Source of the DNA: an uncultured Gemmatimonadales bacterium
GTDB taxonomy: Bacteria; Gemmatimonadota; Gemmatimonadetes; Gemmatimonadales; GWC2-71-9
Length of the DNA: 64,000 nucleotides
Assembly: GCA_963798915.1 (NCBI GenBank)
Contig: CAWCVB010000003.1
Span: 1 to 64,000, forward strand
Direction: 5' to 3'
Shown here: positions 1 to 64,000 of the stretch, one piece after another
How positions within the stretch are numbered: the stretch's first letter is position 1
Layout: every line of letters begins with the position of its first letter
Program-made: the position numbers and the translations under genes
The notes under the pieces: generated by a model
Seen by the model: only the letters and a program-made list of their open reading frames with translations
Database searches by the model: none
What the model was told of the DNA's origin: nothing

Positions 1-734
1 CGCGCGACATTGCCGCGCAGCCCGATGTGCTCCTTACGCGCAGCCACGGAATCGTTCGCGGCGCCGATCGGGGAGTATGTGCTGGCGCGCGTGCTCGCCG
101 CGGCGCAGCAGTTGCCACAGGGCTGGTTGAAGACCACAGGCCCGTCGCTGGCGGGCCTTTGTGCCGACCCTGGTTCAGGCGGGATCGAGGCGCCGTGGTA
201 GTGGGCACCGGCGACCTGGGACAGGGCATTGCGGAAAACGCTCGAGGCGGTGGGCATCAACGTCGAGGGGATATCGCGCTCCGGGGAATCTTGGGCGCCC
301 TCGTTCGTTGAGCGTAGTGCGGGGTCCATTCAGGAATAGGCAGAGGCGCTGCCAGGGGAGCAGCTTTGGCTGGTGCTTGCCGCGCCACTCACCGACGAAA
401 CGCGGGGCATGATACAACGACGCGGTGCTGGCCCGTGCGCACAACTGCTGGCTCAATCAACGTGGCGCGGGGGCGCCGCTGGTGGATGAGGCGGCCATGC
501 TGCGCGCACTCGACGACGGGGCGGCTGGCCGGCGCGGCACTCGACGTCTTCAGTGCCGAGACCGCTGTCGTCGGACTCGCCCCTCTGGGCGCATCCCAAG
601 GTCCTGATCTTCGCCCCACGTCGCGGGCGTTACGACGATCGAAGGTGCGGCGAGCGGATTCCTGCAGGCGCTCCAGGCACTGGAAGCCGGGGCGAAGGCC
701 GGCGCGGGTGGTCGATCCGACGGAAGGATATTAA
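1..734 (+). CDS. D-2-hydroxyacid dehydrogenase (5'-truncated, several apparent frameshifts)
   Basis: Motifs spread over frames: VVVGTGDLGQGIA (NAD-binding), INVARG, AGAALDVF, DSPLWAHPKVLI; ends VVDPTEGY*. Confidence 0.8.
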
Positions 735-819
735 CAGGACGGGCAGGATGGTCAGGGATGGGCATGGCGACTATTTCAGGCGGCACGGGGCGAAGCAATA
801 GCGCGGAGGGATGCTCAGC

Positions 820-850
820 TTGAACGAGTTCCTCCGGAGGGCATTATCAT
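820..850 (+). promoter_or_regulatory. Putative sigma70 promoter of tRNA-Leu
   Basis: TTGAAC ... TATCAT ending 8 nt before the tRNA; spacer 19 nt in an error-prone region. Confidence 0.45.
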
Positions 851-858
851 GCAGTCGC

Positions 859-941
859 GCGAACGTGGCGGAACTGGCAGACGCGCAGGACTTAAGGATC
901 CTGTCCCGCAAGGGGTCCGGGTTCGACTCCCGGCGTTCGCA
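859..941 (+). tRNA. tRNA-Leu (probably anticodon TAG; this copy shows an extra A in the anticodon loop)
   Basis: Acceptor stem GCGAACG/CGTTCGC-A, D-arm GGCGGAACTGGCAGACGC, anticodon stem CAGGA/TCCTG, long variable arm, GGTTCGACTCC T-loop; the other two copies read CTTAGG. Confidence 0.92.
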
Positions 942-1752
942 TCTCGTTCATTCTCAATAATTAACGCCCTCGTGCGCTCAGTGCCTGCCAGGATTTTGCG
1001 GCACGACTTTGCCTGACCTTTGCCGATCGGTTTCGGCAAGGCGGAAAAAATACCGGTCGGGTGCGGACTGGCGGCGTCTCCGACTGCCAACCCGGAACCA
1101 CAGGCCTGGCGACGCGCAAGCCAGGAACGCCGGCAGGCCGGCGGGATGCCGCTCGCGACCCGAAGGAGTCGACGAAGCATTGGAAGCGAACCTGGCGAAC
1201 GGTGGATTCATCCATGGATCGCAGATCGCACGACGCCTGGGCCAACACCCGGAAGCGAGCGTGATCCGCAATGTCGCCAACCTCAGGATCGGGGATGCGA
1301 TCCACCGCCTGGTCGTGAAGCCCCAAGTCGCCGCTGACGCCCTGGCGCAGCACGTCACCATCCAGGGCAGAGGGGCCGTCCAGCAGCTGCTTCGCAAGAT
1401 GGCACGAATCCGCTCGAGCGGAGGCTGTACGGGCGATCGGCGACGCCGCCGGCGGTGACTGGATCGGAGGTTTCCTGGGCGGACTGGTGGCGCCACCGAT
1501 CCGGCAGGGGCTGCTCGACGACTAGTAGCAGCAGAGCTAGACGCAGAGGGCCTGCAGCCGGTAACGGGCCCTGCTCCAGGATCAGGGGGTGGCAGGGTAG
1601 CCCGTCCCGTAGCACATTGAACGAGCCCCCGTACGCCACAATCGCCGCACCCCTTGTAGTAGCGAGGCGCTGGGTGCCGTCCTGTCCCGTGGGGGCGTAC
1701 TGGAGGCGGGCGCCAGAACCATTTGTGGTTCAACACGTCTAAAGGGCGAGGA

Positions 1753-2663
1753 ATGGGCACTATCCGCGTTGCGGACTTCGAAGACTCCTTTGTAATCCAC
1801 TTCGGCGGCGACTTCGCCCGCATCAACGCCTACACGCTCGCCTCCACCCTGATCGGCATCGCTGATGCGGCAAGAGCGGCCAATACGCTCGTTGACCCGG
1901 CCACGAGATTGAAGTCGTCGTCGAGGCGCTCGGTGACGGCAGCTTTCGGACGAAGATCCGCGCCGTCTACCGCGCGGCGGACAACCTCTTCTCGCGCGAC
2001 AGCCTTCGCAACATCGCACTTGGCATCATTGCGACGTTCATCTATGAGCACACCCTCGCTCCGGACGCGCGCATTACGGTGCAAGTCGATTCAACCGAAG
2101 TTGTAATTCAACACGGCGACGACAGGATCATCGTCCCCCGCGCCGTCCATGAGGCGGCTCAGCAAGCCGAACGCGATCCGCAGTTCAGGAAGGGAATCGG
2201 CCAGGTACTTCGCGCGGTTGAGCAGGACGTCGTGATTACCACCTTTCAGCATCTGCAAAGATGACCGGGAATCGCGCCCACCCATCGAGATTCCGCGCGA
2301 ACGGTTCGCCGCCATTCCTAATAGCTTCCCGGACGACGACTCTGGCGACCGAGAGCTGGTCAAGCTCACCGAGGTCGAGATCCTCCGTGCGATCCTCGAA
2401 CGCTCCCGGCGCAAATGGGAGTTCGTTTGGAACGGCATGAAGATCTCAGCGCCGGTCACCGACCACAGTTCTGGGACGACTTCTTCGCACATAAGATCGC
2501 CATCGCACCGGGAGACGCGCTGCTGGTGAGACTTCGAATTCGTCAGGTTCGGGCGCCGGACATCGGCGTGTTCATTAATGACTCGTACGAAGTGATTGAA
2601 GTGGTGAAGCATATCCAGCGTACACGCCAGGCCGACTTTCCATTCGATGACGATGCCGCCTGA
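1753..2663 (+). CDS. Hypothetical island protein of ~300 aa (frameshifted)
   Basis: ORF pieces 1753-, 2079- and -2663 join into one coherent protein, MGTIRVADFEDSFVIHFGG...RRKWEFVWNGMKISAPVTD..FWDDFFAHKIAIAPGDALLVRL...; GAGG RBS. Confidence 0.6.
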
Positions 2664-5600
2664 AGCGAGGCTGATCGCCGCTGCCGTCCCGGTGAAGCTC
2701 AACGCGCTCGCTGAACGCTGGGCAACGGCGAAGGCGGCCGAGCGTGCGAACGCGCAGTGCTACCTGATCGAGCTCTGCCACGCGCTCGGCGTGGAACCGC
2801 CGCGGCCGGCGGGTACGGGCTATGAGTTCGAGTACCCGGTGAAGGTGGTGAGCCGCAAGGGTGAGGAGGCGACCAACTTCGTCGACCTCTACAAGGCGGG
2901 CCACTTCGCGCTGGAGGCGAAGGACCAGGAGGACGGGCGGGCGACCGACCTGCTGCTCCGAAAGGCGTTCGGCCAGGTGAGGAACTACGCGGCGCACGTC
3001 CCTGCACGAGCGCCCGCCGTACCTCCTCGTCCTGGACGTCGGACGACCCTGCTGGTGTGGGACCACTGGAGCGGCGACTACGGCGGGTTCAACCAGGGGC
3101 GGCGCATCGACCTGCGGACGCTCGCGGATCGGCCGCAGGACGTGGACCTGCTGCGCGCGATCTGGTCCGATCCGGCGAGCCTGGACCCGCGAGCGCGGGC
3201 CGAGGCCGTGACCAAGGAGATCGCGGCGAAGCTGGCCGCAGCTCGCCACCGAGCTGGAGGCGAAGGGGCATGCGCACGAGCGGGTCGCGCGCTTCCTGAT
3301 GCGGTGCGTCTTCACGATGTTCGCCGAGGACGTGGGGCTGCTGAAGGGCGAGCCCTTCCGCGGCATCCTGGACGAGGCGGCGCTCGAGAGCCCGGCGGAG
3401 TTCGTCCCGCTGGCGAAGGAGCTCTGGCGGCGATGGACCGGGGCGAGCGCTTCCTGCTGCAAGAAGCTGCTCCGCTTCAACGGCCACTTCTTCAAGGACG
3501 CCGAGGCGCTTCCGCTGGAAGCGCGAGGACCTGGCGCTCCTGCTCCAGGCGGCCGAGGCGGACTGGTCGGACGTGGAGCCGACGATCTTCGGCACCCTGC
3601 TGACGCGGGCGCTGGATCCGAAGAAGCGCCACCGGCTCGGCGCGGAGTACACGCCGCGGGAGTTCGTCGAGCGCGTGGTGCGGCCGACGGTCGGAGCAGC
3701 CGATCCGGGAGCGATGGACCGCGGTGCAGGCCGAGGTGCTCCAGCTGCGGGACCGCGGGCGACCCAGGACCTGAACGACGGCCGAGAGCGCGCTGCGGGA
3801 CTTCCACGACGTGGCTCCGCGGCCTGCGCTTCCTCGATCCCGGCCTGTGGCTCGGGCAACTTCCTCTACGTGACGATGCACCTGGTGAAGCGCATCGAGC
3901 TGGAGGTGATCCGCGCGATCGAGGAGCTCACCGGGGAAGCACGAGATCCGCCTTCGAGGAGGTCGGGCCCTGGCAGTTCCACGGGATCGAGGTGGACGCG
4001 TGGCCGCGCGAGATCGCGGAGCTCACGCTCTGGATCGGCTTCCACCAGTTCTGGAGGCGCACCACGACGTGCAGCCGCCCGAGCCGATCCTGCGCGACAC
4101 GGGCACGCTCGAGCTCCGCGACGCGGTGCTTCAGTGGGAGCGGATCGAGGAGGACCCGGAGAGAGCGCGCCCGACCCGACGCCGCGCATCAAGCACCCGG
4201 TGACCGGCGAGCTGGTGCCCGACCCGGAGGCGCGGCTGCCCGTACGAGGAGCACGTGCGGCGCGCGGCCGGCCAGCTGGCCGGAGGCGGACTTCATCATC
4301 GGCAACCCGCCGTACATGGGGGCGCGGCGACAGCGCGACGCGTTTGGGGACGGATACGTCGACGCGCTGCGCAGCGTCTACCCGGACGTTCCCGAGACGG
4401 CCGACTACGTGATGTACTGGTGGTGACGGCGGCGCGAGGAGGTCGCTGCGGGGCGGACGATCCGGGCCGGGCTGATCACGACGAACTCGATCACGCAGCG
4501 CTAAACCGCACGTCGATCGAGAAGGCGGCGCGAAGGGGGCTGACGGTGGTCTGGGCGGTCGCCGACCACCCGTGGGTGGATGAGGCCGGCGCGGCCGCCG
4601 TGCGTGTCGCGATGACGGTGATCGCGAAGGATCCGGCACGGGCGACGCTGGATGCGGGTCGACGAGCGAGGCCGGAGATCGTCGAGGAGATCGAGGTACC
4701 GCGTCTCAACGCGGACTTACAGCGCACGCCGACGTGGCGACGAGCGCTAAGGCGAGCCTGCTGCACGCGAACCGAGGGCTTGTCGTCGCGCGGCTTTACC
4801 TTGGTGGGCCGCGGGTTCGTCCTGACGGACGAGGCGCAAGCTGAGGTGCTGACGCAGCCGATCCTGAGCATGCGCATCATCATCCGGCCGTACCTGAACG
4901 GCCGAGACCTGAGCCCGGCCGCGCGGGGTCTACGTGATCGACTTCGGTGCGTAACGAAGGAGGAGGCTCGAGCGTACCCGGTGCTCTACGACATACGTCC
5001 GATCGCGTGTGAAGCCGCAACGCGACGCCAACAATGACCGGAGCACCCGCGAGAACTGGTGGCGTTTCGGCGAAACGGGAGGGCTCCGTCCGGCGCTCGA
5101 AGGGCTGCCGCGCTACATGGTCACAGTCGAAACGGCGAAGCATCGCTTCTTCACATTCCTGGACGCTGAGGTCGCGCCGGACAAGAAGATGATCTGCATC
5201 GCAACGGACGCGCCGCCCACCTAGGCATCCTCTCGTCGGCGATCCATGTCCAGTGGGCGCGCAAGGCGGGAGCGCGCCACGGGGTCGGGAACGATCCGAC
5301 GTACAACAAGAGCCTGTGCTTCGACTCCTTCCCGTTTCCTGATGTCGCGCCAGGGCAGCGAAGAACATCCGGGCGGTGGCCGAGCGGCTGGACCGGCATC
5401 GGAAGGAGGCCCTGGAGCGCGGGAAGGAAGTGACGATGAATGGGATGTACAACGTCGTCGAGAAGCTACGCATGGGGAGAACTCGATCAGCCCCAAGGAG
5501 CGGAAGGTTCACGACCTCGCCGCATGCGGAGTCCTGCGCGACTCCACGACGAGCTGGACGTGCTGGTGGCAGAGGCGTACGGCTGGACATGGCCGGAAGA

Positions 5601-5987
5601 CCCGGCCGTGATCCTGGAGTGGCTCGTCGTACTGCATGATGAGCGCGTGGCCGAAGAGCAACGCGGGCACATCCGCTGGCTTCGCCCCGACTACCAGCGG
5701 CCGCACTTCGGCACGGCCGATGACCGGGCCGCGCCGCTGGCGCTCACGCCGGGTGCGGCTGCGCCGGCCGAGCCCGAGGGCCCGAAGCCCTGGCCGAGGG
5801 ACGCGATCGGGCAGATGAGCGCGCTCCGGGAGCTCGTTGCCGCCGGCCCGCTGACGGTTGAGGAGGCGAGCCTCCGGTTCACCAGGGCCAAGTTCGAGTC
5901 ATCGCCCATCACTTCGAGACCGAGATATTGGGAGAGCTGCAGCGGTCTGAAGACGGGCGATATCACGAGGTGCTGCAGCCCGCATGA
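2647..5987 (+). CDS. MmeI-like type IIL restriction-modification enzyme / N6-adenine DNA methyltransferase (many frameshifts)
   Basis: N-terminal ERANAQ..LIELC and [13 protein letters not shown] (PD-ExK nuclease), [14 protein letters not shown], (D)PACGSGNFL (motif I), IIGNPPY (motif IV), HRFFTFLD, C-terminal [19 protein letters not shown]. Confidence 0.85.
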
Positions 5988-6015
5988 GCCAGGCACCGAC
6001 GTTCCGGGAGGACTG

Positions 6016-7138
6016 ATGGCACTGCAGGACCATGGGCCAGGGCGTTCATACTGGCTGGATCTCTTCACCGGCGCGACGTGGCAGGAGTTCCTGGCCGCCG
6101 GCGGAGAAGTCTCGGGCTTCCGCGAGAGCCGATGGAAGACGATGCAACGGATGAAGCCCGGCGACTACCTCCTGTGCTACCTCACGGGGATCTCCCGCTT
6201 CATCGCGGTGTTCGAGGTTGTCTCACCCCCGCTCCGGGACCGGACGCCGATCTGGAGCGATGAAGACTCCCCTGTCGCGTTCGGGTCAAGCCCGTCGTGA
6301 CGCTGACGCCGGAGACGGCGGTCCCGATCCATCAACTCCGGGGCCAACTCAGCTTCCTGAAGACGGACGACACTGGCACCGGCTGGACCGGCCATGTCCG
6401 GGGATCACCCACGCGGTCGTCCGAGTTTGACGGTCAGGCCGTCGTCAGCGCTGTGCTCGCCGCGAAGGAGAGCCCGGTCGTCCGGCCCGTGAACCCAGCC
6501 AAGCTCGGCCGCCGGCCGCGAGCGCTGAAGGCGAAGATCGGACCAGTGACGGTTCCAGAGGACGAGGAGGCTGAGCTCGAGCCGGCGGCGGACGCAGGAC
6601 GAGAGCCCACCGCCCACACCGAGGTGCAGTACATGCTGCGAAGCTGGGCAGCGACATGGGCCTCGACGTGTGGGTCGCCCGGAACGACCGGAAGAAGGCC
6701 GTGAACGGCCACGCGATCGCCGAGATCCCCCAGCTCAAGGATGAGCTGCCGCTGCAGTTCGATGACGCGACCAACCGTACCATCGAGCTGATCGACGTAC
6801 TCTGGCTGCGGGGAAACTCGATCGTCGCCGCGTTCGAGGTTGAGAGCACCACGTCCGTGTACTCTGGACTGCTCCGCATGGGCGACCTCATCACCATGCA
6901 GCCCAACATCAATATCCCCCTCTACATCGTCGCGCCCGACGAGAGACAGAACAAGGTGATCCAGGAGGTCAATCGGCCGACGTTCGCGAACCTGGCGCAC
7001 CCGATGAGCGAGCTGTGCCGCTTCATCGCGTTCTCGACACTGGGGGAGCGAGTCGAACAGGTCGCGCCCGTCGTCCGCTATCTCAAGCCGGATTTCCTGG
7101 ACGAGCTCGCGGAGTCGTGTGAGGTAGAGGAAGAGTAG
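6016..7138 (+). CDS. EVE-domain protein fused to PD-(D/E)XK nuclease, putative modification-dependent restriction enzyme (2 frameshifts)
   Basis: GGGAGG RBS; N-terminal YWLDLFT..TW.EF...GFR...MKPGDYLLCY (EVE/PUA-like); C-terminal HTEVQ..L..MGLDVWVARND, IDVLW, AFEVESTTSVYSGLLRM.DL. Confidence 0.75.
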
Positions 7139-7527
7139 GCCGGCACCCCGACATCATAGTCCAGGCGGGCTGACGCCCGCCGATGTACCAGGGCAGCGGG
7201 GCCAGCCGCGAGGACACCGCCGAGCGTATTCTCGGACTACGGTGGTTCGACAGGCATGGACGTTCCTGCCCATGGGCTCGATTCGTTCGCTGAGCAATGT
7301 GAAAATTTTCTTTCGGAATGTGAGCTCGCGCGATAGGGACAGGCCCATTTCCACAGACGCCGGGTCGAATAATTCAGGGGGGGGTATCCCGTAGCCGACC
7401 ACCTGTGCCACAACTGTGCCGGAAGAGGGGACTACTGTGGACAAGAGGCGACAAGTTCGCTGCCGCGTAACTCCAACAATGACATCACCCAGCTGGTCCG
7501 GTCTAGTCTGGCGTGTACGCCGCCATA

Positions 7528-7581
7528 AGGACTTAGGCTCCTGTCCCGCAAGGGGTCCGGGTTCGACTCCCGGCGTTCGCA
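7528..7581 (+). repeat. att-site direct repeat: 3' part of tRNA-Leu from the anticodon stem onward
   Basis: AGGACTTAGGCTCCTGTCCCGCAAGGGGTCCGGGTTCGACTCCCGGCGTTCGCA matches 887-941 except in the anticodon loop. Confidence 0.9.
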
Positions 7582-7596
7582 TGGTTGTGCTCGTGG

Positions 7597-7625
7597 TTGA
7601 CAAACTTTAAGCGAACTGGTAGTCT
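7597..7625 (+). promoter_or_regulatory. sigma70 promoter of the aminotransferase-panB-metXB operon
   Basis: TTGACA-N17-TAGTCT directly upstream of the riboswitch. Confidence 0.75.
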
Positions 7626-7642
7626 GTTGGCACAATCGACGA

Positions 7643-7695
7643 CTCGTGGTCATTTGCTGCCTATTGCCGCCACGTTAAACAAAGTGCTAAAACGC
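7643..7695 (+). promoter_or_regulatory. SAM-II (SAM-alpha) riboswitch
   Basis: CGTGGTCATTTG..TTGCCGCCACGTTAAACAAAGTGCTAAA: P1 CGTGG/CCACG, ATTTG, TTAAACAA and GCTAAA match the SAM-II pattern; lies upstream of met genes. Confidence 0.85.
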
Positions 7696-7700
7696 AACCA

Positions 7701-7731
7701 GCCCGGCGGCAATTGTCGTCCGGGCGTTTCT
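7701..7731 (+). terminator. Hairpin after the riboswitch (candidate expression platform)
   Basis: GCCCGG-CGGCAATTGTCG-T-CCGGGC followed by GTTTCT; short U tract. Confidence 0.45.
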
Positions 7732-7744
7732 GTGTCGGTATCCC

Positions 7745-8947
7745 ATGCCTCCTGCTTCAGGCACCCAGACCGCTCCGTCTCGAGTCCGGCTCGCCCGCCG
7801 CCATTCCGACCTGGTCGCTGAAGCCGCCTTTGCCATCGCCGCCCGAGTTGGCGCGCTGCGCTCGGCGGGCCGGGACATTGCCGATCTCTCGATTGGCGAG
7901 CCGGATCTTCCGACACCAGACGTTGTCCTGGACGCGGGCGCCCGTGCGCTCCGCGACGGCGGCATCCGCTACACCGCCCCGGCTGGTCTGGCCTCGCTCC
8001 GTCAAGCCATCGCCTCGGATTTCTCCCGCTGGTGCGCACCAACCCCGCCGGAGGATGTTTTCGTTACTCCCGGTGCCAAGTGTGCACTGCTGTACGCCAT
8101 TCTCGCGACGGTCAACGCGGGCGACCACATGCTTGTCCCCGACCCCGGCTTTCCGCCCTGCCGCTCCCAGGTGGCGCTCGCCGGAGCCCGCTGCATCGGC
8201 TATCCGCTCGGTGCGTCCGCGGATGACATCGCCACACGCGTCACCCCGCGCACCCGCGCCATCCTCATCAACTCGCCTGGCAACCCCTCGGGCGCTGCCC
8301 TCTCTCGCTCTGATCTCGAGTTCGTCGCCGAGCTCGCCGTCCGTCATGACCTGACGATCATCTCCGACGAGATCTACGCCCGCATCTGGTACGGCGACGG
8401 TGGCCGCGCGCCGAGCCTCGCCGGCCTGCCGGGACTTCGCGGCCGGACCATTGTCGTGGACGGGTTCTCGAAGGCCTGGCGCATGACCGGCTGGCGGCTG
8501 GGCTACGCCATCGTGCCGCCGCACTGCCGGGAGGTTTTCCATCGGCTCGCCGTGAGCGCGCACTCCTGTGTTCCCGGGTTCATCCAGTGCGCCGGCATCG
8601 CTGCGCTCGAGGCGGGAGACGAAGTGGTCCGGTCGTACGTCGGCGAGCTCCGCCGCCGGCGCGACGAGCTGGTCAACGGCTTGAACTCCATTCCGGGCGT
8701 GCACTGCATCGTGCCGCCTGGCGCCTTCTACGCCTTCCCCGACTGCTCGGCGCTGCTGGCGCGCCTCGGTTGCGACGACGTCGCCCTGGCCGACCATCTG
8801 CTCGAGCAGGCCGGAGTGGCCGCGGTTCCCGGCTCCGCCTTTGGCGCTCGAGGCGCCGAGCATCTGCGCCTGTCATTCGCCGCGTCGCCCTCCGCCCTGC
8901 GGGATGGTGTGTCGCGGATTCGCCACTTCCTCAACCCTCAACGCTGA
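7745..8947 (+). CDS. PLP-dependent class I/II aminotransferase (aspartate aminotransferase family)
   Basis: LSIGEPD, INSPGNPSG, ISDEIY, DGFSKAWRMTGWRLGY (PLP Lys), GAFYAFP, HLRLSFA. Confidence 0.92.
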   Translation: MPPASGTQTAPSRVRLARRHSDLVAEAAFAIAARVGALRSAGRDIADLSIGEPDLPTPDVVLDAGARALRDGGIRYTAPAGLASLRQAIASDFSRWCAPTPPEDVFVTPGAKCALLYAILATVNAGDHMLVPDPGFPPCRSQVALAGARCIGYPLGASADDIATRVTPRTRAILINSPGNPSGAALSRSDLEFVAELAVRHDLTIISDEIYARIWYGDGGRAPSLAGLPGLRGRTIVVDGFSKAWRMTGWRLGYAIVPPHCREVFHRLAVSAHSCVPGFIQCAGIAALEAGDEVVRSYVGELRRRRDELVNGLNSIPGVHCIVPPGAFYAFPDCSALLARLGCDDVALADHLLEQAGVAAVPGSAFGARGAEHLRLSFAASPSALRDGVSRIRHFLNPQR

Positions 8948-8952
8948 CTGCC

Positions 8953-9825
8953 ATGGCATCCCGCAAGATCACTACCGCGACCCTCAACGGGCTCCGTACC
9001 CGGGGCGAACGTGCTGTCTTCGTCACGGCCTACGACTACCCCACCGCAATCTTTGCCGAACGCGCCGGCGTCGACATGCTGCTGGTGGGCGACAGCGCGG
9101 CCATGACCATGCTGGGCCATGCGTCTACCGTCGCGGTGACCATGCAGGAAATGCTGGTCTTCACCCGCGCCGTCACGCGCGCCGCCAGACGCGCCTTCGT
9201 GGTGGGAGACCTTCCCTTCCTCTCCTACCAGGTGTCCGATGCGGAGGCGGTGCGCAACGCGGGCGCCTTCATCGCCGCCGGCTGCGATGCGGTCAAGTGC
9301 GAGGGTGGCCGGCGCATCACGCCGCGGGTTCGTGCCATGACCGACGCCGGCATCGCCGTCATGGGCCACCTGGGCCTCACGCCGCAGAGCCTTGGCCAAC
9401 TTGGCGGATACAAGGTGCAGGGCCGAACCCTGGCGGCGGCGGACGTGGTCCTGCAGGACGCCCTCGCGCTGCAGGAGGCCGGAGTCTTTGCACTGCTGCT
9501 CGAAGCGCTGCCCGCCGAGGCCGCCGCGTATGTGCGTGACCAGCTCGACATCCCGGTCTACGGCATCGGCGCCGGCCCCGGATTGGACGGCCAGCTCGTC
9601 ATCGTGCACGATATTCTCGGCAGCTTCGTCGGAGACATTCGTCCCAGTTTCATCCGACGCTACGCCGATCTGGATGTAACCATCACGGCGGCGCTGGAGG
9701 CCTTCGCCGCCGATGTACGCAGCGGGAGCTTTCCCGGTCCCGACCAGTGCTATTCGATCGCCCCGGAGGCCGCTGCCGAAATCCAGGCCGCACGCAACGG
9801 GAGAAATCTCACCAGTGTCTCGTAA
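8953..9825 (+). CDS. panB: Ketopantoate hydroxymethyltransferase family protein (PanB-like)
   Basis: TAYDY, LVGDS, DLPFLSY, VKCEGG, GHLGLTPQS..GGYKVQGR, GIGAG..DGQ. Confidence 0.9.
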   Translation: MASRKITTATLNGLRTRGERAVFVTAYDYPTAIFAERAGVDMLLVGDSAAMTMLGHASTVAVTMQEMLVFTRAVTRAARRAFVVGDLPFLSYQVSDAEAVRNAGAFIAAGCDAVKCEGGRRITPRVRAMTDAGIAVMGHLGLTPQSLGQLGGYKVQGRTLAAADVVLQDALALQEAGVFALLLEALPAEAAAYVRDQLDIPVYGIGAGPGLDGQLVIVHDILGSFVGDIRPSFIRRYADLDVTITAALEAFAADVRSGSFPGPDQCYSIAPEAAAEIQAARNGRNLTSVS

Positions 9826-11893
9826 TCCTTTGCCGAGCGTGCCGGCGCATTCACTCATCGGCTGTGACGGGGGCGCCGTCGTCGCCGTACTGGGCGGCAT
9901 CTCTGCCAATCATGAAGTGAGCCCCGGCTGGTTTGAACGCCAAGTGGGACCGGGGCGGGCGGTGGACACCGGAACGTACCGGGTGCTCGGTCTGGACTGG
10001 GAGGTGATGTCCGGCAGGCCCACACGGACCCACGATCAGGCGGCTCGGCTCGCCCAGGTCCTCGACCAGCTTGGCATCGCCGCACTGGACGCTATCATCG
10101 GCGCCTCGTACGGTGGCATGGTGGCGCTGGCGTTCGCCGAGGAGTATCCCGGTCGGGTCGGGCGCCTTCTGGTGCTGAGCGCCGCGCACGCTGCGCATCC
10201 GATGGCGACCGCTCACCGCGTCATTCAGCGCCGCATCCTCGATCTTGGTGGCCGCGGGGCCCGGCGACAGGAAGCACTGGCGCTGGCCCGGGCGCTTGCG
10301 ATAACTACCTATCGGACAGCCGAGGAATTTTCCGCCCGATTCACCGTTGAACCGACCAGCGCCCCGAGCGGCGCGCGCTTTCCGGTGGAGGACTATCTCG
10401 AGCACTGCGGCGATCGGTTCGCGTGCAGCTGGACCGCCGAGCGGTACCGCGCCCTGTCGGAGTCACTGGATCTTCACCGGGTGGATCCGGCGCGAATCCG
10501 GACGCCCACGTTTCTGCTGGCCGTCGAGGGCGACACCATCGCCCCACCCGCACAAATGGGGGCACTGCAGCGCGCGCTGGCCGGTCCCTCGACGCTGACG
10601 ATCATTCCCTCGCGCTACGGGCATGATGCCTTTCTCAAGGAGGAGGCAGCAGTCTCCCGGTTTGTCCAGGAGGCGCTCAACCTCCCTGTGGCCGCGCGGA
10701 GCCCGGCGCAGTCAAGAACGATCTCGCGTGCCGAGGATCCGTGCCGGCCCGTCAATCCCGGGCCGGCGACCAGCGCGGTGCGAGCCGGCATCGGCAGTGA
10801 CCGCCACCATCGGGCGGTGGTGCCACCGATCCACCTCTCGTCGACGTTTGCGTTTGATGGCCTGGGCCGGAAAGGCACCTACGACTACACCAGATCCGGC
10901 AATCCCACTCGGGATCATTTGGCCCATGCGCTCGCCGACCTGGAGCTTGGCACCGGCGCGGTGGTCACGAGTTCCGGGATGTCAGCGGTGGCGCTGGTGC
11001 TGCAGCTGCTTCGGCCAGGAGAGATCGTGCTTGCCGCGCATGACTGCTACGGCGGGACTCACCGCGCGCTGGTGGGACTGGCGGGGAAGCAGCATTTCGT
11101 GCTGCGCCGGGCCGACCTCACTGCCCCTGACGCCGTGGAGCAGGTCAGGTCCAGCGGCGCCAAGCTGGTCTGGATCGAGACGCCAAGCAATCCACTGCTG
11201 CGACTGACCGACATCCGGAAGGTGGCAGACGCCGCGCACGACGCCGGGGCGCTGGTCGTGGTGGACAACACGTTCCTGTCGCCGGCGCTGCAGCGTCCCC
11301 TTGAACTGGGCGCGGACATCGTGGTCCATTCCACCACCAAATACCTGAATGGGCACAGCGACGTGGTAGGAGGGGCGGTGATCGCCCGCGACGCAGCGAT
11401 CCACGAGCAACTGGCCTGGTGGGCCAACTGTCTGGGGCTCGCCGGGGCTCCGTTCGACAGCTTCCTGACGCTGCGCGGGTTGCGAACGCTGGATGCGAGG
11501 ATGCGAGTGCACCAGGAGAATGCCGCTCGGCTCGCCGTCGCGCTGGAGCGGCAGCCCGCCGTTTCGAGCGTGCACTATCCGGGCTTGCCGGCGCACCCGC
11601 AGCACCTCCTGGCCCGGACCCAGCAATCGGGTTTCGGGGCAATGATCAGCTTCGAGCTGGGGGGAGGGATCGCCGCGGTGGAGTGCTTCCTGCCGCGGCT
11701 CCAATATTTCTCGCTCGCGGAATCACTGGGCGGAGTGGAAAGTCTCATTGCCCATCCGGCCACCATGACGCACGCGTCCATGGATGCCGAGGCCCGAAAG
11801 GTGGCGGGTATTTCAGACTCGCTGCTGCGGATTTCAGTCGGCATCGAAGACGGGACGGACCTGGAGCGGGATCTGGTAGAGGCGTTGGAGTGA
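9815..11893 (+). CDS. metX-metB: Fused homoserine O-acyltransferase (MetX, Xanthomonas-like short type) and cystathionine gamma-synthase (MetB)
   Basis: GTG start after GGGAGA; GGISA, IGASYGGMVAL (nucleophile Ser), YGHDAFLKE; in-frame linker; then PPIHLSSTF, YDYTRSGNPTR, HSTTKYLNGHSDVVGG, AESLGGVESL. Confidence 0.88.
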   Translation: MSRNPLPSVPAHSLIGCDGGAVVAVLGGISANHEVSPGWFERQVGPGRAVDTGTYRVLGLDWEVMSGRPTRTHDQAARLAQVLDQLGIAALDAIIGASYGGMVALAFAEEYPGRVGRLLVLSAAHAAHPMATAHRVIQRRILDLGGRGARRQEALALARALAITTYRTAEEFSARFTVEPTSAPSGARFPVEDYLEHCGDRFACSWTAERYRALSESLDLHRVDPARIRTPTFLLAVEGDTIAPPAQMGALQRALAGPSTLTIIPSRYGHDAFLKEEAAVSRFVQEALNLPVAARSPAQSRTISRAEDPCRPVNPGPATSAVRAGIGSDRHHRAVVPPIHLSSTFAFDGLGRKGTYDYTRSGNPTRDHLAHALADLELGTGAVVTSSGMSAVALVLQLLRPGEIVLAAHDCYGGTHRALVGLAGKQHFVLRRADLTAPDAVEQVRSSGAKLVWIETPSNPLLRLTDIRKVADAAHDAGALVVVDNTFLSPALQRPLELGADIVVHSTTKYLNGHSDVVGGAVIARDAAIHEQLAWWANCLGLAGAPFDSFLTLRGLRTLDARMRVHQENAARLAVALERQPAVSSVHYPGLPAHPQHLLARTQQSGFGAMISFELGGGIAAVECFLPRLQYFSLAESLGGVESLIAHPATMTHASMDAEARKVAGISDSLLRISVGIEDGTDLERDLVEALE

Positions 11894-11931
11894 GGGAGTG
11901 GGGAGTGGGGATTGGGGGCCAGGGACCAGGG
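11894..11931 (+). repeat. GGGNNNN heptamer array (5.5 units)
   Basis: GGGAGTG GGGAGTG GGGATTG GGGGCCA GGGACCA GGG. Confidence 0.75.
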
Positions 11932-11988
11932 CCGCTCGTCATTCCCTCGGAAGCGGGAAGATGGAGGCACATTCGAAGTGCGACAGCC

Positions 11989-12064
<76 letters not shown>

Positions 12065-12065
<1 letters not shown>

Positions 12066-13255
12066 CAGGCGCCCAACGTAAAACTGAACCTCGCGCCCTC
12101 CCCCGGCCTGGCCTCGGCCCAGACCCGCCCGCCATGCCGGTGAATGACCCGCCGCACCGTGGCGAGGCCGATGCCCGTGCCCGGAAATTCGTCGGCGCGA
12201 TGCAACCGCTGGAACGGCCCGAAGAGCCGGTCTGCAAACGCCATGTCGAAACCCACACCGTTGTCCTGCACAAAGTAGGTCCGCTCACCATTGCGCTGCT
12301 GGAGGCCGAACTCGATCACGGCATCGGGCCGCCTGGCGGTGAATTTCCAGGCGTTCTGCAGCAGGTTGTCCAGCGCGATCCGGAGCAGGCGCCCGTCCCC
12401 GCTTACGATGATACCGGGCCGGATTTTGGTGACGACGTTGCGGCTCGGATCGGCATGGCGCATGTGCTGGAAGGTCAGCCGGGCCAGTTCGCTCAGGTCC
12501 ACCTCATGTTCCCGCAGCTCGGCGCTGGTGACGCGAGCCAGATGAATGACATCGTCAATCAACTGTCCCATGTGCGTCACGCTGGTGCGGATGTTGCCAA
12601 GAAATCGGGTGCCAGCCGGGGACGTGACCTCGCCACTCTCCTCCAGCGCCCGCGCAAACCCGTCAATGCGCCGCAGCGGGGCCCGGAGATCATGGGACAC
12701 CGCGTAGCTGAAGCTCTCCAGCTCGCGGTTCTTGTGCTCCAGGTCCCGGATGAGGGCCTTCTGCGTCACCGTGAGCGTAAGGGCTGCTTCCTCGCTGGCG
12801 CGCAACCGTTCGGCCTGGCGGGTAAGCTCGGCGTTCCGGCGGGCCAGCTCCACGAACACCGCCACCTTGGACCGGACAAATTCCGGCACCACCGGCTTGA
12901 TCAGGTAATCGACGGCGCCGACAGCGTAGCCGCGCACCGCCATCTGGGCATCCCGGTCGGCTGCGGTGAGGAAGATGATCGGCGTATCACGTGAACGCTC
13001 GCGCTGCCGGATCAGCTCGGCGGTTTCGAATCCGTCCATGTCCGGCATCTTCACGTCCAGCAGGATGACCGCGACATCCGCCAGCAGCAGCTGCTTGAGC
13101 GCCTCGCGACCGGATGTGGCAGTGACGATCTCCCGGCTGATGCCCTCGAGCATCGCCTTGAGCGCCACCAGGTTGGCGGGCTGGTCATCGACCAGCAGGA
13201 TCCGGACCCCCGGCTGGCCCTCGACCGCCTCGGGCTCCACTAGCGGTGCAGCCAT
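12065..13255 (-). CDS. Receiver-histidine kinase (REC-HisKA-HATPase)
   Basis: [51 protein letters not shown]. Confidence 0.92.
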
Positions 13256-16200
13256 ACCCTGAGCAGCGACAAGAGCTGGTCGGTATCCACCGGCTTGGCG
13301 ATATAGTCCACGGCGCCGGCCTCGATGCATTTCTCGCGGTCACCCTTCATCGCCTTGGCCGTCACGGCAATCACAGGCAACTTCCGGAATCTTGGCTGTT
13401 CCCGGATGGCCCGGGTGGTTTCGTATCCATCCATTTCCGGCATCATCACATCCATCAGGACGATATCAATGCCTGGCACCTCCTGGAGCCGGGCAAGCCC
13501 TTCCCGTCCGCTTTCGGCATGGACGACATTCATGCCGCTGCGCTCGAGCAGCGTCGTCAGGGCAAAGATGTTCCTGACGTCGTCATCCACAATCAGCACG
13601 GTGCGACCGAGCAGCGCCGGATCCTGCTGGCGCACCCGGTCGAGCATCTGTTGCCCCGACTCGGGAAGCTGCTCGGTGACCCGGTGAAGGTAGAGCGAAG
13701 TATCGTCGAGCAGCCGCTCCGGTGAACGCGCGTCCTTGATCACCACGGACTCCGCCAGGCGCCCAAGCTCCAGCTCTTCCGTTCGCGAGAGCGACTTTCC
13801 GGTGTAGACCACGGTCGGCAGCTTGCGGAGGCCCACTTCACTCTTGACCCGCTTGACCAGCTGAAAGCCGGTCATGTCCGGCAGGCCCAGATCCAGCACC
13901 ATGCAGTCGAACCGGCGGGCCTGAAGCTGGTCGAGTGCCTCGGCGCCACTGCCGACGGCGGTGGTCTCGACGTCCTCACCCGCGAGCAGCGTCATGATGC
14001 TGTTCCGCTGGGCCAGGTCGTCCTCGACAATGAGCAGCCGCTTCACCGGCCGGTCCACAAAGTCCGTAAGCGCGCGGAGTGACTCGGCAATACTGTCCCG
14101 GCTGGCGGGCTTGGTGAGGAAGTCGATGGCGCCAAGGCGCAGACCCCGCTGCCAGTTTTCCTCGACCGAGATGACGTGGACCGGAATGTGGCGGGTCGCC
14201 GGGTCGTGCTTGAGACGGTCGAGGATGGTCCAGCCGTCGGCATCCGGCAGACGAAGATCGAGGGTCACGGCGGTGGGAAGGAATTCGCGCGCCAGGGCGA
14301 GCGCCTGGTCCGCGCGCTGGGCCACGATTCCCTTGAAGCCGTGCTCCCGGGCAAGGTCCAGCAGGATCTGCGCGAACGCCGGGTCATCTTCCGCGATCAG
14401 CAGCACCCGCTCACCGGCCGCAATCGAGCCGCGATCGTCGCCGATGGTGCGCTCCACCGTTGGCAGGATGGTGAGCCGGGAGCCCAGCGGCGCCTTGGGA
14501 GATTCGATCGTCGCGACGCGGACGGCCTCCTCGGCTTCGTCGGGGCTCTCGAGCGGAAACGCGGCAGGAAGATAGAGGGTGAAGGTGCTGCCCTCGCCGG
14601 GCTGGCTCTCCAGGCAGATCTCGCCGCCGAGGAGTCGGGCAATCTGGCGGCTGATGGAAAGGCCGAGGCCGGTCCCACCGTACTTGCGACTGGTGGTGCC
14701 GTCGCCCTGCTGGAATGCCTCGAAGATGACGGCGTGCTTGTCGTGCGAGATGCCGATGCCGGTGTCGGTGACGCTGAACGCGATGACCGCCTCGGCCGAG
14801 TCGAGATGCACCTGGCCCGGGCTCCAGCCATTCGTGGCTACCCGCGCATCCAGTGACACCCGGCCCCGTTCGGTAAACTTGAATGCGTTGGACAGGAGGT
14901 TCTTGAGCACCTGCTGCAGCCGCTTGGCATCGGTCTGCACCACCGCGGGCAGGTTCTGGCCCAGCCGCACGTCGAAATCGAGGTGCTTGAGGTCGGCCAT
15001 CTGGCGGAAGGTGCCTTCCACGAACCGCCGCAGGTCGGCAAAGGGAATATTGCCGACGTCCACGGCCATCGTCCCGGACTCGATCTTGGAGAGGTCCAGG
15101 ATATCATTGATCAGGTCGAGGAGGTCGGAGCCCGACGAGTGAATCGTCTGGGCATAGCCGACTTGCTTGCCGGTCAGATTGGCCTCGGCATTCTCCGACA
15201 GGATCTGGGAGAGGATCAGCAGGCTGTTGAGCGGGGTCCGGAGTTCGTGCGACATGTTCGCCAGGAACTCGGACTTGTACTTGGACGTGAGGGCGAGCTG
15301 TTCGGCCTTCTCTTCCAGCGCCACCTTGGCCTGTTCCACCTCGCGGTTCTTCTGCTCAACCTCGGTCTTCTGCATCGAAAGCAGCCGGGCCTTGTCCTCC
15401 AGTTCGAGGTTGGTCTGCTGCAGCTCGTCCTGCTGCTTCTTGAGCAGCTCCTCGGACTGCTGGAGCGAGCGGGTCTGCTGCTCCAGCCGCTGGTTGGTCT
15501 CGGTGAGCGCCTCACGCTGCGACTGCAGGCTCTCGGTCAGCGCCTGGGACTGCTTCAGCAGTTCCTCGGTGCGCATGTTGGCGATGATCGTATTCAACAC
15601 GATGCCGATGCTCTCGGCCAGCTGCTCCAGGAAGTTGAGCCGGATCTCGTCGACCGGCTCGAACGTGGCCAGTTCCAGCACCGCCTTGACGTTGCCTTCG
15701 AAGAGCACTGGAATGACCACGATGTTCCGCGGCGCGGCCGCGCCCAGGCCCGAATTGATGCGGATGTACTCGCCAGGCACCTCGTTCAGCATCAGGACGC
15801 GCCGGTCCACGGCGCACTGGCCTACCAGTCCCTCGCCCAGCCGGAAGGAGCGGGGACTGTCCTGGCGTCCCTCGTTGGCGTAACTGGCCAGCAGTTCCAG
15901 CCGTACCTCGCTGCCGGTGCCATCCACCAGATAGAACACCCCATGATGGGCCGCCACCAGCGGGGCCAGGTCAGAGAGAATCAATTCCGAGACCGCAGTG
16001 AGGTCGCGCTGTCCCTGGAGCATCCGGCTGAACTTGGCGAGGTTGGTCTTGAGCCAGTCCTGCTCGGTGTTCTTGCGCGTGGTGTCGCGCAGGTTGCGGA
16101 TCATCTCGTTGATATTGTCCTTCAGCTGCGCCACCTCGCCCTGCGCCTCCACCGTGATGGACCGGGTCAGGTCGCCCTTGGTGACCGCGGTGGCCACTTC

Positions 16201-18273
16201 CGCGATGGCGCGGACCTGCGTGGTGAGGTTGGCCGCGAGCTGATTGACGTTGGCAGTGAGGTCGCGCCAGATGCCGGCCGCGCCGGGCACCCGGGCCTGG
16301 CCGCCCAGCTTGCCATCAATCCCGACTTCGCGCGCCACGTTGGTCACCTGGTCGGCAAAGGTCGCCAGGGTGCCGATCATTGCATTGATGGTCTCGGCGA
16401 GCGTCGCAATCTCGCCCTTGACCTCCACCACCAGCTGCTGCTTCAGGTCGCCGTTGGCCACGGCCGTCACCACGCGAGCAATGCCGCGCACCTGCGCGGT
16501 GAGGTTGCCGGCCATGGAGTTCACGTTGTCGGTGAGGTCCTTCCAGACCCCGCCCACGCCCTTCACTTCCGCCTGGCCGCCCAGCTTGCCTTCGGTGCCC
16601 ACCTCGCGGGCCACGCGCGTCACTTCCGAGGCGAAGGAGTTGAGCTGGTCCACCATGGTATTGACGGTGTTCTTGAGCTCCAGGATCTCGCCCCGCACAT
16701 CCACCGTGATCTTCTTGTCGAGTTCGCCGCGGGCCACGGCGGTCGTGACGTCGGCAATATTGCGGACCTGGGAGGTGAGGTTGCCCGCCATCGAGTTGAC
16801 GTTGTCGGTCAGGTCCTTCCAGACGCCACCGACGCCCTTCACGTAGGCCTGGCCGCCCAGCTTGCCTTCGGTGCCCACCTCACGGGCCACACGGGTCACT
16901 TCCGACGCAAAGGAATTCAGCTGGTCCACCATGGTGTTGACCGTATCCTTGAGCTCGGCGATTTCTCCTTTCACGTCCACCGTGATCTTCTTGTCCAGTT
17001 CGCCGCGGGCCACCGCCGTGGTCACTTCAGCAATGTTCCGCACCTGCGAGGTCAGGTTGCCGGCCATCGAATTCACGTTGTCGGTGAGGTCCTTCCAGAC
17101 CCCGCCCACGCCCTTCACGTAGGCCTGGCCGCCGAGCTTGCCTTCGGTGCCCACCTCGCGGGCGACGCGGGTGACTTCCGAGGCAAAGGAGTTGAGCTGG
17201 TCCACCATCGTGTTGATGGTGTTCTTGAGTTCCAGGATTTCGCCGCGGACATCCACGGTGATCTTCTTGGAGAGGTCGCCGTTGGCGACTGCGGTCGTCA
17301 CCTGTGCGATGTTGCGGACCTGGGTGGTGAGGTTCGCGGCCATCGAGTTGACGTTGTCGGTGAGGTCCTTCCAGGTTCCGCCCACGCCGCGGACCTGGGC
17401 CTGGCCACCGAGCTTTCCTTCGGTTCCGACTTCGCGGGCGACGCGGGTGACTTCCGAGGCAAAGGAGTTGAGCTGGTCCACCATCGTGTTGATGGTGTCC
17501 TTGAGCTCTGCGATTTCGCCCTTCACGTCCACCGTGATCTTGCGGTTCAGCTCGCCGCGGGCGACGGCAGTGGTCACCTCGGCAATGTTGCGGACCTGGG
17601 TTGTCAGGTTGGCCGCCATGGAATTGACGTTGTCGGTCAGGTCCTTCCAAGTCCCGGCCACGCCCTTGACCTGGGCCTGCCCGCCCAGCTTGCCCTCGGT
17701 GCCCACTTCGCGGGCCACGCGCGTCACTTCCGAGGCAAAGAGGCCCAGCTGGTCCACCATGCCGTTGACCGTGCGCCCGATCCGCAGGAACTCGCCCATC
17801 AGGGGCCGGCCGTCGATGTCGAGCGCCATGCTCTGGGAGAGGTCGCCCTTGGCCACCGCGCCCAGCACGCGCGCCACCTCGCTGGTCGGCTGCACCAGGT
17901 CGCCGATCAGGGCGTTCATCGAGTTGACCGGCGCAGCCCAGGACCCACCGGCGCCGCGGAGCGAGGCCCGCTGGCTGATCCGGCCCTCCTTGCCGACCAC
18001 CTGGCTCACCCGGTCGATCTCGGTGACGAGGTCCTGGTTCATCTGGATGATGTCGTTGAGGGTGTCCGCCACCTTGCCGCGCACCCCGATCCGGTCCCGG
18101 GGAAGCCGTACGCTGAAGTCGCCCCGCTTCACGGCAGTGAGCACCTCGAGCAGTTCGGCCGCATCGATCCCGTCAGGGCTTCCATCGCCATTCAGTGCGG
18201 TCACCGTGCGGACGGCCTTGGCACCCGCGCGCCGGCTGGTGCGGGGCCTGGAGGAAGAAGTGTCGTCGGACAT
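13240..18273 (-). CDS. Cytoplasmic poly-HAMP hybrid histidine kinase (HAMP repeats-GAF-HisKA-HATPase-3xREC), group III/OsaA-like
   Basis: ~92 aa repeats [59 protein letters not shown], three receiver domains; GAGGA RBS at the MSDD start. Confidence 0.93.
16200..17930 (-). repeat. Intragenic ~276 bp HAMP tandem repeats (6 close copies plus a degenerate one further upstream in the gene)
   Basis: Recurring VAREVG..GKLGGQA units, near-identical at DNA level. Confidence 0.9.
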
Positions 18274-18493
18274 GAAGTGGTCCTCAGGCAAGACGCGCGA
18301 ACCAGCGCGCGGAAGATATGATTCTGAGTAAAGGCCCCGGCAGTCGGGTCGCCTGGTTATGAGCATGGACTCTGATGGCGCCAGGGTCAAGGCCAGCCCG
18401 TTTGACAGCAGGCCCCGGGCAGGCGAACGTTGTTCGGCTACCCTTCCCCAGGCTCGACCGCCGGCAGCCGGCCGCCGGCTGGACAGATAGCAG

Positions 18494-20500
18494 ATGACTC
18501 CTGCACCGCTGCTGGTCCTGCTGCTCGAAGACGTCGCGATGGACGCCGAGCTGCTGGAATTCGAGTTGAAGCATTCCGGCCTCGCCTGCGAAATCCGGCG
18601 GGTGGACTCGCGTGAGGCCTACGTCGAGGCCCTGCGTGACTTCCGGCCGGACGTCATTCTTTCCGACTTTTCCCTTCCCCAGTTTGACGGCATGCACGCG
18701 CTGGAGCTGGCGCGGGCCTGGGCCGTGACCGTGCCGTTCATCGTCGTCACCGGTTCCATCAATGAGGAGACGGCCGTCAAGTGCATGAAGGCCGGCGCCA
18801 CCGACTATGTGCTCAAGAGCAACCTGAGCCGCATCGGTCCCGCCGTACGGACGGCGCTCGAGCGGGAGCGCGAACGAGGCGAGCGGGAGCGTACCCAGAT
18901 CGCGCTGCGCCGATCCGAGGCGGACCTGCGCGCCATCTTTGACTCAACGGCGCAGGCCCTGGTGCTGCTCGGGCCGGAAAGCCGGGTGCGCCTGTTCAAT
19001 GCCGCGGCCGCCGAGGCCGAGGAGCACTGCGGTGGCTCGATCGGCATCGGTGTGCCCGCCGCCAGGCTGAGTCTCGTGAGCGAAGAGCACCTGCGGCAGG
19101 CGCTCGCCGGCGAGCGAGTCACCATCGAGGCAGCGCCCGGAGACGGAAGCCTGCGGTTTGACATCACCTATGCGCCGGTCCGGGATGATCGCGACGCGGT
19201 GATCGGGGTCTGCATCACGGCCGTGGACATTACCGAGCGCCGGCGCATGGATGAGCACCTGCGGCGCGCCGAACGGATGCAGGCCACGGGCAGGCTGGCC
19301 GGCGGCGTGGCTCACGAAGTGAACAACATGATGACGGCCATCCTCGGCTTCGGCGACTTTGTCCTCAAGAGCCTCGCGCCGGACGATGTCCGGACCGGAG
19401 ATGTGCAGGAAATCCTGAAGGCGGCCCACCGGGCCGCGGACGTCACGCGCCAGTTGCTGGCCTTCAGCCGGCAGCAGGTGCTGCACCCCCGCACGATCGA
19501 CCTGAACATCGTGCTCCAGGACGTGCTGCCCATGCTCCAGCGGTCAGTAGCCGAGGAACACGCGCTGGTGATGCAACTGGCGCCGGAGCCGTGCTGCTGC
19601 CACGCCGATCCCGGGCAGATCGAGCAGGTGATCCTGAACCTGGTGCTGAATGCCCGGGATGCAATGCCGTCAGGTGGACGCATCACCATCCAGACGGCGC
19701 AGCAGACGTTCGACGACATCTATGCCGCCCGTCACCCCGACCTCCGGCTACCGACCGGCGACTTCATCATGATTGCGGTGAGTGACACCGGCGCCGGGAT
19801 GGACCGGGCAACCATGCACCGCATCTTCGAGCCGTTCTTCACCACCAAGCCCGTCGGTCAGGGCACCGGGCTGGGGCTCTCCACCGCGTACGGCATCATC
19901 AAGCAGAGCAACGGTTTCATCTTTGCCTACAGCGAACCGGGCGACGGCACCGTCTTCAAGGCCTACCTGCCGCGCTCTCCCGAGAGCGCCGAGCGTCCTT
20001 CGGGACCGCGCCGGATGCCGCCGCGGGGCGGCTCGGAGACGATTCTGGTGGTGGAGGACGAGGCGGTGGTCCGGCAGCTCGCCGCGCGAGCGCTGCGCGA
20101 ATTCGGTTACTCGATCATCGAGGCAGAGAACGGGAAGGCGGCCCTGGAGATCTTCAAGCAGCGGTCACAGGAAATCGCGCTGGTCCTGACGGACGTGGCA
20201 ATGCCGGAAATGGGCGGGAGTGAACTGGCTGCCCGGCTGGAGGAATTCGCCCCGGATCTGCCGGTGCTGTTTACGTCCGGGTATACCGGAGAGGAAGTCG
20301 TGGAACGGGGACTGCTGCCGCACGGTGTTGCCTTCCAGTCCAAGCCCTTTGCCCCGGACGCCCTGGCGTCGCGGGTCCGCCGGTTGCTCGACCAGGTCCC
20401 GCGGAGCCGGAACGGCGGTCCGCCCGGCGCCGGCGACGCTATTGAGACGGCGGCGGCGAGGGACGGAGCAACGCCAGACGGACAGCATCAACCACGATAG
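18494..20500 (+). CDS. Hybrid sensor kinase REC-PAS-HisKA-HATPase-REC
   Basis: [57 protein letters not shown]. Confidence 0.92.
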
Positions 20501-20828
20501 AGAGGTCGTGGAGCTTGCTCACGAGTGGCACGCCCCGCGCTTCGATGAGCTCATGCACCGCCGGCTCGTGCGCCAGCCCGCTCAGGAAGACCACGCGCTC
20601 TTTCAGATGGGGCGCTTGGGTCACGATCGCGTCGTAGAGGGCCAGTCCGTTCAGTTCAGGCATGATCACATCGCAGACGACGGCATCGATGTCACCGCCA
20701 CCCCGCAGGACGGCCAGTCCCTCGGCGCCGCTGCCCGCCTCCAGGACGCGCATCCCTGCCCGTTCGAAGTGCCGACGCACCGCGCGTCGCACCGAGGCTT
20801 CATCGTCTACCACCAGTACCGTGGGCAC
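20439..20828 (-). CDS. Single-domain response regulator (paralog of 34283-34657)
   Basis: VLVVDDE, VCDVIMPELNG, FLSG, SK; about 74% aa identical to the second copy by hand count. Confidence 0.8.
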   Translation of the reverse strand: MPTVLVVDDEASVRRAVRRHFERAGMRVLEAGSGAEGLAVLRGGGDIDAVVCDVIMPELNGLALYDAIVTQAPHLKERVVFLSGLAHEPAVHELIEARGVPLVSKLHDLSIVVDAVRLALLRPSPPPSQ

Positions 20829-20913
20829 AGGCTTAATACTTCCGTTTCCATCTCCCACGTCAAGCGACCTCCTGGTTTGACCCATCCGTCGCCAGTCGGC
20901 TGCCTTTCCCGCC

Positions 20914-21146
20914 ATGACGACGGAAATAGTGGTCGAAAAGACCGCTGAAGACGTGGCCTCACGTTCGCTCAAGGTGACGGTGCCGCTGGAACGGGGGCAG
21001 GCCGCCGAAGACAAGGCGCTGAAGTACTATCCCAAGCGGGCTCGCCTTCCTGGCTTCCGGCAGGGGAAGGCGCCGGAGGCGGTGGTTCGGCGCCGCCTTG
21101 GCGACGCCATCCGGCAGTCGGCGCTCGAGGAAGTGGTGCGGGATGG
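20914..21146 (+). pseudogene. tig: Trigger factor 5' fragment (~78 codons)
   Basis: About 9 differences in 233 nt from 34742-34974; homology stops at ...EEVVRDG; the -10 box is changed from TACCTT to TGCCTT. Confidence 0.92.
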
Positions 21147-21232
21147 TTGTGGCAGGCCGGACGGGCGATGCAATGACGCGGAGGGTTGCTCAGCTTCGAC
21201 GGGTTCCCCCGGAGGCATCATCATGTAGTCGC

Positions 21233-21305
21233 GCGAACGTGGCGGACGCGCAGGACTTAGGATCCTGTCCCGCAAGGGGTCCGGGTTCGACTCCCGGCGT
21301 TCGCA
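21233..21305 (+). pseudogene. tRNA-Leu(TAG) pseudogene with a 9 nt D-arm deletion
   Basis: Matches 859-941 but lacks ACTGGCAGA; ~80 nt of upstream flank (21153-21232) is also homologous to 777-858. Confidence 0.85.
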
Positions 21306-21324
21306 TCTCCCTCCAGAAACGGCC

Positions 21325-22776
21325 TCAAGGCGACTCCGGGACCGCGGCACCGTGACAGGCGCTGCACATCTGCGGATTCCGCTTTCTCAACCGCTTGGCA
21401 TCGAACCCCGGCCCGTGCGGACTGAAGTGCCGCCCGCCCAGCGCCGAATGGCAGGTCAGGCAGTCCCGCTCGGCATGGCAGGAGACACAGCTCTCGAGGT
21501 TCTGCCGTGCGGCGGGACCGTGTCCGAGAAGAAAGTTCTGCTTCGCGTCATGAAATCCCCCGCGCAACTGTCCCCGAGCAACGAGCCCAGCCTGCTGGTG
21601 GCATTCGGTACAGAATTGCCGGGTGTTGTGGCACTCGGCGCACGACACGTCGCGCCCATATGCCGAGGCAGGATGGCGGGCGAGGAACCCGGTTGGGTGG
21701 TAGCCGGGCGCCGAGGCGGCGCTGGGCCGATGGCAGTCGAGACAGTCCGCTCGCGCATGACAGACGGCGCAGCTCCTGGGAACAGCGGCGGCAGGCAGCG
21801 CATGCCGATCGGAAAAATCGTCCCCGTGGGACGCGGGTCGGCGCCGCACAACCAGGGCACCGGCACCCCGCCCCGGCCCGCCTGCATGGATCGCGACCGT
21901 CGCCTCCGGCTTTCCGACGTGACAGGTGAGGCAGCTTTCGCGGGTATGACAGACGGCACAGCGCTGCGGTGCGCGCTGTTCCAGCCGCCCATGGCGCTGC
22001 ACAAAATCTCCAGCGCCGTGACTGGCGGGTGCCTCGAGCTTCACTTCGATCGCGAGCGAGCGGGCATCGGGCGCGAGTGCCTGGATTGGCGGAACTTCCG
22101 GGGCATTCACGTGGCACCTGATGCAGAAGTCGCGGGCGTGGCAGGTCGCGCAGCTCGGCGAGACCCCGATTGGCGGCCGACCAGCCACCGGGGTCGGCTG
22201 GGCGAGCTTTCCATGGTTCTGGATGAATGACGTATCCTGGTGGGACGGGGGTTCGGGAAACGCTGCAATGCGTCCTCGCGAGAGTGTCGTTGCCTGGGCC
22301 AGCGTCAGGTGGCAGGTAGCGCAGGCGGTGTCGGGCGCTGTGAGGTGCTCAGCCTGAATACCATGGCAGTTCAGACAGCGTTGCCGCTCGGTACGCTGAA
22401 CCCTCATCCAGGGTGCATCCGGGCCAAGGTGACATGACGCGCACATGAGCGAATCGAGAGGGAAGCGTGCGCCGGCTCTGGCGGCATGCACCAGATGCTT
22501 GAAGCGAAGATTGGATGGCCGCGATGCGTCGGGCGGGCTCCAATCGACCTTCTTCTCGATGGTGCCGTCGTGGCAATTCGCGCAGATGGCCGGCGAGGGC
22601 CAGATCGACCGGGTGGAATCCTGTGCACCGGCGTGGCACCCCTGGCACACGGGAAAGACCTCGCGGTGCTGCCAGTGATCGAAGTGATCCTTCGCAGCTC
22701 GCGCGGCGAGTTGCCCTCGCGACCCGATCACGGCCACGGCACCCGCCACGACGAGGAGGTAGTGTACTGGCCTCAT
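21325..22776 (-). CDS. Periplasmic hexadecaheme cytochrome c
   Basis: 16 CxxCH motifs counted; hydrophobic signal peptide; ATGA overlap with the upstream gene. Confidence 0.9.
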   Translation of the reverse strand: MRPVHYLLVVAGAVAVIGSRGQLAARAAKDHFDHWQHREVFPVCQGCHAGAQDSTRSIWPSPAICANCHDGTIEKKVDWSPPDASRPSNLRFKHLVHAARAGARFPLDSLMCASCHLGPDAPWMRVQRTERQRCLNCHGIQAEHLTAPDTACATCHLTLAQATTLSRGRIAAFPEPPSHQDTSFIQNHGKLAQPTPVAGRPPIGVSPSCATCHARDFCIRCHVNAPEVPPIQALAPDARSLAIEVKLEAPASHGAGDFVQRHGRLEQRAPQRCAVCHTRESCLTCHVGKPEATVAIHAGGPGRGAGALVVRRRPASHGDDFSDRHALPAAAVPRSCAVCHARADCLDCHRPSAASAPGYHPTGFLARHPASAYGRDVSCAECHNTRQFCTECHQQAGLVARGQLRGGFHDAKQNFLLGHGPAARQNLESCVSCHAERDCLTCHSALGGRHFSPHGPGFDAKRLRKRNPQMCSACHGAAVPESP

Positions 22777-24278
22777 CGGCCCGCGCGCCTCCGGGCGCCC
22801 CGGATTGCTGGTGGGAGACGAAGACGGTCGGCGTCCGTGCCAAATATCCACGAGATCCGGCCCTGCAGCCGGAACTGATTCCAGTCGAAGGCCCCTGCGT
22901 CGGCCCGACGACGGGCCTCGAAGTACTGCGCCGCCGACAGGCTCATCTGCAATCGATCGGACGCGCCGAAGCTGGCATCGAGGCCAATCGCGTCCACCTG
23001 CGCTTCATCGAAGCGGAGCTCGAGCGGCCGGGCCAGCGTGGAGCCGAAGGCTGAGAGCGAGAAGCGCGAAACTGGACGCCAGGTCACCTGGGCATCCCAG
23101 GTGCGCGACGACGCCCCCGCTCCGAACTCGGCGCGGTAGCCAGCGTCCAGCGTGAGGGTCGGGCTCGCCGATACAGTCGCAGAAATTGAGGATCGCCATC
23201 CCCGGTCTTCGACCGTCACGAGTCCGGTCTCGGCGAATGACTCGGTGTACCAGTAGCGCTCCCCGCTGGCGCGCAAGCGGACGCGCCGGGCCGGCGCGAA
23301 CGAGATGGACCCGTCGATGGCGGTATAGGGAACGGCGGCGAAGGCGCCCCAGATGGTCCACAGGTCGAAATGCGGCCGGTATCGCCTCACGCCCGCATCA
23401 GCAGTGAAGCGGCGATCCACGAACCGGAGAAACACTTCGGAACTGCCCCACCATCCCTGGGCCAGGTCGTACTCCGTCGCACCCGTGAGGCTCACATGCC
23501 CCATGGGACGAAGCCCGGCACTGAGGGCGGCGCGCTCGGAGCTGAAGAAGTGGGTTGATCGGTCCACCTCGCGCAGGTACTCGGCTCGGAGGTCGGCCCA
23601 GTGACTGCGCCAGTCCAGCGCTGCGCCTGCCGTGAGACTCCGTTGCGGCACCTGAAACTCGTCCAGCGGGTTGAGCGACGGGCTGTTGACGGGGATGTCG
23701 GTGCTTCGCGCCATGCCCCAGCCGCCATAGCCGGTCAGCTCGAGTCCGAGCCGCAGCACGCGCACCGTTACGGCGGCTCCATCAATTCCCGTCCAACCGA
23801 ACCGCCCGGTGATGTGCTGTCGTCCCAGGCGTGCCCTGAGGCCGGGCGTCTCGTACTCCGCGTACCCCTCGAGCAACTGAACCGCCGGCTGGGTACCAGG
23901 CCAGATGTTGTCCTTCCCGAGATCGACGCCCCACCGCGCATTCCCCCGAAGCCTGAGCCCGCTGACGCCCACGCCCCACGCTGTCAGGTCAACGCTGCTC
24001 ACCAGGGGATAGCTGGCCTGTCGCGGGCCGGGCCGAAAGTAGGTGCAGTAGGTACTGGAGCCCGGGCAGACGACCGCAAATCCGTCCGCCGACTCGGGAC
24101 CCCCGCTTGGGCCGACAACCGCGGCGCTGGAGAGGATGCTATCCTCTGCCACGCCGCGGAATGCCACCGCCTGAAAGCGGGTGTCCACGCGCAGCTGGTA
24201 ATCCTGGGCAGAGAGGACGCTCGAGACCAGGCAGGTCAGGGCAATGCCCAGGGCAGCCGGCTGGCGCGGGCGACTTAC
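22773..24278 (-). CDS. Outer-membrane beta-barrel (porin of a putative porin-cytochrome complex)
   Basis: Signal peptide ending VLSA-QD, alternating aromatic beta-strands, RLGRQ motif, late RISWIF strand; lies between multiheme genes; start codon atypical. Confidence 0.78.
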   Translation of the reverse strand, partial: VSRPRQPAALGIALTCLVSSVLSAQDYQLRVDTRFQAVAFRGVAEDSILSSAAVVGPSGGPESADGFAVVCPGSSTYCTYFRPGPRQASYPLVSSVDLTAWGVGVSGLRLRGNARWGVDLGKDNIWPGTQPAVQLLEGYAEYETPGLRARLGRQHITGRFGWTGIDGAAVTVRVLRLGLELTGYGGWGMARSTDIPVNSPSLNPLDEFQVPQRSLTAGAALDWRSHWADLRAEYLREVDRSTHFFSSERAALSAGLRPMGHVSLTGATEYDLAQGWWGSSEVFLRFVDRRFTADAGVRRYRPHFDLWTIWGAFAAVPYTAIDGSISFAPARRVRLRASGERYWYTESFAETGLVTVEDRGWRSSISATVSASPTLTLDAGYRAEFGAGASSRTWDAQVTWRPVSRFSLSAFGSTLARPLELRFDEAQVDAIGLDASFGASDRLQMSLSAAQYFEARRRADAGAFDWNQFRLQGRISWIFGTDADRLRLPPAIRGARRRAGR

Positions 24279-24985
24279 GATGCCGCCCTCCCTCGACTGA
24301 GCTGTTGCCGAAGTTCCGCTGGCGAGCGCTGGAAATGGCAGACACTGCACTCCTTTTCCGCATGATGGTCCTGCTCGGGCGAGTGGCAGGCCAGGCAGAA
24401 CGAACGGGTCGGAACCAGCCGCGCGATGGTGGCGGGAGTGTGGCACCGATCACAGGCCACGTGGGTCATCGCCGGGTGCTTCACTGCCGCCGTCTCAGGT
24501 CGATGGCATACGGCGCAATCCCGGGCCTGAGCGTGGTGCTGGTCGTGGCAGCCAATACAGGTCCGGGCCGAGTCCGCCGGAGCCATGGTGACGGGTGTGA
24601 CGTGGCAGCGAGTGCAGGCGAGACTGTCGTGCTTCGCGTGAGGAAACTGCACTGGTCGACGCTGCGGCTCGTGCCGGGGCACGGCCACGGTCACCTCCAC
24701 CGCCACTGCCGCCGCAAGCTGGTTGGCCTCGTGGCATGCTCTGCAATCCGCCTTGGCGGGACGCTGGTGATGGCAGATCTGGCAGCCACGAGGTGGCTCG
24801 AATGTCAGTGGCTGTGTCTCCGATCGAAGATCGTGACAGGTGAGACAGGCGAGGCGCCGGTGGCGTGCGTGCGGGAAAGAGTCGCTGACAGCGGCGTCGG
24901 ACGCCTGGTGGCGTGCCGCCAGAATACTGTGGCCGCCGTGGGGCGGCCACAGGTAGAGGACGGCAAGGAGGAGGCCGAGTTGCAC
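24275..24985 (-). CDS. Nonaheme cytochrome c (c3/c7-like repeats)
   Basis: 9 CxxCH motifs, two FPHA.H distal-His motifs, N-terminal signal, GGGGGAG RBS. Confidence 0.9.
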   Translation of the reverse strand: MQLGLLLAVLYLWPPHGGHSILAARHQASDAAVSDSFPHARHRRLACLTCHDLRSETQPLTFEPPRGCQICHHQRPAKADCRACHEANQLAAAVAVEVTVAVPRHEPQRRPVQFPHAKHDSLACTRCHVTPVTMAPADSARTCIGCHDQHHAQARDCAVCHRPETAAVKHPAMTHVACDRCHTPATIARLVPTRSFCLACHSPEQDHHAEKECSVCHFQRSPAELRQQLSRGRAAS

Positions 24986-25001
24986 CCTCGGCTCCCCCGA
25001 A

Positions 25002-26690
25002 TCAGCGTGTGGGCGGCTGGTAGAGTACGCCCGGCCGCGTGAGGGCCCGGTCCATCACGGCGCGGACACTCACGTTGGGGTTTGCGAGGCCGTACTCCGT
25101 CTTCACCGCGTCAATCGAGGCCGCCAGCATCGCCTCGTAGTAGAATGGGTTGTGCACCCCGTGCGAGCCCTCAAGGTGTCGCTGGCTCGAACCAGTTGCG
25201 TTCAGGTACGGAATCTCGCTGAACAAAATCGTGTTGTAGAACGCCTTCTCCGCCGTGCTCGAGATCGAGCTGTTGGTGAACTCCCCGGGATTGTTTGCCA
25301 GGACCTGCGCGAGATATCCCTGATCCGTCGGTGCGGGATCGAGGTATCCGTTGTTGTTGACGTCGGACCACAGCTGAGCCGCCAGCGTGCCGATGGCCGT
25401 GCGCTCCGAATTCAGGAGCTGCGCTGCCGTGCTGGCGTCGGCGTGGCAGCCACTTGCCGCGCAGGCGCTCCAGTTCCGGGCGCTGGCCGTGAAGGCGCAC
25501 GCGTCATCGTATGGATCGACCGGAATGCCGCTGGGTTGCACGCACGGAATCGGCTGGAACAAGTGGCCGACCGAGGTGAACGTCCCGCCAGGCAGGCTGG
25601 CATCGTTGACGGTATACCGGACGACATGGCAGCCGGCGCAGGTCTCCGGATTTCGGCTGGCGTTCCCGTGGGAGCTCGGCCCCTGGAAGGTGAGCCCGGG
25701 AGGTTCCCACCCTGCATCGCCGAACACGACCGGCCCCTGCGCGCCATGCGCACCCCGCTGCCCCTGCGGCAGGTTCGGGTCCGCGACGTTCAGCGACGTG
25801 AAGGGGGTAAATGCCAGGCTCGGTTTCGCACTGTTGTTGTGACAGTGGGCGCAGAGATTCTGGTTGATGTCGCTGGTGGTCACCGGCAGGCGCAGCTGGC
25901 CCTTGATGGGCTTGCCGTCCGGCCCCTGAACGGAGCCATGCGGATCGTGACAGACGGCGCAGGTCTGCGGGAACTCGTAGGTCAGTCCCGCATCGAGCTC
26001 CACGAAGTTGGTCCGCTGCACGTTCAAGTCGACGAGGACCTGCTTCCCGCTATGACACTGGGGTCCGCAGCTGGCGCCGCCGTGCGAGTTCACCACGCTG
26101 TCGCCGTGGCCCGACTGTCTCCACTGCTCCACGTACGGCGTGTGCCCCTCGTTGTTGTGACATGCACCACAGGTGGCCCCGGCCGGAGCATGCGTCACGC
26201 TGGTGTCGGTCGGATCGAAGACGTTGGCACGCGCCAGCGGCCACTTGGTCGGGTCGTCAGGCGTGACGACATGGTCGATCCCCGGGCCGTGGCAGCTTTC
26301 GCACTGCACATCCCGGTACACGCTATCGCTGGTCAGGTCCCAGCCAGCCTCCTTGCCCAGGAGACCGACCATGTTTCCGCGCGCCGTCACGTCATGGCAG
26401 CTGAAGCACTCCGGCGCCGCGTTGGGCACCTGCGCAATGAGATTCTCGAATGCCGAAGCATGGGCAGTCTTTGCCCAGTCGGCCTGGTGCCCGACATGGC
26501 AGTTCCCGCAGGTGGTCTGCTTGGTACTCACCGTGAAGAAGCCGAGAAAGCCGTTCGCGGGATCGGCCGGGGGATTGAAAGGCTCCCGGTCCCTGAACAC
26601 GGTGTTGGTGCATGCCGCGCCCACGAGCGCCGTAACGACCGTGAGATACAGCACCATGCGAGGTGAGACGACTCGGGACCGGGGCGACAT
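25002..26690 (-). CDS. Multiheme cytochrome c lipoprotein (7 CxxCH + CX3CH + CX4CH)
   Basis: Lipobox-like VGAA-C; c554-like W..TAHA..F and VQCESCHGPG; C-terminal GSHGVHNPFY. Confidence 0.88.
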   Translation of the reverse strand: MSPRSRVVSPRMVLYLTVVTALVGAACTNTVFRDREPFNPPADPANGFLGFFTVSTKQTTCGNCHVGHQADWAKTAHASAFENLIAQVPNAAPECFSCHDVTARGNMVGLLGKEAGWDLTSDSVYRDVQCESCHGPGIDHVVTPDDPTKWPLARANVFDPTDTSVTHAPAGATCGACHNNEGHTPYVEQWRQSGHGDSVVNSHGGASCGPQCHSGKQVLVDLNVQRTNFVELDAGLTYEFPQTCAVCHDPHGSVQGPDGKPIKGQLRLPVTTSDINQNLCAHCHNNSAKPSLAFTPFTSLNVADPNLPQGQRGAHGAQGPVVFGDAGWEPPGLTFQGPSSHGNASRNPETCAGCHVVRYTVNDASLPGGTFTSVGHLFQPIPCVQPSGIPVDPYDDACAFTASARNWSACAASGCHADASTAAQLLNSERTAIGTLAAQLWSDVNNNGYLDPAPTDQGYLAQVLANNPGEFTNSSISSTAEKAFYNTILFSEIPYLNATGSSQRHLEGSHGVHNPFYYEAMLAASIDAVKTEYGLANPNVSVRAVMDRALTRPGVLYQPPTR

Positions 26691-27044
26691 GGCACCCCCC
26701 TTGAGGGTGGATCCGTGGGATTACCGAGAGCGCTGTTGAATTGATATCTGGGAAAGCACGCCATTCCGCAAGGCGGTATGAGCCACAGTGAGGGAATCTT
26801 CCTGCAGTGTTGGGCATTTCTTCATGAAGACGGAAGCACCTCGGCCAGTGCGAGAATAAGGAAGACTTCATTCCGCCTTCCGATCACCTTCACTCCCGTC
26901 GCCTATAGGTGTGTTGTACACGACGCCTCGGCGCACTGCGCCGTTCCTGGCACTGCCCATCCGATGGTGTTCGCACCTGTTGCGGCGGAGGCACCCGCTA
27001 CCCGCTATGAGACTGTGCGCCACCCCTCTCGGTCGCGTCGCGCC

Positions 27045-29390
27045 ATGAGGCGCGTCGACCGCAGAACCTTCCTCAAGAAGTCAGCCGTCGTCTCGGCGGC
27101 CACTGCCGCCTCCGCGCTGGTGCCGGCTATCGCCGTGCCTGCCGGCACCAATCTCCTGCAGGCCACCCGGACAGCGCTCGCCTGGAAGAAGGCACCCTGT
27201 CGCCTCTGCGGAGTGGGCTGCGGGCTGCTGGTCGGCATCGAGCAGGGTCGGGCGGTGGCCGTGAAGGGCGACCGCGATTCGCCCGTTGGCAAGGGGTCGG
27301 CGTGCGTGAAGGGGTACTACTCGGTGCAGGCGCTCTATGGCCGCGATCGCGTCACGCAAGCCCTGATTCGGCGTGGGGGCGCGCTGGTGCCTGTGCCGCT
27401 CGCGGAGGCCCTGGATCTGGTGGCCCGCCAGCTCGGCGAGACGGTCCGGCAGCATGGCAAGGACAGCGTGGCGCTTTATGGATCGGCCCAGTGGACCATT
27501 CCCGATGCCTACGTGGCGTCAAAGCTCTTCAAGGGGGCCTTGGGCACCAACAACATCGAGACCAGCACCCGGCTGTACGCGGCCAGCGCCATGGCCGGTC
27601 TCGAGAGCAGTTTCGGCCTCGATGGCGCGATCGGCTGCTACGAGGATATCGACCACGCCGATGTGTTCGTGCTGTGGGACGACAACCTGGCCGAAACCGA
27701 TCCGGTCCTGTTCTCCCGGATGCTCGACCGGCGCCAGCACAACCCGGCAGCTCGCATTATCCATGTCTCCACCCGGACTACGCGAACCAGTTATGCGGCT
27801 GACCACACGTTGCTGCACGTGCCGCACGCCGAACTGGCGATCGCCAACGCCCTCTGCCATGAGCTCGTGGCGCAGAAGCTGGTGGATCGCGAGTTCGTGA
27901 GCCGGTACGTCGCGTTCAAGCGGGGCAGGACCGACATCGGTATCGGCCTCGCGGGCGACGTGCCCATTCCGGATACTGCCACCGACGCCACCTGGGACAG
28001 CTACGTCGCGTTCCTCGACCGGTACGAGCCGCGCCGTCTCCAGGTGCTCACGGGCGTCCCGGCCGAGGACATCCGATGGCTCGCATCCGTCTATGGCGAC
28101 CGGGCGCGCAAGGTCATGTCGGTCTGGGGAACCGATGTGAACCAGGACGTGCGCGGCACCTGGATCAACAACCTCCTGTACAATATCCATCTGCTGGTGG
28201 GGAAGGTTGGGACTCCTGGCAACAGCCCGTTCTGCACCACGGGCCAGCCCAGTGGCGGATGCGCGGTCCACGACGCGGGGACCTTGACCCACACGCTGCC
28301 GCGCGGTGTCGTGCACAACGAACAGGATCGTCGCCGCGCCGCCGAAATCTGGGGAGTACCGGCCGGCCAGATCGACCCCCGGCCGACCCACAGCGCGCTT
28401 CCGATGTTCCGCGCCCTCGAACAGGGCGATATCCGCTTTCTGTGGATCCAAGCCACGGATCCGATGCTCAGCCTTCCCAACCTGACTCGCTACCGGCAGG
28501 CCGCAGCTCGGGAGGGACGCTTCATCGTGGTGTCGGAGGTTTTCCCTACGCCGACCACGGATATCGCGGACGTGGTGCTGCCCGCCGCGATGTGGATCGA
28601 GCGGGAGGGCGTTTTTGCCAACGTCGAGCGCCGCCTGCAGCACTTCGATCGCATGATCGCCCCGCCAGGAGATGCGACCAGCGACGCATGGCTGATGATC
28701 GAGGTCGCGCGCCGGCTGGGCTTCGCCAAACTCTTTCCCTGGGACCAGCCGCATCACGTCGACCAGATCTGGACGGAGTACAGCCGCTTCCACCAGGACC
28801 CGCAGAGCGCGCTCCCCCCTCTCGCCGAGTTGCGCGCGCAGCCAGGCGTGATGTGGCCCTATGTGGATGGGCGCGCGACACGATGGCGCTACAACACGGC
28901 GCACGACCCGGCCGCCGACCGGACCCGGGGTGACTTCGACTTCTACGGTCATCCGGATCGCCGCGCCTGGATCTGGCTGCGGCCCCACGAGGCGCCGGCC
29001 GAAGTGCCTGATCGGGAGTATCCCTTCTGGCTGAGCAGCGGCGCTGTGCTCGAGCACTGGGGGAGGGGCTCCATGACGCAGCGCATCCCCATCCTCCATC
29101 AAGCCCTCCCGCATGCGTATGTGGAGATGCATCGCGACGATGCGAAGCAGCTCGGCATCCGCAACCACGACCGCGTGCGGGTGGTGAGCCGGCGGGGCGC
29201 TCTCGAAGTCGAAGCCCGGCTCGACTATCGCTCGCAGCCATCACGCGGTCAGCTGTTCGTTCCGTGGTTTGACGAGGCCGTGCCGGTCAACCGGCTCGCG
29301 CTCGATGCCGCCTGTCCGCTGTCGGGACAGCCGGATGCCAGCAAGTGTGCCGTGAGAGTGGAACGCGTGCGCCCAGGGAGCGGCGGGTGA
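27045..29390 (+). CDS. Tat-exported molybdopterin oxidoreductase, NapA-like with altered active site
   Basis: DRRTFLKK Tat motif; KAPCRLCGVGC...CVKG Fe-S motif; GSAQWTI, GCYEDID, TGQPS, YPFWLSSGAVLEHW, FVPWFDE all track NapA. Confidence 0.88.
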   Translation: MRRVDRRTFLKKSAVVSAATAASALVPAIAVPAGTNLLQATRTALAWKKAPCRLCGVGCGLLVGIEQGRAVAVKGDRDSPVGKGSACVKGYYSVQALYGRDRVTQALIRRGGALVPVPLAEALDLVARQLGETVRQHGKDSVALYGSAQWTIPDAYVASKLFKGALGTNNIETSTRLYAASAMAGLESSFGLDGAIGCYEDIDHADVFVLWDDNLAETDPVLFSRMLDRRQHNPAARIIHVSTRTTRTSYAADHTLLHVPHAELAIANALCHELVAQKLVDREFVSRYVAFKRGRTDIGIGLAGDVPIPDTATDATWDSYVAFLDRYEPRRLQVLTGVPAEDIRWLASVYGDRARKVMSVWGTDVNQDVRGTWINNLLYNIHLLVGKVGTPGNSPFCTTGQPSGGCAVHDAGTLTHTLPRGVVHNEQDRRRAAEIWGVPAGQIDPRPTHSALPMFRALEQGDIRFLWIQATDPMLSLPNLTRYRQAAAREGRFIVVSEVFPTPTTDIADVVLPAAMWIEREGVFANVERRLQHFDRMIAPPGDATSDAWLMIEVARRLGFAKLFPWDQPHHVDQIWTEYSRFHQDPQSALPPLAELRAQPGVMWPYVDGRATRWRYNTAHDPAADRTRGDFDFYGHPDRRAWIWLRPHEAPAEVPDREYPFWLSSGAVLEHWGRGSMTQRIPILHQALPHAYVEMHRDDAKQLGIRNHDRVRVVSRRGALEVEARLDYRSQPSRGQLFVPWFDEAVPVNRLALDAACPLSGQPDASKCAVRVERVRPGSGG

Positions 29391-30208
29391 GCGCCGGCGG
29401 TTCGGGATTCGTCGGCCGGGTTCTGGCGGTATTCCTGCTGGTGTCCGCCATTACGGCAATCGCCTCGGCAATCGTCGCGATCCGGCGGCAGCCTTCCCCT
29501 CCGACTCCTCGGCCAGAACCGGTTGCGGTCGCCATGCTCACGCCACCGACGGACTCCATTGCCGCCGAGGCGCAGGTGTTCGAACTCCGCGCCGGGATGA
29601 TGGCCTTCGCATTCTCCATCCGCCGGGAGCGGCAGGCTCACCCCCGCACGCTCACGACGTATCACTACCTCCGCGCCTATCCAGGAGCGCCGCCACGCAT
29701 CCCCCATGAACTGACCCCCGACGAGTTCCGTACCAGCGCCTGCAAGGCGTGCCACGAACGCGGTGGCTATTCACGGCGGTTCGTCGCGTACGTGCCGGTC
29801 ACACCGCATCCCGACCGGGGGCCCTGTCTCCAGTGTCACGTCGGTGTTGATCAGCTCATGGGAGTCCCGCTGATCAGTCCGGATCCGAATCGGCGCTGTC
29901 ATCAATGCCATGGCGGGGGCGGCAAGCCCCAGGCCACTTCCGATGCCTTGCTCGACTGGCGCACGAATGCGTGGCCGCTTCTGGCTCCGGTCACGCACGA
30001 TCAGAACCCGCCCCCGATTCCGCACGACCCGCAATTCAGAGAGAACTGTCTGGCGTGCCACGCGGGACCCGCCGCCGTGGCGGAGATCCGGACGACTCAC
30101 CCGGACCGCGCGGACTGCCGCGGGTGCCATGTCGCACGCGATCCGGAGGCGAAGCCGTTTGTGCGCGCCGTGAGCGCCGGCCAGGCGGATGCCGGAGATG
30201 CCCGATGA
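29387..30208 (+). CDS. NapB-like pentaheme cytochrome c (two tandem NapB-like units), N-terminal membrane anchor
   Basis: AYPGAPPRIPH..CKACH..TPHP..CLQCH; CHQCH; PPPIPH..CLACH..THP..CRGCH; GTGA overlap. Confidence 0.82.
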   Translation: MSAGGSGFVGRVLAVFLLVSAITAIASAIVAIRRQPSPPTPRPEPVAVAMLTPPTDSIAAEAQVFELRAGMMAFAFSIRRERQAHPRTLTTYHYLRAYPGAPPRIPHELTPDEFRTSACKACHERGGYSRRFVAYVPVTPHPDRGPCLQCHVGVDQLMGVPLISPDPNRRCHQCHGGGGKPQATSDALLDWRTNAWPLLAPVTHDQNPPPIPHDPQFRENCLACHAGPAAVAEIRTTHPDRADCRGCHVARDPEAKPFVRAVSAGQADAGDAR

Positions 30209-30930
30209 GTCGCCTCGGGATTCCGGCCGTCGCGCTCCTGATGGGAGTCGCCATGGCGCCGTCAGCCTGCAGCCACCGGCGCGACGCGGTCGCGACGCGC
30301 CGTTCCGAGGCCGGGCCGGATACGCTCCGGTCGCGGGCGGAGTCTACCTGGAAGGCGTTCACGGCGACACGGGAGCCAGGCAGCCTGGCAATGGTCCCAG
30401 CCGCCCGTGTCCTGGGCTGGGCCGGATCGGGAAACCGAACATTCGAGGTCGCGACACGCACTTCCGAGGACGCCGGGCACGCGCGCAGGTTCGGGACCCA
30501 GACGCTGCAGACGTCGCTGCGCACGCGGCCGCTGGGCCAGTACCCGTGCACCTCTTGCCACCTCGGCCGAAGGGTCACGATGACCGACCGGCGAGCCGGC
30601 GATGTTCACCATGACGTACAGCCGGCGCATCCCAGGCAGACCGGTGCGCGCTGCTCGACGTGTCATGCCTCGGAGGACGTGCAGCTGCTGGCGTTGGAGA
30701 ACGGCGAGCGCGTGACCTTGGACCAGAGCTACCGGCTCTGCGCCGACTGTCATTACGCCCAGGTCAACGCATGGGCCCATGGCGCCCACGGCAAACGTCT
30801 GGATGGCTGGCAGGGGCGCCGTGTGGTCATGGCGTGTCCCGACTGCCACGACCCGCACCAGCCGGGCCTCGTGAAGCGCATTCCATTTCGCGCCCCCACG
30901 GTTGAACGAATCCGGGAGGCTGGCCAATGA
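30205..30930 (+). CDS. Tetraheme cytochrome c, probable lipoprotein
   Basis: APSA-C after a hydrophobic stretch; CTSCH, CSTCH, CADCH, CPDCHDPH; W..GAHGKR. Confidence 0.82.
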   Translation: MSRLGIPAVALLMGVAMAPSACSHRRDAVATRRSEAGPDTLRSRAESTWKAFTATREPGSLAMVPAARVLGWAGSGNRTFEVATRTSEDAGHARRFGTQTLQTSLRTRPLGQYPCTSCHLGRRVTMTDRRAGDVHHDVQPAHPRQTGARCSTCHASEDVQLLALENGERVTLDQSYRLCADCHYAQVNAWAHGAHGKRLDGWQGRRVVMACPDCHDPHQPGLVKRIPFRAPTVERIREAGQ

Positions 30931-31904
30931 CTGATGAGCGTGCACCAGGTACGGCAAGCGGTGGCGACCACAGCCGGCTGCTGCAGAAGCAGGTCGGGCG
31001 CCGGCACGCACTGAAGATCCTCGCGGGGGGCGTCGCCGCCGGCACGGGGGCGGTGAGTGCGTGCTCTCCCCTCAGTGTCGCCACCAGCGAAGAGCGTGAA
31101 ACCAGGCAGCTGGCCTGGAAGGAGTACATCAAGGGGAATTACCGCCTGATGACCGACACGGAGCGGGCGGAGACCATCACCCGGCTGGAGCGACTGGCCA
31201 AGCTGCGGCAAGGGATCGAGGTGGATATCCGGTCCACCGGCGCGCAGCCCGGCGTCATGTTCGGTTACGCGTTCAACATCTCGAAATGCAAGGGATTTCG
31301 GCGCTGTGTCGAGGCATGCATCAACGAGAACAATCTCGACCGGCGCGGGGACACTCAGTACATCCGCATCTTCGAGATGGAGGACGGGGTGGTCGACCTC
31401 GACGAGGCTGATGCGACCTTCCAGCATGAGGTGCCGGCAGAGGGCCATTTCTACCTCGGAACCCAGTGCTTTCAGTGCGCCAATCCGCCCTGCGTGAGGG
31501 TCTGTCCAGTTGGTGCGACCTGGCAGGAGCCGGACGGGATCACCGTCATCGACTATGACTGGTGCATCGGATGTCGCTACTGCATGGCCGCGTGTCCGTA
31601 CTGGGCCCGCCGCTTCAACTGGAGCGCGCCGGAGGTTCCAGCCGCCGAGGTGAATCTCGACCAGCACTACCTGGGCAATCGCGCGCGCAAGAAGGGCGTG
31701 GTGGAAAAGTGCACATTCTGCATCCACCGTACCCGGCAGGGTCGGCTGCCGGCGTGCGCCGAGGCCTGCCCCACCGGAGCGCGGGTCTTCGGCAACCTGC
31801 TGGATCCCGACTCGGAGATCCGCTGGGTGCTCGCGAACAAGCGCGTCTTCCGCCTGAAAGAAGATCTCAAGACGGAACCGCGCTTCTGGTACTTCAGCGA
31901 CTGA
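30927..31904 (+). CDS. 4Fe-4S dicluster electron-transfer subunit (NrfC/DsrO/PsrB-like)
   Basis: Tat-like GRRHALK; CKGFRRCVEAC, CFQCANPPCVRVCP, CIGCRYCMAACPY, KCTFC..PACAEACP. Confidence 0.9.
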   Translation: MTDERAPGTASGGDHSRLLQKQVGRRHALKILAGGVAAGTGAVSACSPLSVATSEERETRQLAWKEYIKGNYRLMTDTERAETITRLERLAKLRQGIEVDIRSTGAQPGVMFGYAFNISKCKGFRRCVEACINENNLDRRGDTQYIRIFEMEDGVVDLDEADATFQHEVPAEGHFYLGTQCFQCANPPCVRVCPVGATWQEPDGITVIDYDWCIGCRYCMAACPYWARRFNWSAPEVPAAEVNLDQHYLGNRARKKGVVEKCTFCIHRTRQGRLPACAEACPTGARVFGNLLDPDSEIRWVLANKRVFRLKEDLKTEPRFWYFSD

Positions 31905-31911
31905 GGCAACT

Positions 31912-33219
31912 GTGCATCTGAGGCCGTTCCTGCTCACCGCGCTGCAATCGGCCACCTCGGGCAGCCGGCGTTACCACCTGTGGATGGCCGCGCTGACGGG
32001 CGTCATGCTTCTCGGCGGCCATGCCTACTACGAGCAGGTACGGTATGGCCTCGGAGTCACCGGCATGAGCGACCATGTGAGCTGGGGTCTGTACATCTCC
32101 AACTTCACCTTCCTGGTCGGCATGGCGGCGGCGGCCATGATGCTGGTGCTGCCGGCCTATATCCTGGAAAACGTCGACTTCAGCCGCGCGGTGCTCCTGG
32201 CCGAGGGGGTGGCCGTGGCCGCGCTGGTGATGTCACTCTCGTTCGTCGTGGTCGACCTGGGCAATCCGTTCGCCTCCTGGCACCTGATTCCCCGCATCGG
32301 CTACCTGAACTGGCCCCGGTCGCTCCTCGCATGGGACGTGATCGTCCTGAATGGCTACCTGGCCCTGAACCTGGCGATCCCGTTCTACATCCTGTACAGC
32401 CACTTCGCCGGGCGCTCGCCGCCCAAGAGCAAGTATCTCCCCTGGATGTACGTCTCAGTGATGTGGGCGGTGAGCATCCATCTGGTCACGGCGTTCCTGC
32501 TCGCGGGCCTGCCGGCCCGCCCGTTCTGGAGCAGCGCGCTGCTGGGCCCCCGGTTTCTCGCCTCGGCGTTCACCGCGGGTCCGGCATTCATGATCCTGCT
32601 GCTCTACTTCATCCGCAAGACGACCACGTATCCCATCGCAGAGGGCGCCTTCTCGAAGCTGGCGCTGATCACCACTGTCGCGGCGCAGATCAACCTCGTG
32701 ATGCTGCTCTCGGAGCTCTTCTATGAGTTCTACTGGCCCACCCATCATGGCCTCAGCGCCTACTATCTCTTCTTCGGTCTCGATGGGCACCACGCGCTTG
32801 TCCCGTGGATCCGGACGGCGGTCGCCCTCAATATCCTGGCGACATTGGCGCTCATGATTCACCCGGTGCGGCGCAACTCACGATTGCTGATGCTCGCCTG
32901 TAGCACGCTGTTCGTCGCCATCTGGATCGAAAAGGGCCTGGGACTCGTGATTCCCGGTTTCATCCCCTCCCCGCTGGGTGAGATAGTCGAATACATCCCA
33001 ACGTGGGTGGAGCTGCGCGTGACAGCCGGCATCTGGGCCCTGGGTCTCTTCGTGCTCACGGTCCTGGTCCGGGTGGCGCTTCCGATCGAGCTGGGTGAGG
33101 TGCGAAGCCCATTCCAGCAGGTTCGCCACGGAGCGTCGCAGACGCGTTCGGTCGCTGCCATCCGGCCGCGCACCGCTCGTGCGAGGCAGGAGGAGGTCCC
33201 GCCGGTTCGGACCCGGTGA
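31912..33219 (+). CDS. NrfD/PsrC/DsrP-family membrane quinol-interacting subunit
   Basis: GLGVTGMSDHVSWGLYISNFTFLVG, VDLG.P, SIHLVTAFL, PRFLASAF, WIEKG.GLVIPGF.PSPLGE; ~10 hydrophobic helices. Confidence 0.9.
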   Translation: MHLRPFLLTALQSATSGSRRYHLWMAALTGVMLLGGHAYYEQVRYGLGVTGMSDHVSWGLYISNFTFLVGMAAAAMMLVLPAYILENVDFSRAVLLAEGVAVAALVMSLSFVVVDLGNPFASWHLIPRIGYLNWPRSLLAWDVIVLNGYLALNLAIPFYILYSHFAGRSPPKSKYLPWMYVSVMWAVSIHLVTAFLLAGLPARPFWSSALLGPRFLASAFTAGPAFMILLLYFIRKTTTYPIAEGAFSKLALITTVAAQINLVMLLSELFYEFYWPTHHGLSAYYLFFGLDGHHALVPWIRTAVALNILATLALMIHPVRRNSRLLMLACSTLFVAIWIEKGLGLVIPGFIPSPLGEIVEYIPTWVELRVTAGIWALGLFVLTVLVRVALPIELGEVRSPFQQVRHGASQTRSVAAIRPRTARARQEEVPPVRTR

Positions 33220-33264
33220 TCCGCGAGCTGGCACACTGTTAGTCGAGGTTTCTCTTGCGAGGGT

Positions 33265-34218
33265 ATGGACATGACGCAACTCAGGCCAAACGATACTCGA
33301 TTGTCGCTCGCCGCTCTTGCCGCAGGGTTCATTGGGGGCGCTGGCGTGGCTGGCGCACTGTTTCTCGCCGGCGTGGTCCCCGCACTGGCCGGCCTGGTGG
33401 GAGTAGGTGTCTGGGTGTTGCTCGCCACCGCCATCAAGTACACCGACCAGTGGGAGAAGGCCGTGGTCCTTCGCCTCGGCCGCTACCGGGGCCTGCGAGG
33501 GCCTGGCTACTTCACCATCGTCCCGATTGTCGACCGGCTGGCCTACACCATCGATCAACGGATCCGGACCACCGCCTTCGGGGCCGAGTCGTGCCTGACC
33601 CGTGACACCGTGCCGGTCAACGTGGACGCCATCGCATTCTGGATCGTGCGTGATGCCGAGCGGGCCGCGCTGGAGGTGCAGGACTACGACGAAGCGGTCA
33701 TCCTCTCGGCGCAGACCGCCTTGCGGGATGCCATCGGCAAGCATGACCTCGCCGAGATGATCCAGGCACGGGTGGAGCTGGGTCAGGGACTCAAGGTCGC
33801 GCTGGAGCAGAAGATGGCGACGTGGGGAATTCACGTGCAGTCGGTGGAGATCCGTGACATCATCATTCCCGAGGCGCTCGAGGATGCCATGTCACGCCAG
33901 GCGCAAGCGGAGCGGGAGCGGCAGGCGCGTATCATCCTCGGCACAGCCGAAACCGAAATCGCCCACAAGTTCGTGGAAGCCGCGGACGCCTATCGCGATC
34001 ACCCCGCGGCCATGACCCTGCGGGCCATGAACATGCTCTACGAGAGCATCGCAAAGCGAGGGTCGCTCATGGTCGTGCCATCCGGGCTGGCTGATTCGCT
34101 GAACGTCCCGTCGATGATGGGCCTGATGGGTGCCACCGGACTCCTCCCGCCAGACGGCTCGGCCGGCAAATCGGCAGTGCCTGGGCGGGAGGCGACAAGC
34201 GAAACGAAGGAGCGGTAG
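33265..34218 (+). CDS. SPFH/band-7 (stomatin-like) membrane protein
   Basis: QWEKAVVLRLG, LTRDTVPVNVDA, AQTALRDAIG, AMSRQAQAERERQAR. Confidence 0.92.
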   Translation: MDMTQLRPNDTRLSLAALAAGFIGGAGVAGALFLAGVVPALAGLVGVGVWVLLATAIKYTDQWEKAVVLRLGRYRGLRGPGYFTIVPIVDRLAYTIDQRIRTTAFGAESCLTRDTVPVNVDAIAFWIVRDAERAALEVQDYDEAVILSAQTALRDAIGKHDLAEMIQARVELGQGLKVALEQKMATWGIHVQSVEIRDIIIPEALEDAMSRQAQAERERQARIILGTAETEIAHKFVEAADAYRDHPAAMTLRAMNMLYESIAKRGSLMVVPSGLADSLNVPSMMGLMGATGLLPPDGSAGKSAVPGREATSETKER

Positions 34219-34282
34219 AGGGGGTTGCCGCTGATGGCAACGGCGGCGGGCCCGACCGTTCGTCACGGCCCAGCCTCCAGCA

Positions 34283-34657
34283 TCACTTTCGGCTGAGCAA
34301 GGCCAGCCGCACGGCGTCCACGACGATCTGCAGGTCGTCCATCTTGCTGACGAGTGGCACGCCCCGCGCCTCGATGGGTCCGTGCACTGATGGCTCGTGG
34401 GCCAGGCCCGTGAGGAACACGACGCGACTGCGCAGGCGCGGCGCCCGAGTCACCATGGCATCGTAAAGTGCCAGACCGTTCAATTCGGGCATCAGCACGT
34501 CGCACACCACGGCGTCGACCGACTCGCCATCCGCCACGATATTGATCGCTTCGGGTCCGCTCGCGGCTTCGAGCACCATCATGCCGGCCCTCTCGAGCAG
34601 CTTGCGCAGGGCCCGGCGGACCGTGGCTTCGTCGTCCACGACAAGCACGGTAGGCAT
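34283..34657 (-). CDS. Single-domain response regulator
   Basis: MPTVLVVDDE, VCDVLMPELNG, FLTG, SK. Confidence 0.85.
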   Translation of the reverse strand: MPTVLVVDDEATVRRALRKLLERAGMMVLEAASGPEAINIVADGESVDAVVCDVLMPELNGLALYDAMVTRAPRLRSRVVFLTGLAHEPSVHGPIEARGVPLVSKMDDLQIVVDAVRLALLSRK

Positions 34658-34704
34658 CCGCCAAATACCGGTGCACCCTGCCCAGGAGTCAAGGCGGGTG
34701 CCGT

Positions 34705-34734
34705 TTGACCCCTGCTCCCGAAGTCGGCTACCTT
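34705..34734 (+). promoter_or_regulatory. Promoter for a leaderless tig transcript
   Basis: TTGACC-N18-TACCTT, 7 nt before the ATG; no SD sequence. Confidence 0.6.
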
Positions 34735-34741
34735 TCCCGCC

Positions 34742-35998
34742 ATGACGACGGAAATACTGGTCGAAAAGACCGCTGAAGACGTGGCCTCGCGTTCGCTCAA
34801 GGTGACGGTGCCGCTGGAACGGGTGCAGGCCGCCGAAGACAAGGCGCTGAAGTACTACGCCAAGCGGGCTCGCCTTCCTGGCTTCCGGCAGGGCAAGGCG
34901 CCGGAGGCCGTGGTTCGGCGCCGCTTTGGCGACGCCATCCGGCAGTCGGCACTCGAGGAAGTGGTGCGGGATGGCTGGGAAATGGCCAAGTCCAGCGAGG
35001 CGCTGGAGCCGGTGACGGAGCCCAGCGTCCGGAACCTCAAGTTCGAGGAAGGAAGCCCGGTCGAGTTCGAGCTGTTCGTGGAAGTGCGGCCATCCATCAG
35101 TCTCGAGCGGACCGGCGGCTTCAAGCTCGTGCGTACGGTCCCGACGGTTGGGGAGGAGGCCGTCGCCGACCAGCTCGAGAACATCCGCGAGCAGAAGGCA
35201 ACCTGGCTGCCGGTGGAAGGCCACAAGCCCACCCCAGGCCAGATGGTCCAGCTGGAGGTCACGGCGCTCGACGGGGAGGGCGCGGCCGAGGCCCAGCCCC
35301 ATTCGCTGGTCCTGGGCGAGCAGCGCGCGGTTCCGGACCTCGAGGAGCTGGTGATGCAGCTCCTGCCGGGTGAGACGCGCGAGGGTGAAATCCGCTTCCC
35401 CGACGATCACCCGGATGAGGCGCGGCGGGGACAGTCACGCAAGGTGCGGGTCACCCTGCTCGACGTGAAGCGGAAGGAGCTGCCGGACCTCAGTGACGAG
35501 CTGGCGCGGGAAGTCGGGGAGTTCGAGTCGCTGGAGCAGCTCCGGAGCGCCATCACCGAAGACCTGACGCGCGAAGCCAGCCGCGAGGCTGACGCCCGGC
35601 TGCGTGATGACCTCATCCGCCAGATTGCCGAGGCCAACAACGTCCCTGCCCCCGAGTCGCTGGTGCACCGGGTGATGCATGCCTACGCCCACGGCTACAA
35701 CATTCCCGAGACCGAGTTCGCGTCCTTTGAGGCGCAGTTCCGGCCCATCGCCGAGGCCACCGTGCGCCGCGACCTCATCCTGAGCGCGGTGTTGGAACAG
35801 GGTCAGCTGCGAGCCACCGAGGAGGAAATGGACGCCCGCGTGGCGGAGATGGCCAAAGCGCGGGGCGTGGAAACGGGACAGCTCTACGCCGGCCTGCAGA
35901 AGGCCAATCGCCTGCCCGAGATCGAGCGGGCGCTCACCGAGGAGAAGGTCTTTGCTCATCTCCTCGCGCAATCCACCGTTGACGAAAAGACGGACTGA
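34742..35998 (+). CDS. tig: Trigger factor
   Basis: [10 protein letters not shown] ribosome-binding signature, FKBP-like middle domain, upstream of clpP-clpX. Confidence 0.96.
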
Positions 35999-36002
35999 CC
36001 TG

Positions 36003-36611
36003 ATGGCCACGATCTACCCGCCGTACATCATCGAACGGTCGAGCCGCGGCGAGCGGACTTACGACATCTTCTCACGCCTGCTGATGGACCGCATCGTCTT
36101 CCTCGGCGCGCCCATCAACGATGATGTGTCCAACATCATCATCGCGCAGCTGCTCTTTCTCGAGGCCGACAATCCCGAGAAGGACATTTACCTGTACATC
36201 AACTCGCCGGGCGGGGTGGTCTCGTCGGGGATGGCGATCTACGACACGATGCAGCACCTGCGGGCCCCGGTCAACACGATCTGCATGGGCCTGGCCGCGT
36301 CCATGGCGTCCTTCCTGCTGGCCGCCGGCACCGCGGGCAAGCGCAGCGCCCTGCCCCATTCCCGCATCATGATCCACCAGCCGTCGGGCGGGGCCCAGGG
36401 CACCGCTGCCGACATCGAGATCCAGGCCCGGGAGATCCTGTACCTGCGGTCCAAGCTCAACGACCTGTATGCCCGCCACACCGGCCAGCCGATCGAGACC
36501 ATCGAGCGGGACATGGATCGCGACCGGTTCATGAGCGCCGATGAGGCCAAGGCCTACGGCCTTATCGACAGTGTCTTTACGCCCCGGCGGGAGCTGGTCC
36601 CCAAGGCTTGA
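36003..36611 (+). CDS. clpP: ATP-dependent Clp protease proteolytic subunit
   Basis: [37 protein letters not shown]. Confidence 0.98.
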
Positions 36612-36692
36612 CGCCGGACCATGCGGGTGGCCACCTTATGGGTGGCTCCCCTTTTGCAGTGTCAGGATTTTCCAGTTTTCACAAGCGGGCCC

Positions 36693-37940
36693 ATGTCGAA
36701 CGATAAGCACCTTCGTTGCTCCTTCTGTGGCAAGAGCAAGGACTCGGTCCGGAAGTTCATTTCCGGTCCGTCCGTTTACATCTGCAACGAATGCATCACC
36801 CTCTGCAATGAGATCCTTGCCGAGGACGAAGAACGCGAAGTTGCCGATAACATCACCCAGGTCCCGACGCCGCAGGAGCTGAAGGACGTCCTGGACCAGT
36901 ACGTGATCGGCCAGGACACCGCCAAGCGGGCCCTGGCCGTTGCCGTGTACAACCATTACAAGCGGATCAATGCCCAGAGCGGCCGGGATTCCGACGTCGA
37001 GCTGGACAAGTCCAATATCCTGCTCATCGGGCCCACCGGCACCGGCAAGACGCTGCTGGCCCAGACCCTCGCCCGCATCCTCGATGTCCCGTTCACCATC
37101 GCCGACGCCACCACCCTGACCGAAGCCGGCTATGTCGGCGAGGATGTGGAGAATATCCTGGTCCGGCTGCTGCAGGCGGGCGAGTTCAACGTGGCCGAGT
37201 GCGAGCGCGGCATTGTCTATATCGACGAAATCGACAAGATCGCGCGGAAGAGCGAGAACCCCAGCATCACGCGTGACGTCTCGGGCGAGGGAGTCCAGCA
37301 GGCGCTGCTCAAGATCCTGGAGGGCACCATCGCGAGCGTGCCGCCACAGGGCGGCCGGAAGCATCCCCAGCAGGAATACATCCAGATCAATACGCGCGAC
37401 ATCCTGTTCATCTGCGGCGGCGCCTTTGACGGCCTCGAAAAGATCATCGAGACCCGGACCGGCCGCCAGCAGATCGGTTTCGCCAACGCGACGCGTGGCC
37501 CCCGCGCCGGGGTCAACGAGAAGGACCCCTTCGCCGATGTCGAGCCGGATGACCTCCTGCGCTTCGGGCTCATTCCCGAACTGGTTGGCCGCCTTCCCGT
37601 CTCGGTGCCGCTGCAGTCGCTCGATGAAGAGGCGCTGGTGCGCATCCTGCTCGAGCCGAAGAATGCGCTCACCAAGCAATACAAGAAATTGTTCGAACTC
37701 GAGAATGTCGGGCTGACCTTTGATCCCGAGGCGCTGCGCGCCGTGGCGACGAAGGCGCTCAAGCGCGGCACTGGCGCGCGCGGGCTCCGAAGCATTCTCG
37801 AAACCCTCATGACGGACATCATGTTCGACCTGCCCACCCGGGACGATGTGCGCGAGGTGGTCATCACCCGCGAGTCCGTCACCGAAGGCACCCAACCGCT
37901 GATCGTGACCGAGCGTCCGCGCGCCAAGCGCGAGGCGTGA
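36693..37940 (+). CDS. clpX: Clp protease ATP-binding subunit ClpX
   Basis: CSFCGK..ICNEC zinc finger, [33 protein letters not shown] loop. Confidence 0.98.
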
Positions 37941-38533
37941 GCTCAGCCCTTGGCGGACTGCCGGTCGCGTTCGTCGGCTCCTTTCCTGACCCGGACGTCC
38001 CGCTCGATCCACCGCTGCCCGAAATCGCCTTTGTCGGTCGTTCCAACGTCGGCAAGTCCAGCCTGCTGAACGCGCTTACCGGCCAGGCCGGCCTGGCCCG
38101 TGTCAGTGGCACGCCTGGCAAGACCACCTTGGTGAACGTCTTTCGCCTGCCGGAGTTCTACCTGGTTGACTTGCCCGGCTACGGCTACGCGCGTGCCAGC
38201 CACTCGGAGCGGCAACGCTATCGGACGCTCCTGTCGGGCTATCTGGAGGGCCGCAGCCGCCTGGCGGGGGTCGTCTGGCTGCTCGACCTGCGCCACCCAC
38301 CTTCCAGCGAGGACCTCGCCATGCAGCAGCTCCTGATCGGTGCAGGGCGGGCCACCCTCGCCGTCTTCACCAAGGCAGACAAATTTCCCCATGCGCAGCG
38401 GCTCAGCCGGGAGCGCGAACTGGCAGCGGCCTTGGGCTTGCAGGATGACCAGGTGCAGGTCGTGAGCAGCCGCTCAGGGCTTGGAATTGCCGAGCTGGGC
38501 GAGAGTATCCTGATGGCAGGAGGACGGTCATGA
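37937..38533 (+). CDS. engB: Ribosome-biogenesis GTPase EngB/YihA
   Basis: [29 protein letters not shown]. Confidence 0.95.
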
Positions 38534-39129
38534 GGCAGGTCTACCTGGCGGGCCTCCTGGTGCTATGCGCCAGCGGCGCCCACGCCCAGAATCCGCCCCA
38601 TTCCGCGGCGGCCGACAGTACTGCGCCGCGGCTCTATGGCCGTCTCAATCAAAGCGACATTGCGATCCGCTTGCGGAACGACGAACTGGAATTGCGGTTC
38701 GTGCCGCTCGACCCGAGGCTGATGGGGCTCCTCGCCGAGGACGGGGCGAAGGCGCTCGAACGGCTGGTGTCGAGCCGGCGTCCGGCGATCGACTCCGCCG
38801 GCCGCGACGCCGGCGTCTCCGAACCGGGTCTGGCGCTGGTCAATTTCTTTGGGCTGAAGGATGGCGTGCGGTTCGACCCGCAGCTGCTCACCATCTTCGT
38901 GCGTGGACGGTTGCTGCGGCCCATGGCCATCGTGGGCATGAGTCCCCGCTTCGGCAGCGGGCAACTCGCCGCCCGCGAGTCGGTGATGGCGATCTACCTC
39001 TACGAGGAATCGCTACCGGTGTGGGATCCCTTCCAGCTCATGTATGGCGCCCTGACCTCGGCCGACTGGGACCAGCGCCTGCCGCTGCTCCAGCGTGAAC
39101 GCCAGCGGCTTCAGGGGCAGACGCCCTGA
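38530..39129 (+). CDS. Exported hypothetical protein
   Basis: AGGAGG RBS, signal peptide ending AHA-Q, ATGA overlap with engB. Confidence 0.75.
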   Translation: MRQVYLAGLLVLCASGAHAQNPPHSAAADSTAPRLYGRLNQSDIAIRLRNDELELRFVPLDPRLMGLLAEDGAKALERLVSSRRPAIDSAGRDAGVSEPGLALVNFFGLKDGVRFDPQLLTIFVRGRLLRPMAIVGMSPRFGSGQLAARESVMAIYLYEESLPVWDPFQLMYGALTSADWDQRLPLLQRERQRLQGQTP

Positions 39130-39258
39130 GGTGACATGCCGCCGCCGGACGGCCGGCGAGCCGGCTGGCTTCCCCGACCTTGCGATGACCTGCTCGCCAC
39201 GCCCTCTGCCCCGCCGTACCCGCCCCGGGCTAGTTTCCGCCATTCCCCTGGAGGATCC

Positions 39259-40104
39259 ATGACGCAGCAACCCCTGCGTAACCTGAGCCTGCCCGAGGCG
39301 GATCGCCGCGCCATGTCCGACTGGCTCGCCCAGCTGGACGATCAGCTGAGCGCCGAGGATGCCGACTGGGGCCGCATTGCCCGGGACACGCTGCTGCAGA
39401 TCTATTATCCTGGCGTCAGCGACTACGAGGAGCGCATCGCCGACCCGTCCCTGCCGCCCGCCGCGCGGCTGGCCCTCCGCGCGCTCGATCCCCACGCCGT
39501 CACGCTCGAGCCCGAGTACTACGCCGATGTCGATCCGGTGCGATTCGCCCGCGTCAAGCCATTACTCTGGCTCTGGTATTCGTTCGACCGCTCCCCGCTC
39601 GGTGGCCAGAACGTGGACCTGGGCGTGCAGTTCCGCCGGGTGCTCGCGCCCCATGTGTTCGCGCGCTGCGGGCGCAATTTCAAGTGTTTCCAGCACGTGG
39701 AGTTCTCGTTCGGGTACAACCTGGAGGTCGGCGACGACTGTGTGATTCACCGCCACGTGCTGCTGGATGATCGGGGCGGCATCCGGCTCGGCAACCGGGT
39801 CAGCATCTCCGATTATGCGAACATCTACAGCCATACCCACAGCATCGTGGACCAGAAGGATGTGACCAGCGTCGGCACGCGGCTCGAGGATGATGTCCGC
39901 GTCACCTATCACGCGACCGTGCTGGCCGGCGTGCACGTGGGAGCCAATGGCATGGTGGGCGCGATGGCAGTCGCCACCAAGGACGTGCGGGCCTGGCACG
40001 TGAACGTGGGCATTCCGGCAAAGTCGGTCCGGGTCAAGCCCAATGCGCCGCCAGAGGCATACGTGACCGAGCGCGTCGCGCGGCACGGGGAGTCGGGCAG
40101 CTGA
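39259..40104 (+). CDS. Hexapeptide-repeat acyltransferase
   Basis: GGAGG RBS; VGDDCVI, LGNRVSISDYANIYSH.H, VLAGVHVG..GMVGAMAVATKDV, GIPAK. Confidence 0.88.
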   Translation: MTQQPLRNLSLPEADRRAMSDWLAQLDDQLSAEDADWGRIARDTLLQIYYPGVSDYEERIADPSLPPAARLALRALDPHAVTLEPEYYADVDPVRFARVKPLLWLWYSFDRSPLGGQNVDLGVQFRRVLAPHVFARCGRNFKCFQHVEFSFGYNLEVGDDCVIHRHVLLDDRGGIRLGNRVSISDYANIYSHTHSIVDQKDVTSVGTRLEDDVRVTYHATVLAGVHVGANGMVGAMAVATKDVRAWHVNVGIPAKSVRVKPNAPPEAYVTERVARHGESGS

Positions 40105-40136
40105 AGCGCCGGCGGCGGATCCGGCTGCCGGCGGCC

Positions 40137-42263
40137 GTGCTGGCGATCCTGGCGAGCGTGCTGCTTGCCCTGACCGAGCTCGTCTTCATTCACGAGACCG
40201 GCATTTCCTGGTGGTCGGTGGTGGTGGTGCCAATGTCGGCTGCCTTGGTCGTGCTGGGAGTGCGGGTCCGCCGCACCGAAGCACGCATGAAGCGCCTCGA
40301 GCGGCAGCGCGAGGAACTGGCTGGTCAGTTGGAGCACCGCATCAGCGAGCTGTTCACGCTTCGCGAGCTGGGCTACGTCCTCTCCGATTCCTTTCAGGCC
40401 GAACGGATCGTGGAGCAGGTGGTGCGCTACCTGGATCGCTTCGTGCAGGCCGAGGGCGTCATGGTGGTGCTGGTTGAGGACCCGCGGTGGCTGCGCGTGG
40501 TGGCCGCGCAGGGAAGCCTGGCCGCGGCGAAAGGCCGCCGCATTCCGCGGAGCGATGTTTCGCTGGTCACCGCCGCCCTCGATCGAGGCCGCATCGAGGT
40601 GGAGCACCGGCTTGATGCGCCCGAGGTCCGGGTGCTCTATGACCTGAAGGCGCACTCAGCCGCCGTCGTGCCGCTGCGATCCCGGGACGAGACGCTCGGC
40701 GCCATCGCGGTCACCGATCATCCCGGCGGGCCCTTCAGCACCGAGGACCTCTGGCTGCTGTCCACCGTGGCCACGAGCGCGTCGGTGGTGCTCGCCAACA
40801 GCCAGCTCTTTGCCAAGGTCGAGCACGGCCGGCTCCAGTGGGAAACCGCGTTCGATGCCATGCGCGAAGGCATTGCGGTGCTCAATCCAGACGGCACCAT
40901 CCAGCGCTCCAACCGGGCGCTCGCGTCCATGGCACGGGCGGAGCCGGCACAGCTGCAGGGCAAGCCGTTTGCACCGCTGCTGTTCGACGATCCCGCGCCG
41001 GCCCTGGCCTACATGCGCCAGGTGCAGTCGGCGGGCAGCGCCAAGACTCCGGGAGCGACAGCGGGCCGCCAGGGCGGACTACTGCGCCTGACGCTGGCGC
41101 CACTGGGCGGCGCGTTCGGGCACGGGGCGATGGTGGCGCTGGTCGAGGACGTCACGGTGCAGCGCGCCATGGAAGCGCAGCTGATCCAGAGTGAAAAGAT
41201 GGCCGCCATCGGCCAGCTGGTCTCAGGCGTCGCGCACGAGCTGAACAACCCGCTGACTTCCATCGCCGGCCTCGCGGAACTGCTGCTGGAACGCGAGCCG
41301 CTGGCCGATTCGCCACGCCAGCATGTGCGCATCATTCACGATCAGGCAGAGCGAGCCGGCCGCATCGTGCGCAACCTGCTCACCTTTGCGCGCAAGGAAA
41401 CCACCCAGAAGGCGCTGGTGGACCTCAACGACGTGATCGGCCGCACGTCGTCGCTGGTAGCGTACGATCTCCGGCTGCGCGAGGTCGAGCTGGACAACCA
41501 GCTCTCGGGTGAACCAGTCGTGATTCATGGCGACCCGCACGAATTGCAGCAGGTACTGCTCAACCTTCTCACGAATGCCATCCAAGCGTTGGCGGCGCTG
41601 CCGCCGGGCCGGCGGCGCTGCATCACGCTTCGCACCTCCCGACGCGACGGCAACGCCGTGCTGGAAGTCTGCGATTCCGGCGACGGCGTGCGAGATGAGC
41701 ATCGGGTCAGGCTCTTCACGCCCTTCTTCACGACCAAGCCCGCCGGTCAGGGCACCGGCCTGGGGCTTTCCCTCAGTTACGGGATTGCCAAGGCACACGG
41801 CGGCAGCCTGAGTTATGAGCGCGCTCCCAATGGCGGCGCCAATTTCGTGCTGGCGCTGCCGCTGGCTGAGGCTCAAGTGAGTGACATGCCGGGCTCGACG
41901 ACGCGTCACATCCTGGTCGCGGGTCAGGATCCAGCCATTCAGCGTCTGGTGAGCGCGCTTTTCGCCCCCGACGGCCATGTGGTGGATGCAGCGCCCGAGC
42001 TGCGACACCTGCGCGCGCTTCTGGATGTCCGGGAGTATGACCTGGTGGTTGCCGATGGCGAGTCGCTGGCGGATCAGGACATGCCGATGGTCACGCTGCT
42101 CCAGCGCGTCCGGCCGACATGGGCTGGCCGCACGGTCGTGATCGGCGGCAGCCCGGGTCGGGCCGATGCGAACCCGGCGCGCTGCCTCGCCAAGCCGCTC
42201 GATGTCCGGCTGCTGCGCCAACTGGCCGAGCAGATCTTCGAGCAGGGCAACCTGCCGGGCTAG
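40137..42263 (+). CDS. Membrane sensor kinase GAF-PAS-HisKA-HATPase with degenerate receiver
   Basis: Two N-terminal TM segments, [34 protein letters not shown]. Confidence 0.9.
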   Translation: MLAILASVLLALTELVFIHETGISWWSVVVVPMSAALVVLGVRVRRTEARMKRLERQREELAGQLEHRISELFTLRELGYVLSDSFQAERIVEQVVRYLDRFVQAEGVMVVLVEDPRWLRVVAAQGSLAAAKGRRIPRSDVSLVTAALDRGRIEVEHRLDAPEVRVLYDLKAHSAAVVPLRSRDETLGAIAVTDHPGGPFSTEDLWLLSTVATSASVVLANSQLFAKVEHGRLQWETAFDAMREGIAVLNPDGTIQRSNRALASMARAEPAQLQGKPFAPLLFDDPAPALAYMRQVQSAGSAKTPGATAGRQGGLLRLTLAPLGGAFGHGAMVALVEDVTVQRAMEAQLIQSEKMAAIGQLVSGVAHELNNPLTSIAGLAELLLEREPLADSPRQHVRIIHDQAERAGRIVRNLLTFARKETTQKALVDLNDVIGRTSSLVAYDLRLREVELDNQLSGEPVVIHGDPHELQQVLLNLLTNAIQALAALPPGRRRCITLRTSRRDGNAVLEVCDSGDGVRDEHRVRLFTPFFTTKPAGQGTGLGLSLSYGIAKAHGGSLSYERAPNGGANFVLALPLAEAQVSDMPGSTTRHILVAGQDPAIQRLVSALFAPDGHVVDAAPELRHLRALLDVREYDLVVADGESLADQDMPMVTLLQRVRPTWAGRTVVIGGSPGRADANPARCLAKPLDVRLLRQLAEQIFEQGNLPG

Positions 42264-43693
42264 TACCCCGCCTGGCGGGCCGGCCTCCAGGGATCGACGA
42301 TGACATTTCCGCGCACTCGCTGGCGCGCCGCCGCGGCACTCGACGTGGCCCAATAATTCCCGCCGGCATCAAGATGGTCCGCCGTGATGAAGACTCGCGA
42401 CGCTCGCAGGAAGATGTTGTCGGCCAAGGTAGCGGTCCCGGATGCAGAATCGGCGACGAGGCCGTCACCCACTCCATCGAAGATATTACCGCGCAACTGG
42501 GTCCGGGCGCTCAGTTCGAGCACGATGCCGCGATCCAGCCGGGCCAGATAGTTGTCGTCCACCCGCGAGTCCCGGCTGGCACGCGCGGCGCTGTCCCGCG
42601 CGAACAGGTGGATGCCCAGCAGCCCGCCGACGATGGTGTTTCGCGAGAGCACGTTCTGTTGGCCGTGCTCAATGGCGATGCCGCCACTCCGGGTGCCGAT
42701 GATCAGGTTATCCTCGACGACGTTCGCCGTGGAGTATCCCAGCCAGAAGCCATAGTCCGCACTGTCCGCCCGATTGCCCGCAAAGTGATTCCCGAAGCTG
42801 AACGTGGACTCGAACGCGTTATGGAACGCGCCGGTCGCGTCGTTGCGGAGCACCAGATTGCCGATCGAGGGACGGACGAGTGGCGGCTGGCCACTCAGGA
42901 AGAAGCCATCGCCGGAGTGGGAAAGATCGTTGTCCGCGACAACGTTCGAGTCGCTCGCATCACGCAGCAGGATGCCGGCCGAGTCGCAGCCGCGGCGATA
43001 GCGCTCGCTCTCGCATCGGACCACGTGATGGGCCTGATTTCGGAGGATTGTATTGTGCGACGAGTGCCAGAGGCTGATGCCCCAGCCACTGTTGCTGGAG
43101 ACGTCGTTATCGGCGAGCAGCGTGCCGGTCGCATCCCGCAGCATGATGCCATTCTGGGCCGAGACCGCGCGGACCCCGCGTACGGCCGCCCGGTCGGTGC
43201 CGCGCAGGTAGATGCCGGCGCCGTAGTGGTCGGCCGAGTCGGCATGGAAGATGTCCAGCCAGTCGCCCTCGTCGAAAACGTCCGGTGTGGAGCGCAGCGC
43301 TTGTGCCCGGGAGCCGGAGACATCGGTCGACGAGATCAGGTGGCCGCTGCCCCCATTGATGCTCACGCCGAACTGGTACCCCCGGATGGTCCCGCCGGTT
43401 ATGGTGACCCGATCAACACCGCTTGCCACGACACCAGCGCCCTGAAAGCGGGACGGCACGCTGTCGCCACTCTCGAGCGTCACGCCGTTGAGGTCCACGC
43501 TGCTTCCGGCGCTGCCGATGATGATCACCCCCTCGCCGTTCGGATCGGGGATCCGGTAGCGGCCGCGGCAGATGATCACGGTTCCCTGCACCACCGTGCC
43601 CGCCTTGGTCGGACGCACGCACGGGGCGGCATCGCTCGCGGGCGCGACACCCAGCAACAACGCGAACAGCAGCCGAGGATTGGTGATGCGCAT
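42260..43693 (-). CDS. Secreted right-handed beta-helix (NosD/pectin-lyase-like) protein
   Basis: Signal peptide; repeated GI.L...S.N.I..N units. Confidence 0.8.
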   Translation of the reverse strand: MRITNPRLLFALLLGVAPASDAAPCVRPTKAGTVVQGTVIICRGRYRIPDPNGEGVIIIGSAGSSVDLNGVTLESGDSVPSRFQGAGVVASGVDRVTITGGTIRGYQFGVSINGGSGHLISSTDVSGSRAQALRSTPDVFDEGDWLDIFHADSADHYGAGIYLRGTDRAAVRGVRAVSAQNGIMLRDATGTLLADNDVSSNSGWGISLWHSSHNTILRNQAHHVVRCESERYRRGCDSAGILLRDASDSNVVADNDLSHSGDGFFLSGQPPLVRPSIGNLVLRNDATGAFHNAFESTFSFGNHFAGNRADSADYGFWLGYSTANVVEDNLIIGTRSGGIAIEHGQQNVLSRNTIVGGLLGIHLFARDSAARASRDSRVDDNYLARLDRGIVLELSARTQLRGNIFDGVGDGLVADSASGTATLADNIFLRASRVFITADHLDAGGNYWATSSAAAARQRVRGNVIVDPWRPARQAGY

Positions 43694-44172
43694 CAGGCGG
43701 GAATGTCGGGCATCAGGAGGACATCGCTCAGGATGCCGGCATGTCCGTGGGGCAGCAGGCGCTCGATGTCGCCTAGGGCCCGGACGCTGCGCGGCCAGGT
43801 CAGCATGGCACGGGCCTCCTCAAACGGCAACCAGCGCGCCTCGTCATGTTCCGCACTGAGCGCGATCTGGCCGGCATGTTCCGTCATGGCGACGAACACT
43901 GGCACCAGCGAAACCTCGTCTGCCTGCGCCTGAAAGAAGAGTTCCACCCGGCTGAGGTTGTAGAGGCGTTCGGGACGCAGGCCGGTCTCCTCGAGCAGCT
44001 CGCGACGGGCGGCGATTGCGGGCGTTTCGCCAGGATCGATGTGCCCATGCACTGCCTCGAACGTGCCGGGGCGAGGCCCGCCTGGGGCACGTCGGAGGAC
44101 CAGCAGCTGCAACTGGTCCCGCTGCTGCCGCACCGGATAGACGTCGACCAGCGAGACGCGGACAGCCGTCAT
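43693..44172 (-). CDS. NUDIX hydrolase
   Basis: GHIDPGETPAIAARRELLEETGL Nudix box; LSAEHDEARW. Confidence 0.9.
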   Translation of the reverse strand: MTAVRVSLVDVYPVRQQRDQLQLLVLRRAPGGPRPGTFEAVHGHIDPGETPAIAARRELLEETGLRPERLYNLSRVELFFQAQADEVSLVPVFVAMTEHAGQIALSAEHDEARWLPFEEARAMLTWPRSVRALGDIERLLPHGHAGILSDVLLMPDIPA

Positions 44173-44173
44173 G

Positions 44174-46381
44174 CTAGGTCCGGCGCCGGCTCAGCATGGC
44201 ATCCAGGCGGGCCGCCAGTGCGCGCGGGCGGAATGGCTTGGTGAGGAAATCGTCCGCGCCCAGTTCGAAGACCCGGACCTCATTGTCCTCGTCGCCCTTG
44301 GCCGTGAGCACCAGTACCGGCAGGCGGGCGGTGGCGGGACGCGAACGGAGCTGCTGCAGGACGCTGTAGCCATCGAGCCGCGGCAGGTTGAGGTCAAGCA
44401 CCATGATGTCGGGCGCGACCCGGTCCACCTGGTCCAGCGCCTGCACCCCATCCGCCGCCTCTGCCACCCGGAATCCTTCGCGTTCGAGGAGGTCGCGCAT
44501 GACCTTCCGCAGTCCCTCTTCGTCCTCCACCAGCAGGACGGTGCCCTTGCGGGCTGTGGGCGTAGCAACCGTTGGCGGCAGCTCGGTGTCAGGCAGCAGT
44601 TCAAAGCTCAGTGATTCATCCAGGACGGCAGGCGCGGAGGTCTGTGCCCGTGTCACTGCCGCCGACTGACCCGGGCCAGGGCGCTGTCGTGCCGGCGCGG
44701 AGCGCTCGGCCGGAACGTCAGTGACTCGCAGAAGCTCCTCTACCGACGAGTGCCCCGCAAGCACGTGCCGGAGACCACTCTCGAACAACGAGCGCATGCC
44801 ATTGCGCCGGCCCTCCTCGGCCAGCATGGCTGCGGTCGCGCCCTCGCCGATGAGCCGCTCGAGTTCCGGCGTCAGCACCAGCGCCTCCAGGATCGCGAAA
44901 CGTCCGCGGTACCCAGTGGAGGCGCATTCGGGGCAGCCCACCGCCTTGTACAATGAGGCGCCGGGCGGAATCCACTGGCCCAACCGGGCCGGGACTCCAT
45001 CGGTGTCAGGGGCGCGACATTCGAGGCAGAGCCGGCGCATGAGCCGCTGCGCCACGACACCACGGAGGGCGGAGCCGAGCTTGTACGCCTCGACCCCCAT
45101 GTCCACCAGGCGCGTGATCGAATTGGGCGCATCATTGGTGTGCAGGGTGGACAGCACCAGGTGTCCCGTCAGCGACGCCTGCACCGCAATCTGAGCGGTC
45201 TCGCTGTCGCGAATCTCGCCAACCAGCACCACATCGGGATCCTGGCGGAGGATGGACCGGAGTGCGGACGCGAAGGTGAGGCCGGCCTTTTCCTGCACCT
45301 GCACCTGCACCACATTCTCGCCCAGCTTGTACTCCACCGGATCTTCCACGGTGACGATATTGACTCCCTCGCCCTGCACCAGCCGCAGCGCCGAGTACAG
45401 CGTGGTCGTCTTCCCCGAGCCGGTTGGGCCGGTCACCAGCAGAATGCCCTCCCGGTGGTCCAGCATCTGCTGAATGGTGGCTCGCTCGTCGTCATACAGC
45501 CCGAGGGCCTCGAGCTCCAGGATGACGGCCTTGGTGTTGAGAATGCGGATGACGACCTTCTCACCGGAGGCCGAAGGCAGCGACGAAACCCGGAGGTCCA
45601 CGGGATCGCCGTTCACCAGCACCCGCGCGCGTCCGTCCTGCGGCCGCCGCCGGTCGGCGATGTCGAGCCCGGACATGATCTTGAGCCGCGAGATGAGGGG
45701 CAGGCCGGCGTTGCGGGGAATCTTCATGACCTGGCGAAGTACGCCGTCGATACGATAGCGCACCGCTACCCCGCCCTCGATCGGCTCCACATGGATGTCG
45801 CTGGCCCGGCTGACAATTCCGTCGGCCAGCATCATGTCCACCAGCCGGATGATGGGAGCATGGCTTGCCTCCTCCGCCGAGGCACCGGCCTCTTCCTCGT
45901 CATCGAGGGCCTGCACTTCGGCCCGCTGATCGAAACCTCCCAGCAGCCGGGCCACCGGATCCTCGCTGGGAAAGGCCGACTCGAGTCCGGCTCGAATGCG
46001 AATCGGAGATGCCAGGTACAGCCGTACCTCCCGGCCACTGGCAAAGGCCAGCCCCTTTTCGGCATCGATGTCGAACGGATTGGCAGTGGCGACATCAAGA
46101 CGAGAATCCGACACCCGGAAGGGGAGCACGCGAAAGTTGCGGACCACCTGGGCCGGCACCACGCCGACCGCCTCCGGGGAGGGCTCGCCCTCCGGCATGA
46201 CCGGCATGCGGAAACGCTGTGCCACGGCATCCAGAACCTGCTGATCGGTCAGCAGGCGCCGCTGAACCACGCGGTCCCAGAGCGAAACCGCCTCGCCAGC
46301 GTGCTGCCGCAGATCCGCAATGGCGCCCGCGGCCAGAAGTGGCTCGAGCGTCGTCACAAGCCACTCGTCGGTGAATTGCAT
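44174..46381 (-). CDS. GspE/PilB-family secretion ATPase with C-terminal receiver domain
   Basis: ASDIHVEP, PQDGR, GPTGSGKTTT, TVEDPVE, LRQDPDV.LVGEIRD, CxxC..CxxC; then VLLVEDE..VLDLNLP..KPF. Confidence 0.92.
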   Translation of the reverse strand: MQFTDEWLVTTLEPLLAAGAIADLRQHAGEAVSLWDRVVQRRLLTDQQVLDAVAQRFRMPVMPEGEPSPEAVGVVPAQVVRNFRVLPFRVSDSRLDVATANPFDIDAEKGLAFASGREVRLYLASPIRIRAGLESAFPSEDPVARLLGGFDQRAEVQALDDEEEAGASAEEASHAPIIRLVDMMLADGIVSRASDIHVEPIEGGVAVRYRIDGVLRQVMKIPRNAGLPLISRLKIMSGLDIADRRRPQDGRARVLVNGDPVDLRVSSLPSASGEKVVIRILNTKAVILELEALGLYDDERATIQQMLDHREGILLVTGPTGSGKTTTLYSALRLVQGEGVNIVTVEDPVEYKLGENVVQVQVQEKAGLTFASALRSILRQDPDVVLVGEIRDSETAQIAVQASLTGHLVLSTLHTNDAPNSITRLVDMGVEAYKLGSALRGVVAQRLMRRLCLECRAPDTDGVPARLGQWIPPGASLYKAVGCPECASTGYRGRFAILEALVLTPELERLIGEGATAAMLAEEGRRNGMRSLFESGLRHVLAGHSSVEELLRVTDVPAERSAPARQRPGPGQSAAVTRAQTSAPAVLDESLSFELLPDTELPPTVATPTARKGTVLLVEDEEGLRKVMRDLLEREGFRVAEAADGVQALDQVDRVAPDIMVLDLNLPRLDGYSVLQQLRSRPATARLPVLVLTAKGDEDNEVRVFELGADDFLTKPFRPRALAARLDAMLSRRRT

Positions 46382-46437
46382 TTGCAGTCCGTAGTAATGC
46401 GGAGAAAGTGCCCTACCGGCATCCAAGTGTAATCGAG

Positions 46438-48489
46438 CTAGAGGACTCCCCACCAGTCACGGTTGATATCCACGGTGAGCCCGAGGTTGCCCGTTCGAAG
46501 TGCGATCCCGCCCTCGACCCGCAGCAATCGCATGAACACGTCGACCGCCAGACCCGCCACGGGCCGAATGCCGTCGGAGGCACGCCAGGGCACGCCGGCT
46601 TCGCTGCCTCCGGTCCATCCCGCGGCCACAAACGGGGCGAGCGTGATGGAGCGACCAGTGGAGGCGAATGAGCCCAGCGGGATGGCCGGAGCAGGCACCT
46701 GGAAACGCCACTCCAACCGCGCCAGGGCCATCTCCCGCCCGCCAAATGCTCGAAAGGGCTCGCCCACCAGCGTTCCGCGGCCGCCCATGACGAAACTGCG
46801 ATATGGCGGCATGGCGGCGCTGCCCCATCCGCCCTCGCCCGTGAAGAGCAGTTCGCTGTCACCGACGCGCCGCCGGATGCGCACCACGCCGCTGGCGCGA
46901 AGAAAATCCTCTTCCCCTTCACCCGCCTCGAGGGTGGCCTTGCCGTCCAGGTCACCACCGGTGGCCACCGAGGAAAGCGGTCCTCGCTCGACGACGAGTC
47001 GTGCGGTGCGAAACTCCCCGGCGCCCAGCGGCGGATTCGGGCGATACTGCCCGGACGCGGGGTCATGGCGCACCGGCAGCGAGTACGCATGTTCGATGCC
47101 GACACCAAGCGTGGCGGCGTGCCGGGAGCCGAGCCGCTCGCGGATGGCGAGTTCGGCGCGGTCCCGTCGGTAGTAGTCGCCGTAGTCCTTGCCAAACTCC
47201 TGGGCCACGACCGAATTGAGCAATGGTGCAATCACCGCCCCGTCCGCCACGTCCTCTACGCTCCGGCGTGCGCCCAGGCTGAGTCGTGTCGCGCCCTGGC
47301 CGATGAGCGCGCTGAGACCACCCGTGGCGCGGCCATCCGAGGTGCCGATGCCCAGCTCTGGTCGCAGTTGAATGCGATTCCGGCCCAGCCCGAGCACAGC
47401 CGCACCAGCCAGTGCCAGCCCCTGCACCCGATTCACCCTGACAAGGTCGCTTACACTCTGCCCACCGATTCTTGCGGCGGGAAGGCCTGACAGGAGATGG
47501 TTGCCGGCCACCCGTTCGACATCAGCCCGGATGGCGGCCATCTCCTCCTGGCTGAATGGTTGCTCCAGCTGGTGAATGGCATCCAGCAACGGCGTCGTCC
47601 AGAGGGTCGAGTCGCTGTTGTCAGGACGCCGGAGACCACTGATGGCAACCCGATTGAGCAAATCGGCCGGGAACGGGGCGTTCAGGTCGTAATTCTCGAT
47701 CTCCCATCGCCCACGGATGATGCCGCGCGCCGGAAACTCGAGCCAGCTGAACCGCCGCCGTATCTCGATTTCCTGGCGATGGGGCAGCCAGTACCGCCCC
47801 TCCCAGAGCGCCCCCTCCAGCGTGATGGAGATATCCTCGAGCTGGGAGTCGAGGTACGCGGCCGGGGTGAAACTGAACCTGAAGCGCACCAGTTGTGCTG
47901 TGGCCGCATCGAGAAACAGCGTTCCGACCACCCTCGGCTGGCTGAAATCCCGCGGCCGCACGGCGAGCGCCAGCAGGCGGATCGAGCCGCCCGCTCCCTG
48001 CACTGTGACACTGTCGGTCAGCGCAAAATCGTACATCGCCAGGCCGGCAGCGGAGAGCGGATGCGGCACATCCCGCACCTCGTCCCCTTCGCCGACCCGA
48101 ATGCGATCGCCGAAATTGTTGGTGACAATGCCAAGGTGGTCGCGATGGTAATCGATGTCGGTCGGCAGGAACCGCCCGTCCCGCCAGCCGCGTATGACCT
48201 GCTTGCTGATGTTCGGGGCCCGCCAATACACTTCCACCTGCAGTTCGTCTGCCTTGACCAGGCGAGGGGGCTCGCGCAAGCCTTCCTCCCCGACCTGGGC
48301 CAGAAAGAAGACAAAGCCATGCGCGCTGGTGCGATAGCTGCGCAGCGATGAATCGGCCGCCAGCGCTTGCCGCTGCGCCGTGCCCGCGCGCGCGAGCCGG
48401 AGCGCGTCGGGAGCATTCCATGCCTGGGCTTCGACCGCCCTGGGCAGGAGCCACACGACGAATACCAGCCCTACAGAGAGAGGTCGCAT
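46438..48489 (-). CDS. Outer-membrane protein with C-terminal beta-barrel
   Basis: Signal peptide ending VEA-Q, RVNRVQGL, MGGRGTLVGEPF (Omp85-like loop), amphipathic strands. Confidence 0.7.
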   Translation of the reverse strand: MRPLSVGLVFVVWLLPRAVEAQAWNAPDALRLARAGTAQRQALAADSSLRSYRTSAHGFVFFLAQVGEEGLREPPRLVKADELQVEVYWRAPNISKQVIRGWRDGRFLPTDIDYHRDHLGIVTNNFGDRIRVGEGDEVRDVPHPLSAAGLAMYDFALTDSVTVQGAGGSIRLLALAVRPRDFSQPRVVGTLFLDAATAQLVRFRFSFTPAAYLDSQLEDISITLEGALWEGRYWLPHRQEIEIRRRFSWLEFPARGIIRGRWEIENYDLNAPFPADLLNRVAISGLRRPDNSDSTLWTTPLLDAIHQLEQPFSQEEMAAIRADVERVAGNHLLSGLPAARIGGQSVSDLVRVNRVQGLALAGAAVLGLGRNRIQLRPELGIGTSDGRATGGLSALIGQGATRLSLGARRSVEDVADGAVIAPLLNSVVAQEFGKDYGDYYRRDRAELAIRERLGSRHAATLGVGIEHAYSLPVRHDPASGQYRPNPPLGAGEFRTARLVVERGPLSSVATGGDLDGKATLEAGEGEEDFLRASGVVRIRRRVGDSELLFTGEGGWGSAAMPPYRSFVMGGRGTLVGEPFRAFGGREMALARLEWRFQVPAPAIPLGSFASTGRSITLAPFVAAGWTGGSEAGVPWRASDGIRPVAGLAVDVFMRLLRVEGGIALRTGNLGLTVDINRDWWGVL

Positions 48490-48511
48490 TGAGCGGAATA
48501 TTCCGGGTCGA

Positions 48512-49097
48512 GTGGGCACGAGCAAGCGCCGCAGTTCTGGCGCTCGCCGCTTCAGCAGCTTCCTGCGGCGGGCCACCCCCGGCCACCGGCACCGGGCCGG
48601 TCATGGATACGACGGGATCCGGTTTCGGCACGATGCCACTCGCGGCCGTGTATCAGCTCGAGAGCACCGGTGCGCCACCGCCTGACACGACGGTGCTGAC
48701 CCCGGCTGGCGTGGCGCGCACCATCGTGCTGCGCCACGCCCCCCCGGATAATGTGGTCTTCGCCTCCATCGCCTTCGATTCGTCGGCCTTCCAGACCTCG
48801 GCCGGCCGCCAGGTGGAAGTGCAGGTCACCCCTCGCCCGGGTGCCTATGGCCTGACGGTGCGGAGCAGTGCGCCGTTCAGCGCGGCCCGGCTCACCTTTG
48901 CCTATCCAGTGCACTTCTTTGCCCCGCGTGGTGCGCGGGAACAGTATGGCAGCGACCTCCAAGTGGAACGCGCGCTCGCCATTGCCCAGCTGGATGGTCT
49001 CGCGGTCACCTTCCTCGCTTCGGTGCGGCCATCCACCGACCATATCAGCACCATCATTCCGGGGCCCGGTACCTATCTCGTGGCAGTCCCCAGGTGA
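48512..49097 (+). CDS. Putative lipoprotein (start uncertain)
   Basis: AAVLALAASAAS-C lipobox-like; stop overlaps the trpE start; no clean in-frame start nearby. Confidence 0.55.
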
Positions 49098-50581
49098 TCC
49101 GGACCACCCTGGAGCAGTTTTCCGCCGCGGCCGCCGGTGGCGGGGTGGTGCCGGTGGCGCGCGAAGTGGTGCTGGACACCGAAACGGCCATTACCGCCTT
49201 TGCCAAGCTGCATCGGGGCGAATACGGGTTCCTGCTGGAATCGCTCGAGGGCGGCGAACGATGGGCGCGCTACACCTTTCTGGCCACCGAGCCGTCAGCT
49301 GTTTACGAGTATCGTGGCCGGGCCGTCCGCCGCTGGACTCCCGACGGCGGCTGGACCGCGCAGCCCGATGCCGACCCGATGGCGCACCTCGCCGCACTCA
49401 TGCGGGAGACGGAGGCCGTGAGCCAGCCGGGCCTCCCACGGTTCACCGGCGGGGCTGTCGGATTCCTGGGTTACGATGTGGTGCGCTCGCTGGAGCGCAT
49501 CGGGACGCCGCCTCCCGATGACCGCAACCTGCCAGATGCGGTCATGATGATCGCGGACACGGTGCTCGCGCTGGACAATGCATTCCACACCGCCATCGTG
49601 ATTGCCAATGTCCGGGTTGAGCGGGATGCGGGCGTCCAAGCATTGAAGACGCTGTTTGGCGAGGCGTCCGCCCGTATTGAGTCCTGGATCGAACGGCTGC
49701 GGGAGCCGGTTCTGCTGGCGCCACTCCATCTGGGCAGTGCGGGCGCCCTTCCACCGGTCACCTCCCCGTATCCGCCGGAAAAATTCCGGCAGGATGTGGA
49801 GCGGATCCGCGAATACATTCGCGCCGGCGACGTCTTCCAGGCGGTGCTCTCGCGCCGGCTCGACCTGCCTGCGCCCGATCCCCTGCTGGCCTATCGCCAC
49901 CTGCGCGCGCTCAATCCTGCGCCCTACCTGTTCCTGTTGCGGCTGGGTCCATTGTCGTTGGTCGGGAGTTCGCCGGAGGTCCTGGTCCGCGTCGAGCACG
50001 GGGAGATCACGGTTCGTCCGATTGCCGGCACTCGCCCGCGCGGACGCGATGCCGCCGAGGACGCGGCGCTCGAAGCCGAACTGGTGGCAGATCCGAAGGA
50101 GCGGGCGGAACACATGATGCTGGTGGATCTGGGGCGGAACGACGTCGGCCGCGTGAGCCGCTACGGCACGGTGGAAGTGCGCTCGCTGTTGTCGGTAGAA
50201 CGCTATTCCCACGTCATGCACCTCGTGAGCGAGGTGCGCGGCACCCTCTGGGAAGACATCGACGCGCTGGCGGCCCTGGCCGCCTGCTTTCCGGCCGGCA
50301 CGGTCTCCGGCGCACCCAAGATCCGCGCGATGCAGATCATTGACGAGCTGGAGCCGACTCGACGCGGCCCGTATGCCGGTGCGGTGGGATACGTCGGCTG
50401 GGGCGGCCGGACGCTCGACACGGCCATCGCCATACGAACTGCCATAATCCAGGACGGGGTGGCCTGGGTTCAGGCCGGAGCGGGCATCGTGGCGGATTCG
50501 GATCCGGCAGCCGAACTTGCTGAAACCGAGGCCAAGGCCCGGGCCGTGCTGGCCGCGCTGGGACTTGCCGGCGCAGCCTGA
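49094..50581 (+). CDS. trpE: Anthranilate synthase component I
   Basis: FLLESLEGGERWARY, GDVFQAVLSRR, NPAPY, PIAGTRPRG, KERAEHMMLVDLGRND, GTVSGAPK. Confidence 0.93.
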   Translation: MIRTTLEQFSAAAAGGGVVPVAREVVLDTETAITAFAKLHRGEYGFLLESLEGGERWARYTFLATEPSAVYEYRGRAVRRWTPDGGWTAQPDADPMAHLAALMRETEAVSQPGLPRFTGGAVGFLGYDVVRSLERIGTPPPDDRNLPDAVMMIADTVLALDNAFHTAIVIANVRVERDAGVQALKTLFGEASARIESWIERLREPVLLAPLHLGSAGALPPVTSPYPPEKFRQDVERIREYIRAGDVFQAVLSRRLDLPAPDPLLAYRHLRALNPAPYLFLLRLGPLSLVGSSPEVLVRVEHGEITVRPIAGTRPRGRDAAEDAALEAELVADPKERAEHMMLVDLGRNDVGRVSRYGTVEVRSLLSVERYSHVMHLVSEVRGTLWEDIDALAALAACFPAGTVSGAPKIRAMQIIDELEPTRRGPYAGAVGYVGWGGRTLDTAIAIRTAIIQDGVAWVQAGAGIVADSDPAAELAETEAKARAVLAALGLAGAA

Positions 50582-50607
50582 GGCGCGTCTCCCTATATTC
50601 GGGGCCC

Positions 50608-52169
<1,562 letters not shown>

Positions 52170-52188
<19 letters not shown>

Positions 52189-52739
52189 TCCCAGCCGGCC
52201 TCCTGCATCAGCTCGAGCACCAGCCGCACTGGCAAACCCATGACGCTGAAGAAATCGCCTTCCACCCGGTCCACCAACGCCGCCCCGTAGCCCTGAATCC
52301 CGTAGGCGCCAGCCTTGTCCATCGGTTCGCCCGTGGCCACGTAGGCTCGAAGGAACTCGGTGGATACCGGCCGGAAGGTGACGCGGGTGACGTCGGCGCG
52401 AACCCGCGTCACCCCGGCCGAGGCGAGCGCCACGGCCGTGCACACCTCATGCACCTGGCCCTGGAGCCGTTCCAGCATGCGCACGGCATCCTGGGCATCG
52501 GCCGGCTTCTCCAGCACTTCGTCACCGAGGATGACTATCGTGTCGGCACCCAGCACGTAGGCACCCGGCACGCTCCCGGCCTTTTCCCGCGCCAGCCGCT
52601 CGGCATAGCCGGCCGGCGTTTCGCCGGGCCGGCGGACTTCCTCGACCGAGGATGGAACCACGTGCATCGGAATGCCCAGCATTTCCAGCAGTTGGCGGCG
52701 ACGGGGGGAGGCGGATGCGAGCGTCAGGAAGCGATTCAC
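52170..52739 (-). CDS. maf: Maf nucleotide pyrophosphatase
   Basis: [27 protein letters not shown]. Confidence 0.95.
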
Positions 52740-53179
52740 CCGTTGCGCTCCAGGATCATGGTGACAGGACCGTCGTTGCAGATATCCACCTCCATCATGG
52801 CGCCGAATCGGCCAGTTTCCACCGTGAGCCCCTGCGCGCGCAATGCGGCAACGAACTGTTCGTAGAGCGGCTCCGCCATTTCCGGCCTGGCGGCGTCCAC
52901 GAACGACGGGCGGCGCCCCTTCGCGGCGTTGCCATAGAGCGTGAACTGGGAAATAGCGAGCACCGATCCGCCCACGTCGAGGAGGCCGAGATTCATCTTG
53001 CCATCCCGGTCAGGAAAGAGCCGCAGCCCGGCCACCTTTTCGGCCATCCACGCCACGTCGGCCGGGCTGTCCGCGTGAGACAGGCCGACCAGCAGGCAAT
53101 AGCCCACACCGATCGCTCCCACCGTCGCGGAATCCACCCGGACGCTGGCGCGCGATACACGCTGCAGGACGACACGCAT
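52736..53179 (-). CDS. dtd: D-aminoacyl-tRNA deacylase
   Basis: [31 protein letters not shown]. Confidence 0.96.
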
Positions 53180-53354
53180 GGCAAGCTCCCCCATGGAGTC
53201 TGAGGCTGGGCACAGTGACGCCAGCCGGCCTGAGAGGGACCGAATGAGCCGCTTCAGCAGCTCATTCGGCTTTTCACGTTACACTGGGCTGCACTTGACA
53301 GGAACAGGCCCGGCCCTAGCGTCCAGCTGATTCATCTACCCAGAGGAGGTTCCG

Positions 53355-53645
53355 GTGCCCCTGTTCATCATCGAGCGTCACGTGCCCGGCGTGCACACGC
53401 TCTCCGCCGAGGAGCTGGCCAAGGTCTCGGCCAAGTCCAACGCCGTACTCGACCAGCTTCCACGCACCATCCAGTGGATGCAAAGCTACGTAACGGAGGA
53501 CAAGCTCTACTGCATCTATCGCTCGCCCAGCGAGGAACTCATCCGGACGCATGCCATTACCGGCGGCTTCCCGGCGGACCGTATTGCCCGCTTCGATACG
53601 ATCATCGGCCCGCAAACGGGAGACGCCGTCGGCGGCAGTTCCTGA
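53355..53645 (+). CDS. DUF4242-like small protein
   Basis: AGGAGG RBS; FIIER..PG, IQW..SYV..DK.YCIY.SPSEE.IR.HA..GGFPADRI. Confidence 0.8.
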   Translation: MPLFIIERHVPGVHTLSAEELAKVSAKSNAVLDQLPRTIQWMQSYVTEDKLYCIYRSPSEELIRTHAITGGFPADRIARFDTIIGPQTGDAVGGSS

Positions 53646-53697
53646 GGGGCACGGCGCCACGCCGACCGGAATGTAAGGCTGGTCACAGCTGCCGGCG

Positions 53698-53862
53698 GTC
53701 ACGCTCAAGGGTGAAGTCGAAGACCGCCGGGCCAAGAGGCGGGCCGAGGACTGCGCGGAGCAGATCCTGGGTGTCCGCGATGTCCACAACGAACTGCACG
53801 CCCGTCGTGGCTTCTGGCACACGCTGATGGGTGAGGACCGCGAGACGGCTCCGAGGGGGTAG
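53698..53862 (+). pseudogene. BON-domain gene remnant (3' half only)
   Basis: VTLKGEVEDRRAKRRAEDCAEQILGVRDVHNEL...APRG*; in-frame TAA 8 codons upstream and no standard start codon. Confidence 0.7.
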
Positions 53863-53995
53863 GGGTTCGGGAACAGGGAATAGGGATTGGGGAATAGGGG
53901 CGACGGAGCACGTAGCGCACAAGGGGACGAAACTCGTGACGAGTCCCGGCCCCCTTCTAGCGAACCCTGACCCCCACCCCCTGATCCCCAGCCCC
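53855..53995. repeat. Inverted pair of heptamer arrays (GGGNNNN x6.5 ... NNNNCCC x5)
   Basis: gggggta ggggttc gggaaca gggaata gggattg gggaata; cgaaccc tgacccc caccccc tgatccc cagcccc. Confidence 0.75.
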
Positions 53996-54002
53996 TACAG
54001 CC

Positions 54003-55838
54003 TCACTCCACCGTCACGCTCTTGGCCAGGTTCCTGGGCTGGTCCACGTTGCAGCCGCGTCGCACCGCCACAAAGTAGGCAAAGAGCTGCAGCGGGATGA
54101 TCGTCAGGATGGGCGAGAGCAGTTCGTGGGTTTCGGGAATCTCCAGGCAGGCTTCGGAAAGGCGCAGGGACTCGGCGTCGCACTGATTGACGACCGCGAT
54201 GACCTTGCCGCCGCGCGCCTTCACCTCTTCCATGTTCGACACGATCTTGCCGTAGACGGCGTCCCGCGGCGCGATGAAGACCACCGGCATCATCTCGTCA
54301 ATCAAGGCGATGGGCCCGTGCTTCATTTCCGCCGCGGGATAGCCCTCGGCGTGGATGTAGGAAATCTCCTTGAGCTTGAGGGCACCTTCCAGGGCGGCTG
54401 GGAAGTTGACACCACGCCCGAGAAAGAGCGCGTTGGGCGCGCGCACGTACCGCTCAGCCAACTTTTCGATTTCGTGGCGTTCCTTCTCCCGGTCCAGAAT
54501 GGCCTGGATCTGCTTCGGCAGCCGGCGCAGCTGCTGGATGAACTCGCGGCCCTGCAGGATGGACAGGTTGCGGAGCCTGGCAAACCGCAGCGCCACCAGC
54601 GCCAACGCGGCCACCTGGCTGGTGAAGGCCTTGGTGCTGGCCACACCCACTTCGGGGCCCGCGTGCAGATAGATGCCGCCGTCCACTTCGCGCGCGATGG
54701 TCGAGCCCACCACATTGACCAGCCCGATGGTACGGGCGCCGCGAAGCTTGGCCTCCCGGATGGCCGCCAGGGTGTCGGCGGTTTCGCCGCTCTGGGAAAT
54801 GCCGATCACCAGCGTCCGGCCGTCCACGACCGGGTTGCGGTAGCGAAACTCGGACGCGTACTCGACCTCCGTCGGGATCCGCGCCAGTTCCTCGAGCATG
54901 TACTCGCCGATCAGGGCCGAGTGCCAGGACGTGCCGCAGGCCGTGATGACAATCCGGTCAATGCCCTGGATGTCGTCATCCGAGAGATTGAGGCCGGTCA
55001 CGCGCGAGGTTCCTTCTTCCTCCAGCAGGTGCCCGCGAAGCGTATTCATGAGCGACTCGGGCTGCTCGAAGATTTCCTTCAGCATGAAATGCGCAAAGCC
55101 GCCGCGTTCGATCTTGGCGAGGTCCCATTCGATCTGATTGACTGGCTTCTCGATCTTGCGGGCATCCAGGTTGCGGATCCGATACCCGCCGCGGGTCAGC
55201 ACGGCCATCTCACCATCGTCCAGGTAGACCACCGAGCGGGTGTATTCCAGCAGCGGCGACGCGTCCGACGCAATGAAGTACTCGCCTTCGCCCACGCCCA
55301 CGAGCAGGGGCGAGCCCTTGCGCGCCGCGACCAGGACGTCCGGCTCCTGCTCGCAGATGAATGCCAGCCCGTAGGCCCCGTCTACCTCGCGCAGAGCGGT
55401 GGCGACCGCCTCTTCGAGGTTCCCGTCGTAGAACTCGCCCACCAGGTGGGCGAGGACTTCCGTGTCCGTTTCCGAGGAGAAGCTGTGCCCCCGCGTCTCC
55501 AGCATGGTGCGGATGGCCGAGGCATTCTCGATGATGCCGTTGTGAATGCAGGCGATCTGGCCATGCTGGTCGGTGTGCGGGTGGGCGTTGGGTGTGGTCG
55601 GGGCGCCGTGGGTGGCCCAGCGGGTGTGTCCGATGCCAAGAGTGCCTGCGGGCATCGCACCATTCAGCTGGGCCTCGAGCACCGAGAGCTTGCCCGAAGA
55701 CTTGTGCACCTCGAGGCCGTGCCCGTTGACAATCGCGATGCCGGCCGAGTCGTAGCCGCGATACTCCAGGCGCCGCAGTCCTTCGATGATGAGCGGACCA
55801 GCCTCGCGGGGTCCGATGTAGCCGACGATACCGCACAT
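54003..55838 (-). CDS. glmS: Glutamine-fructose-6-phosphate aminotransferase
   Basis: MCGIVG, LEYRGYDSAG, GHTRWATHG, SQSGETADT, PRNLAKSVTVE. Confidence 0.98.
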   Translation of the reverse strand: MCGIVGYIGPREAGPLIIEGLRRLEYRGYDSAGIAIVNGHGLEVHKSSGKLSVLEAQLNGAMPAGTLGIGHTRWATHGAPTTPNAHPHTDQHGQIACIHNGIIENASAIRTMLETRGHSFSSETDTEVLAHLVGEFYDGNLEEAVATALREVDGAYGLAFICEQEPDVLVAARKGSPLLVGVGEGEYFIASDASPLLEYTRSVVYLDDGEMAVLTRGGYRIRNLDARKIEKPVNQIEWDLAKIERGGFAHFMLKEIFEQPESLMNTLRGHLLEEEGTSRVTGLNLSDDDIQGIDRIVITACGTSWHSALIGEYMLEELARIPTEVEYASEFRYRNPVVDGRTLVIGISQSGETADTLAAIREAKLRGARTIGLVNVVGSTIAREVDGGIYLHAGPEVGVASTKAFTSQVAALALVALRFARLRNLSILQGREFIQQLRRLPKQIQAILDREKERHEIEKLAERYVRAPNALFLGRGVNFPAALEGALKLKEISYIHAEGYPAAEMKHGPIALIDEMMPVVFIAPRDAVYGKIVSNMEEVKARGGKVIAVVNQCDAESLRLSEACLEIPETHELLSPILTIIPLQLFAYFVAVRRGCNVDQPRNLAKSVTVE

Positions 55839-55852
55839 CGCTCAGGTGTTCC

Positions 55853-57212
55853 TCAGGTCAGCAGGGTTCGCGCCGTGTCGATCAGTGCCTCGGCGTCGGT
55901 CGCGGTCGGTGCCTCGGCGATCAGCCGGACGATCGGTTCGGTGCCGGAAGGGCGGACATGGAGCCATCGGTCGGCCCACGACAGCCGAAGACCGTCACGC
56001 TCATCCGCCTCTGCCTTCGGCCACCTCGCCCGGAGCGAGTCATACAACCGCCGAAGGTCTGACCCGCGCGGCGCCTTTGCCTTGACTATGGCATATCGCG
56101 GTGCGGCATCGATCAGGGCGGAGAGGCTCGTACCCGATTGGGCTAAGTAGTGCAAAATCAAGGCCATACCGAGCGGCGCGTCACGGCCGATGTGGAGGGC
56201 CGGCAGCATGACACCGCCGTTGCCCTCACCGCCGATCACGGCGCCCTCATCCCTGATGGCGCGCGCCACGTTGGCCTCGCCCACCGGCGCCCGGACCACG
56301 CGTGCGCCCATGGCCCTGGCCGCATCCTCAACAACCAGGCTGGTCGACAGGTTCACGACGACCGGACCTGACGAAGCTGTCGCGCCACCCAGCACCGATC
56401 GGACCGCCAGCGCCAGGGTGTAGTCTTCGCCGACCGGATTGCCAAGTTCATCCACCAGGGCGAGGCGATCCACGTCGGGGTCGACCGCCATGCCAATATC
56501 CGCATGCTGCTCACGGACGCTGCGAGCCAGATCACCGAGATTGGCCGGCACCGGCTCCGGCGCCCGGGGAAAGCGGCCGTCAGGCTCCAGGTTGATGCCA
56601 AAGACCTCGCATCCAAGTTCCCGAAGGAAGGAGGGAATGCAGGCGCCGCCGGCTCCCCGCACGGTGTCGAGCGCCACGCGAAAGCGTCGCGCCCGAATGG
56701 CATCTACATCCACCAGCGGCAGCGCCAGGATGGCCTGGAAGTGCCGCGAGACGGCATCCGGATCAAGCTCGATGCTGCCGATGCCATCCCAGCCCCGGCG
56801 AGGCGGACCTTGCTCGGCGAGCGTTCGGACTGCCTCGCCGGACTCCGCGTCGAGAAAGATCCCGTCCGGGCCGACAAACTTGAGCGCATTCCACTCGATG
56901 GGATTGTGACTGGCGGTGAGAATCAGGCCGGCACCGGCTCGGTGATGCTCGACCGCCATCTGCACGGTGGGCGTCGGCACCATCCCGACATCAACCACCG
57001 TGGCGCCTACGCTCATGAGACCGGCCGCAGCGGCATGGGTGAACATGGCGCCACTGGTGCGCGAATCACGCCCAAGCACCACGCGCGGCTTGCCCGCCGG
57101 CCACCGCCCAGGCGCCAAGCGCGGCGGCGTGGCGCGCCACCAGTTCGGGTGTCAGGTCGGACCCGACGTGTCCCCGCATCCCGGAGACGCTGATCATCAG
57201 TGTGTCAGACAT
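55853..57212 (-). CDS. glmM: Phosphoglucosamine mutase / phosphomannomutase (one apparent frameshift near 57105)
   Basis: SVSGMRG in one frame; GRDSRTSG, TASHNP, DPDVDR, GGEGNGG, RPSGTEP in another; adjacent to glmS. Confidence 0.88.
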
Positions 57213-57231
57213 GGGGATGGCCGGGAAGGTG

Positions 57232-58284
57232 TCAGGCGCGAATGGGATGGCGCGTGAGTTCGGGATGGGCGCGCACGAAGGCCTCGACCACGGGCAGGTC
57301 GAACTGGGAGCCGGCGGCGTGACGGAGTTCCTCGATCGCGGCCACGGCGGTGCGTGAGGGACGATACGCACGATTGGTCGTCATCGCGTCGTAGGCATCG
57401 GCCACCGCAACGATGCGGGCCTCGAGCGGGATCTCGTCACCAACCAGCCCGTCGGGAAAACCGGTGCCATCCATCCGCTCGTGATGCGAGCGAACGATCC
57501 GGAGCACCCGGGGCTGAGCGGCGAGGAAGGGCTGCAGGATCCGCTCACCCAGCATCGCATGGAGCTTGACGTGCTCGAATTCGTCCGGCGTGAGTGGCCC
57601 GGGCTTGTGCAGCACCGTCTCCCGGATGCCGATCTTGCCGATGTCGTGCAGCCGGCTGCCGAGATCCACCTCGGCCAGCGCATCGTCAGTGAAGCCGAGC
57701 TGCACGGCGGTCTTGACGGCAAACTCCTTGACCCGAAGCGAATGACCGCTGGTATAGGCATCCTTGGCTTCGAGCGCGAACACCAGCATTTCAACACCGT
57801 TCAGGAGCGACTGGCGATTGCGCTGGTCGAGTTCCTTGACCCGCGATTCGAGCGTCTGCTGGTACATCCGGTTCTGCAGCACCAGCGACCGCTTCTCCAG
57901 CGCGTTGGTGACGCGCGCGCGCACCTCATCCAGCATGACCGGCTTCGAGATGTAGTCCAAGGCGCCAAGCTGGAGGCACTCGACCGCGGTGGCGACCTCG
58001 GACACGCCAGTCAGCATGATGACGGCCATGTCAGGATAGAGCACGCGGACGCGGCGGAGGAACGTCACGCCGTCGATGCCGGGCATGAAGATGTCGGTGA
58101 TGCAGAGTGGCAACTCCCCGGTGCCCTCCAGCAGCGCGAGCGCTTCGGCGCCGTTGGATGCCTGGGCGCAGGTCAGACCCTGGCTCTCCACCGCCTTCGC
58201 CATGGCGTGCCGCACCTGCTGATCATCGTCAACGATCAGGCAGCGGGGCGTGGCGGGAATTCCGGACGAATCGGCAGTGATCAC
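57232..58284 (-). CDS. Response regulator with HD-GYP phosphodiesterase domain
   Basis: LIVDDD, ITDIFMP, YTSGHS.RV, LHDIGKIG, HHERMDGTGFP, VADAYDAMTTNRAYR. Confidence 0.93.
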   Translation of the reverse strand: MITADSSGIPATPRCLIVDDDQQVRHAMAKAVESQGLTCAQASNGAEALALLEGTGELPLCITDIFMPGIDGVTFLRRVRVLYPDMAVIMLTGVSEVATAVECLQLGALDYISKPVMLDEVRARVTNALEKRSLVLQNRMYQQTLESRVKELDQRNRQSLLNGVEMLVFALEAKDAYTSGHSLRVKEFAVKTAVQLGFTDDALAEVDLGSRLHDIGKIGIRETVLHKPGPLTPDEFEHVKLHAMLGERILQPFLAAQPRVLRIVRSHHERMDGTGFPDGLVGDEIPLEARIVAVADAYDAMTTNRAYRPSRTAVAAIEELRHAAGSQFDLPVVEAFVRAHPELTRHPIRA

Positions 58285-58386
58285 AGATGCCAAGGTAGGC
58301 AGTCACCGCCCCGGCAGCAACGGCGCTTGCCCTATGCAGTTGCCGGGCTTACGCTTGACCAACCTTTGTCCCTCATGCACGGCGCC

Positions 58387-59553
58387 ATGACACATATTGA
58401 ATCGACCGACACCGGTTTTGCCTTCGCCACCAGGGCCGTGCACGCCGGCCAGGCGCCCGATCCAACGACCGGCGCCGTGATGACGCCGATTTACCAGACC
58501 TCGACGTACGTGCAGGCCGGCTTGGGCAGGCACAAGGGGTACGAATACGCGCGCACCCAGAATCCCACCCGCGAGGCGTGGGAGCGGTGCGTTGCCAGTC
58601 TCGAGGGCGCCGCCCATGGCTTTGCCTTCGCCTCGGGGCTCGCGTCACTCGATGCGGTCCTGAAACTGCTCTCCAAGGGCGATCACGTCATTTCCGGCGA
58701 GAACATCTACGGCGGTTCCCACCGGCTCATGCAGCAGGTCTACACCCGCCTGGGCCTCGAATTCACCTTCGTGGACATGCGTGACATTGCCAATGTCGAG
58801 CAGGCGCTCAGACCCGCCACCAGGGTGATCTACTGCGAGACCCCCACCAATCCCATGATGAACCTCGCCGATCTGTCGGCGGTGGGCGACCTGGCCAAGG
58901 CGCATGGGCTGGTGTACGTCGTGGACAATACGTTTGCCACGCCGTTCTTCCAGCAGCCGCTTGCCCACGGCGCCGACATCGTGCTGCATTCCACCACCAA
59001 GTACCTGAATGGCCATAGCGACATGGTGGGTGGCATGCTCGTCACGTCACGCGATGACCTGGCGGAGCGGATCGGCTTCCTGCAGAACTCGGCCGGGGCC
59101 GTGCCGGGGCCGATGGACTGCTGGCTGGCGCTCCGCGGCGTCAAGACGCTGCCGCTGCGAATGCGGCGCCACGACGAGAACGGCCGCACCATCGCCGACT
59201 GGCTCTCGCAGCAGTCCAGCGTGCGCAAGCTCTACTATCCCGGCCTTCCCTCGCACCCGCAGCACGAACTGGCCCGGCGCCAGATGAGCGGTTTCGGCGG
59301 GATGCTGTCGCTGGACCTTGGCGATGCCGCCAGGGCGCGCCGCTTTGTCGAGGCAACGAAGATCTTCGCGCTGGCCGAATCGCTGGGCGGCGTGGAGAGT
59401 CTGATCGGGCATCCTGCCTCCATGACGCATGCGTCGGTGCCGCGCCCCATGCGCGAAGCCATGGGGCTGACGGACAGCCTGATCCGCTTGTCCTGCGGGA
59501 TCGAGGATCCGGCCGACCTGATCCAGGATCTGGAGCGTGCTCTTGCCGCGTAG
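58387..59553 (+). CDS. Cystathionine gamma-lyase/synthase family PLP enzyme
   Basis: TPIYQTSTY, YEYARTQNPTR, HSTTKYLNGHSD, AESLGGVESL. Confidence 0.92.
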   Translation: MTHIESTDTGFAFATRAVHAGQAPDPTTGAVMTPIYQTSTYVQAGLGRHKGYEYARTQNPTREAWERCVASLEGAAHGFAFASGLASLDAVLKLLSKGDHVISGENIYGGSHRLMQQVYTRLGLEFTFVDMRDIANVEQALRPATRVIYCETPTNPMMNLADLSAVGDLAKAHGLVYVVDNTFATPFFQQPLAHGADIVLHSTTKYLNGHSDMVGGMLVTSRDDLAERIGFLQNSAGAVPGPMDCWLALRGVKTLPLRMRRHDENGRTIADWLSQQSSVRKLYYPGLPSHPQHELARRQMSGFGGMLSLDLGDAARARRFVEATKIFALAESLGGVESLIGHPASMTHASVPRPMREAMGLTDSLIRLSCGIEDPADLIQDLERALAA

Positions 59554-59585
59554 CTAGATGCAGAGTGAAACAATTCTGGGCCAGT

Positions 59586-59646
59586 GGTCGTCAGTCATCG
59601 GTCGTCACTGGCGCGCCCGACGACTGATGACCGACGACTGACGACC
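59586..59646. repeat. Heptamer-built inverted repeat (hairpin)
   Basis: GGTCGTCAGTCATCGGTCGTCA pairs with TGATGACCGACGACTGACGACC. Confidence 0.8.
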
Positions 59647-59662
59647 CTCCGAAGGAGCCACC

Positions 59663-60677
59663 ATGACCTCCATCCCCGCCGCCCGTTCCCGGCGTACCTT
59701 TCCCGAAATTGCCGCCGTCAGCTGGGAGCACGCCGCCGATCGAGCCGCCCTGCAGGCACTGCGGGCCGTGCCTGGCGTCGACGAAGTGATCCGCAAGGTG
59801 CTGGCGATCCTCGGTGGCGAACGCGGCATTCGGCTCCTGTTTCAGGGCAACGCCGTCCGGGTGGGCGCCGACCAGTTTCCCCAGCTCTGGATGCGGCACG
59901 TCGAGATGTGTACCACCTTCGACTGGCCCAAGGTTCCCGAGCTGTACGTCTCCCAGACGCCATTCTTCAACGCCGGCGCATACGGTGTGGACGATCCATT
60001 CATCGTCCTTCATACTGCGGCGCTCGAGATCCTCGACGAGGATGAAATCCGGACACTGCTGGCGCACGAGCTCGGCCATGTGATGAGTGGGCATGCGCTT
60101 TATACCACCATCGCCGCCATCCTGGCGCTGGTCAGCCTGGGAGCGCTGCCGGTCATCGCGGCAATTGCGGTGCTTCCCGGTGCGGTTGGCTTTTCTCGAA
60201 TGGTCCCGCAAGTCGGAACTCTCCGCCGACCGCGCGGGCCTGCTGGGCATCCAGGATGTGACGATCGCGCAACGACTCGACATGAAGATGGCGGCTGGCG
60301 GACGAGGCGAAGAGTTCGTCGCTCAGCTCAACGTGAATGCCTTCATGGCGCAGGCCAACGAGTATGCCTACACCCATGAGGGACTGGATGTGGTCTACAA
60401 GCTGCTCAACACCCTGGCCCTGACCCACCCGATGCATACGGTGCGTGCCGCAGAGTTGCAGCGCTGGGTGGCCGCGGGGGAGTACGACCGTATCATGCGC
60501 GGGGAGTACACCCGCCGGGGCGATGAGGCCCGCCAGCGTCCGATCCGCGACGACATGGCCGCGGCCGGGAGCTATTACGGCAACGAGGCGCGCGAGCTGG
60601 CGCGCGACGTGGCGACGGCGGCCCGGCGGGTGGCCAGCGCCGCGGCGGATGCATTCAGGGGCAAGTCGGGTTCGTGA
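59663..60677 (+). CDS. M48-family zinc metallopeptidase (one apparent frameshift near 60178)
   Basis: AAGGAG RBS; WEH.ADRAAL, FFNAGAYG, LAHELGH; then WSRKSELSADRAGLL, THP..VRA.EL. Confidence 0.88.
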
Positions 60678-61954
60678 GGGTTCTGGTTGTCGGCGGGGGT
60701 GGGCGAGAGCATGCCCTCTGCTGGGCGGTCCGCCGGGAGCTGCCCAATGCCTCCCTCTACTGCGCCCCGGGAAACCCCGGCACAGCCGAGGTGGCGGACA
60801 ACCTGTCAATCGCGGCGGACGACCTCGACCGGCTGTCCGATGCTGCCGACATGTACGGGATTGACCTCGTCATTATCGGGCCGGAAGCCCCACTCGCACT
60901 CGGGCTGGCGGACCGCCTGCGTGCGGAGGGGCGAGCGGTCTTTGGCCCGTCCGCGGCCGCAGCCCAACTCGAGGCCAGCAAGGCCTTCTCCAAGGATGTC
61001 ATGCGCGCTGCGGGTGTTCCCACTGCTGCGAGCGGAACGTTCACCGAGCTCGCCCCCGCCCTCTCATTCATCGACAGCCAGCAGGAGCCGTTGGTCGTCA
61101 AGGCTTCGGGCCTGGCGGCGGGCAAGGGCGCCGTGGTGTGCGACACGCGCGCGGAGGCGCGGGCGACTGCGCGGGCCATGCTCCAGGAAGGGCAATTTGG
61201 TGCCGCCGGACACGCCATCGTGGTGGAGGCGTTCCTGGAGGGTGAGGAGCTGTCGGTCTTTGCGCTCACCGACGGCCGGGACGCGTTCCTGCTGCCGGCA
61301 TCCCAGGATCACAAGCGGCTCGGCGCGGGCGATACCGGACCCAACACCGGCGGCATGGGCGCCTACGCGCCGGTCTCGCTGGCAACCGACGCGCTTCTCC
61401 AGGCCGCGACCGATCGCGTCATCGCGCCCACGCTCGAGGAAATGCGCCGGCGCGGCACTCCCTTTACCGGACTCCTGTATGCCGGACTCATGATCAGCAC
61501 GGGTGGCGAGCCGAGCGTCGTCGAATTCAATTGCCGATTTGGCGATCCGGAGACCGAAGCGGTGCTGCCGCTGCTTGGCGACGGATTGGTGGATGCGCTG
61601 GAGAGTATCGCCCTGGGCCATGGCGTCCGTCCGGTCAAGCTCAGCGAAGGCCTGTCGGCGGTGACCACCGTGCTCGCGGCTCAGGGCTATCCCGAGTCGC
61701 CCCGCAAGGGCGCCGCCATCCGAGTCCCGGCCGATCTTCCCGAGGGTGTCATGGTCTTCCATGCGGGCACCGCGCTGGACCAGCACGGCAGCCTCCGGGC
61801 AAATGGCGGCCGCGTCCTGGCCGTCACGGGCGTGGCCTCGAGCTTCAACCATGCCCGCCAGTTGAGCCGGGAAGCAGCCGAAGCGATCGAGTTCGACGGG
61901 AAGGTCTTCCGCGATGATATCGGCTGGCGGGAGAGCGCGCGTCTCGCAGTCTGA
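60674..61954 (+). CDS. purD: Phosphoribosylamine-glycine ligase
   Basis: VGGGGREHAL, APGNPG, GPEAPL, KASGLAAGKG, QDHKR, GPNTGGMGAY, EFNCRFGDPE. Confidence 0.97.
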   Translation: MRVLVVGGGGREHALCWAVRRELPNASLYCAPGNPGTAEVADNLSIAADDLDRLSDAADMYGIDLVIIGPEAPLALGLADRLRAEGRAVFGPSAAAAQLEASKAFSKDVMRAAGVPTAASGTFTELAPALSFIDSQQEPLVVKASGLAAGKGAVVCDTRAEARATARAMLQEGQFGAAGHAIVVEAFLEGEELSVFALTDGRDAFLLPASQDHKRLGAGDTGPNTGGMGAYAPVSLATDALLQAATDRVIAPTLEEMRRRGTPFTGLLYAGLMISTGGEPSVVEFNCRFGDPETEAVLPLLGDGLVDALESIALGHGVRPVKLSEGLSAVTTVLAAQGYPESPRKGAAIRVPADLPEGVMVFHAGTALDQHGSLRANGGRVLAVTGVASSFNHARQLSREAAEAIEFDGKVFRDDIGWRESARLAV

Positions 61955-62005
61955 TCACCGCGCAAGACTCCCGTGAGGGAGTCCGTGCGAATATTTTCCG
62001 GATGA

Positions 62006-62830
62006 ATGCCGGAGCTTCCTGAAGTCGAAACTATCGTGCGCGATCTGCGGCCGTCGCTGGTAGGCCGGACCATCCTGCGCGCTCAGCTTTCTCATGACGA
62101 CGTCCTTCGCGGTGTCTCGCGCCGCACGCTGCTGACACGCCTGGCAGGTGCCACCGTCCAGGCGGTGGACCGCCGGGCCAAGCACGCGGTGGTGCAGCTG
62201 GACAGCCGCCGACTCGTCGTGCAACCGGGCATGACTGGCTCACTCACCGTGCAGCAACCGCCGCTACCCGAGGCCGAGCGCCGCTACGCGGTGCTCCAGG
62301 CGTCGCTCGATGACGGCCACACCCTGGTCTATCACGATGTCCGCCGTCTGGGTACGCTGCTCCTGCTCGACGAGGCCGGGTGGCAGCGCTACGACCGGGC
62401 GCTGGGGCCAGAGCCCCTCGACCCGGGTCTCTCCGACGAGGAGTTTGCCCGCCGGCTGGGCCGCTCGCGCCAGGCGGTGAAGAAGCTCATCATGGACCAG
62501 CGGGTGATGGTCGGAGTGGGAAACATCTATGCCAACGAGGCCCTCTTTGCGAGCGGGGTCGATCCGTCGCGGGCCGGCAATCGCGTTGCCACCGCCGAAG
62601 CGGCCCTTCTTCTCAGGGAAATCCGGCGCATTCTTCGCGCCGCCATCGACTCGCGCGGAAGCACGGTTCGGGACTATCGCACCGGCGCCGGCGATGCTGG
62701 CGGTTTCCAGTTTTCACTGCTGGTCTATGGCCGCGGCGGAGAACCGTGCGTGCGCTGCGGCACCAGGCTTACCGAGACTCACTTGATCGACGGCCGCACC
62801 ACCGTCCTGTGCCACAAATGCCAGTCCTGA
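62006..62830 (+). CDS. mutM: Formamidopyrimidine-DNA glycosylase
   Basis: MPELPEVET, GMTG, LGPEPL, GVGNIYANE, C-terminal CxxC..CxxCQ zinc finger. Confidence 0.97.
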   Translation: MPELPEVETIVRDLRPSLVGRTILRAQLSHDDVLRGVSRRTLLTRLAGATVQAVDRRAKHAVVQLDSRRLVVQPGMTGSLTVQQPPLPEAERRYAVLQASLDDGHTLVYHDVRRLGTLLLLDEAGWQRYDRALGPEPLDPGLSDEEFARRLGRSRQAVKKLIMDQRVMVGVGNIYANEALFASGVDPSRAGNRVATAEAALLLREIRRILRAAIDSRGSTVRDYRTGAGDAGGFQFSLLVYGRGGEPCVRCGTRLTETHLIDGRTTVLCHKCQS

Positions 62831-62850
62831 AACGCAGCCGGCGCGCCCGG

Positions 62851-63927
62851 ATGCTGCCCCTCCCGGCGACCGACCTCGGCCAGTTGCGTACGCGCGTGCG
62901 TGCCTTGGCGGAGAACCGGCCCGGGGTCTACCAGATGGTGGATGGCGGTGGAAAGGTGCTGTACGTCGGAAAAGCCAAGCGGGTACGCACCCGGCTCCTT
63001 TCCTATTTCCGGGCGAGTTATCCGGAGGACAAGGCCGCGCGCATTCTCTACGCCACCCACGACATCACGTGGCGTTACGTGCCCAGCGAGTTTGCGGCAT
63101 TGCTCACGGAACTCCGGCAGATTCGGCGGCACCGTCCCCACTTCAACTACCAGCTGAACCAGTCCCGCCGACCGGTACTGATCGCGCTGTCCGGAGGCCA
63201 CGCACCGAAGATGCGGGCATGCCGGACGCTGGCGGCACATGACCGGAAGGCCTACGGCCCGTTTCAATCGCTGGCGCGGGCCGCCGAAGCGGTACGCACC
63301 CTGAACGACCTGCTGGGCCTTCGCGATTGCGCCGAGGCGATGCCGATCGTGTATGCGGGCCAGGGCGACCTGTTCGGCGCCGACCGTCGCGCCGCCTGCG
63401 TGCGGCACGAGTTCGGTTTCTGCTCCGGTCCGTGTGCCGGGTTTGTCGCGGAGTGGGAATACCGTCAACGGGTCGAGACCGCCACGGCCTTCCTGGAGGG
63501 GCGGACCATCCAGCCGATGGATCGGGTCATCGACATGATGTCGGCGGCGGCCGGATCCACGGACTTTGAGCTGGCGGCGCGCTGGCGTGAGAAGTTCGAG
63601 CAGCTCGAGTGGCTGCTGGCGTCCACCAGCCGGGCCCGGTCAGCGGTCGACCTGCTCAGTTTCGTGTACCGCGACCCGGGTCTGCTCGGCGATGACCAGG
63701 CGTTCATCATCCGCGGCGGGCTGGTGCGTTCGAGCTGGCCCTGGCCCTCCACTCCCATCGAGGAAGCCGCCTTCCGCGCGGAAGTACAGGCCGAGCTGGC
63801 CAAGCCGCTTCCGCCACCGTTTCCTCTGCCGCTCGATGGGCTGGATGAGGTCCTGCTGCTCATGAAGTGGTTCCGGGCCCACTCCGACGCGCTTCGGCGC
63901 ACGACGGCGCTGGAGTCGTGGATGTAG
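62851..63927 (+). CDS. UvrC N-terminal-like (Cho-like) GIY-YIG nuclease with UVR domain
   Basis: PGVYQM..VLYVGKAK..RLLSYF, YGPF, Cys cluster C..C..CSGPC, M..AA...DFELAARWRE; no RNaseH/HhH C-terminal half. Confidence 0.85.
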   Translation: MLPLPATDLGQLRTRVRALAENRPGVYQMVDGGGKVLYVGKAKRVRTRLLSYFRASYPEDKAARILYATHDITWRYVPSEFAALLTELRQIRRHRPHFNYQLNQSRRPVLIALSGGHAPKMRACRTLAAHDRKAYGPFQSLARAAEAVRTLNDLLGLRDCAEAMPIVYAGQGDLFGADRRAACVRHEFGFCSGPCAGFVAEWEYRQRVETATAFLEGRTIQPMDRVIDMMSAAAGSTDFELAARWREKFEQLEWLLASTSRARSAVDLLSFVYRDPGLLGDDQAFIIRGGLVRSSWPWPSTPIEEAAFRAEVQAELAKPLPPPFPLPLDGLDEVLLLMKWFRAHSDALRRTTALESWM

Positions 63928-64000
63928 GCGCGCGCTGCCATTGCGAGCCTTGGTTTCTGCGATCAGGTTCCCATCTGAAACAATGCATCGGCCCGAGCGT

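Follow-up and report, generated by a model that had tools for sequence, protein, structure and literature searches.

What is an enzyme of the pantothenate pathway doing among methionine genes? Textbook accounts give homoserine a single origin, the reduction of aspartate semialdehyde, and in the 64-kb window (the whole stretch of DNA that was analysed, from a Gemmatimonadota bacterium) the operon at positions 7597-11893 may hold another. From 5' to 3' it contains a SAM-II aptamer, a hairpin with a T-rich tail, an aminotransferase (AT) gene, a PanB-family gene and a fused metX-metB gene. Judged from gene content, the chances are about even that this is a SAM-repressed methionine operon with genes both for making the C4 skeleton (PanB and AT) and for the steps that use up homoserine.

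The upstream border of the leader is a 48-nt repeat of the 3' part of a tRNA gene (repeat at 7535..7582 on the forward strand, tRNA gene at 859-941). It forms a direct repeat with 895-942 (47/48 identical) that flanks an inserted island of about 6.6 kb, the tRNA gene being the source of the island's right-hand repeat, and the island stops 15 nt upstream of the putative promoter. This possible σ70-type promoter, read from the sequence (7597..7625, forward strand), consists of TTGACA (7597-7602), a spacer of 17 nt and TAGTCT (7620-7625), and a consensus promoter scan made no call at 7597-7625 because the −10 hexamer agrees at only 3/6 positions.

The aptamer (SAM_alpha, RF00521; 7630..7703, forward strand, with the Rfam match core at 7645-7692) scores 34.2 bits, below the gathering threshold of 36 (E 8.9e-6 in a 1-kb search), and an Rfam search over the whole window at the gathering score returned no match. 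Homologous elements reach the gathering score in 13 of the 15 related loci tested (38.4-59.1 bits), so the window aptamer appears by its sequence to be a genuine, slightly sub-threshold member of SAM_alpha and no chance match, which bears out the earlier note's placing of a SAM-II riboswitch ahead of the operon. With a model made from 33 homologous elements, which the window copy fits by construction, the window aptamer reaches 85.6 bits. The core is nearly invariant across these copies and, since just one of them (L020) varies on both sides of the P1 stem, support from covariation is small, the features considered being the P1 stem and the 3' tail GCUAAA for the pseudoknot.

Both the window aptamer and its relatives appear to fit the family model in sequence and in the P1 stem. 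The usual account of SAM-II riboswitches is that they hide the ribosome-binding site, whereas the aptamer here precedes a GC-rich hairpin (7702-7723) and a T-rich tail, GTTTCTGTGT, which by fold prediction likely form a terminator-type expression platform (7702..7736, forward strand). A stricter terminator scan made no call at 7702-7736. In a custom scan, a hairpin followed by at least six T in 10 nt was present in 27 of the 33 homologous leaders, that of the window among them, suggesting control by transcription termination.

The first gene (7745..8947, forward strand; ORF of 400 aa) encodes a class-I/II PLP aminotransferase (PF00155, 187.5 bits) that is nearest to the subgroup I-beta aspartate/prephenate aminotransferases and that among solved structures comes closest to aspartate aminotransferases (6f35, 5wmh, 1bkg). 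It reaches no NCBIfam equivalog cut-off (best equivalog NF004769, 267.7 versus 617), and the best-scoring model, the subfamily model NF004770, gives 299.9, below its cut-off of 422; we propose it as a putative aminotransferase from 4-hydroxy-2-oxobutanoate (HOB) to homoserine. The PanB-family gene (8953..9825, forward strand; 290 aa) follows after a gap of 5 nt. The fused MetX and MetB (MetBX) protein lies in one uninterrupted ORF (9713-11893, forward strand) with three candidate starts: GTG at 9815 (thus 9815..11893) would give an 11-nt overlap with panB, ATG at 9713 an overlap of 113 nt, and GTG at 9839, where the 684-aa database protein of the window (P0182) begins, a gap of 13 nt. Of the tight coupling first noticed, the AT-PanB spacing therefore stands, but the panB/metX-metB overlap hinges on the start codon picked.

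By its sequence, the MetX part appears to be a homoserine O-acyltransferase of the Xanthomonas succinyl type, and the MetB part is a cystathionine gamma-synthase. The former scores 295.9 with NF006449 against a cut-off of 296 (ORF residues 47-323, profile positions 1-51 unmatched), and its GxSxG, Asp and His motifs can be recognised by eye, both in the translated ORF and when it is aligned to a related locus (L022). The latter exceeds the cut-off of TIGR02080 (543.7 versus 504.55; ORF residues 352-725) and scores 566.1 with the Xanthomonas-type NF006450, under the cut-off of 730; both domains occur in 77 of the best 120 database relatives. Pfam scans of 45 ORFs found no pan genes, hom, asd or aspartokinase elsewhere in the 64-kb window, and tblastn of the window with E. 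coli PanC, PanD, ThrA, ThrB and ThrC found none of these genes, so the initial observation of an operon without hom or aspartokinase in a window without panC, panD or panE holds.

The operon was compared with 38 related Gemmatimonadota PanB loci and 42 PanB loci of other phyla, neighbours in the 38 being counted as same-strand genes within 6.5 kb. Besides the window, a model search located the riboswitch in 32 of the 38 loci, each time ahead of AT-PanB or immediately ahead of PanB, and in 0 of the 42 loci of other phyla; two Gemmatimonadota loci (L017, L037) have none within 6 and 10 kb upstream. The link of panB to a SAM-type riboswitch read from this one operon is thus conserved, and a PanB of what we call the 'Y200' subfamily placed behind this riboswitch is the rule in Gemmatimonadota. 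The AT adjoins PanB in 22 loci and is absent beside it in 16. No panC, panD or panE lies beside PanB in any of the 38, whereas panC adjoins panB in 24 of the 42 loci of other phyla.

Among the neighbours, the set that leads from homoserine to homocysteine varies between MetX-MetB, MetY-MetX and ThrB/MetM-like/ThiS/MoeZ, while the PanB-like gene stays as their constant partner. A threonine-synthase-like PALP enzyme, the putative MetM-like member of the last set, lies near PanB in 26 of the 38 loci and homoserine kinase in 18, with a ThiS-like carrier and a MoeZ-like E1 also among the neighbours. The order MetY-MetX-PanB occurs in two loci (L032, L034), a Gemmatimonas phototrophica record (L023) reads riboswitch-PanB-MetM-ThiS-MoeZ, and in one locus (L025) an aldo-keto reductase separates PanB from the AT; at two loci, L025 and L041, the same-strand genes within 6.5 kb include none that consumes homoserine. 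Of the aminotransferase-panB-metX-metB synteny that the earlier note had proposed looking for, AT-PanB and riboswitch-PanB are conserved, and among the loci compared AT-PanB-MetX occurs in L022 and the window.

Gene fusions follow the same associations. PanB is fused to MetX in two proteins of 666 aa (P0121, P0181, from contigs 4.22 and 5.47 Mb long) and to the C-terminal half of the AT in a third (P0122), at 70-71% identity to the query, whereas the PanB-PanC fusions that make up 28 of 60 long relatives are only 40-57% identical. Contigs of equal size (6140, 89416 and 3499 nt) appear in both the PanB and the MetX-MetB match lists, which suggests that they carry the pair. Riboswitch, neighbours, fusions and the clade described below uphold the assignment of the PanB-like enzyme and AT to a SAM-controlled methionine operon and not a pantothenate operon, and support their action in the methionine pathway.

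By sequence, the PanB-like product is still a PanB (EC 2.1.2.11; 1M3U, 1OY0). It belongs to the same fold family, is 40% identical to E. coli PanB, has PanBs as its best solved relatives and exceeds the curated cut-offs, that of the NCBIfam panB equivalog included (PF02548 328.6, cut-off 28.7; TIGR00222 281.1, cut-off 207.55; NF001452 323.1, cut-off 272), although with like scans PF02548 gives the subfamily about 315-337 bits versus 372-412 for five canonical PanBs. The catalytic residues are all retained in the window protein (D47, S48, D86, K115, E117, H139, E184), and their E. coli counterparts (D45, S46, D84, K112, E114, H136, E181) in 39 of 39 Gemmatimonadota rows; the list is that of PMC13488298, which prints D46 as the first aspartate, D45/S46 having been set by alignment to E. 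coli PanB.

The substrate pocket differs. Active-site residues in the window protein are C116, L182, Y203, L215, V216 and I217, and in E. coli numbering the subfamily carries the signature V179L, I200Y, I212L and V214I, with L179 in 49 of 50 subfamily rows and Y200, L212 and I214 in all 50. The 62 canonical rows (panC-linked, PanC/PanE-fused or other canonical PanBs) have V179 in 62, I200 in 62, V or I at 212 in 62 and V214 in 61, so that the window departs from the canonical pocket at all four positions (L, Y, L, I). Positions 202, 212 and 214 of E. coli KPHMT have been mutated to 'expand the active site' (PMC7610986), and the ligand pocket is surrounded by the motifs at 197-205 and 209-217 (PMC13488298); the signature residues are equal or bulkier in size, which would fit a smaller substrate. 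In the tree, the 39 Gemmatimonadota rows and six others form one clade (SH-aLRT 100, stem 0.65) that leaves out all 25 panC-adjacent rows, so that the suggested phylogeny does set the window PanB apart from the panC-linked PanBs. Six sister proteins share the signature but have different gene settings, for the most part glycan-type clusters, and sister proteins with this pocket adjoin TPP enzymes and sugar aminotransferases. The annotation '3-methyl-2-oxobutanoate hydroxymethyltransferase' is probably incomplete for the subfamily.

The most economical reading of PanB plus AT would be a route from pyruvate through HOB to homoserine. At low SAM, transcription would read through the leader; the PanB-like enzyme, with the Mg-binding and base residues that it shares with ketopantoate hydroxymethyltransferase, would move a hydroxymethyl group from 5,10-methylene-tetrahydrofolate onto C3 of pyruvate, not 2-oxoisovalerate, to give HOB, which the AT would convert to L-homoserine. 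The MetX domain would then acylate homoserine and the fused MetB domain join the product with cysteine. If true, the route would spare the ATP and two NADPH of the aspartate route. We put at slightly under even the chance that such a homoserine route from pyruvate and methylene-THF, known so far only in engineered form, exists naturally in Gemmatimonadota and perhaps in further carriers of a 'Y200'-subfamily PanB, gated by a SAM-II riboswitch and a terminator. Powers and Snell reportedly found in 1976 that E. coli KPHMT does not use pyruvate, which counts against this reading, as do the passed panB equivalog cut-off, the 16 loci without an adjoining AT, the lack of an upstream riboswitch at L017 and L037 and of homoserine-consuming neighbours at L025 and L041, and the other settings of the six sister proteins. 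In favour of its plausibility, over-expression of P. putida PanB partially rescued a strain deleted for hom when sarcosine was supplied (preprint 10.1101/2025.02.17.638773), and various endogenous E. coli aminotransferases aminate HOB to homoserine (review PMC8879981).

The word 'aspartate-independent' in the earlier note, taken to mean carriers without hom, is not supported by published tables: homoserine dehydrogenase is present in 95 of 143 Gemmatimonadota genome columns among those listed in SEED Table S4 (PMC10581226), so an extra homoserine route is not required in these. The PanB/AT route would probably run parallel to the aspartate pathway and not replace it. In Table S5 of the same study, soil Gemmatimonadota average 1.02 PanB and 0.81 PanC per genome, with single-copy genes at 0.86-0.90, and the main text finds pantothenate synthesis encoded in most genomes; the data set is noisy, the PanB row of Table S4, in the part listed, being nearly all zeros, at odds with Table S5. 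With about one PanB per genome alongside PanC, the PanB-like enzyme would be the ketopantoate source in most carriers; it may be their sole PanB and also the cell's ketopantoate enzyme, a far smaller flux that leaky expression could cover.

These copy numbers, together with the passed panB equivalog model and the retention of every catalytic residue, are also what would be expected of an ordinary, mostly sole, ketopantoate hydroxymethyltransferase whose SAM riboswitch and met setting are a habit of the lineage, for example one that ties together two methylene-THF consumers. We regard this as unlikely, though the foremost of the alternatives, since it leaves unexplained why the enzyme travels with three unrelated homoserine-activating sets, one of them CoA-free, why it is fused to MetX and AT when other PanBs are fused to PanC or PanE, and why the substrate-pocket residues are fixed in a different state. 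The AT is its commonest neighbour, yet ketopantoate is reduced, not aminated; and freshwater Gemmatimonadota average only 0.12 PanC and 0.08 ketol-acid reductoisomerase (PMC10581226), yet the G. phototrophica locus keeps its riboswitch-led set.

Somewhat less probable still is that the pair serves methionine or sulfur metabolism with another 2-oxo acid or order of steps, homoserine not being the direct product; HOB might be phosphorylated before amination, or 2-oxobutanoate or a sulfur-bearing oxo acid hydroxymethylated. Linkage shows that the product feeds the pathway and not which compound this product is, many 2-oxo acids serve E. coli KPHMT as substrates (PMC7611260 Table 2), and both the aldo-keto reductase of L025 and the same-pocket sister proteins beside TPP enzymes and sugar aminotransferases are compatible with other chemistry. 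All partner sets (MetX, ThrB) nevertheless begin at homoserine itself, and pyruvate plus one carbon is the exact homoserine skeleton. We know of no other methionine intermediate that requires hydroxymethyl transfer to a 2-oxo acid, which also counts against such a substrate. A local accident, in which island insertion or transfer of a Xanthomonas-like metX-metB brought unrelated genes together, is very improbable: the island does end 15 nt short of the putative promoter and the MetX and MetB halves do score best on Xanthomonas-type models, but this is contradicted by the conservation of riboswitch-(AT)-PanB in 32 of 38 loci of different genomes, the recurrence of AT-PanB-MetX in L022 and the equal-size contigs in both match lists.

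A route from pyruvate and a one-carbon unit through HOB to homoserine resembles the engineered homoserine cycle (He et al. 2020), which, as summarised in a review that terms HOB a non-native metabolite, combines a HOB aldolase and a HOB aminotransferase and runs on free formaldehyde with promiscuous E. coli enzymes such as RhmA (PMC8879981); in the route proposed here from the genes, a dedicated, conserved and SAM-regulated pair would act with methylene-THF instead. The literature searched held no description of such a PanB/AT methionine operon and no report of SAM riboswitches controlling an enzyme of a vitamin pathway throughout a phylum, which would remain notable even with other chemistry. 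If the proposed route is true, it would be a second natural origin of homoserine (pyruvate and folate-bound C1) and hence a new amino-acid biosynthetic step, 'panB' would have to be reread in genome-based auxotrophy predictions across a phylum common in soil and freshwater, and pathway engineers, now reliant on promiscuous E. coli enzymes, would gain a naturally optimised HOB/homoserine pair.

Two known gene sets resemble parts of these operons. The MetM/MetO route, which proceeds through O-phosphohomoserine (Hasebe et al. 2024, as listed in PMC13759103 Table 2), is matched by most relatives' operons, with homoserine kinase, threonine-synthase homologue, ThiS-like carrier and MoeZ-like E1; as far as that listing goes, it differs in that the Gemmatimonadota sets follow a SAM-II riboswitch and a PanB-like gene, in some cases with the AT as well, and the window has MetX-MetB in its place. 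The Xanthomonadales cluster has metBX flanked by metA and hom (PMC13759103), in keeping with the earlier note's remark that the comparable Xanthomonas operon carries hom. The MetX/MetB subtypes are the same (NF006449 and NF006450 best) and a homoserine supply, proposed in our case, is co-encoded in both; in the window, MetX and MetB are fused, and the AT and PanB-like genes would occupy the slot of hom.

Linkage evidence places the PanB-like enzyme of this operon, often together with a class-I aminotransferase (AT), in a SAM-controlled methionine pathway, at or before homoserine. On the forward strand between positions 7597 and 11893, the AT gene (7745–8947) is followed after 5 nt by the PanB-family gene (8953–9825) and then by one continuous ORF ending at 11893, in the order that the earlier note had described. 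This ORF joins a MetX-type acyltransferase to a MetB-type cystathionine γ-synthase, so that metX and metB, there taken as two genes, are both present as domains of a single gene (metXB), and the reported overlap with panB depends on an uncertain start codon: GTG 9815 gives an 11-nt overlap and GTG 9839, the start used in the database prediction P0182 (684 aa), a 13-nt gap. The claimed SAM-II riboswitch is recovered as an aptamer of that type at 7645–7692 (+), with an RF00521 score of 34.2 bits that falls just below the gathering threshold of 36 (E 8.9e-6, 1-kb search); over the whole window Rfam gave no match at the gathering score. The promoter can be read by eye as TTGACA (7597–7602) and TAGTCT (7620–7625) on the forward strand with a 17 nt spacer, a weak candidate on which a consensus scan made no call, and the aptamer is followed by a GC hairpin with a T-rich tail (hairpin 7702–7723, +), found by folding and our own scan. 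The G+C content of the window is 66.6%, and in its 64 kb Pfam on 45 ORFs and tblastn with E. coli PanC, PanD, ThrA, ThrB and ThrC gave no pan gene beside the PanB-like one, in agreement with the note on panC/D/E, and no hom, asd or aspartokinase gene. Relatives of the PanB-like protein at 71–86% identity are, where named, Gemmatimonadales and Gemmatimonadaceae records.

Species-representative genomes were scanned with the PanB-like protein and the best 80 of 578 confirmed matches were profiled; the scan catches only proteins with an exact shared 8-residue word and gives one locus per genome, and is uninformative on a second PanB copy. Of these 80, 38 are Gemmatimonadota loci, each from another assembly (63–76% identity), and 42 come from other phyla (45–57%). 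A covariance model built from 33 copies of the riboswitch finds it in the window, in 32 of the 38 Gemmatimonadota loci and in none of the 42 others, and Rfam SAM_alpha scores above gathering in 13 of the 15 Gemmatimonadota loci tested. The riboswitch-PanB arrangement, with or without AT, is kept in 32/38 loci. AT adjoins PanB in 22 of the 38 (21 upstream, one downstream), and among the 42 no AT is adjacent by tblastn, the one match (locus L053) lying 2.3 kb downstream; PanC adjoins PanB in 0/38 Gemmatimonadota loci versus 24/42 others. Within the same best 80 of 578, the riboswitch directly precedes PanB in ten AT-less loci (L009, L010, L014, L018, L019, L023, L025, L026, L027 and L041), at 98–155 nt from the first base of the aptamer UUGC motif to the first aligned PanB codon. 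Six of the 38 loci lack the riboswitch: in L005, L006, L030 and L035 the contig ends within 1 kb upstream, and in L017 and L037 it is truly absent from the 6 and 10 kb covered. In 27/33 leaders our own scan, run with no shuffle control, places downstream of the aptamer a hairpin and then at least 6 T in 10 nt. L041 (9162–9234, −) and L036 (159–231, −) each have a second SAM-II-like element on the other strand, pointing away from the PanB leader; in L041 an ATP-grasp-like ORF and a luciferase-like monooxygenase come after it, and the SAM regulon may include these as additional members not yet recognised.

The neighbouring ORFs were typed by Pfam and NCBIfam and counted by tblastn with representatives, on the same strand, upstream or downstream. 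Three gene sets accompany PanB in the Gemmatimonadota loci of the best 80 of 578. The first consists of a threonine-synthase-like PALP enzyme (26/38 loci), homoserine kinase (ThrB; 18/38, the L011 copy scoring 190.3 vs 168.25 for TIGR00191), a 91-aa ThiS/MoaD-like protein and a ThiF-rhodanese E1 close to MoeZ/MoeB. The MetM/MetO route from O-phosphohomoserine has this gene content, and the available part of GapMind 2026 (PMC13759103) lists it with experimental support in Streptomyces; from its gene context the PALP enzyme would be MetM-like. The second set is MetY-MetX-PanB behind the riboswitch in L032 and L034 (MetY TIGR01326 623.3 vs 495.1), and the third is AT-PanB-MetX in L022 and AT-PanB-MetXB in the window. 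At least one homoserine-activating or -consuming gene stands beside PanB in 31 of 39 sources (the window plus the 38 loci, best 80 of 578). Locus L028 breaks off after a ThiS-like match, the downstream sequence of L010, L024, L030 and L036 is too short to show such genes, and L017, L025 and L041 have none beside PanB; L025 contains PanB, an aldo-keto reductase, an AT and a methyltransferase. The sole constant among the partners is a start from homoserine, which MetX acylates and ThrB phosphorylates.

The fused MetX-MetB architecture is common, with both domains in 77 of the 120 best database relatives, many of them from Gemmatimonadales and Longimicrobiales records. Contigs of equal size (6140, 89416 and 3499 nt) occur in the lists of both PanB and MetXB relatives, which suggests that close relatives share the AT-PanB-MetXB arrangement. 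In L008 (10870–12132) homoserine kinase and a ThiS-like sulfur carrier are fused in one 421-aa ORF. The window itself encodes a second Cys/Met-metabolism PLP enzyme at ~58400–59550 (+), matching the NF005871 cystathionine γ-synthase model at 520.8 (cut-off 513), which may cooperate with the fused MetB or work in parallel to it.

PanB is itself found in fusions. A search for longer relatives of the PanB-like protein returned 60, the closest being P0121 and P0122 at 71 and 70% identity. P0121 is a 666-aa MetX-PanB fusion (NF001209 390.6 vs 331; PanB at residues 376–639), and because it and its 666-aa sister P0181 sit on two large contigs (4.22 and 5.47 Mb), this fusion is no one-off assembly error. 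P0122, a single sequence that begins inside AT, joins the C-terminal half of AT to PanB and may reflect a frameshift. Four of the 60 are methyltransferase-PanB fusions (55–58% identity) and 28 are PanB-PanC fusions (40–57%). P0175 (621 aa, on a 5.4-kb contig) is a patchwork ORF with unrelated pieces at its N-terminus and a MetY-like segment directly joined to the C-terminal two thirds of a PanB with Tyr at E. coli position 200 (Y200); this may be a genuine fusion or an assembly chimera.

In a maximum-likelihood tree of 82 PanBs (quick search, LG+C20), whose uncertain root falls on the long E. coli branch, the 39/39 Gemmatimonadota rows form one group (SH-aLRT 98), nested in a 45-row clade (SH-aLRT 100, stem 0.65) with six further members: two Gammaproteobacteria MAGs, two Bryobacteraceae, a Treponema MAG and a record labelled Bathyarchaeia. 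None of the 25 panC-adjacent rows, of which E. coli is one, falls within this clade. Residues were compared between 50 subfamily rows (39 Gemmatimonadota, 6 sister, 3 MetX or AT fusions, 2 methyltransferase fusions) and 62 canonical rows (25 panC-adjacent, 25 PanB-PanC or PanB-PanE fusions, 12 other), leaving out four PanC fusions that cover only 46–60% of the query. By E. coli numbering, the subfamily has Y at position 200 in all 50 rows versus I in all 62 canonical rows, L at 179 in 49 (I in 1) versus V in 62, L at 212 in 50 versus V or I in 62, I at 214 in 50 versus V in 61 (I in 1), and C at 113 in 49 (I in 1) versus L, I, M or V in 62, while D45, S46, D84, K112, E114, H136 and E181 are retained in both sets. 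Residues 197–205 and 209–217 are among four motifs round the ligand pocket of ketopantoate hydroxymethyltransferase (KPHMT, the PanB activity) in 1M3U, according to the accessible portion of PMC13488298. In the available excerpts of PMC7610986 and PMC7611260, the engineered substitutions I202A, I212A and V214G “expanded the active site” of KPHMT and gave a wider range of 2-oxo acids; the natural changes go in the opposite direction, to equal or larger side chains, and would fit a substrate smaller than 2-oxoisovalerate. Y200 occurs in 11 of the best 150 representatives (50% identity, 1.84 billion proteins), most having the canonical state, and the Y200 subfamily is a minority branch; the ESM Atlas returned only generic PanB clusters.

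Two candidate markers were dropped. GDSAAM and the loss of the HH motif, considered as signature changes, also occur in M. tuberculosis PanB and some PanB-PanC fusions. The distal-carboxylate lysine was rejected as a substrate test for AT, since a homoserine aminotransferase that depends on glutamate would require the same residue; the window AT, inspected by eye, retains the lysine in a matching GAK motif, which in the I-beta aspartate aminotransferases we take to be the distal-carboxylate lysine.

The sister PanB-likes of L038 (5130–11577) and L040 (7247–12965) have the same pocket signature, and their gene clusters also encode a GT2 glycosyltransferase, a DegT-type aminotransferase, an acetolactate-synthase-like TPP enzyme, a methyltransferase and an epimerase; the methyltransferase-PanB fusions P0123–P0126 belong to the same branch. 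The subfamily is here put to another use, of glycan or metabolite type. The unknown ORFs beside the sister genes have no Pfam match at E 0.01, and no riboswitch was found near those of L058, L065, L079 and L039. The Bryobacteraceae PanB-like of L079 (10001–14882) has a long C-terminal extension, its Pfam match ending at profile position 235/259, and lies 1.6 kb upstream of genes for a homocysteine S-methyltransferase domain and a RACo-type corrinoid activator; this may be a further tie to methionine, here in a second phylum.

The E. coli methionine regulon includes metL. The equivalent Xanthomonadales cluster holds hom, as given in the accessible part of PMC13759103. PanB and AT would thus fill a known slot: as the earlier note proposed, the PanB-like enzyme would add a hydroxymethyl group to pyruvate to form 4-hydroxy-2-oxobutanoate (HOB), and AT would aminate HOB to homoserine, a reading of the sequences to which we give an even chance. 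The review PMC8879981 describes HOB/homoserine chemistry running on promiscuous enzymes in engineered E. coli, and over-expressed P. putida PanB partially rescued a hom-deleted strain with C1 from sarcosine, according to the available text of 10.1101/2025.02.17.638773.

The protein of the window is still PanB by HMM, and a plain housekeeping KPHMT, although unlikely, is the foremost alternative. E. coli KPHMT is reported not to use pyruvate. In the accessible tables of a 400-genome study of Gemmatimonadota (PMC10581226; Table S5, mean copies by habitat group), the soil mean is 1.02 for PanB and 0.86–0.90 for universal single-copy genes, and soil and freshwater means are 0.81 and 0.12 for PanC, 0.66 and 0.59 for Hom, 0.64 and 0.75 for Asd, 0.71 and 0.73 for aspartokinase and 0.66 and 0.08 for IlvC; hom is present in 95/143 visible genome columns of Table S4 by hand count. 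There is noise in these tables: for PanB, Table S4 gives almost only zeros, in contradiction to Table S5. Taken literally, they assign one PanB and hom to most carriers, and PanC as well to soil forms; the proposed route would then be additional and dedicated to methionine, and the enzyme perhaps also the only ketopantoate source, a small flux that a leaky riboswitch could cover. The riboswitch-PanB-MetM operon is intact in a Gemmatimonas phototrophica record (L023), which together with the low freshwater group means of PanC and IlvC hints that PanB is retained even without pantothenate synthesis. A housekeeping role does not account for the gene partners, the fusions, AT or the pocket changes. 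A part in methionine or sulfur metabolism with an alternative oxo acid as substrate, or with the steps ordered differently, is rather improbable. A local accident of arrangement is contradicted by conservation across loci and scarcely credible.

Both the protein families and met operons under a SAM riboswitch are known; what is new is that a distinct PanB subfamily has been drawn, together with an aminotransferase, into such an operon and is conserved there. Our literature search for natural cases that connect PanB, HOB or homoserine with SAM riboswitches yielded only engineered pathways and unrelated work; a riboswitch survey does not mention the PanB link, and the available part of GapMind 2026, a catalogue of new amino-acid enzymes, names neither PanB nor Gemmatimonadota. 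If the proposed HOB chemistry is true, amino-acid biosynthesis would gain a new natural step.

Elsewhere in the window, a gene cluster at 21325–33219 encodes, on both strands, multihaem cytochromes, a molybdopterin oxidoreductase, a 4Fe-4S protein and an NrfD-like membrane subunit, with no relation to the operon. A tRNA gene (859–942; ARAGORN reports an odd 4-base anticodon loop, ‘taag’) has its 3' 48 nt repeated 6.64 kb downstream at 7535–7582 with 47/48 identical, and the repeats likely bracket an integrated island, which holds an MmeI-N-terminal-like ORF (2647–3603) and ends 15 nt before the putative promoter of the operon. Two short tandem arrays lie just past the metXB stop, GGAGTGG x4.3 (11887–11917) and CAGCGCT x11.4 (11989–12068), the latter in the gap before a convergent hybrid histidine kinase gene.

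Follow-up and report, generated by a model that had tools for sequence, protein, structure and literature searches.

Homoserine is classically made from aspartate by aspartokinase, Asd and Hom. The operon described here raises the question of whether some bacteria make it in another way. In the window, a 64,000-nucleotide stretch of contig CAWCVB010000003.1 from an uncultured Gemmatimonadales bacterium, a SAM-II riboswitch precedes genes for a class I aminotransferase, a PanB-like enzyme (PanB2) and a fused MetX-MetB protein, in this order. A preliminary description of the locus had proposed that the PanB-like enzyme and the aminotransferase feed MetX and MetB via homoserine. Our results support this proposal, and every observation that could have spoken against it, as far as it was open to check, turned out otherwise. 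We consider it probable that, in some Gemmatimonadales, PanB2 replaces the aspartate route by joining pyruvate and a one-carbon (C1) unit into 4-hydroxy-2-oxobutanoate (HOB), which would then be converted to homoserine. We infer the substrate and direction of PanB2 from its genomic context, the changes in its pocket and the promiscuity of canonical PanB.

The operon and its leader

Sequence and profile analyses recovered every component first reported for the locus, namely a promoter, a SAM-II riboswitch and the aminotransferase, panB-like and metX-metB genes, all on the forward strand. The putative promoter is a sigma70-type site (7597-7625) with TTGACA at 7597-7602, a 17-nt spacer and TG-n-TAGTCT at 7617-7625; it escaped a consensus scan because its -10 element matches at only three of six positions. 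It is followed by a SAM-II (SAM_alpha, RF00521) aptamer at 7645-7692. This covariance-model match (34.2 bits, E 8e-6, partial over model positions 10-60) falls slightly short of the gathering score of 36; it retains all the columns found to be invariant in an alignment of 12 aptamers, orthologous aptamers in relatives score above the cut-off, and it lies upstream of met genes. Judging from the aptamer, SAM would turn the operon off. Further downstream, a GC-rich hairpin (7701-7725) followed by GUUUCUGUGU was predicted and may act as a terminator or expression platform (7701-7735); the leader fold is not unusual (z-score -0.82) and a terminator scan of the window did not call this hairpin.

The aminotransferase gene (7745-8947; 400 aa, PF00155) is separated by 5 nt from panB2 (8953-9825; 290 aa, PF02548 and TIGR00222), which encodes a second PanB-family hydroxymethyltransferase and proposed pyruvate hydroxymethyltransferase. 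This gap agrees with the tight coupling originally described, but the overlap between panB2 and metX-metB (9815-11893; 692 aa) holds, with 11 nt, only for a GTG start at 9815, which has GGAGA 10 nt upstream. In the database gene call, the protein has 684 aa and starts eight codons later, leaving a gap after panB2. The presence of metX-metB in the operon was confirmed, although as one fused ORF and not as two separate genes. Dozens of full-length homologues (650-820 aa) contain both domains, so the fusion is real and we rejected a sequencing artefact. Its MetX domain is of the PRK08775 type (296.2 bits versus a cut-off of 296), its MetB domain matches TIGR02080 (543.8 versus 504.55 bits), and the catalytic motifs GASYGG, GDTI, GHDAFL and HSTTKY were all found. 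The gene is thereby predicted to encode a homoserine O-acyl(succinyl)transferase joined to a Xanthomonas-like cystathionine gamma-synthase.

Outside the operon, tRNA-Leu (859-941) is followed by an insert of about 6.6 kb, beyond which the 3' part of this tRNA is repeated (7528-7582), the whole arrangement spanning 859-7582 on the forward strand. The possibility that the operon was cargo of this insert was rejected, as the operon is situated beyond the tRNA repeat and contig C14 begins with the empty site, the same tRNA being joined straight to the same promoter and riboswitch.

PanB2 and its pocket

PanB2 matched the PanB profiles PF02548 (328.6 bits) and TIGR00222 (281 bits, above the cut-off) and shared 46% identity with the PanB that is linked to panC in this genome. 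Its AlphaFold model (pLDDT 87) showed the KPHMT barrel fold, with KPHMTs as the top Foldseek matches throughout and TM-scores of about 0.8 to 1M3U, 1O68 and 3VAV. Residues D45, S46, D84, K112, E114, H136 and E181, which we take from the E. coli PanB structure to be the metal-binding and catalytic ones, were essentially invariant (~100%) in 129 PanB2 sequences. The substitutions V179L (99%), V214I, V/I212L and I200Y (100%) divided these sequences from 42 panC-linked PanBs, in which the canonical V179, I200, V/I212 and V214 were kept at 95-100%; L113C was a further change relative to canonical PanB. The resulting pocket (L, Y, L and I at positions 179, 200, 212 and 214) was present in 119 of 120 close homologues of PanB2. 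In the available text of a study on E. coli PanB, positions 212 and 214 set the size of the nucleophile (PMC7610986).

A PanB phylogeny had been put forward as a check on the initial proposal. In a quick tree, on which the placement rests, PanB2 formed one monophyletic Gemmatimonadota clade (SH-aLRT 99) and did not cluster with the canonical panC-linked PanBs. The L-Y-L-I signature was also found in PanBs of sugar clusters and other contexts, and therefore it does not by itself mark homoserine synthesis. Phage and plasmid collections contained no match to PanB2 at 60% identity or higher; the best phage match adjoins panC.

PanB2 and hom across Gemmatimonadota

PanB2 was detected in 16 of 240 sampled genomes; because these are MAGs related to each other, the counts given here are not independent. 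The operon copy is not the only panB in the genome of the window (G000, 84.8% complete), which has a separate panB-panC-panD locus, with panC and panD on a contig other than that of the window. A second panB next to panC in carriers had been suggested as something to check, and 14 of the 16 have a second panB, which adjoins panC in six of the seven copies fetched. PanB2 is the sole panB in the remaining two, both without panC and panD. No panC was found within 5.2 kb of PanB2 at any of 129 loci. After de-replication, 86 loci had sufficient sequence downstream to be judged; 74 of them carried a homoserine/homocysteine gene, belonging to four different modules, and 12 had no consumer gene nearby. 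The usual partners were a threonine-synthase-like (MetM-like) gene, a ubiquitin-like sulfur carrier and a MoeB/MoeZ gene, labelled MetM/MetO/MoeZ-like from gene content alone, together with thrB; metX-metB, metY-metX and thrC were also found. All 16 carriers had a thrB match and 15 a MetM-like gene. A SAM-II aptamer preceded PanB2 in 15 of the 16 (13 above the cut-off) and at 9 of 11 and 12 of 14 further loci of the PanB2 clade, a link retained across two families, and was found at none of four canonical panB loci and none of five sister-clade loci. Thus, of the conserved synteny suggested earlier, the connection of PanB2 to the methionine regulon stood, while the exact aminotransferase-panB-metX order recurred only in L026 and L219, both cut before metB.

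The aminotransferase constitutes the weakest part of the pathway reading. It has the SKAW lysine at residue 243 and does not reach the cut-off of any of the 25 NCBIfam families listed; we regard it as a candidate HOB-to-homoserine transaminase that is not specific to PanB2. At E 1e-95, its clade occurred in only 7 of the 16 carriers and also in 16 non-carriers, 13 of which were hom-positive. An aminotransferase gene preceded PanB2 in 42 of 82 loci and was missing upstream in the other 40; in four genomes it lay upstream of the riboswitch. These data leave room for a variant that overlaps with our preferred explanation, in which PanB2 makes HOB, the adjacent aminotransferase has another methionine-related job (e.g. 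methionine/2-oxo-4-methylthiobutanoate transamination) and the amination of HOB is left to housekeeping enzymes. This variant would account for the loci without the gene and for its presence in hom-positive non-carriers next to the same met module; besides, an IlvE-type gene lies immediately upstream of PanB2 in L021, and both E. coli and P. putida aminated HOB with their endogenous aminotransferases alone (for P. putida, as far as the available text goes, bioRxiv 2025.02.17.638773). Against it, the aminotransferase gene comes first after the riboswitch and is closely coupled to panB2 in the window and in many loci, and we consider the variant possible but rather doubtful.

In relatives without PanB2, its operon slot was occupied by hom. 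The order riboswitch-hom-metM-like-moaD-moeB was found in L232-L234 (with the aptamer above the cut-off in L232 and L233 and as a crude motif only in L234), and riboswitch-(short aspartokinase)-hom-metX-metB in L262-L264 and L267. Within genus g3, four genomes had PanB2 and no hom, one had riboswitch-thrB-thrA-thrC without PanB2, and three were without PanB2, hom and thrB. Among the 59 genomes with a MetM-like gene, PanB2 was present in 13 of the 17 without hom (four had neither) versus 2 of the 42 with hom; in genomes without the MetM-like module, it occurred in 1 of 181.

The reported lack of hom and aspartokinase in the operon was confirmed and extended to the whole G000 genome, where searches detected none of hom, asd, aspartokinase and dapB. 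A tblastn search of G000 with the stand-alone Hom, ThrA domains, short aspartokinase and Asd of relatives gave no match. A divergent hom was rejected on the basis of this blank search and of the top NAD_binding_3 matches, which were Gfo/Idh/MocA oxidoreductases, as were five of the five such matches examined in carriers. Aspartokinase, asd and hom were not found in five carriers that are 97-99% complete, nor was dapB in the four of them that were checked. DHDPS-family matches in aspartate-less carriers were discarded, since the G000 copy scores below the dapA cut-off and dapB is missing. glyA was present in five of five genomes tested, and G000 and the aspartate-less carriers keep glyA or metF where tested. 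A loss of asd and hom in carriers had also been suggested as a check; it applied to hom, absent from 14 of 16 and present in two, but not to the entry enzymes, as lysC and asd were kept in 11 of 16; the term aspartate-independent is forced for G000 and the five carriers only.

Given that 11 carriers keep lysC and asd, an unrecognised aspartate-semialdehyde reductase could serve those. More generally, homoserine could be taken up or made by some unrecognised enzyme, with PanB2 having another SAM-controlled role on a different 2-oxo acid or in formaldehyde disposal. An unrecognised reductase of the kind just named seems to exist in Gemmatimonadota: 32 genomes have a metX match but neither hom nor PanB2, and in several of these, including G111 from the genus of the window genome, a single operon combines short-aspartokinase and asd with metX and metB/metY; thrB is common among hom-less non-carriers. 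The occurrence of the same pocket class in other contexts would also fit another role. However, this explanation does not account for PanB2 taking the place of hom in two unrelated modules, for its tracking of hom absence, or for how a semialdehyde reductase would be used in genomes without aspartokinase and asd, and the NAD_binding_3 matches of carriers point elsewhere; we judge it unlikely. Still less probable is a reverse flux, in which homoserine would be deaminated to HOB and PanB2 would cleave HOB to pyruvate and methylene-THF, supplying the methionine methyl group, as a natural counterpart of the engineered HOB cycle, or disposing of excess homoserine. This direction was shown for E. 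coli PanB in an engineered cycle (PMC6966089, available text), two carriers have hom, and C1 supply would also be compatible with SAM control. Nevertheless, a source of homoserine would be needed in the carriers without hom and in the six genomes without the whole aspartate entry, glyA was present wherever tested, and PanB2 takes the hom position, where it would compete with co-transcribed consumers. Finally, a redundant pantothenate enzyme moved under the riboswitch by rearrangement is highly improbable, since PanB2, despite its TIGR00222 score, intact catalytic residues and database label of 3-methyl-2-oxobutanoate hydroxymethyltransferase, never adjoins panC, persists in two genomes that have neither panC nor panD, forms a separate clade with fixed pocket changes and keeps its riboswitch across two families.

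The proposed route and known systems

According to our preferred reading, a PanB paralog would have been recruited into a SAM-controlled methionine regulon, where it would stand in for homoserine synthesis from aspartate. A Mg-bound pyruvate enolate would receive a hydroxymethyl group from methylene-THF, provided via GlyA, or possibly from free formaldehyde, to give HOB. The adjacent class I aminotransferase or housekeeping aminotransferases would then convert HOB to L-homoserine, and this amination must precede MetB or MetM because both need the alpha-amino group. From their families, the MetX domain would O-acylate homoserine and the MetB domain would swap the acyl group for sulfur, a role that ThrB and the MetM/MetO/MoeZ-like module would play in most relatives. 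MetH and a YitJ-type MetF fusion, found on contig C10 under another SAM-II aptamer, would give methionine. Homoserine activation may pull the aldol-type reaction forward. The chemistry is feasible because E. coli PanB runs the HOB step, converting HOB to pyruvate and CH2-THF in an engineered strain (PMC6966089), and panB overexpression partially rescued a hom-less P. putida strain given sarcosine (bioRxiv 2025.02.17.638773). In the available text of these sources, the single documented case of PanB acting on HOB together with THF went in the direction opposite to the one proposed.

If true, a second, dedicated natural route to homoserine from pyruvate and C1 would exist beside the aspartate route, wrong "auxotroph" and "pantothenate" calls would be corrected in an abundant, mostly uncultured bacterial group, and an evolved enzyme would be available for a C1-engineering step that is now forced with promiscuous aldolases. 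A broader reading has, in our view, about even chances: pyruvate and folate C1 would supply the C4 skeleton for methionine, and for threonine too in some carriers, where the whole aspartate entry was lost, and PanB2 would be one member of a larger L-Y-L-I class, as yet unrecognised, whose PanB-fold pyruvate hydroxymethyltransferases also provide other microbes and phages with HOB for branched sugars. As such a class would make HOB for both homoserine and sugars, at least two pathways would use HOB as a natural metabolite.

A literature search, with most subscription papers beyond its reach, found no natural PanB-based homoserine route, and neither panB nor any Gemmatimonad occurs in the main text of the GapMind 2026 preprint. 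PanB2 resembles PanB (EC 2.1.2.11; E. coli 1M3U) in family, fold and metal-binding/catalytic residues, and differs from it in clade, pocket, SAM-II control and in having met/thr neighbours in place of panC. Both domains of the fusion have their best NCBIfam matches in PRK08775 and PRK08776, as in the Xanthomonadales metA/metX-metBX-hom operon, whose MetBX was proposed to make homocysteine without MetC (GapMind 2026 preprint, in part); in the window, however, metX-metB is fused, and PanB2 and the aminotransferase stand in place of hom. By gene content, the PanB2 partners of relatives resemble the thiocarboxylate route of MetM/MetO/MoeZ, which starts from O-phosphohomoserine (Hasebe et al. 2024, as cited in GapMind 2026), a module that neither the window nor G000 contains. 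Sister PanBs with the same pocket adjoin ThDP enzymes in sugar clusters of L042, L044, L274 and L275, like the acyl-branched sugar clusters with ErwI/ErwE (PMC9306805, the available text of which mentions no PanB), which represent another pathway and have no riboswitch; ErwE accepts HOB in vitro (PMC9306805). In those four loci, an aldolase forming a 4-hydroxy-2-oxo acid is expected.

A pyruvate and C1 route to homoserine has so far been described only in engineered microbes, and PanB2 most likely represents its natural use. The synthetic homoserine cycle (He et al. 2020; PMC8879981, PMC7918591; bioRxiv 2025.02.17.638773; available text) likewise runs from pyruvate and C1 through HOB, there termed non-native, to homoserine; it uses free formaldehyde and the aldolases RhmA/YfaU or GarL for carbon assimilation (PMC8879981, PMC7918591), whereas here a PanB paralog would serve amino-acid synthesis. 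The engineered HOB cycle (Bouzon et al. 2017; PMC6966089; available text) shares a PanB hydroxymethyltransferase acting on HOB/pyruvate and a homoserine transaminase. That cycle is synthetic and leads from homoserine to C1 by means of a promiscuous canonical PanB and an evolved AlaC, in contrast to PanB2, which would be natural, dedicated and directed towards homoserine.

Architecture of the met operon and its genome

The met operon is preceded by a promoter-like site (TTGACA-17-TAGTCT, 7597-7625) and a SAM-II aptamer (RF00521, 7645-7692; 34.2 bits, E 8e-6, gathering score 36), in which every column invariant across 12 aligned aptamers of the phylum was also kept, followed by a hairpin and a weak run of U (7701-7735). 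A class I aminotransferase gene (7745-8947) is separated by 5 nt from the panB-like gene (8953-9825), whose product and its Gemmatimonadota clade are referred to here as PanB2. Downstream, a PRK08775-type MetX is fused to a TIGR02080 MetB (9815-11893), a fusion with many full-length homologues. All elements of the layout in the preliminary description were present, with two corrections: the tight coupling applied to the 5-nt gap but to the panB2/metX-metB overlap only if the GTG at 9815 is the start, and the metX-metB pair contained both domains in a single ORF, not in separate genes. The met-operon feature is real and conserved.

Around the operon, a tandem 7-nt unit (about 10 'tcagcgc'-like copies, 11995-12075) lies between it and the next kinase gene, and a large poly-HAMP hybrid histidine kinase is encoded on the minus strand (13240-18390). 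On the other side (859-7582), an insert of ~6.6 kb is located at the tRNA-Leu, with a 55-nt repeat of the 3′ part of the tRNA and broken-looking MmeI-type restriction-modification and EVE-domain genes. At the start of contig C14 the tRNA-Leu is directly joined to the met promoter, so that the insert and empty forms both exist in the assembly.

In the genome of the window (G000; 3.3 Mb, 84.8% complete), neither homoserine dehydrogenase (hom) nor aspartokinase was found, which extended to the whole genome an absence first noted in the operon. Its only semialdehyde-dehydrogenase match was ArgC, its three amino-acid kinases were ArgB, PyrH and carbamate kinase, dapB was not found, and tblastn with relatives' Hom, ThrA domains, short aspartokinase, Asd and ThrB gave no match. 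The genome contains glyA, two more Cys/Met PLP lyases (one at 58426-59532 of the window) and, on contig C10, a SAM-II aptamer followed by metH and a YitJ-type MetF fusion. The path from homoserine to methionine is therefore retained in G000 under SAM control, whereas no aspartate route to homoserine is recognisable, a statement limited, for this genome alone, by its incompleteness. At C6:100052-100990 lies a member of the threonine-synthase family that passes the PRK08197 cut-off, and no thrB match was found in the genome. As the preliminary description had proposed checking, a second panB, 46% identical to PanB2, was present next to panC, in a panB-panC-panD locus on contig C11.

A distinct PanB clade linked to homoserine-consuming genes

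The nearest genome matches to PanB2 (63-76% identity) were all titled Gemmatimonadota, and the next reached at most 57%. We collected 201 loci with a PanB match and removed 7 duplicates. The remaining 194 comprised 129 PanB2, defined by an identity of at least 62% to the window protein, together with 42 panC-linked loci and 23 others. A quick maximum-likelihood tree covered 108 of these sequences, 43 of them PanB2 from genomes, after exclusion of metagenome copies and 8 near-copies. In it, PanB2 formed one side of a branch with an SH-aLRT of 99 and was separate from the panC-linked copies of Gemmatimonadota; the grouping with canonical PanB that the preliminary description had named as counter-evidence was not seen. 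Its closest group consisted of six non-panC PanBs of other phyla (support 100). In one locus the order appeared to be panB2-AT-panB2, with a second panB2-like ORF (L203:8473-9273) that is truncated where the locus ends.

Residues D45, S46, D84, K112, E114, H136 and E181 (E. coli numbering) were 100% conserved in PanB2. Compared with the 42 panC-linked proteins, PanB2 carried V179L (99%), V214I, V/I212L and I200Y (100%), and further L113C, L47A and G48A. The combination L-Y-L-I at 179/200/212/214 was found in 119 of 120 close homologues versus 9 of 150 family representatives; among the latter, V-I-V/I-V occurred in 99. With V179 presumably lying in the same substrate pocket as residues 202, 212 and 214, the extra bulk at 179 and 214 would suit pyruvate, that is, the substrate minus the two methyls of ketoisovalerate. 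Cutting back I202, I212 or V214 of E. coli PanB is reported to widen its nucleophile range (PMC7610986). The six sister PanBs shared the L-Y-L-I signature. A ThDP enzyme adjoined L-Y-L-I PanBs in L042, L044, L274 and L275 (two sister proteins and two on phage contigs), amid sugar-pathway genes in L042 and L044; in a reported branched-sugar scheme the same slot belongs to an aldolase that converts pyruvate into a 4-hydroxy-2-oxo acid, and 4-hydroxy-2-oxobutanoate (HOB) is accepted by ErwE (PMC9306805). Further L-Y-L-I PanBs outside Gemmatimonadota (L043, L062, L069 and L083), from an archaeon, a Treponema MAG and two MAGs of Acidobacteriota, had unrelated gene neighbourhoods.

No panC was located within 5.2 kb of any of the 129 PanB2 loci. 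After de-replication at 98% (115 loci), 86 had at least 1.5 kb downstream, and 74 of these showed a homoserine or homocysteine gene: threonine-synthase-like in 64, sulfur carrier in 58, thrB in 49, ordinary thrC in 6 and metX in 1. Of the 129 loci, 5 had metX next to panB2, and four of these fell short of the length needed for this tally. The most common operon was riboswitch-(AT)-panB2-thrC-like-thrB-moaD-moeB; riboswitch-metY-like-metX-panB2 (L036, L038) and riboswitch-panB2-thrC (L030) were also found. The AT-panB-metX order, whose conservation the preliminary description had proposed checking, occurred in the window, L026 and L219. The requirement for homoserine is the common point of these unrelated modules. 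In L031, L214, L217 and L012, a DAHP synthase or related aromatic-pathway gene lay shortly downstream of panB2.

Of the 16 sampled carriers, 15 had a SAM-II aptamer upstream of panB2, in 13 cases above the cut-off, as did 9/11 and 12/14 further PanB2-clade loci, sets that overlap with the carriers; none was found upstream of four canonical panB loci or five sister loci. SAM_alpha aptamers, named after the alphaproteobacteria, were present in all 22 Gemmatimonadales genomes searched, and our literature search found no paper on them in this order.

PanB2 as a probable replacement of hom, and other possible sources of homoserine

Among 240 phylum genomes at least 90% complete (including four flagged as unpublished, G053, G093, G153 and G178, none a carrier and none the sole basis of any conclusion), PanB2 was present in 16 and hom in 117; hom occurred in 2/16 carriers versus 115/224 non-carriers, counts that are descriptive only, given the non-independence of related genomes. 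A MetM-like gene (a threonine-synthase-like synthase) was present in 59 genomes, and there PanB2 was found in 13 of 17 without hom versus 2 of 42 with hom; among the other 181 it was found in one. In L232-L234 a stand-alone hom stood where panB2 is otherwise found, between the riboswitch and the MetM-like gene; in L262-L264 and L267 it lay immediately 5′ of metX-metB. Within one genus (g3), four genomes had PanB2 and no hom, one had riboswitch-thrB-thrA-thrC and no PanB2, and three had none of PanB2, hom and thrB. Counterexamples were four hom-less MetM-module genomes without PanB2, the two carriers with hom and 12 of the 86 loci with no consumer gene nearby.

The adjacent aminotransferase may have another role. 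It was upstream of panB2 in 42/82 loci. Its clade (E 1e-95) occurred in 7/16 carriers and in 16 genomes without PanB2 (13 with hom), and its gene lay upstream of the riboswitch in four genomes.

An unrecognised semialdehyde reductase could also supply homoserine. The proposed check of carriers for loss of asd or hom found hom missing in 14/16, and lysC and asd kept in 11/16. Absence of hom was not peculiar to carriers, as 32/240 genomes had a metX match and neither hom nor PanB2; several of these, including G111 from the window's own genus, had an operon combining a short aspartokinase with asd and metX, which points to a third homoserine source, e.g. such a reductase. Met operons with short aspartokinase, asd, metX and metB/metY were seen in L258, L259, L261, L265 and L266, and L237 resembled them but had a MetM-like gene, all from genomes without hom or PanB2. 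An unrecognised reductase could serve the 11 carriers with lysC and asd, but would be of no use to the six genomes without them. Aspartokinase, asd and hom were absent from five carriers (97-99% complete), and dapB from all four of these that were checked.

A pantothenate role is unlikely: although PanB2 belongs to the PanB family, its lack of panC linkage and its pocket residues set it apart from a pantothenate orthologue, and in two carriers (98% and 100% complete) it was the only panB with panC and panD absent, indicating that it is kept without the pantothenate pathway.

Altogether, comparative genomics supports well the homoserine route originally proposed, and PanB2 probably supplies homoserine in place of hom.

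The proposed route and known systems

Family assignments, intact motifs, a riboswitch-like element, gene context and distribution underlie the most likely mechanism of the operon. PanB2 would condense pyruvate with CH2-THF into HOB, with substrate, C1 donor and direction all inferred; an aminotransferase, possibly the adjacent one, would convert HOB into homoserine; the MetX-MetB fusion would carry out O-acylation and then sulfur replacement, and MetH would complete methionine. For MetBX of Xanthomonadales, GapMind 2026 (section 9) proposes that homocysteine is reached with no further enzyme. Engineering results argue for the feasibility of this chemistry: in a synthetic HOB cycle E. coli PanB moves the C1 of HOB to THF (PMC6966089), and a hom-less P. 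putida strain on sarcosine was partially rescued by overexpressed P. putida panB, HOB being aminated by endogenous transaminases (bioRxiv 2025.02.17.638773).

Reviews call HOB non-native (PMC8879981, PMC7918591), the GapMind 2026 main text makes no mention of panB or Gemmatimonadota, and no natural PanB-based homoserine route was found in the open literature searched; PMC7611260, PMC7770189 and PMC10127515 contributed no decisive evidence. Synthetic pathways already provide examples of the chemistry, and a natural route of this kind appears to be undescribed so far. Compared by gene content alone, the most common PanB2 operon corresponds to the MetM/MetO/MoeZ route that GapMind 2026 outlines, in which O-phosphohomoserine is turned into homocysteine. 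The PanB2 route would share its working principle with the engineered HOB route, and is proposed to run towards homoserine.

Follow-up and report, generated by a model that had tools for sequence, protein, structure and literature searches.

We found that the gene at 27045-29390 of the window (the whole stretch of DNA analyzed, 64,000 nucleotides from an uncultured Gemmatimonadales bacterium) encodes a NapA-derived protein, P0001, in which tyrosine stands in place of the molybdenum (Mo)-ligating cysteine, and that P0001 belongs to a large Gemmatimonadota clade of cysteine-lacking (Cys-less) proteins which, to judge from the trees described below, descends from the cysteine-bearing (Cys-type) NapA of Gemmatimonadota. 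Mo-site function appears to have been lost or disabled in P0001, probably along with Mo-bisPGD itself, and we lean, if only slightly, towards reading the protein as a non-catalytic Fe-S/scaffold subunit of a quinone-cytochrome complex. The gene is as follows:

27045-29390, + strand: NapA-derived MopB protein P0001, 781 aa, with a Tat signal, a four-Cys Fe-S motif and Tyr178 for the Mo-ligating Cys

The initial annotation had described this protein as following NapA throughout, and phmmer bore this out with end-to-end alignments to the solved NapAs 3ML1_A (E = 2e-191) and 2NYA_A (E = 1.6e-183). The translation of 27045-29390 (+) begins MRRVDRRTFLKK; its Tat motif (RRTFLK) is present, as are all four Fe-S cysteines (C52, C55, C59 and C87), with Lys89 as the bridging lysine, so the earlier statement that the Tat and Fe-S motifs are intact was correct. 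Pfam domains PF04879, PF00384 and PF01568 were detected, and the AF2 model (pLDDT 86.5) matched 3ML1_A with a TM-score of 0.91 and AioA with 0.74 in Foldseek, although the GQPS...HD loop was modeled with a pLDDT below 50. P0001 scored below both curated NCBIfam cut-offs for NapA (NF010055, 756.7 bits vs 904; TIGR01706, 733.9 vs 930.55).

In NapA, the Mo ligand is Cys143 (E. coli mature protein), which lies in an RHCMASA or RLCMASA segment. The phmmer alignment placed the P0001 segment NNIETSTRLYAASA opposite NapA NNIDPNARHCMASA, which confirmed that Tyr178 (codon TAC, 27576-27578) occupies the ligand position, and also confirmed the two further active-site changes that had been annotated, namely WGTDVNQD opposite WTMGFNQH and GQPSGGCAVHDAG opposite GQPSACGTAREVG. 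Among the 120 closest database homologues (72–100% identity), the ligand column contained Tyr in 115, Phe in three, His in two and Cys in none. Since Tyr was found in 115 of these and Phe or His in the remainder, sequencing error or chance can be excluded, and the earlier argument from several coordinated changes against a single TGC-to-TAC error was upheld, the changes being conserved as well. An assembly or sequencing error was likewise rejected on the recurrence of the Tyr codon in independent assemblies. All 47 sister NapAs had the Cys ligand; across 80 genomic loci, the column read Cys in 54, Tyr in 21, His in three and Ser in one, with the segment missing in one. In an alignment of 134 Cys-less clade members, Tyr was present in 127, His in five and Phe in two, and early-branching or divergent Cys-less members carried Ser (locus L075) or Arg or Ala (G123 and G112), with Gln also found.

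The initial annotation had also offered Tyr, or a shifted Cys, as a possible replacement ligand, and neither proposal fared well. Tyr as an obligatory ligand was rejected, as it is swapped for His or Phe in the close clade and for Ser, Arg, Ala or Gln in distant members; Phe and Ala are not capable of ligating Mo. The shifted Cys (position 406) was rejected in the same way: among the 134 clade members, this position was Ser in 82, Cys in 24, Asn in ten, Gly in nine and Ala in seven. A new Mo ligand is thus unlikely, because the ligand position varies and the shifted Cys is mostly Ser.

Changes extended to the residues that hold the pterin and line the substrate channel. Among the residues it names, a 2026 NapA review (PMC13223375) gives eight conserved pterin contacts in two patches (E. 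coli G213, N215, E218, R720, V721, H724, W725 and H726) and four substrate-channel residues (D. desulfuricans Arg354, Asp155, Glu156 and Asp355). By this list, P0001 kept five of eight pterin contacts (N215, E218, V721, H724 and W725) and lost three (G213 to Asp, R720 to Ala and H726 to Gly). The G213 column was Asp in 125/134 clade members, whereas 124 cluster representatives of the Nap, Nas and Fdh types that do bear the Cys had Gly in 123 and a gap in one. At R720 the clade displayed Ala, Pro, Thr, Val and others, and at H726 it displayed Gly in 133/134, while same-class Cys-bearing representatives had Arg in 106 and His in 94 of 112 non-gap rows, respectively. H724 was replaced by Gln in 25/134. 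The other listed patch residues were retained across the clade (N215, 131/134; E218, 134/134; V721, 134/134; W725, 131/134). In the channel, as the review defines it, the Arg354 position was His in 118/134 and the Glu156 position Gly in 134/134; Asp155 was kept in P0001, and the Asp355 position was Asp in P0001 and Glu in the sister clade.

Residues around the Fe-S cluster were strongly conserved. All 134 clade members had the four Fe-S cysteines, 132 kept the Lys bridge from the cluster to the proximal pterin, and 130 kept Tyr91, at the position of NapA Tyr58 beside NapB haem II; Gln401 of the GQPS motif was invariant in alignment A1, and R6 and R7 of the Tat motif were invariant in 35/35 aligned sequences. 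Within the P0001 pocket we identified the switches C178Y, G212D, H219D, F258H, H368D, R409H, E410D and D498E. Conservation in the window's own Gemmatimonadales subclade was 95% for Tyr178, 93% for Asp212, 93% for Asp219, 95% for His258, 87% for Asp368, 88% for His409, 98% for Asp410 and 99% for Gly673, with Glu498 within the 87–99% range. These conserved replacements could mark a new functional pocket instead of decay in this subclade; they were not conserved in the early-branching L075, L026, L007, G123 and G112.

Our trees placed the Cys-less clade inside the Cys-type NapA of Gemmatimonadota (FastTree support 100; IQ-TREE SH-aLRT 99), with 53–66% identity between Cys-less and Cys-type NapA over the best tblastn segment. 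In IQ-TREE, all 15 sampled Cys-less rows formed one clade (SH-aLRT 99); FastTree paired Cys-less L075 with Cys-type L052, which would mean two losses of the Cys instead of one, and the AU test does not reject this pairing (p = 0.42). The 47 sister NapAs share 361 columns with at least 95% conservation; of these, the clade retained 257, switched 22 and relaxed 82. The open reading frame was intact in the 134 aligned clade sequences, with no frameshifts or stops seen, and this together with the 257/361 invariant columns kept argues that the protein is under selection; the same two results led us to reject a pseudogene. Dividing NapA p-distances by those of DsrO+DsrP gave a median of 1.44 in the Cys-less clade, compared with 0.97 in Gemmatimonadota Cys-type loci and 0.90 in all Cys-type loci, so that by sequence distance, and measured against its partner subunits, the Cys-less protein is evolving at about 1.5 times the rate of the Cys-type. 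In G123 and G112 (53–54% identical), the GQPS...R loop was deleted and W725 lost, while the Fe-S cysteines and the common operon were retained, with DsrO 81–85% identical.

Downstream of the NapA-like gene lie the following genes:

29345-30208, + strand: membrane-anchored pentahaem cytochrome c (five CxxCH; predicted start), overlapping the 3′ end of the NapA-like gene
30205-30930, + strand: tetrahaem cytochrome c, with a predicted start at an ATG overlapping the pentahaem stop codon
30927-31904, + strand: periplasmic four-cluster ferredoxin subunit, DsrO/QrcC/NrfC-like, with a Tat motif (NCBIfam DsrO, 193.2 bits vs a cut-off of 200; Pfam Fer4 families)
31912-33219, + strand: NrfD-family integral membrane quinone-interacting subunit, DsrP-like (NCBIfam DsrP, 391.9 bits vs a cut-off of 350; Pfam NrfD)
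33265-34218, + strand: SPFH/Band 7 (stomatin/HflK-like) membrane protein, found 3′ of the DsrP-like gene in Cys-less loci

All four partner genes, from the pentahaem cytochrome to the DsrP-like subunit, were found in 19/26 Cys-less and 41/54 Cys-type loci, with most of the others being contigs that end early. Four haem motifs of the pentahaem cytochrome were invariant over 31 homologues, and it matched NapB only weakly (1OGY_B, E = 0.11). The tetrahaem cytochrome, whose N-terminus (MSRLGIPAVALLMGVAMAPSAC) resembles a lipoprotein signal, had no significant match in the corresponding search. A predicted complex of NapA-like residues 43–781 with pentahaem residues 95–287 scored 0.64, and one unrelated control scored 0.65. 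At the level of the operon, P0001 with the pentahaem, tetrahaem, DsrO-like and DsrP-like set makes up, by gene content, a grouping of the alternative complex III (ACIII)/Qrc type.

One gene that accompanies Cys-type NapA was missing. Using eight Gemmatimonadota NapD queries in tblastn, we detected napD in 0/28 Cys-less loci vs 49/54 Cys-type loci, and Pfam NapD in the ORFs just upstream in 0/18 vs 28/47; napD was also not found in the window's own genome (84.8% complete), and the operon of the Cys-less clade contained no replacement chaperone gene. The own genome does encode Mo-bisPGD synthesis (MoaA, MobA, MobB, MoeA and FdhD), and a MobA-like gene was present in 7/8 other genomes (the best match in G119 had E = 1.3e-4). 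The own genome and 8/8 other genomes examined also carried further strong MopB genes, which were of the formate-dehydrogenase type and in some cases contained an in-frame TGA. Since a true formate dehydrogenase explains the Mo-bisPGD genes, these argue neither way on the cofactor of P0001. Among nitrite reductases, the own genome (84.8% complete) yielded neither NrfA nor NirS, and its single NirK-like match fell below cut-off. Among sequencing runs, no RNA run was listed as containing this DNA, and only two DNA runs contained 6–7% of its words.

A four-gene porin-cytochrome-like cluster on the - strand adjoins the NapA-like gene:

25002-26690, - strand: multihaem cytochrome, probable lipoprotein, first gene of the cluster (seven CxxCH and two longer-spaced motifs; MtrC/MtrF domain II/IV match)
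24275-24985, - strand: P0271, c3/c7-like cytochrome, 236 aa (nine CxxCH)
22773-24278, - strand: outer-membrane beta-barrel, ~500 aa (start near 24278 inferred from homologues; no family match)
21325-22851, - strand: cytochrome c with 16 CxxCH motifs

P0271 was conserved in 15 Cys-less loci at 46–65% identity and more weakly (30–34%) in L075 and eight Cys-type loci. The barrel, which had no Pfam or NCBIfam match, was modeled by AF2 (pLDDT 80.0) with 26 strand elements (DSSP); its Foldseek matches were all outer-membrane barrels with TM-scores below 0.5, with MtrB at rank 50 (TM 0.40), and in the protein atlas it fell only among unnamed Gemmatimonadota clusters and generic outer-membrane barrel families at 0.92. 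The barrel gene lay within the fetched flanks of 13/26 Cys-less loci. Because the outer-membrane cluster is also present in 5/54 Cys-type loci, it predates the loss of the Cys. Gene adjacency suggests that the operon is probably linked to this cluster.

The closest known relatives of this system are Cys-type NapA operons (napD-napA-pentahaem-tetrahaem-DsrO-like-DsrP-like), which occur in Gemmatimonadota, Bacteroidota, Acidobacteriota, Planctomycetota and others; their NapAs form the direct ancestor group of the Cys-less clade, and behind them stand the solved 3ML1, 2NYA, 1OGY and 2NAP. P0001 shares with Cys-type NapA the fold, the Tat signal, the Fe-S motif and the four downstream partner genes, but differs in the Mo-ligating Cys, the channel Arg and Glu, napD and three of the eight pterin contacts that the review lists. 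Like MtrCAB-type conduits, the adjacent cluster is ordered as a lipoprotein multihaem cytochrome, a small multihaem cytochrome and a large barrel, but its barrel belongs to no Pfam or NCBIfam family and resembles MtrB only distantly, its small cytochrome is c3/c7-like with nine haems, and it has an extra 16-haem cytochrome.

QrcB is not known to carry the N-terminal [4Fe-4S] motif, and AioA and IdrA have a Rieske partner. P0001 differs on both counts: it retains the full N-terminal [4Fe-4S] motif, which sets it apart from the cofactor-less MopB subunits, and no Rieske gene was found among the ORFs of its operon. Its likeness to ActB of ACIII, QrcB of the Qrc complex, Nqo3/NuoG of complex I and FhcB would lie in the use of a catalytic fold as a non-catalytic part, with the absence of the cofactor inferred in P0001, and its partners recall those of ACIII and Qrc, where a four-cluster ferredoxin and an NrfD-family membrane subunit likewise accompany multihaem cytochromes. 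P0001 does not share its descent with ActB or QrcB, as it nests in NapA in both trees and the NCBIfam QrcB model matched residues 48–278 only (E = 2.2e-20); unlike the cofactor-less subunits as a group, which are tied to the ArrA/PsrA or Fdh lineages, the Cys-less clade arose independently from NapA within one phylum and far more recently. Nor does P0001 belong to the AioA clade, given a score of 103.9 bits on the arsenite-oxidase model TIGR02693 (cut-off 359) and its four Fe-S cysteines. It resembles AioA and IdrA as a periplasmic, Tat-exported MopB protein without a Cys ligand, but theirs is a [3Fe-4S] cluster. A curated MopB phylogeny (PMC10100899), in the sections bearing on these proteins, describes ActB, FhcB and Nqo3 as MopB members without the catalytic cofactor, with FhcB a scaffold and ActB lacking Mo/W-bisPGD, and describes AioA and IdrA as having no amino-acid ligand to the metal.

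We weighed the scaffold role against other explanations. That P0001 is an ordinary nitrate reductase using another residue, a decaying pseudogene or an assembly error is very improbable. Many public-database copies of the Cys-less clade are named "nitrate reductase NapA", and the fold and operon are those of Nap, but the Cys, the channel Arg and Glu (as placed by the review) and napD are absent and both curated cut-offs are missed; on these grounds the earlier judgement that this is not a nitrate reductase is very probably right. Decay or error is countered by the intact ORFs, the retained columns and the recurrence of Tyr in independent assemblies. We regard it as doubtful, though deserving of serious consideration, that P0001 is an active Mo- or W-bisPGD enzyme with a new substrate, either ligand-free in the manner of AioA and IdrA or with a Tyr or His ligand, that may exchange electrons with the quinone pool, in one direction or the other, through a chain of Fe-S cluster, haems and DsrOP-like module. 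The well-conserved pocket replacements of the subclade (Tyr178, Asp212, His258, Asp368, His409 and Asp410) favor such an enzyme, as do the retained cluster-to-pterin Lys, N215, E218, W725 and Gln401, the full MGD biosynthesis set in the genome, the precedent of AioA and IdrA as MopB enzymes working without an amino-acid ligand (as summarized in PMC10100899), and the consideration that the intact Fe-S cluster would be easiest to explain with a redox-active site behind it. Against this, Asp replaces a Gly invariant in 123/123 Cys-bearing relatives, the listed contacts R720 and H726 are lost, the ligand column is unfixed (Tyr, His, Phe, Ser, Arg, Ala or Gln), napD is gone with no substitute chaperone gene in the operon, divergent members lack the active-site loop yet keep the operon, and the protein evolves faster than its partner subunits. 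The proposal in the initial annotation of another ligand with an unrecognized substrate was therefore left unsupported by the lost pterin contacts, the missing napD and the deeper members without the GQPS...R loop.

It is decidedly unlikely that the remodeled, acidic and His-rich pocket binds another metal or cofactor, for example as a new site for a cationic substrate (Fe(II) or Mn(II)) wired via Fe-S to the haems. The conserved switches run toward Asp, His, Glu and Tyr and, if these residues cluster in the fold, would turn the pocket from cationic to anionic, and nearby genes encode multihaem cytochromes and an outer-membrane barrel; but the GQPS...HD loop is modeled with low confidence, and the early-branching and divergent members do not conserve the residues. 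A combined version, limited to the window's subclade, strikes us as rather unlikely: the pocket may have been rebuilt there as a redox-active site (ligand-free Mo/W-bisPGD or a new metal) for a substrate that is either cationic or neutral, Fe(II) and Mn(II) being examples. With equally little confidence, the quinone pool could be reached from this site through a relay of Fe-S cluster, nine haems and DsrOP-like module, and the site could also be linked to the outer-membrane cytochrome conduit. Loss or disabling of the Mo site fits better than new Mo chemistry, because pterin residues (by the review's list) and napD are lost and deeper members lack the GQPS...R loop. Some observations sit uneasily with a scaffold subunit: 257 of 361 sister-invariant columns are kept, including N215, E218, V721, W725, the bridging Lys and Gln401; the Fe-S cluster would be a dead end with no obvious electron-transfer role; and the replacement residues are well conserved in the window's Gemmatimonadales subclade.

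For the scaffold subunit, we infer a mechanism that includes the absence of the cofactor, the scaffold role itself, the direction of electron flow and the outer-membrane link. An ancestral Gemmatimonadota NapA would have lost its Mo-site function, and probably Mo-bisPGD too, while P0001 keeps its export by Tat and its N-terminal [4Fe-4S] cluster, together with the residues on the side of the cluster that faces the haem. P0001 would then serve as a subunit of a membrane complex with the pentahaem and tetrahaem cytochromes, the DsrO-like ferredoxin and the DsrP-like quinone-interacting subunit, with electrons passing through this complex between multihaem cytochromes and the quinone pool. These multihaem partners would probably include the adjacent barrel/cytochrome cluster, which would amount to extracellular electron transfer in either direction.

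Our literature search, which did not cover subscription journals, found no paper on the Cys-less NapA clade and none on a quinone-linked extracellular electron-transfer route in Gemmatimonadota. The curated MopB phylogeny checked each sequence for its expected ligand, according to its description of the curation (PMC10100899), and would presumably have dropped Cys-less sequences, which may be why the clade is not described. Because Cys-less copies are named "NapA", homology-based napA counts in Gemmatimonadota-rich soils would include them, and by their sequences these genes are almost certainly unable to reduce nitrate. The clade looks like a recent, within-phylum turn of a catalytic molybdoenzyme subunit into a non-catalytic one, and intermediates survive among its members, some of which carry Ser, some of which have the loop intact and some of which have it deleted; such a turn is assumed for ActB, QrcB and NuoG, where it is too old to trace. 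Taken with the adjacent barrel/cytochrome cluster, the operon suggests that Gemmatimonadota have a quinone-linked route for extracellular electron transfer, and if the pocket has been rebuilt as a redox-active site, P0001 would give this abundant soil phylum a new respiratory enzyme.

The gene at 27045-29390 (+) encodes P0001, a NapA-like MopB protein of 781 aa that carries the three MopB enzyme domains (PF04879, PF00384 and PF01568 in Pfam) and aligned over its whole length with the solved NapA structures 3ML1_A (E = 2e-191) and 2NYA_A (E = 1.6e-183). Its AlphaFold2 model (mean pLDDT 86.5, pTM 0.88) superposed on 3ML1_A with a TM-score of 0.91, in agreement with the initial annotation, which had described the protein as following NapA throughout; both NCBIfam NapA models matched it under their curated cut-offs (756.7 vs. 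904 bits and 733.9 vs. 930.55 bits). The twin-arginine signal (MRRVDRRTFLKK) and the Fe-S cysteines C52, C55, C59 and C87 were all present, as that annotation had stated, and alignment to solved NapA recovered each of the three active-site segments it had reported as remodelled: NNIETSTRLYAASA in P0001 vs. NNIDPNARHCMASA in the NapA structure at the ligand segment, WGTDVNQD vs. WTMGFNQH at the second, and GQPSGGCAVHDAG vs. GQPSACGTAREVG at the third. The Tyr in place of the Mo-ligating Cys is indeed encoded by TAC at 27576-27578.

A word-seeded protein search, in which 8000 candidates were scored, yielded 2480 proteins at E ≤ 1e-50 to P0001. The best 120 of these were 72-100% identical to P0001, many of them named "nitrate reductase NapA" or derived from Gemmatimonadales MAGs. 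Their ligand column held Tyr in 115, which bears out the earlier view that no single TGC-to-TAC error is involved, and otherwise Phe (3) or His (2); Cys in the closest homologues, named beforehand as a refuting case, occurred in 0 of the 120. In a library of 50%-identity representatives, P0001's own cluster was represented at 67% identity, and the next full-length relatives (46, 44 and 39% identity) every one carried Cys. Scanning one genome per species recovered 80 loci: 54 with Cys at the ligand column, 21 with Tyr, three with His, one with Ser and one lacking the segment. Among 151 sampled genomes of the window's order, 14 had a match at E ≤ 1e-100, and none of the 14 held two separate genes. 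From the sequence comparisons, we took the Cys-less group of P0001 to be a conserved clade and rejected an error as its origin. Outside this clade, Tyr (P0233), Glu (P0235) or Ser (P0264 and P0265) stands at the ligand position instead of Cys in four MopB representatives, and the pterin-patch Gly is retained in the first three and is Ala in P0265; ligand loss or change has therefore occurred in additional lineages.

A 2026 review (PMC13223375) describes the channel residues of NapA (Arg354, Asp155, Glu156 and Asp355, D. desulfuricans numbering), a Lys that joins the Fe-S cluster to the proximal pterin, Tyr58 adjoining haem II of NapB, and two pterin hydrogen-bonding patches (Gly213, Asn215, Glu218, Arg720, Val721, His724, Trp725 and His726, E. 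coli UniProt numbering). We mapped these onto P0001 through the 2NYA and 3ML1 alignments and counted them in the Cys-less clade and its Cys-bearing sisters.

Residues in 47 sister Cys-type and 134 Cys-less sequences (database proteins and loci pooled; overlap between the two possible)
Ligand Cys: sisters Cys 47/47; Cys-less Tyr 127, His 5, Phe 2 of 134
Met after Cys: sisters Met 47/47; Cys-less Ala 112, Gly 17, Ser 5 of 134
Arg354: sisters Arg 47/47; Cys-less His 118, Gln 8, Asn 5 of 134
Glu156: sisters Glu 47/47; Cys-less Gly 134/134
Gly213: sisters Gly 47/47; Cys-less Asp 125/134
Arg720: sisters Arg 47/47; Cys-less Ala 99, Pro 16, Thr 7, Val 6 of 134
His726: sisters His 47/47; Cys-less Gly 133/134
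His724: sisters His 47/47; Cys-less His 109, Gln 25 of 134

The other pterin-patch residues are retained in the Cys-less clade (Asn215 in 131/134, Glu218 and Val721 in 134/134, Trp725 in 131/134), as are those on the cluster side (bridging Lys 132/134, Tyr58 130/134, the four Fe-S cysteines 134/134). In a wider set of Nap-, Nas- and Fdh-type cluster representatives, 124 in number and all bearing Cys, Gly occupied the Gly213 column in 123 (the other being a gap), Arg720 was conserved in 106 of the 112 rows without a gap and His726 in 94 of 112; the Asp of the P-x-T-D-x-A motif, present in 109 of 123 representatives, is Ala, Glu or Gly in the Cys-less clade. The Cys-less members examined have in common the Fe-S motif, Tyr91 (the NapA Tyr58 position) and the Gly213-to-Asp change (125/134 in the larger count), together with the losses of Cys, Arg720 and His726. 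The shifted Cys that had been offered as a substitute ligand did not hold up: at position 406, Ser prevails (82 of 134), followed by Cys (24), Asn (10), Gly (9) and Ala (7).

The genes following P0001 on the same strand were:
29345-30208 (+), membrane-anchored pentahaem cytochrome, first gene downstream
30205-30930 (+), tetrahaem cytochrome with a lipoprotein-like signal, second downstream
30927-31904 (+), four-cluster ferredoxin, DsrO-like (193.2 bits vs. cut-off 200)
31912-33219 (+), NrfD-family subunit, DsrP-like (391.9 bits vs. cut-off 350)
33265-34218 (+), SPFH protein, fifth downstream

NapC, NapG and NapH are absent from this operon. The first four of these partners recur downstream of napA in 19/26 Cys-less and 41/54 Cys-type loci, the remainder mostly being contigs that end early; the Cys-less clade and its Cys-type relatives share one operon. 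A second DsrO-like, DsrP-like and SPFH module follows the first in the Cys-less loci L004, L019, L021 and L022 (at ~17-20 kb in each locus), and the window has one only.

Upstream of napA, the two groups differed. A NapD ORF sits directly upstream in Cys-type loci, with a Pfam NapD match in 28/47 upstream ORFs, vs. 0/18 ORFs upstream of Cys-less genes and 0/1 at L075, a locus with Ser at the ligand position. With eight Gemmatimonadota NapD queries (tblastn, E ≤ 1e-3), napD was matched in 49/54 Cys-type loci and in 0/28 Cys-less loci, 22 of these having at least 700 bp of upstream flank; the window's own genome (84.8% complete) gave no Pfam NapD match and a best tblastn E of 0.66. As judged from these searches, the chaperone gene napD is lost from the Cys-less clade. 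In the Cys-type, Deltaproteobacteria-labelled L055, an NrfA-type cytochrome c552 (5356-6171), not NapD, lies directly upstream of napA. The window's genome encodes MoaA and, on the window's contig ~60 kb downstream of the P0001 gene, an FdhD, MobA, MobB and MoeA cluster (G000:C3, ~89.7-94.1 kb, L001). It also encodes a 976-aa formate dehydrogenase alpha subunit (G000:C5, L002:4674-7604, minus strand; 735.2 bits vs. 666.25), which explains these cofactor genes, and cofactor supply is therefore uninformative on P0001; eight of eight other genomes with a Cys-less-type gene (six assigned by identity only) have other strong MopB genes. In the window's genome, a NirK-like copper protein (G000:C11:58178-58999) scored under its curated cut-off (178.8 vs. 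296.3 bits).

In a FastTree phylogeny of 86 rows, the 22 Cys-less rows formed a single clade with a support of 100 and a long stem (0.25), nested in a 52-row branch (support 99) otherwise made up of Gemmatimonadota-labelled Cys-type NapA; outside that branch lay Cys-type NapA of Bacteroidota, Acidobacteriota, Planctomycetota, Latescibacterota and others. IQ-TREE, run on 38 rows including two divergent members, recovered the Cys-less rows, 15 in all, as a single clade (SH-aLRT 99) with L075 as its first branch. FastTree grouped L075 with the Cys-type L052, a pairing that the AU test did not reject (p = 0.42), and one or two losses of Cys are therefore possible. Two genomes of the same family carry NapA homologues 48% identical to P0001 (G087:C56:49771-52140 and G125:C51:8654-11020). 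The G087 copy retains Cys and every canonical motif. One in-frame TGA was reported in each copy by the genome search, which could be selenocysteine or a read-through artefact, and the G087 tblastn alignment contained no stop.

Constraint on the Cys-less proteins appeared relaxed. The 47 sisters, drawn from several phyla, share 361 columns with at least 95% conservation; of these, the Cys-less sequences, mostly Gemmatimonadales/Gemmatimonadaceae-labelled, kept 257, switched 22 to another conserved residue and relaxed 82. With the accompanying DsrO-like and DsrP-like genes at each locus serving as an internal clock, the median NapA/DsrOP p-distance ratio was 1.44 within the Cys-less set (210 pairs), vs. 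0.97 within Cys-type Gemmatimonadota (253 pairs) and 0.90 over all Cys-type loci (741 pairs), the pairs being non-independent throughout. The two divergent members, in G123 and G112, are only 53-54% identical to P0001; their ligand column holds Arg or Ala, Trp725 is missing and the GQPS...R loop has been deleted. They nevertheless retain the Fe-S cysteines and the shared operon, in which identity to the window's proteins is 81-85% for DsrO and 72-74% for DsrP. Pocket motifs likewise deviate in L075, L026, L007, L043 and L020.

Four divergently oriented genes lie upstream of P0001:
25002-26690 (-), cytochrome with seven CxxCH and two longer-spaced motifs, matching MtrC/MtrF domain II/IV
24275-24985 (-), P0271, a 236-aa cytochrome with nine CxxCH, between the MtrC-domain cytochrome and barrel genes
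22773-24278 (-), barrel protein of ~500 aa (all-beta model, pLDDT 80.0, 26 strand elements)
21325-22851 (-), cytochrome with 16 CxxCH

The barrel protein had no family match in Pfam or NCBIfam, and its model matched outer-membrane barrels only, at TM < 0.5, with MtrB at rank 50. We rejected a 557-aa version of this ORF, since its long N-terminal extension overlaps P0271 in another frame and is non-coding, homologues having stop codons there. The barrel gene, which the nine-haem gene accompanies, was found in the fetched flanks of 13/26 Cys-less and 5/54 Cys-type loci, those five all Gemmatimonadota-labelled; the association is therefore older than the Cys loss and tightest in the Cys-less clade. 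Cys-type Gemmatimonadota Nap operons adjoin the same cytochrome, barrel, cytochrome cluster in L029, L030, L035, L036 and L040. There are hints in this gene order that periplasmic nitrate reduction may be linked with an outer-membrane electron conduit in Gemmatimonadota. A hybrid histidine kinase/response regulator with a PAS domain (18494-20500, +) beside the cytochrome cluster is a possible regulator.

With active-site residues and napD lost, P0001 is very probably not a nitrate reductase, which the initial annotation had already called probable. Beyond this, we lean slightly towards a dead Mo site, probably without cofactor, because the otherwise universal pterin-patch Gly has become Asp in the members examined, pterin contact is lost at two more near-universal residues, the ligand column varies, the dedicated chaperone is gone, the P0001-type subunit evolves faster than its partners, and some members delete an active-site loop with the operon retained. 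A live alternative is that the pocket was rebuilt for a new chemistry in which Mo-bisPGD may or may not take part: the substituted residues are conserved in the window's subclade, Gln401 is retained alongside the Lys bridge, Asn215, Glu218 and Trp725, and the retained Fe-S cluster would be a dead end unless the pocket were active. If the Mo site is dead, P0001 would persist as the Fe-S and scaffold subunit of a complex passing electrons between quinone and multihaem cytochromes. QrcB and NuoG are, like ActB and FhcB, precedents for such a scaffold role. In one published listing, ActB appears without Mo/W-bisPGD and FhcB as a scaffold (PMC10100899). In the literature searched, we found no paper describing a Cys-less NapA clade, and the part of a Gemmatimonadota genome survey that covers napAB mentions it only as common in soda-lake sediments (PMC10581226). 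Next to ActB, FhcB, QrcB and NuoG, the Cys-less NapA would be an independent and recent case with many intermediates.
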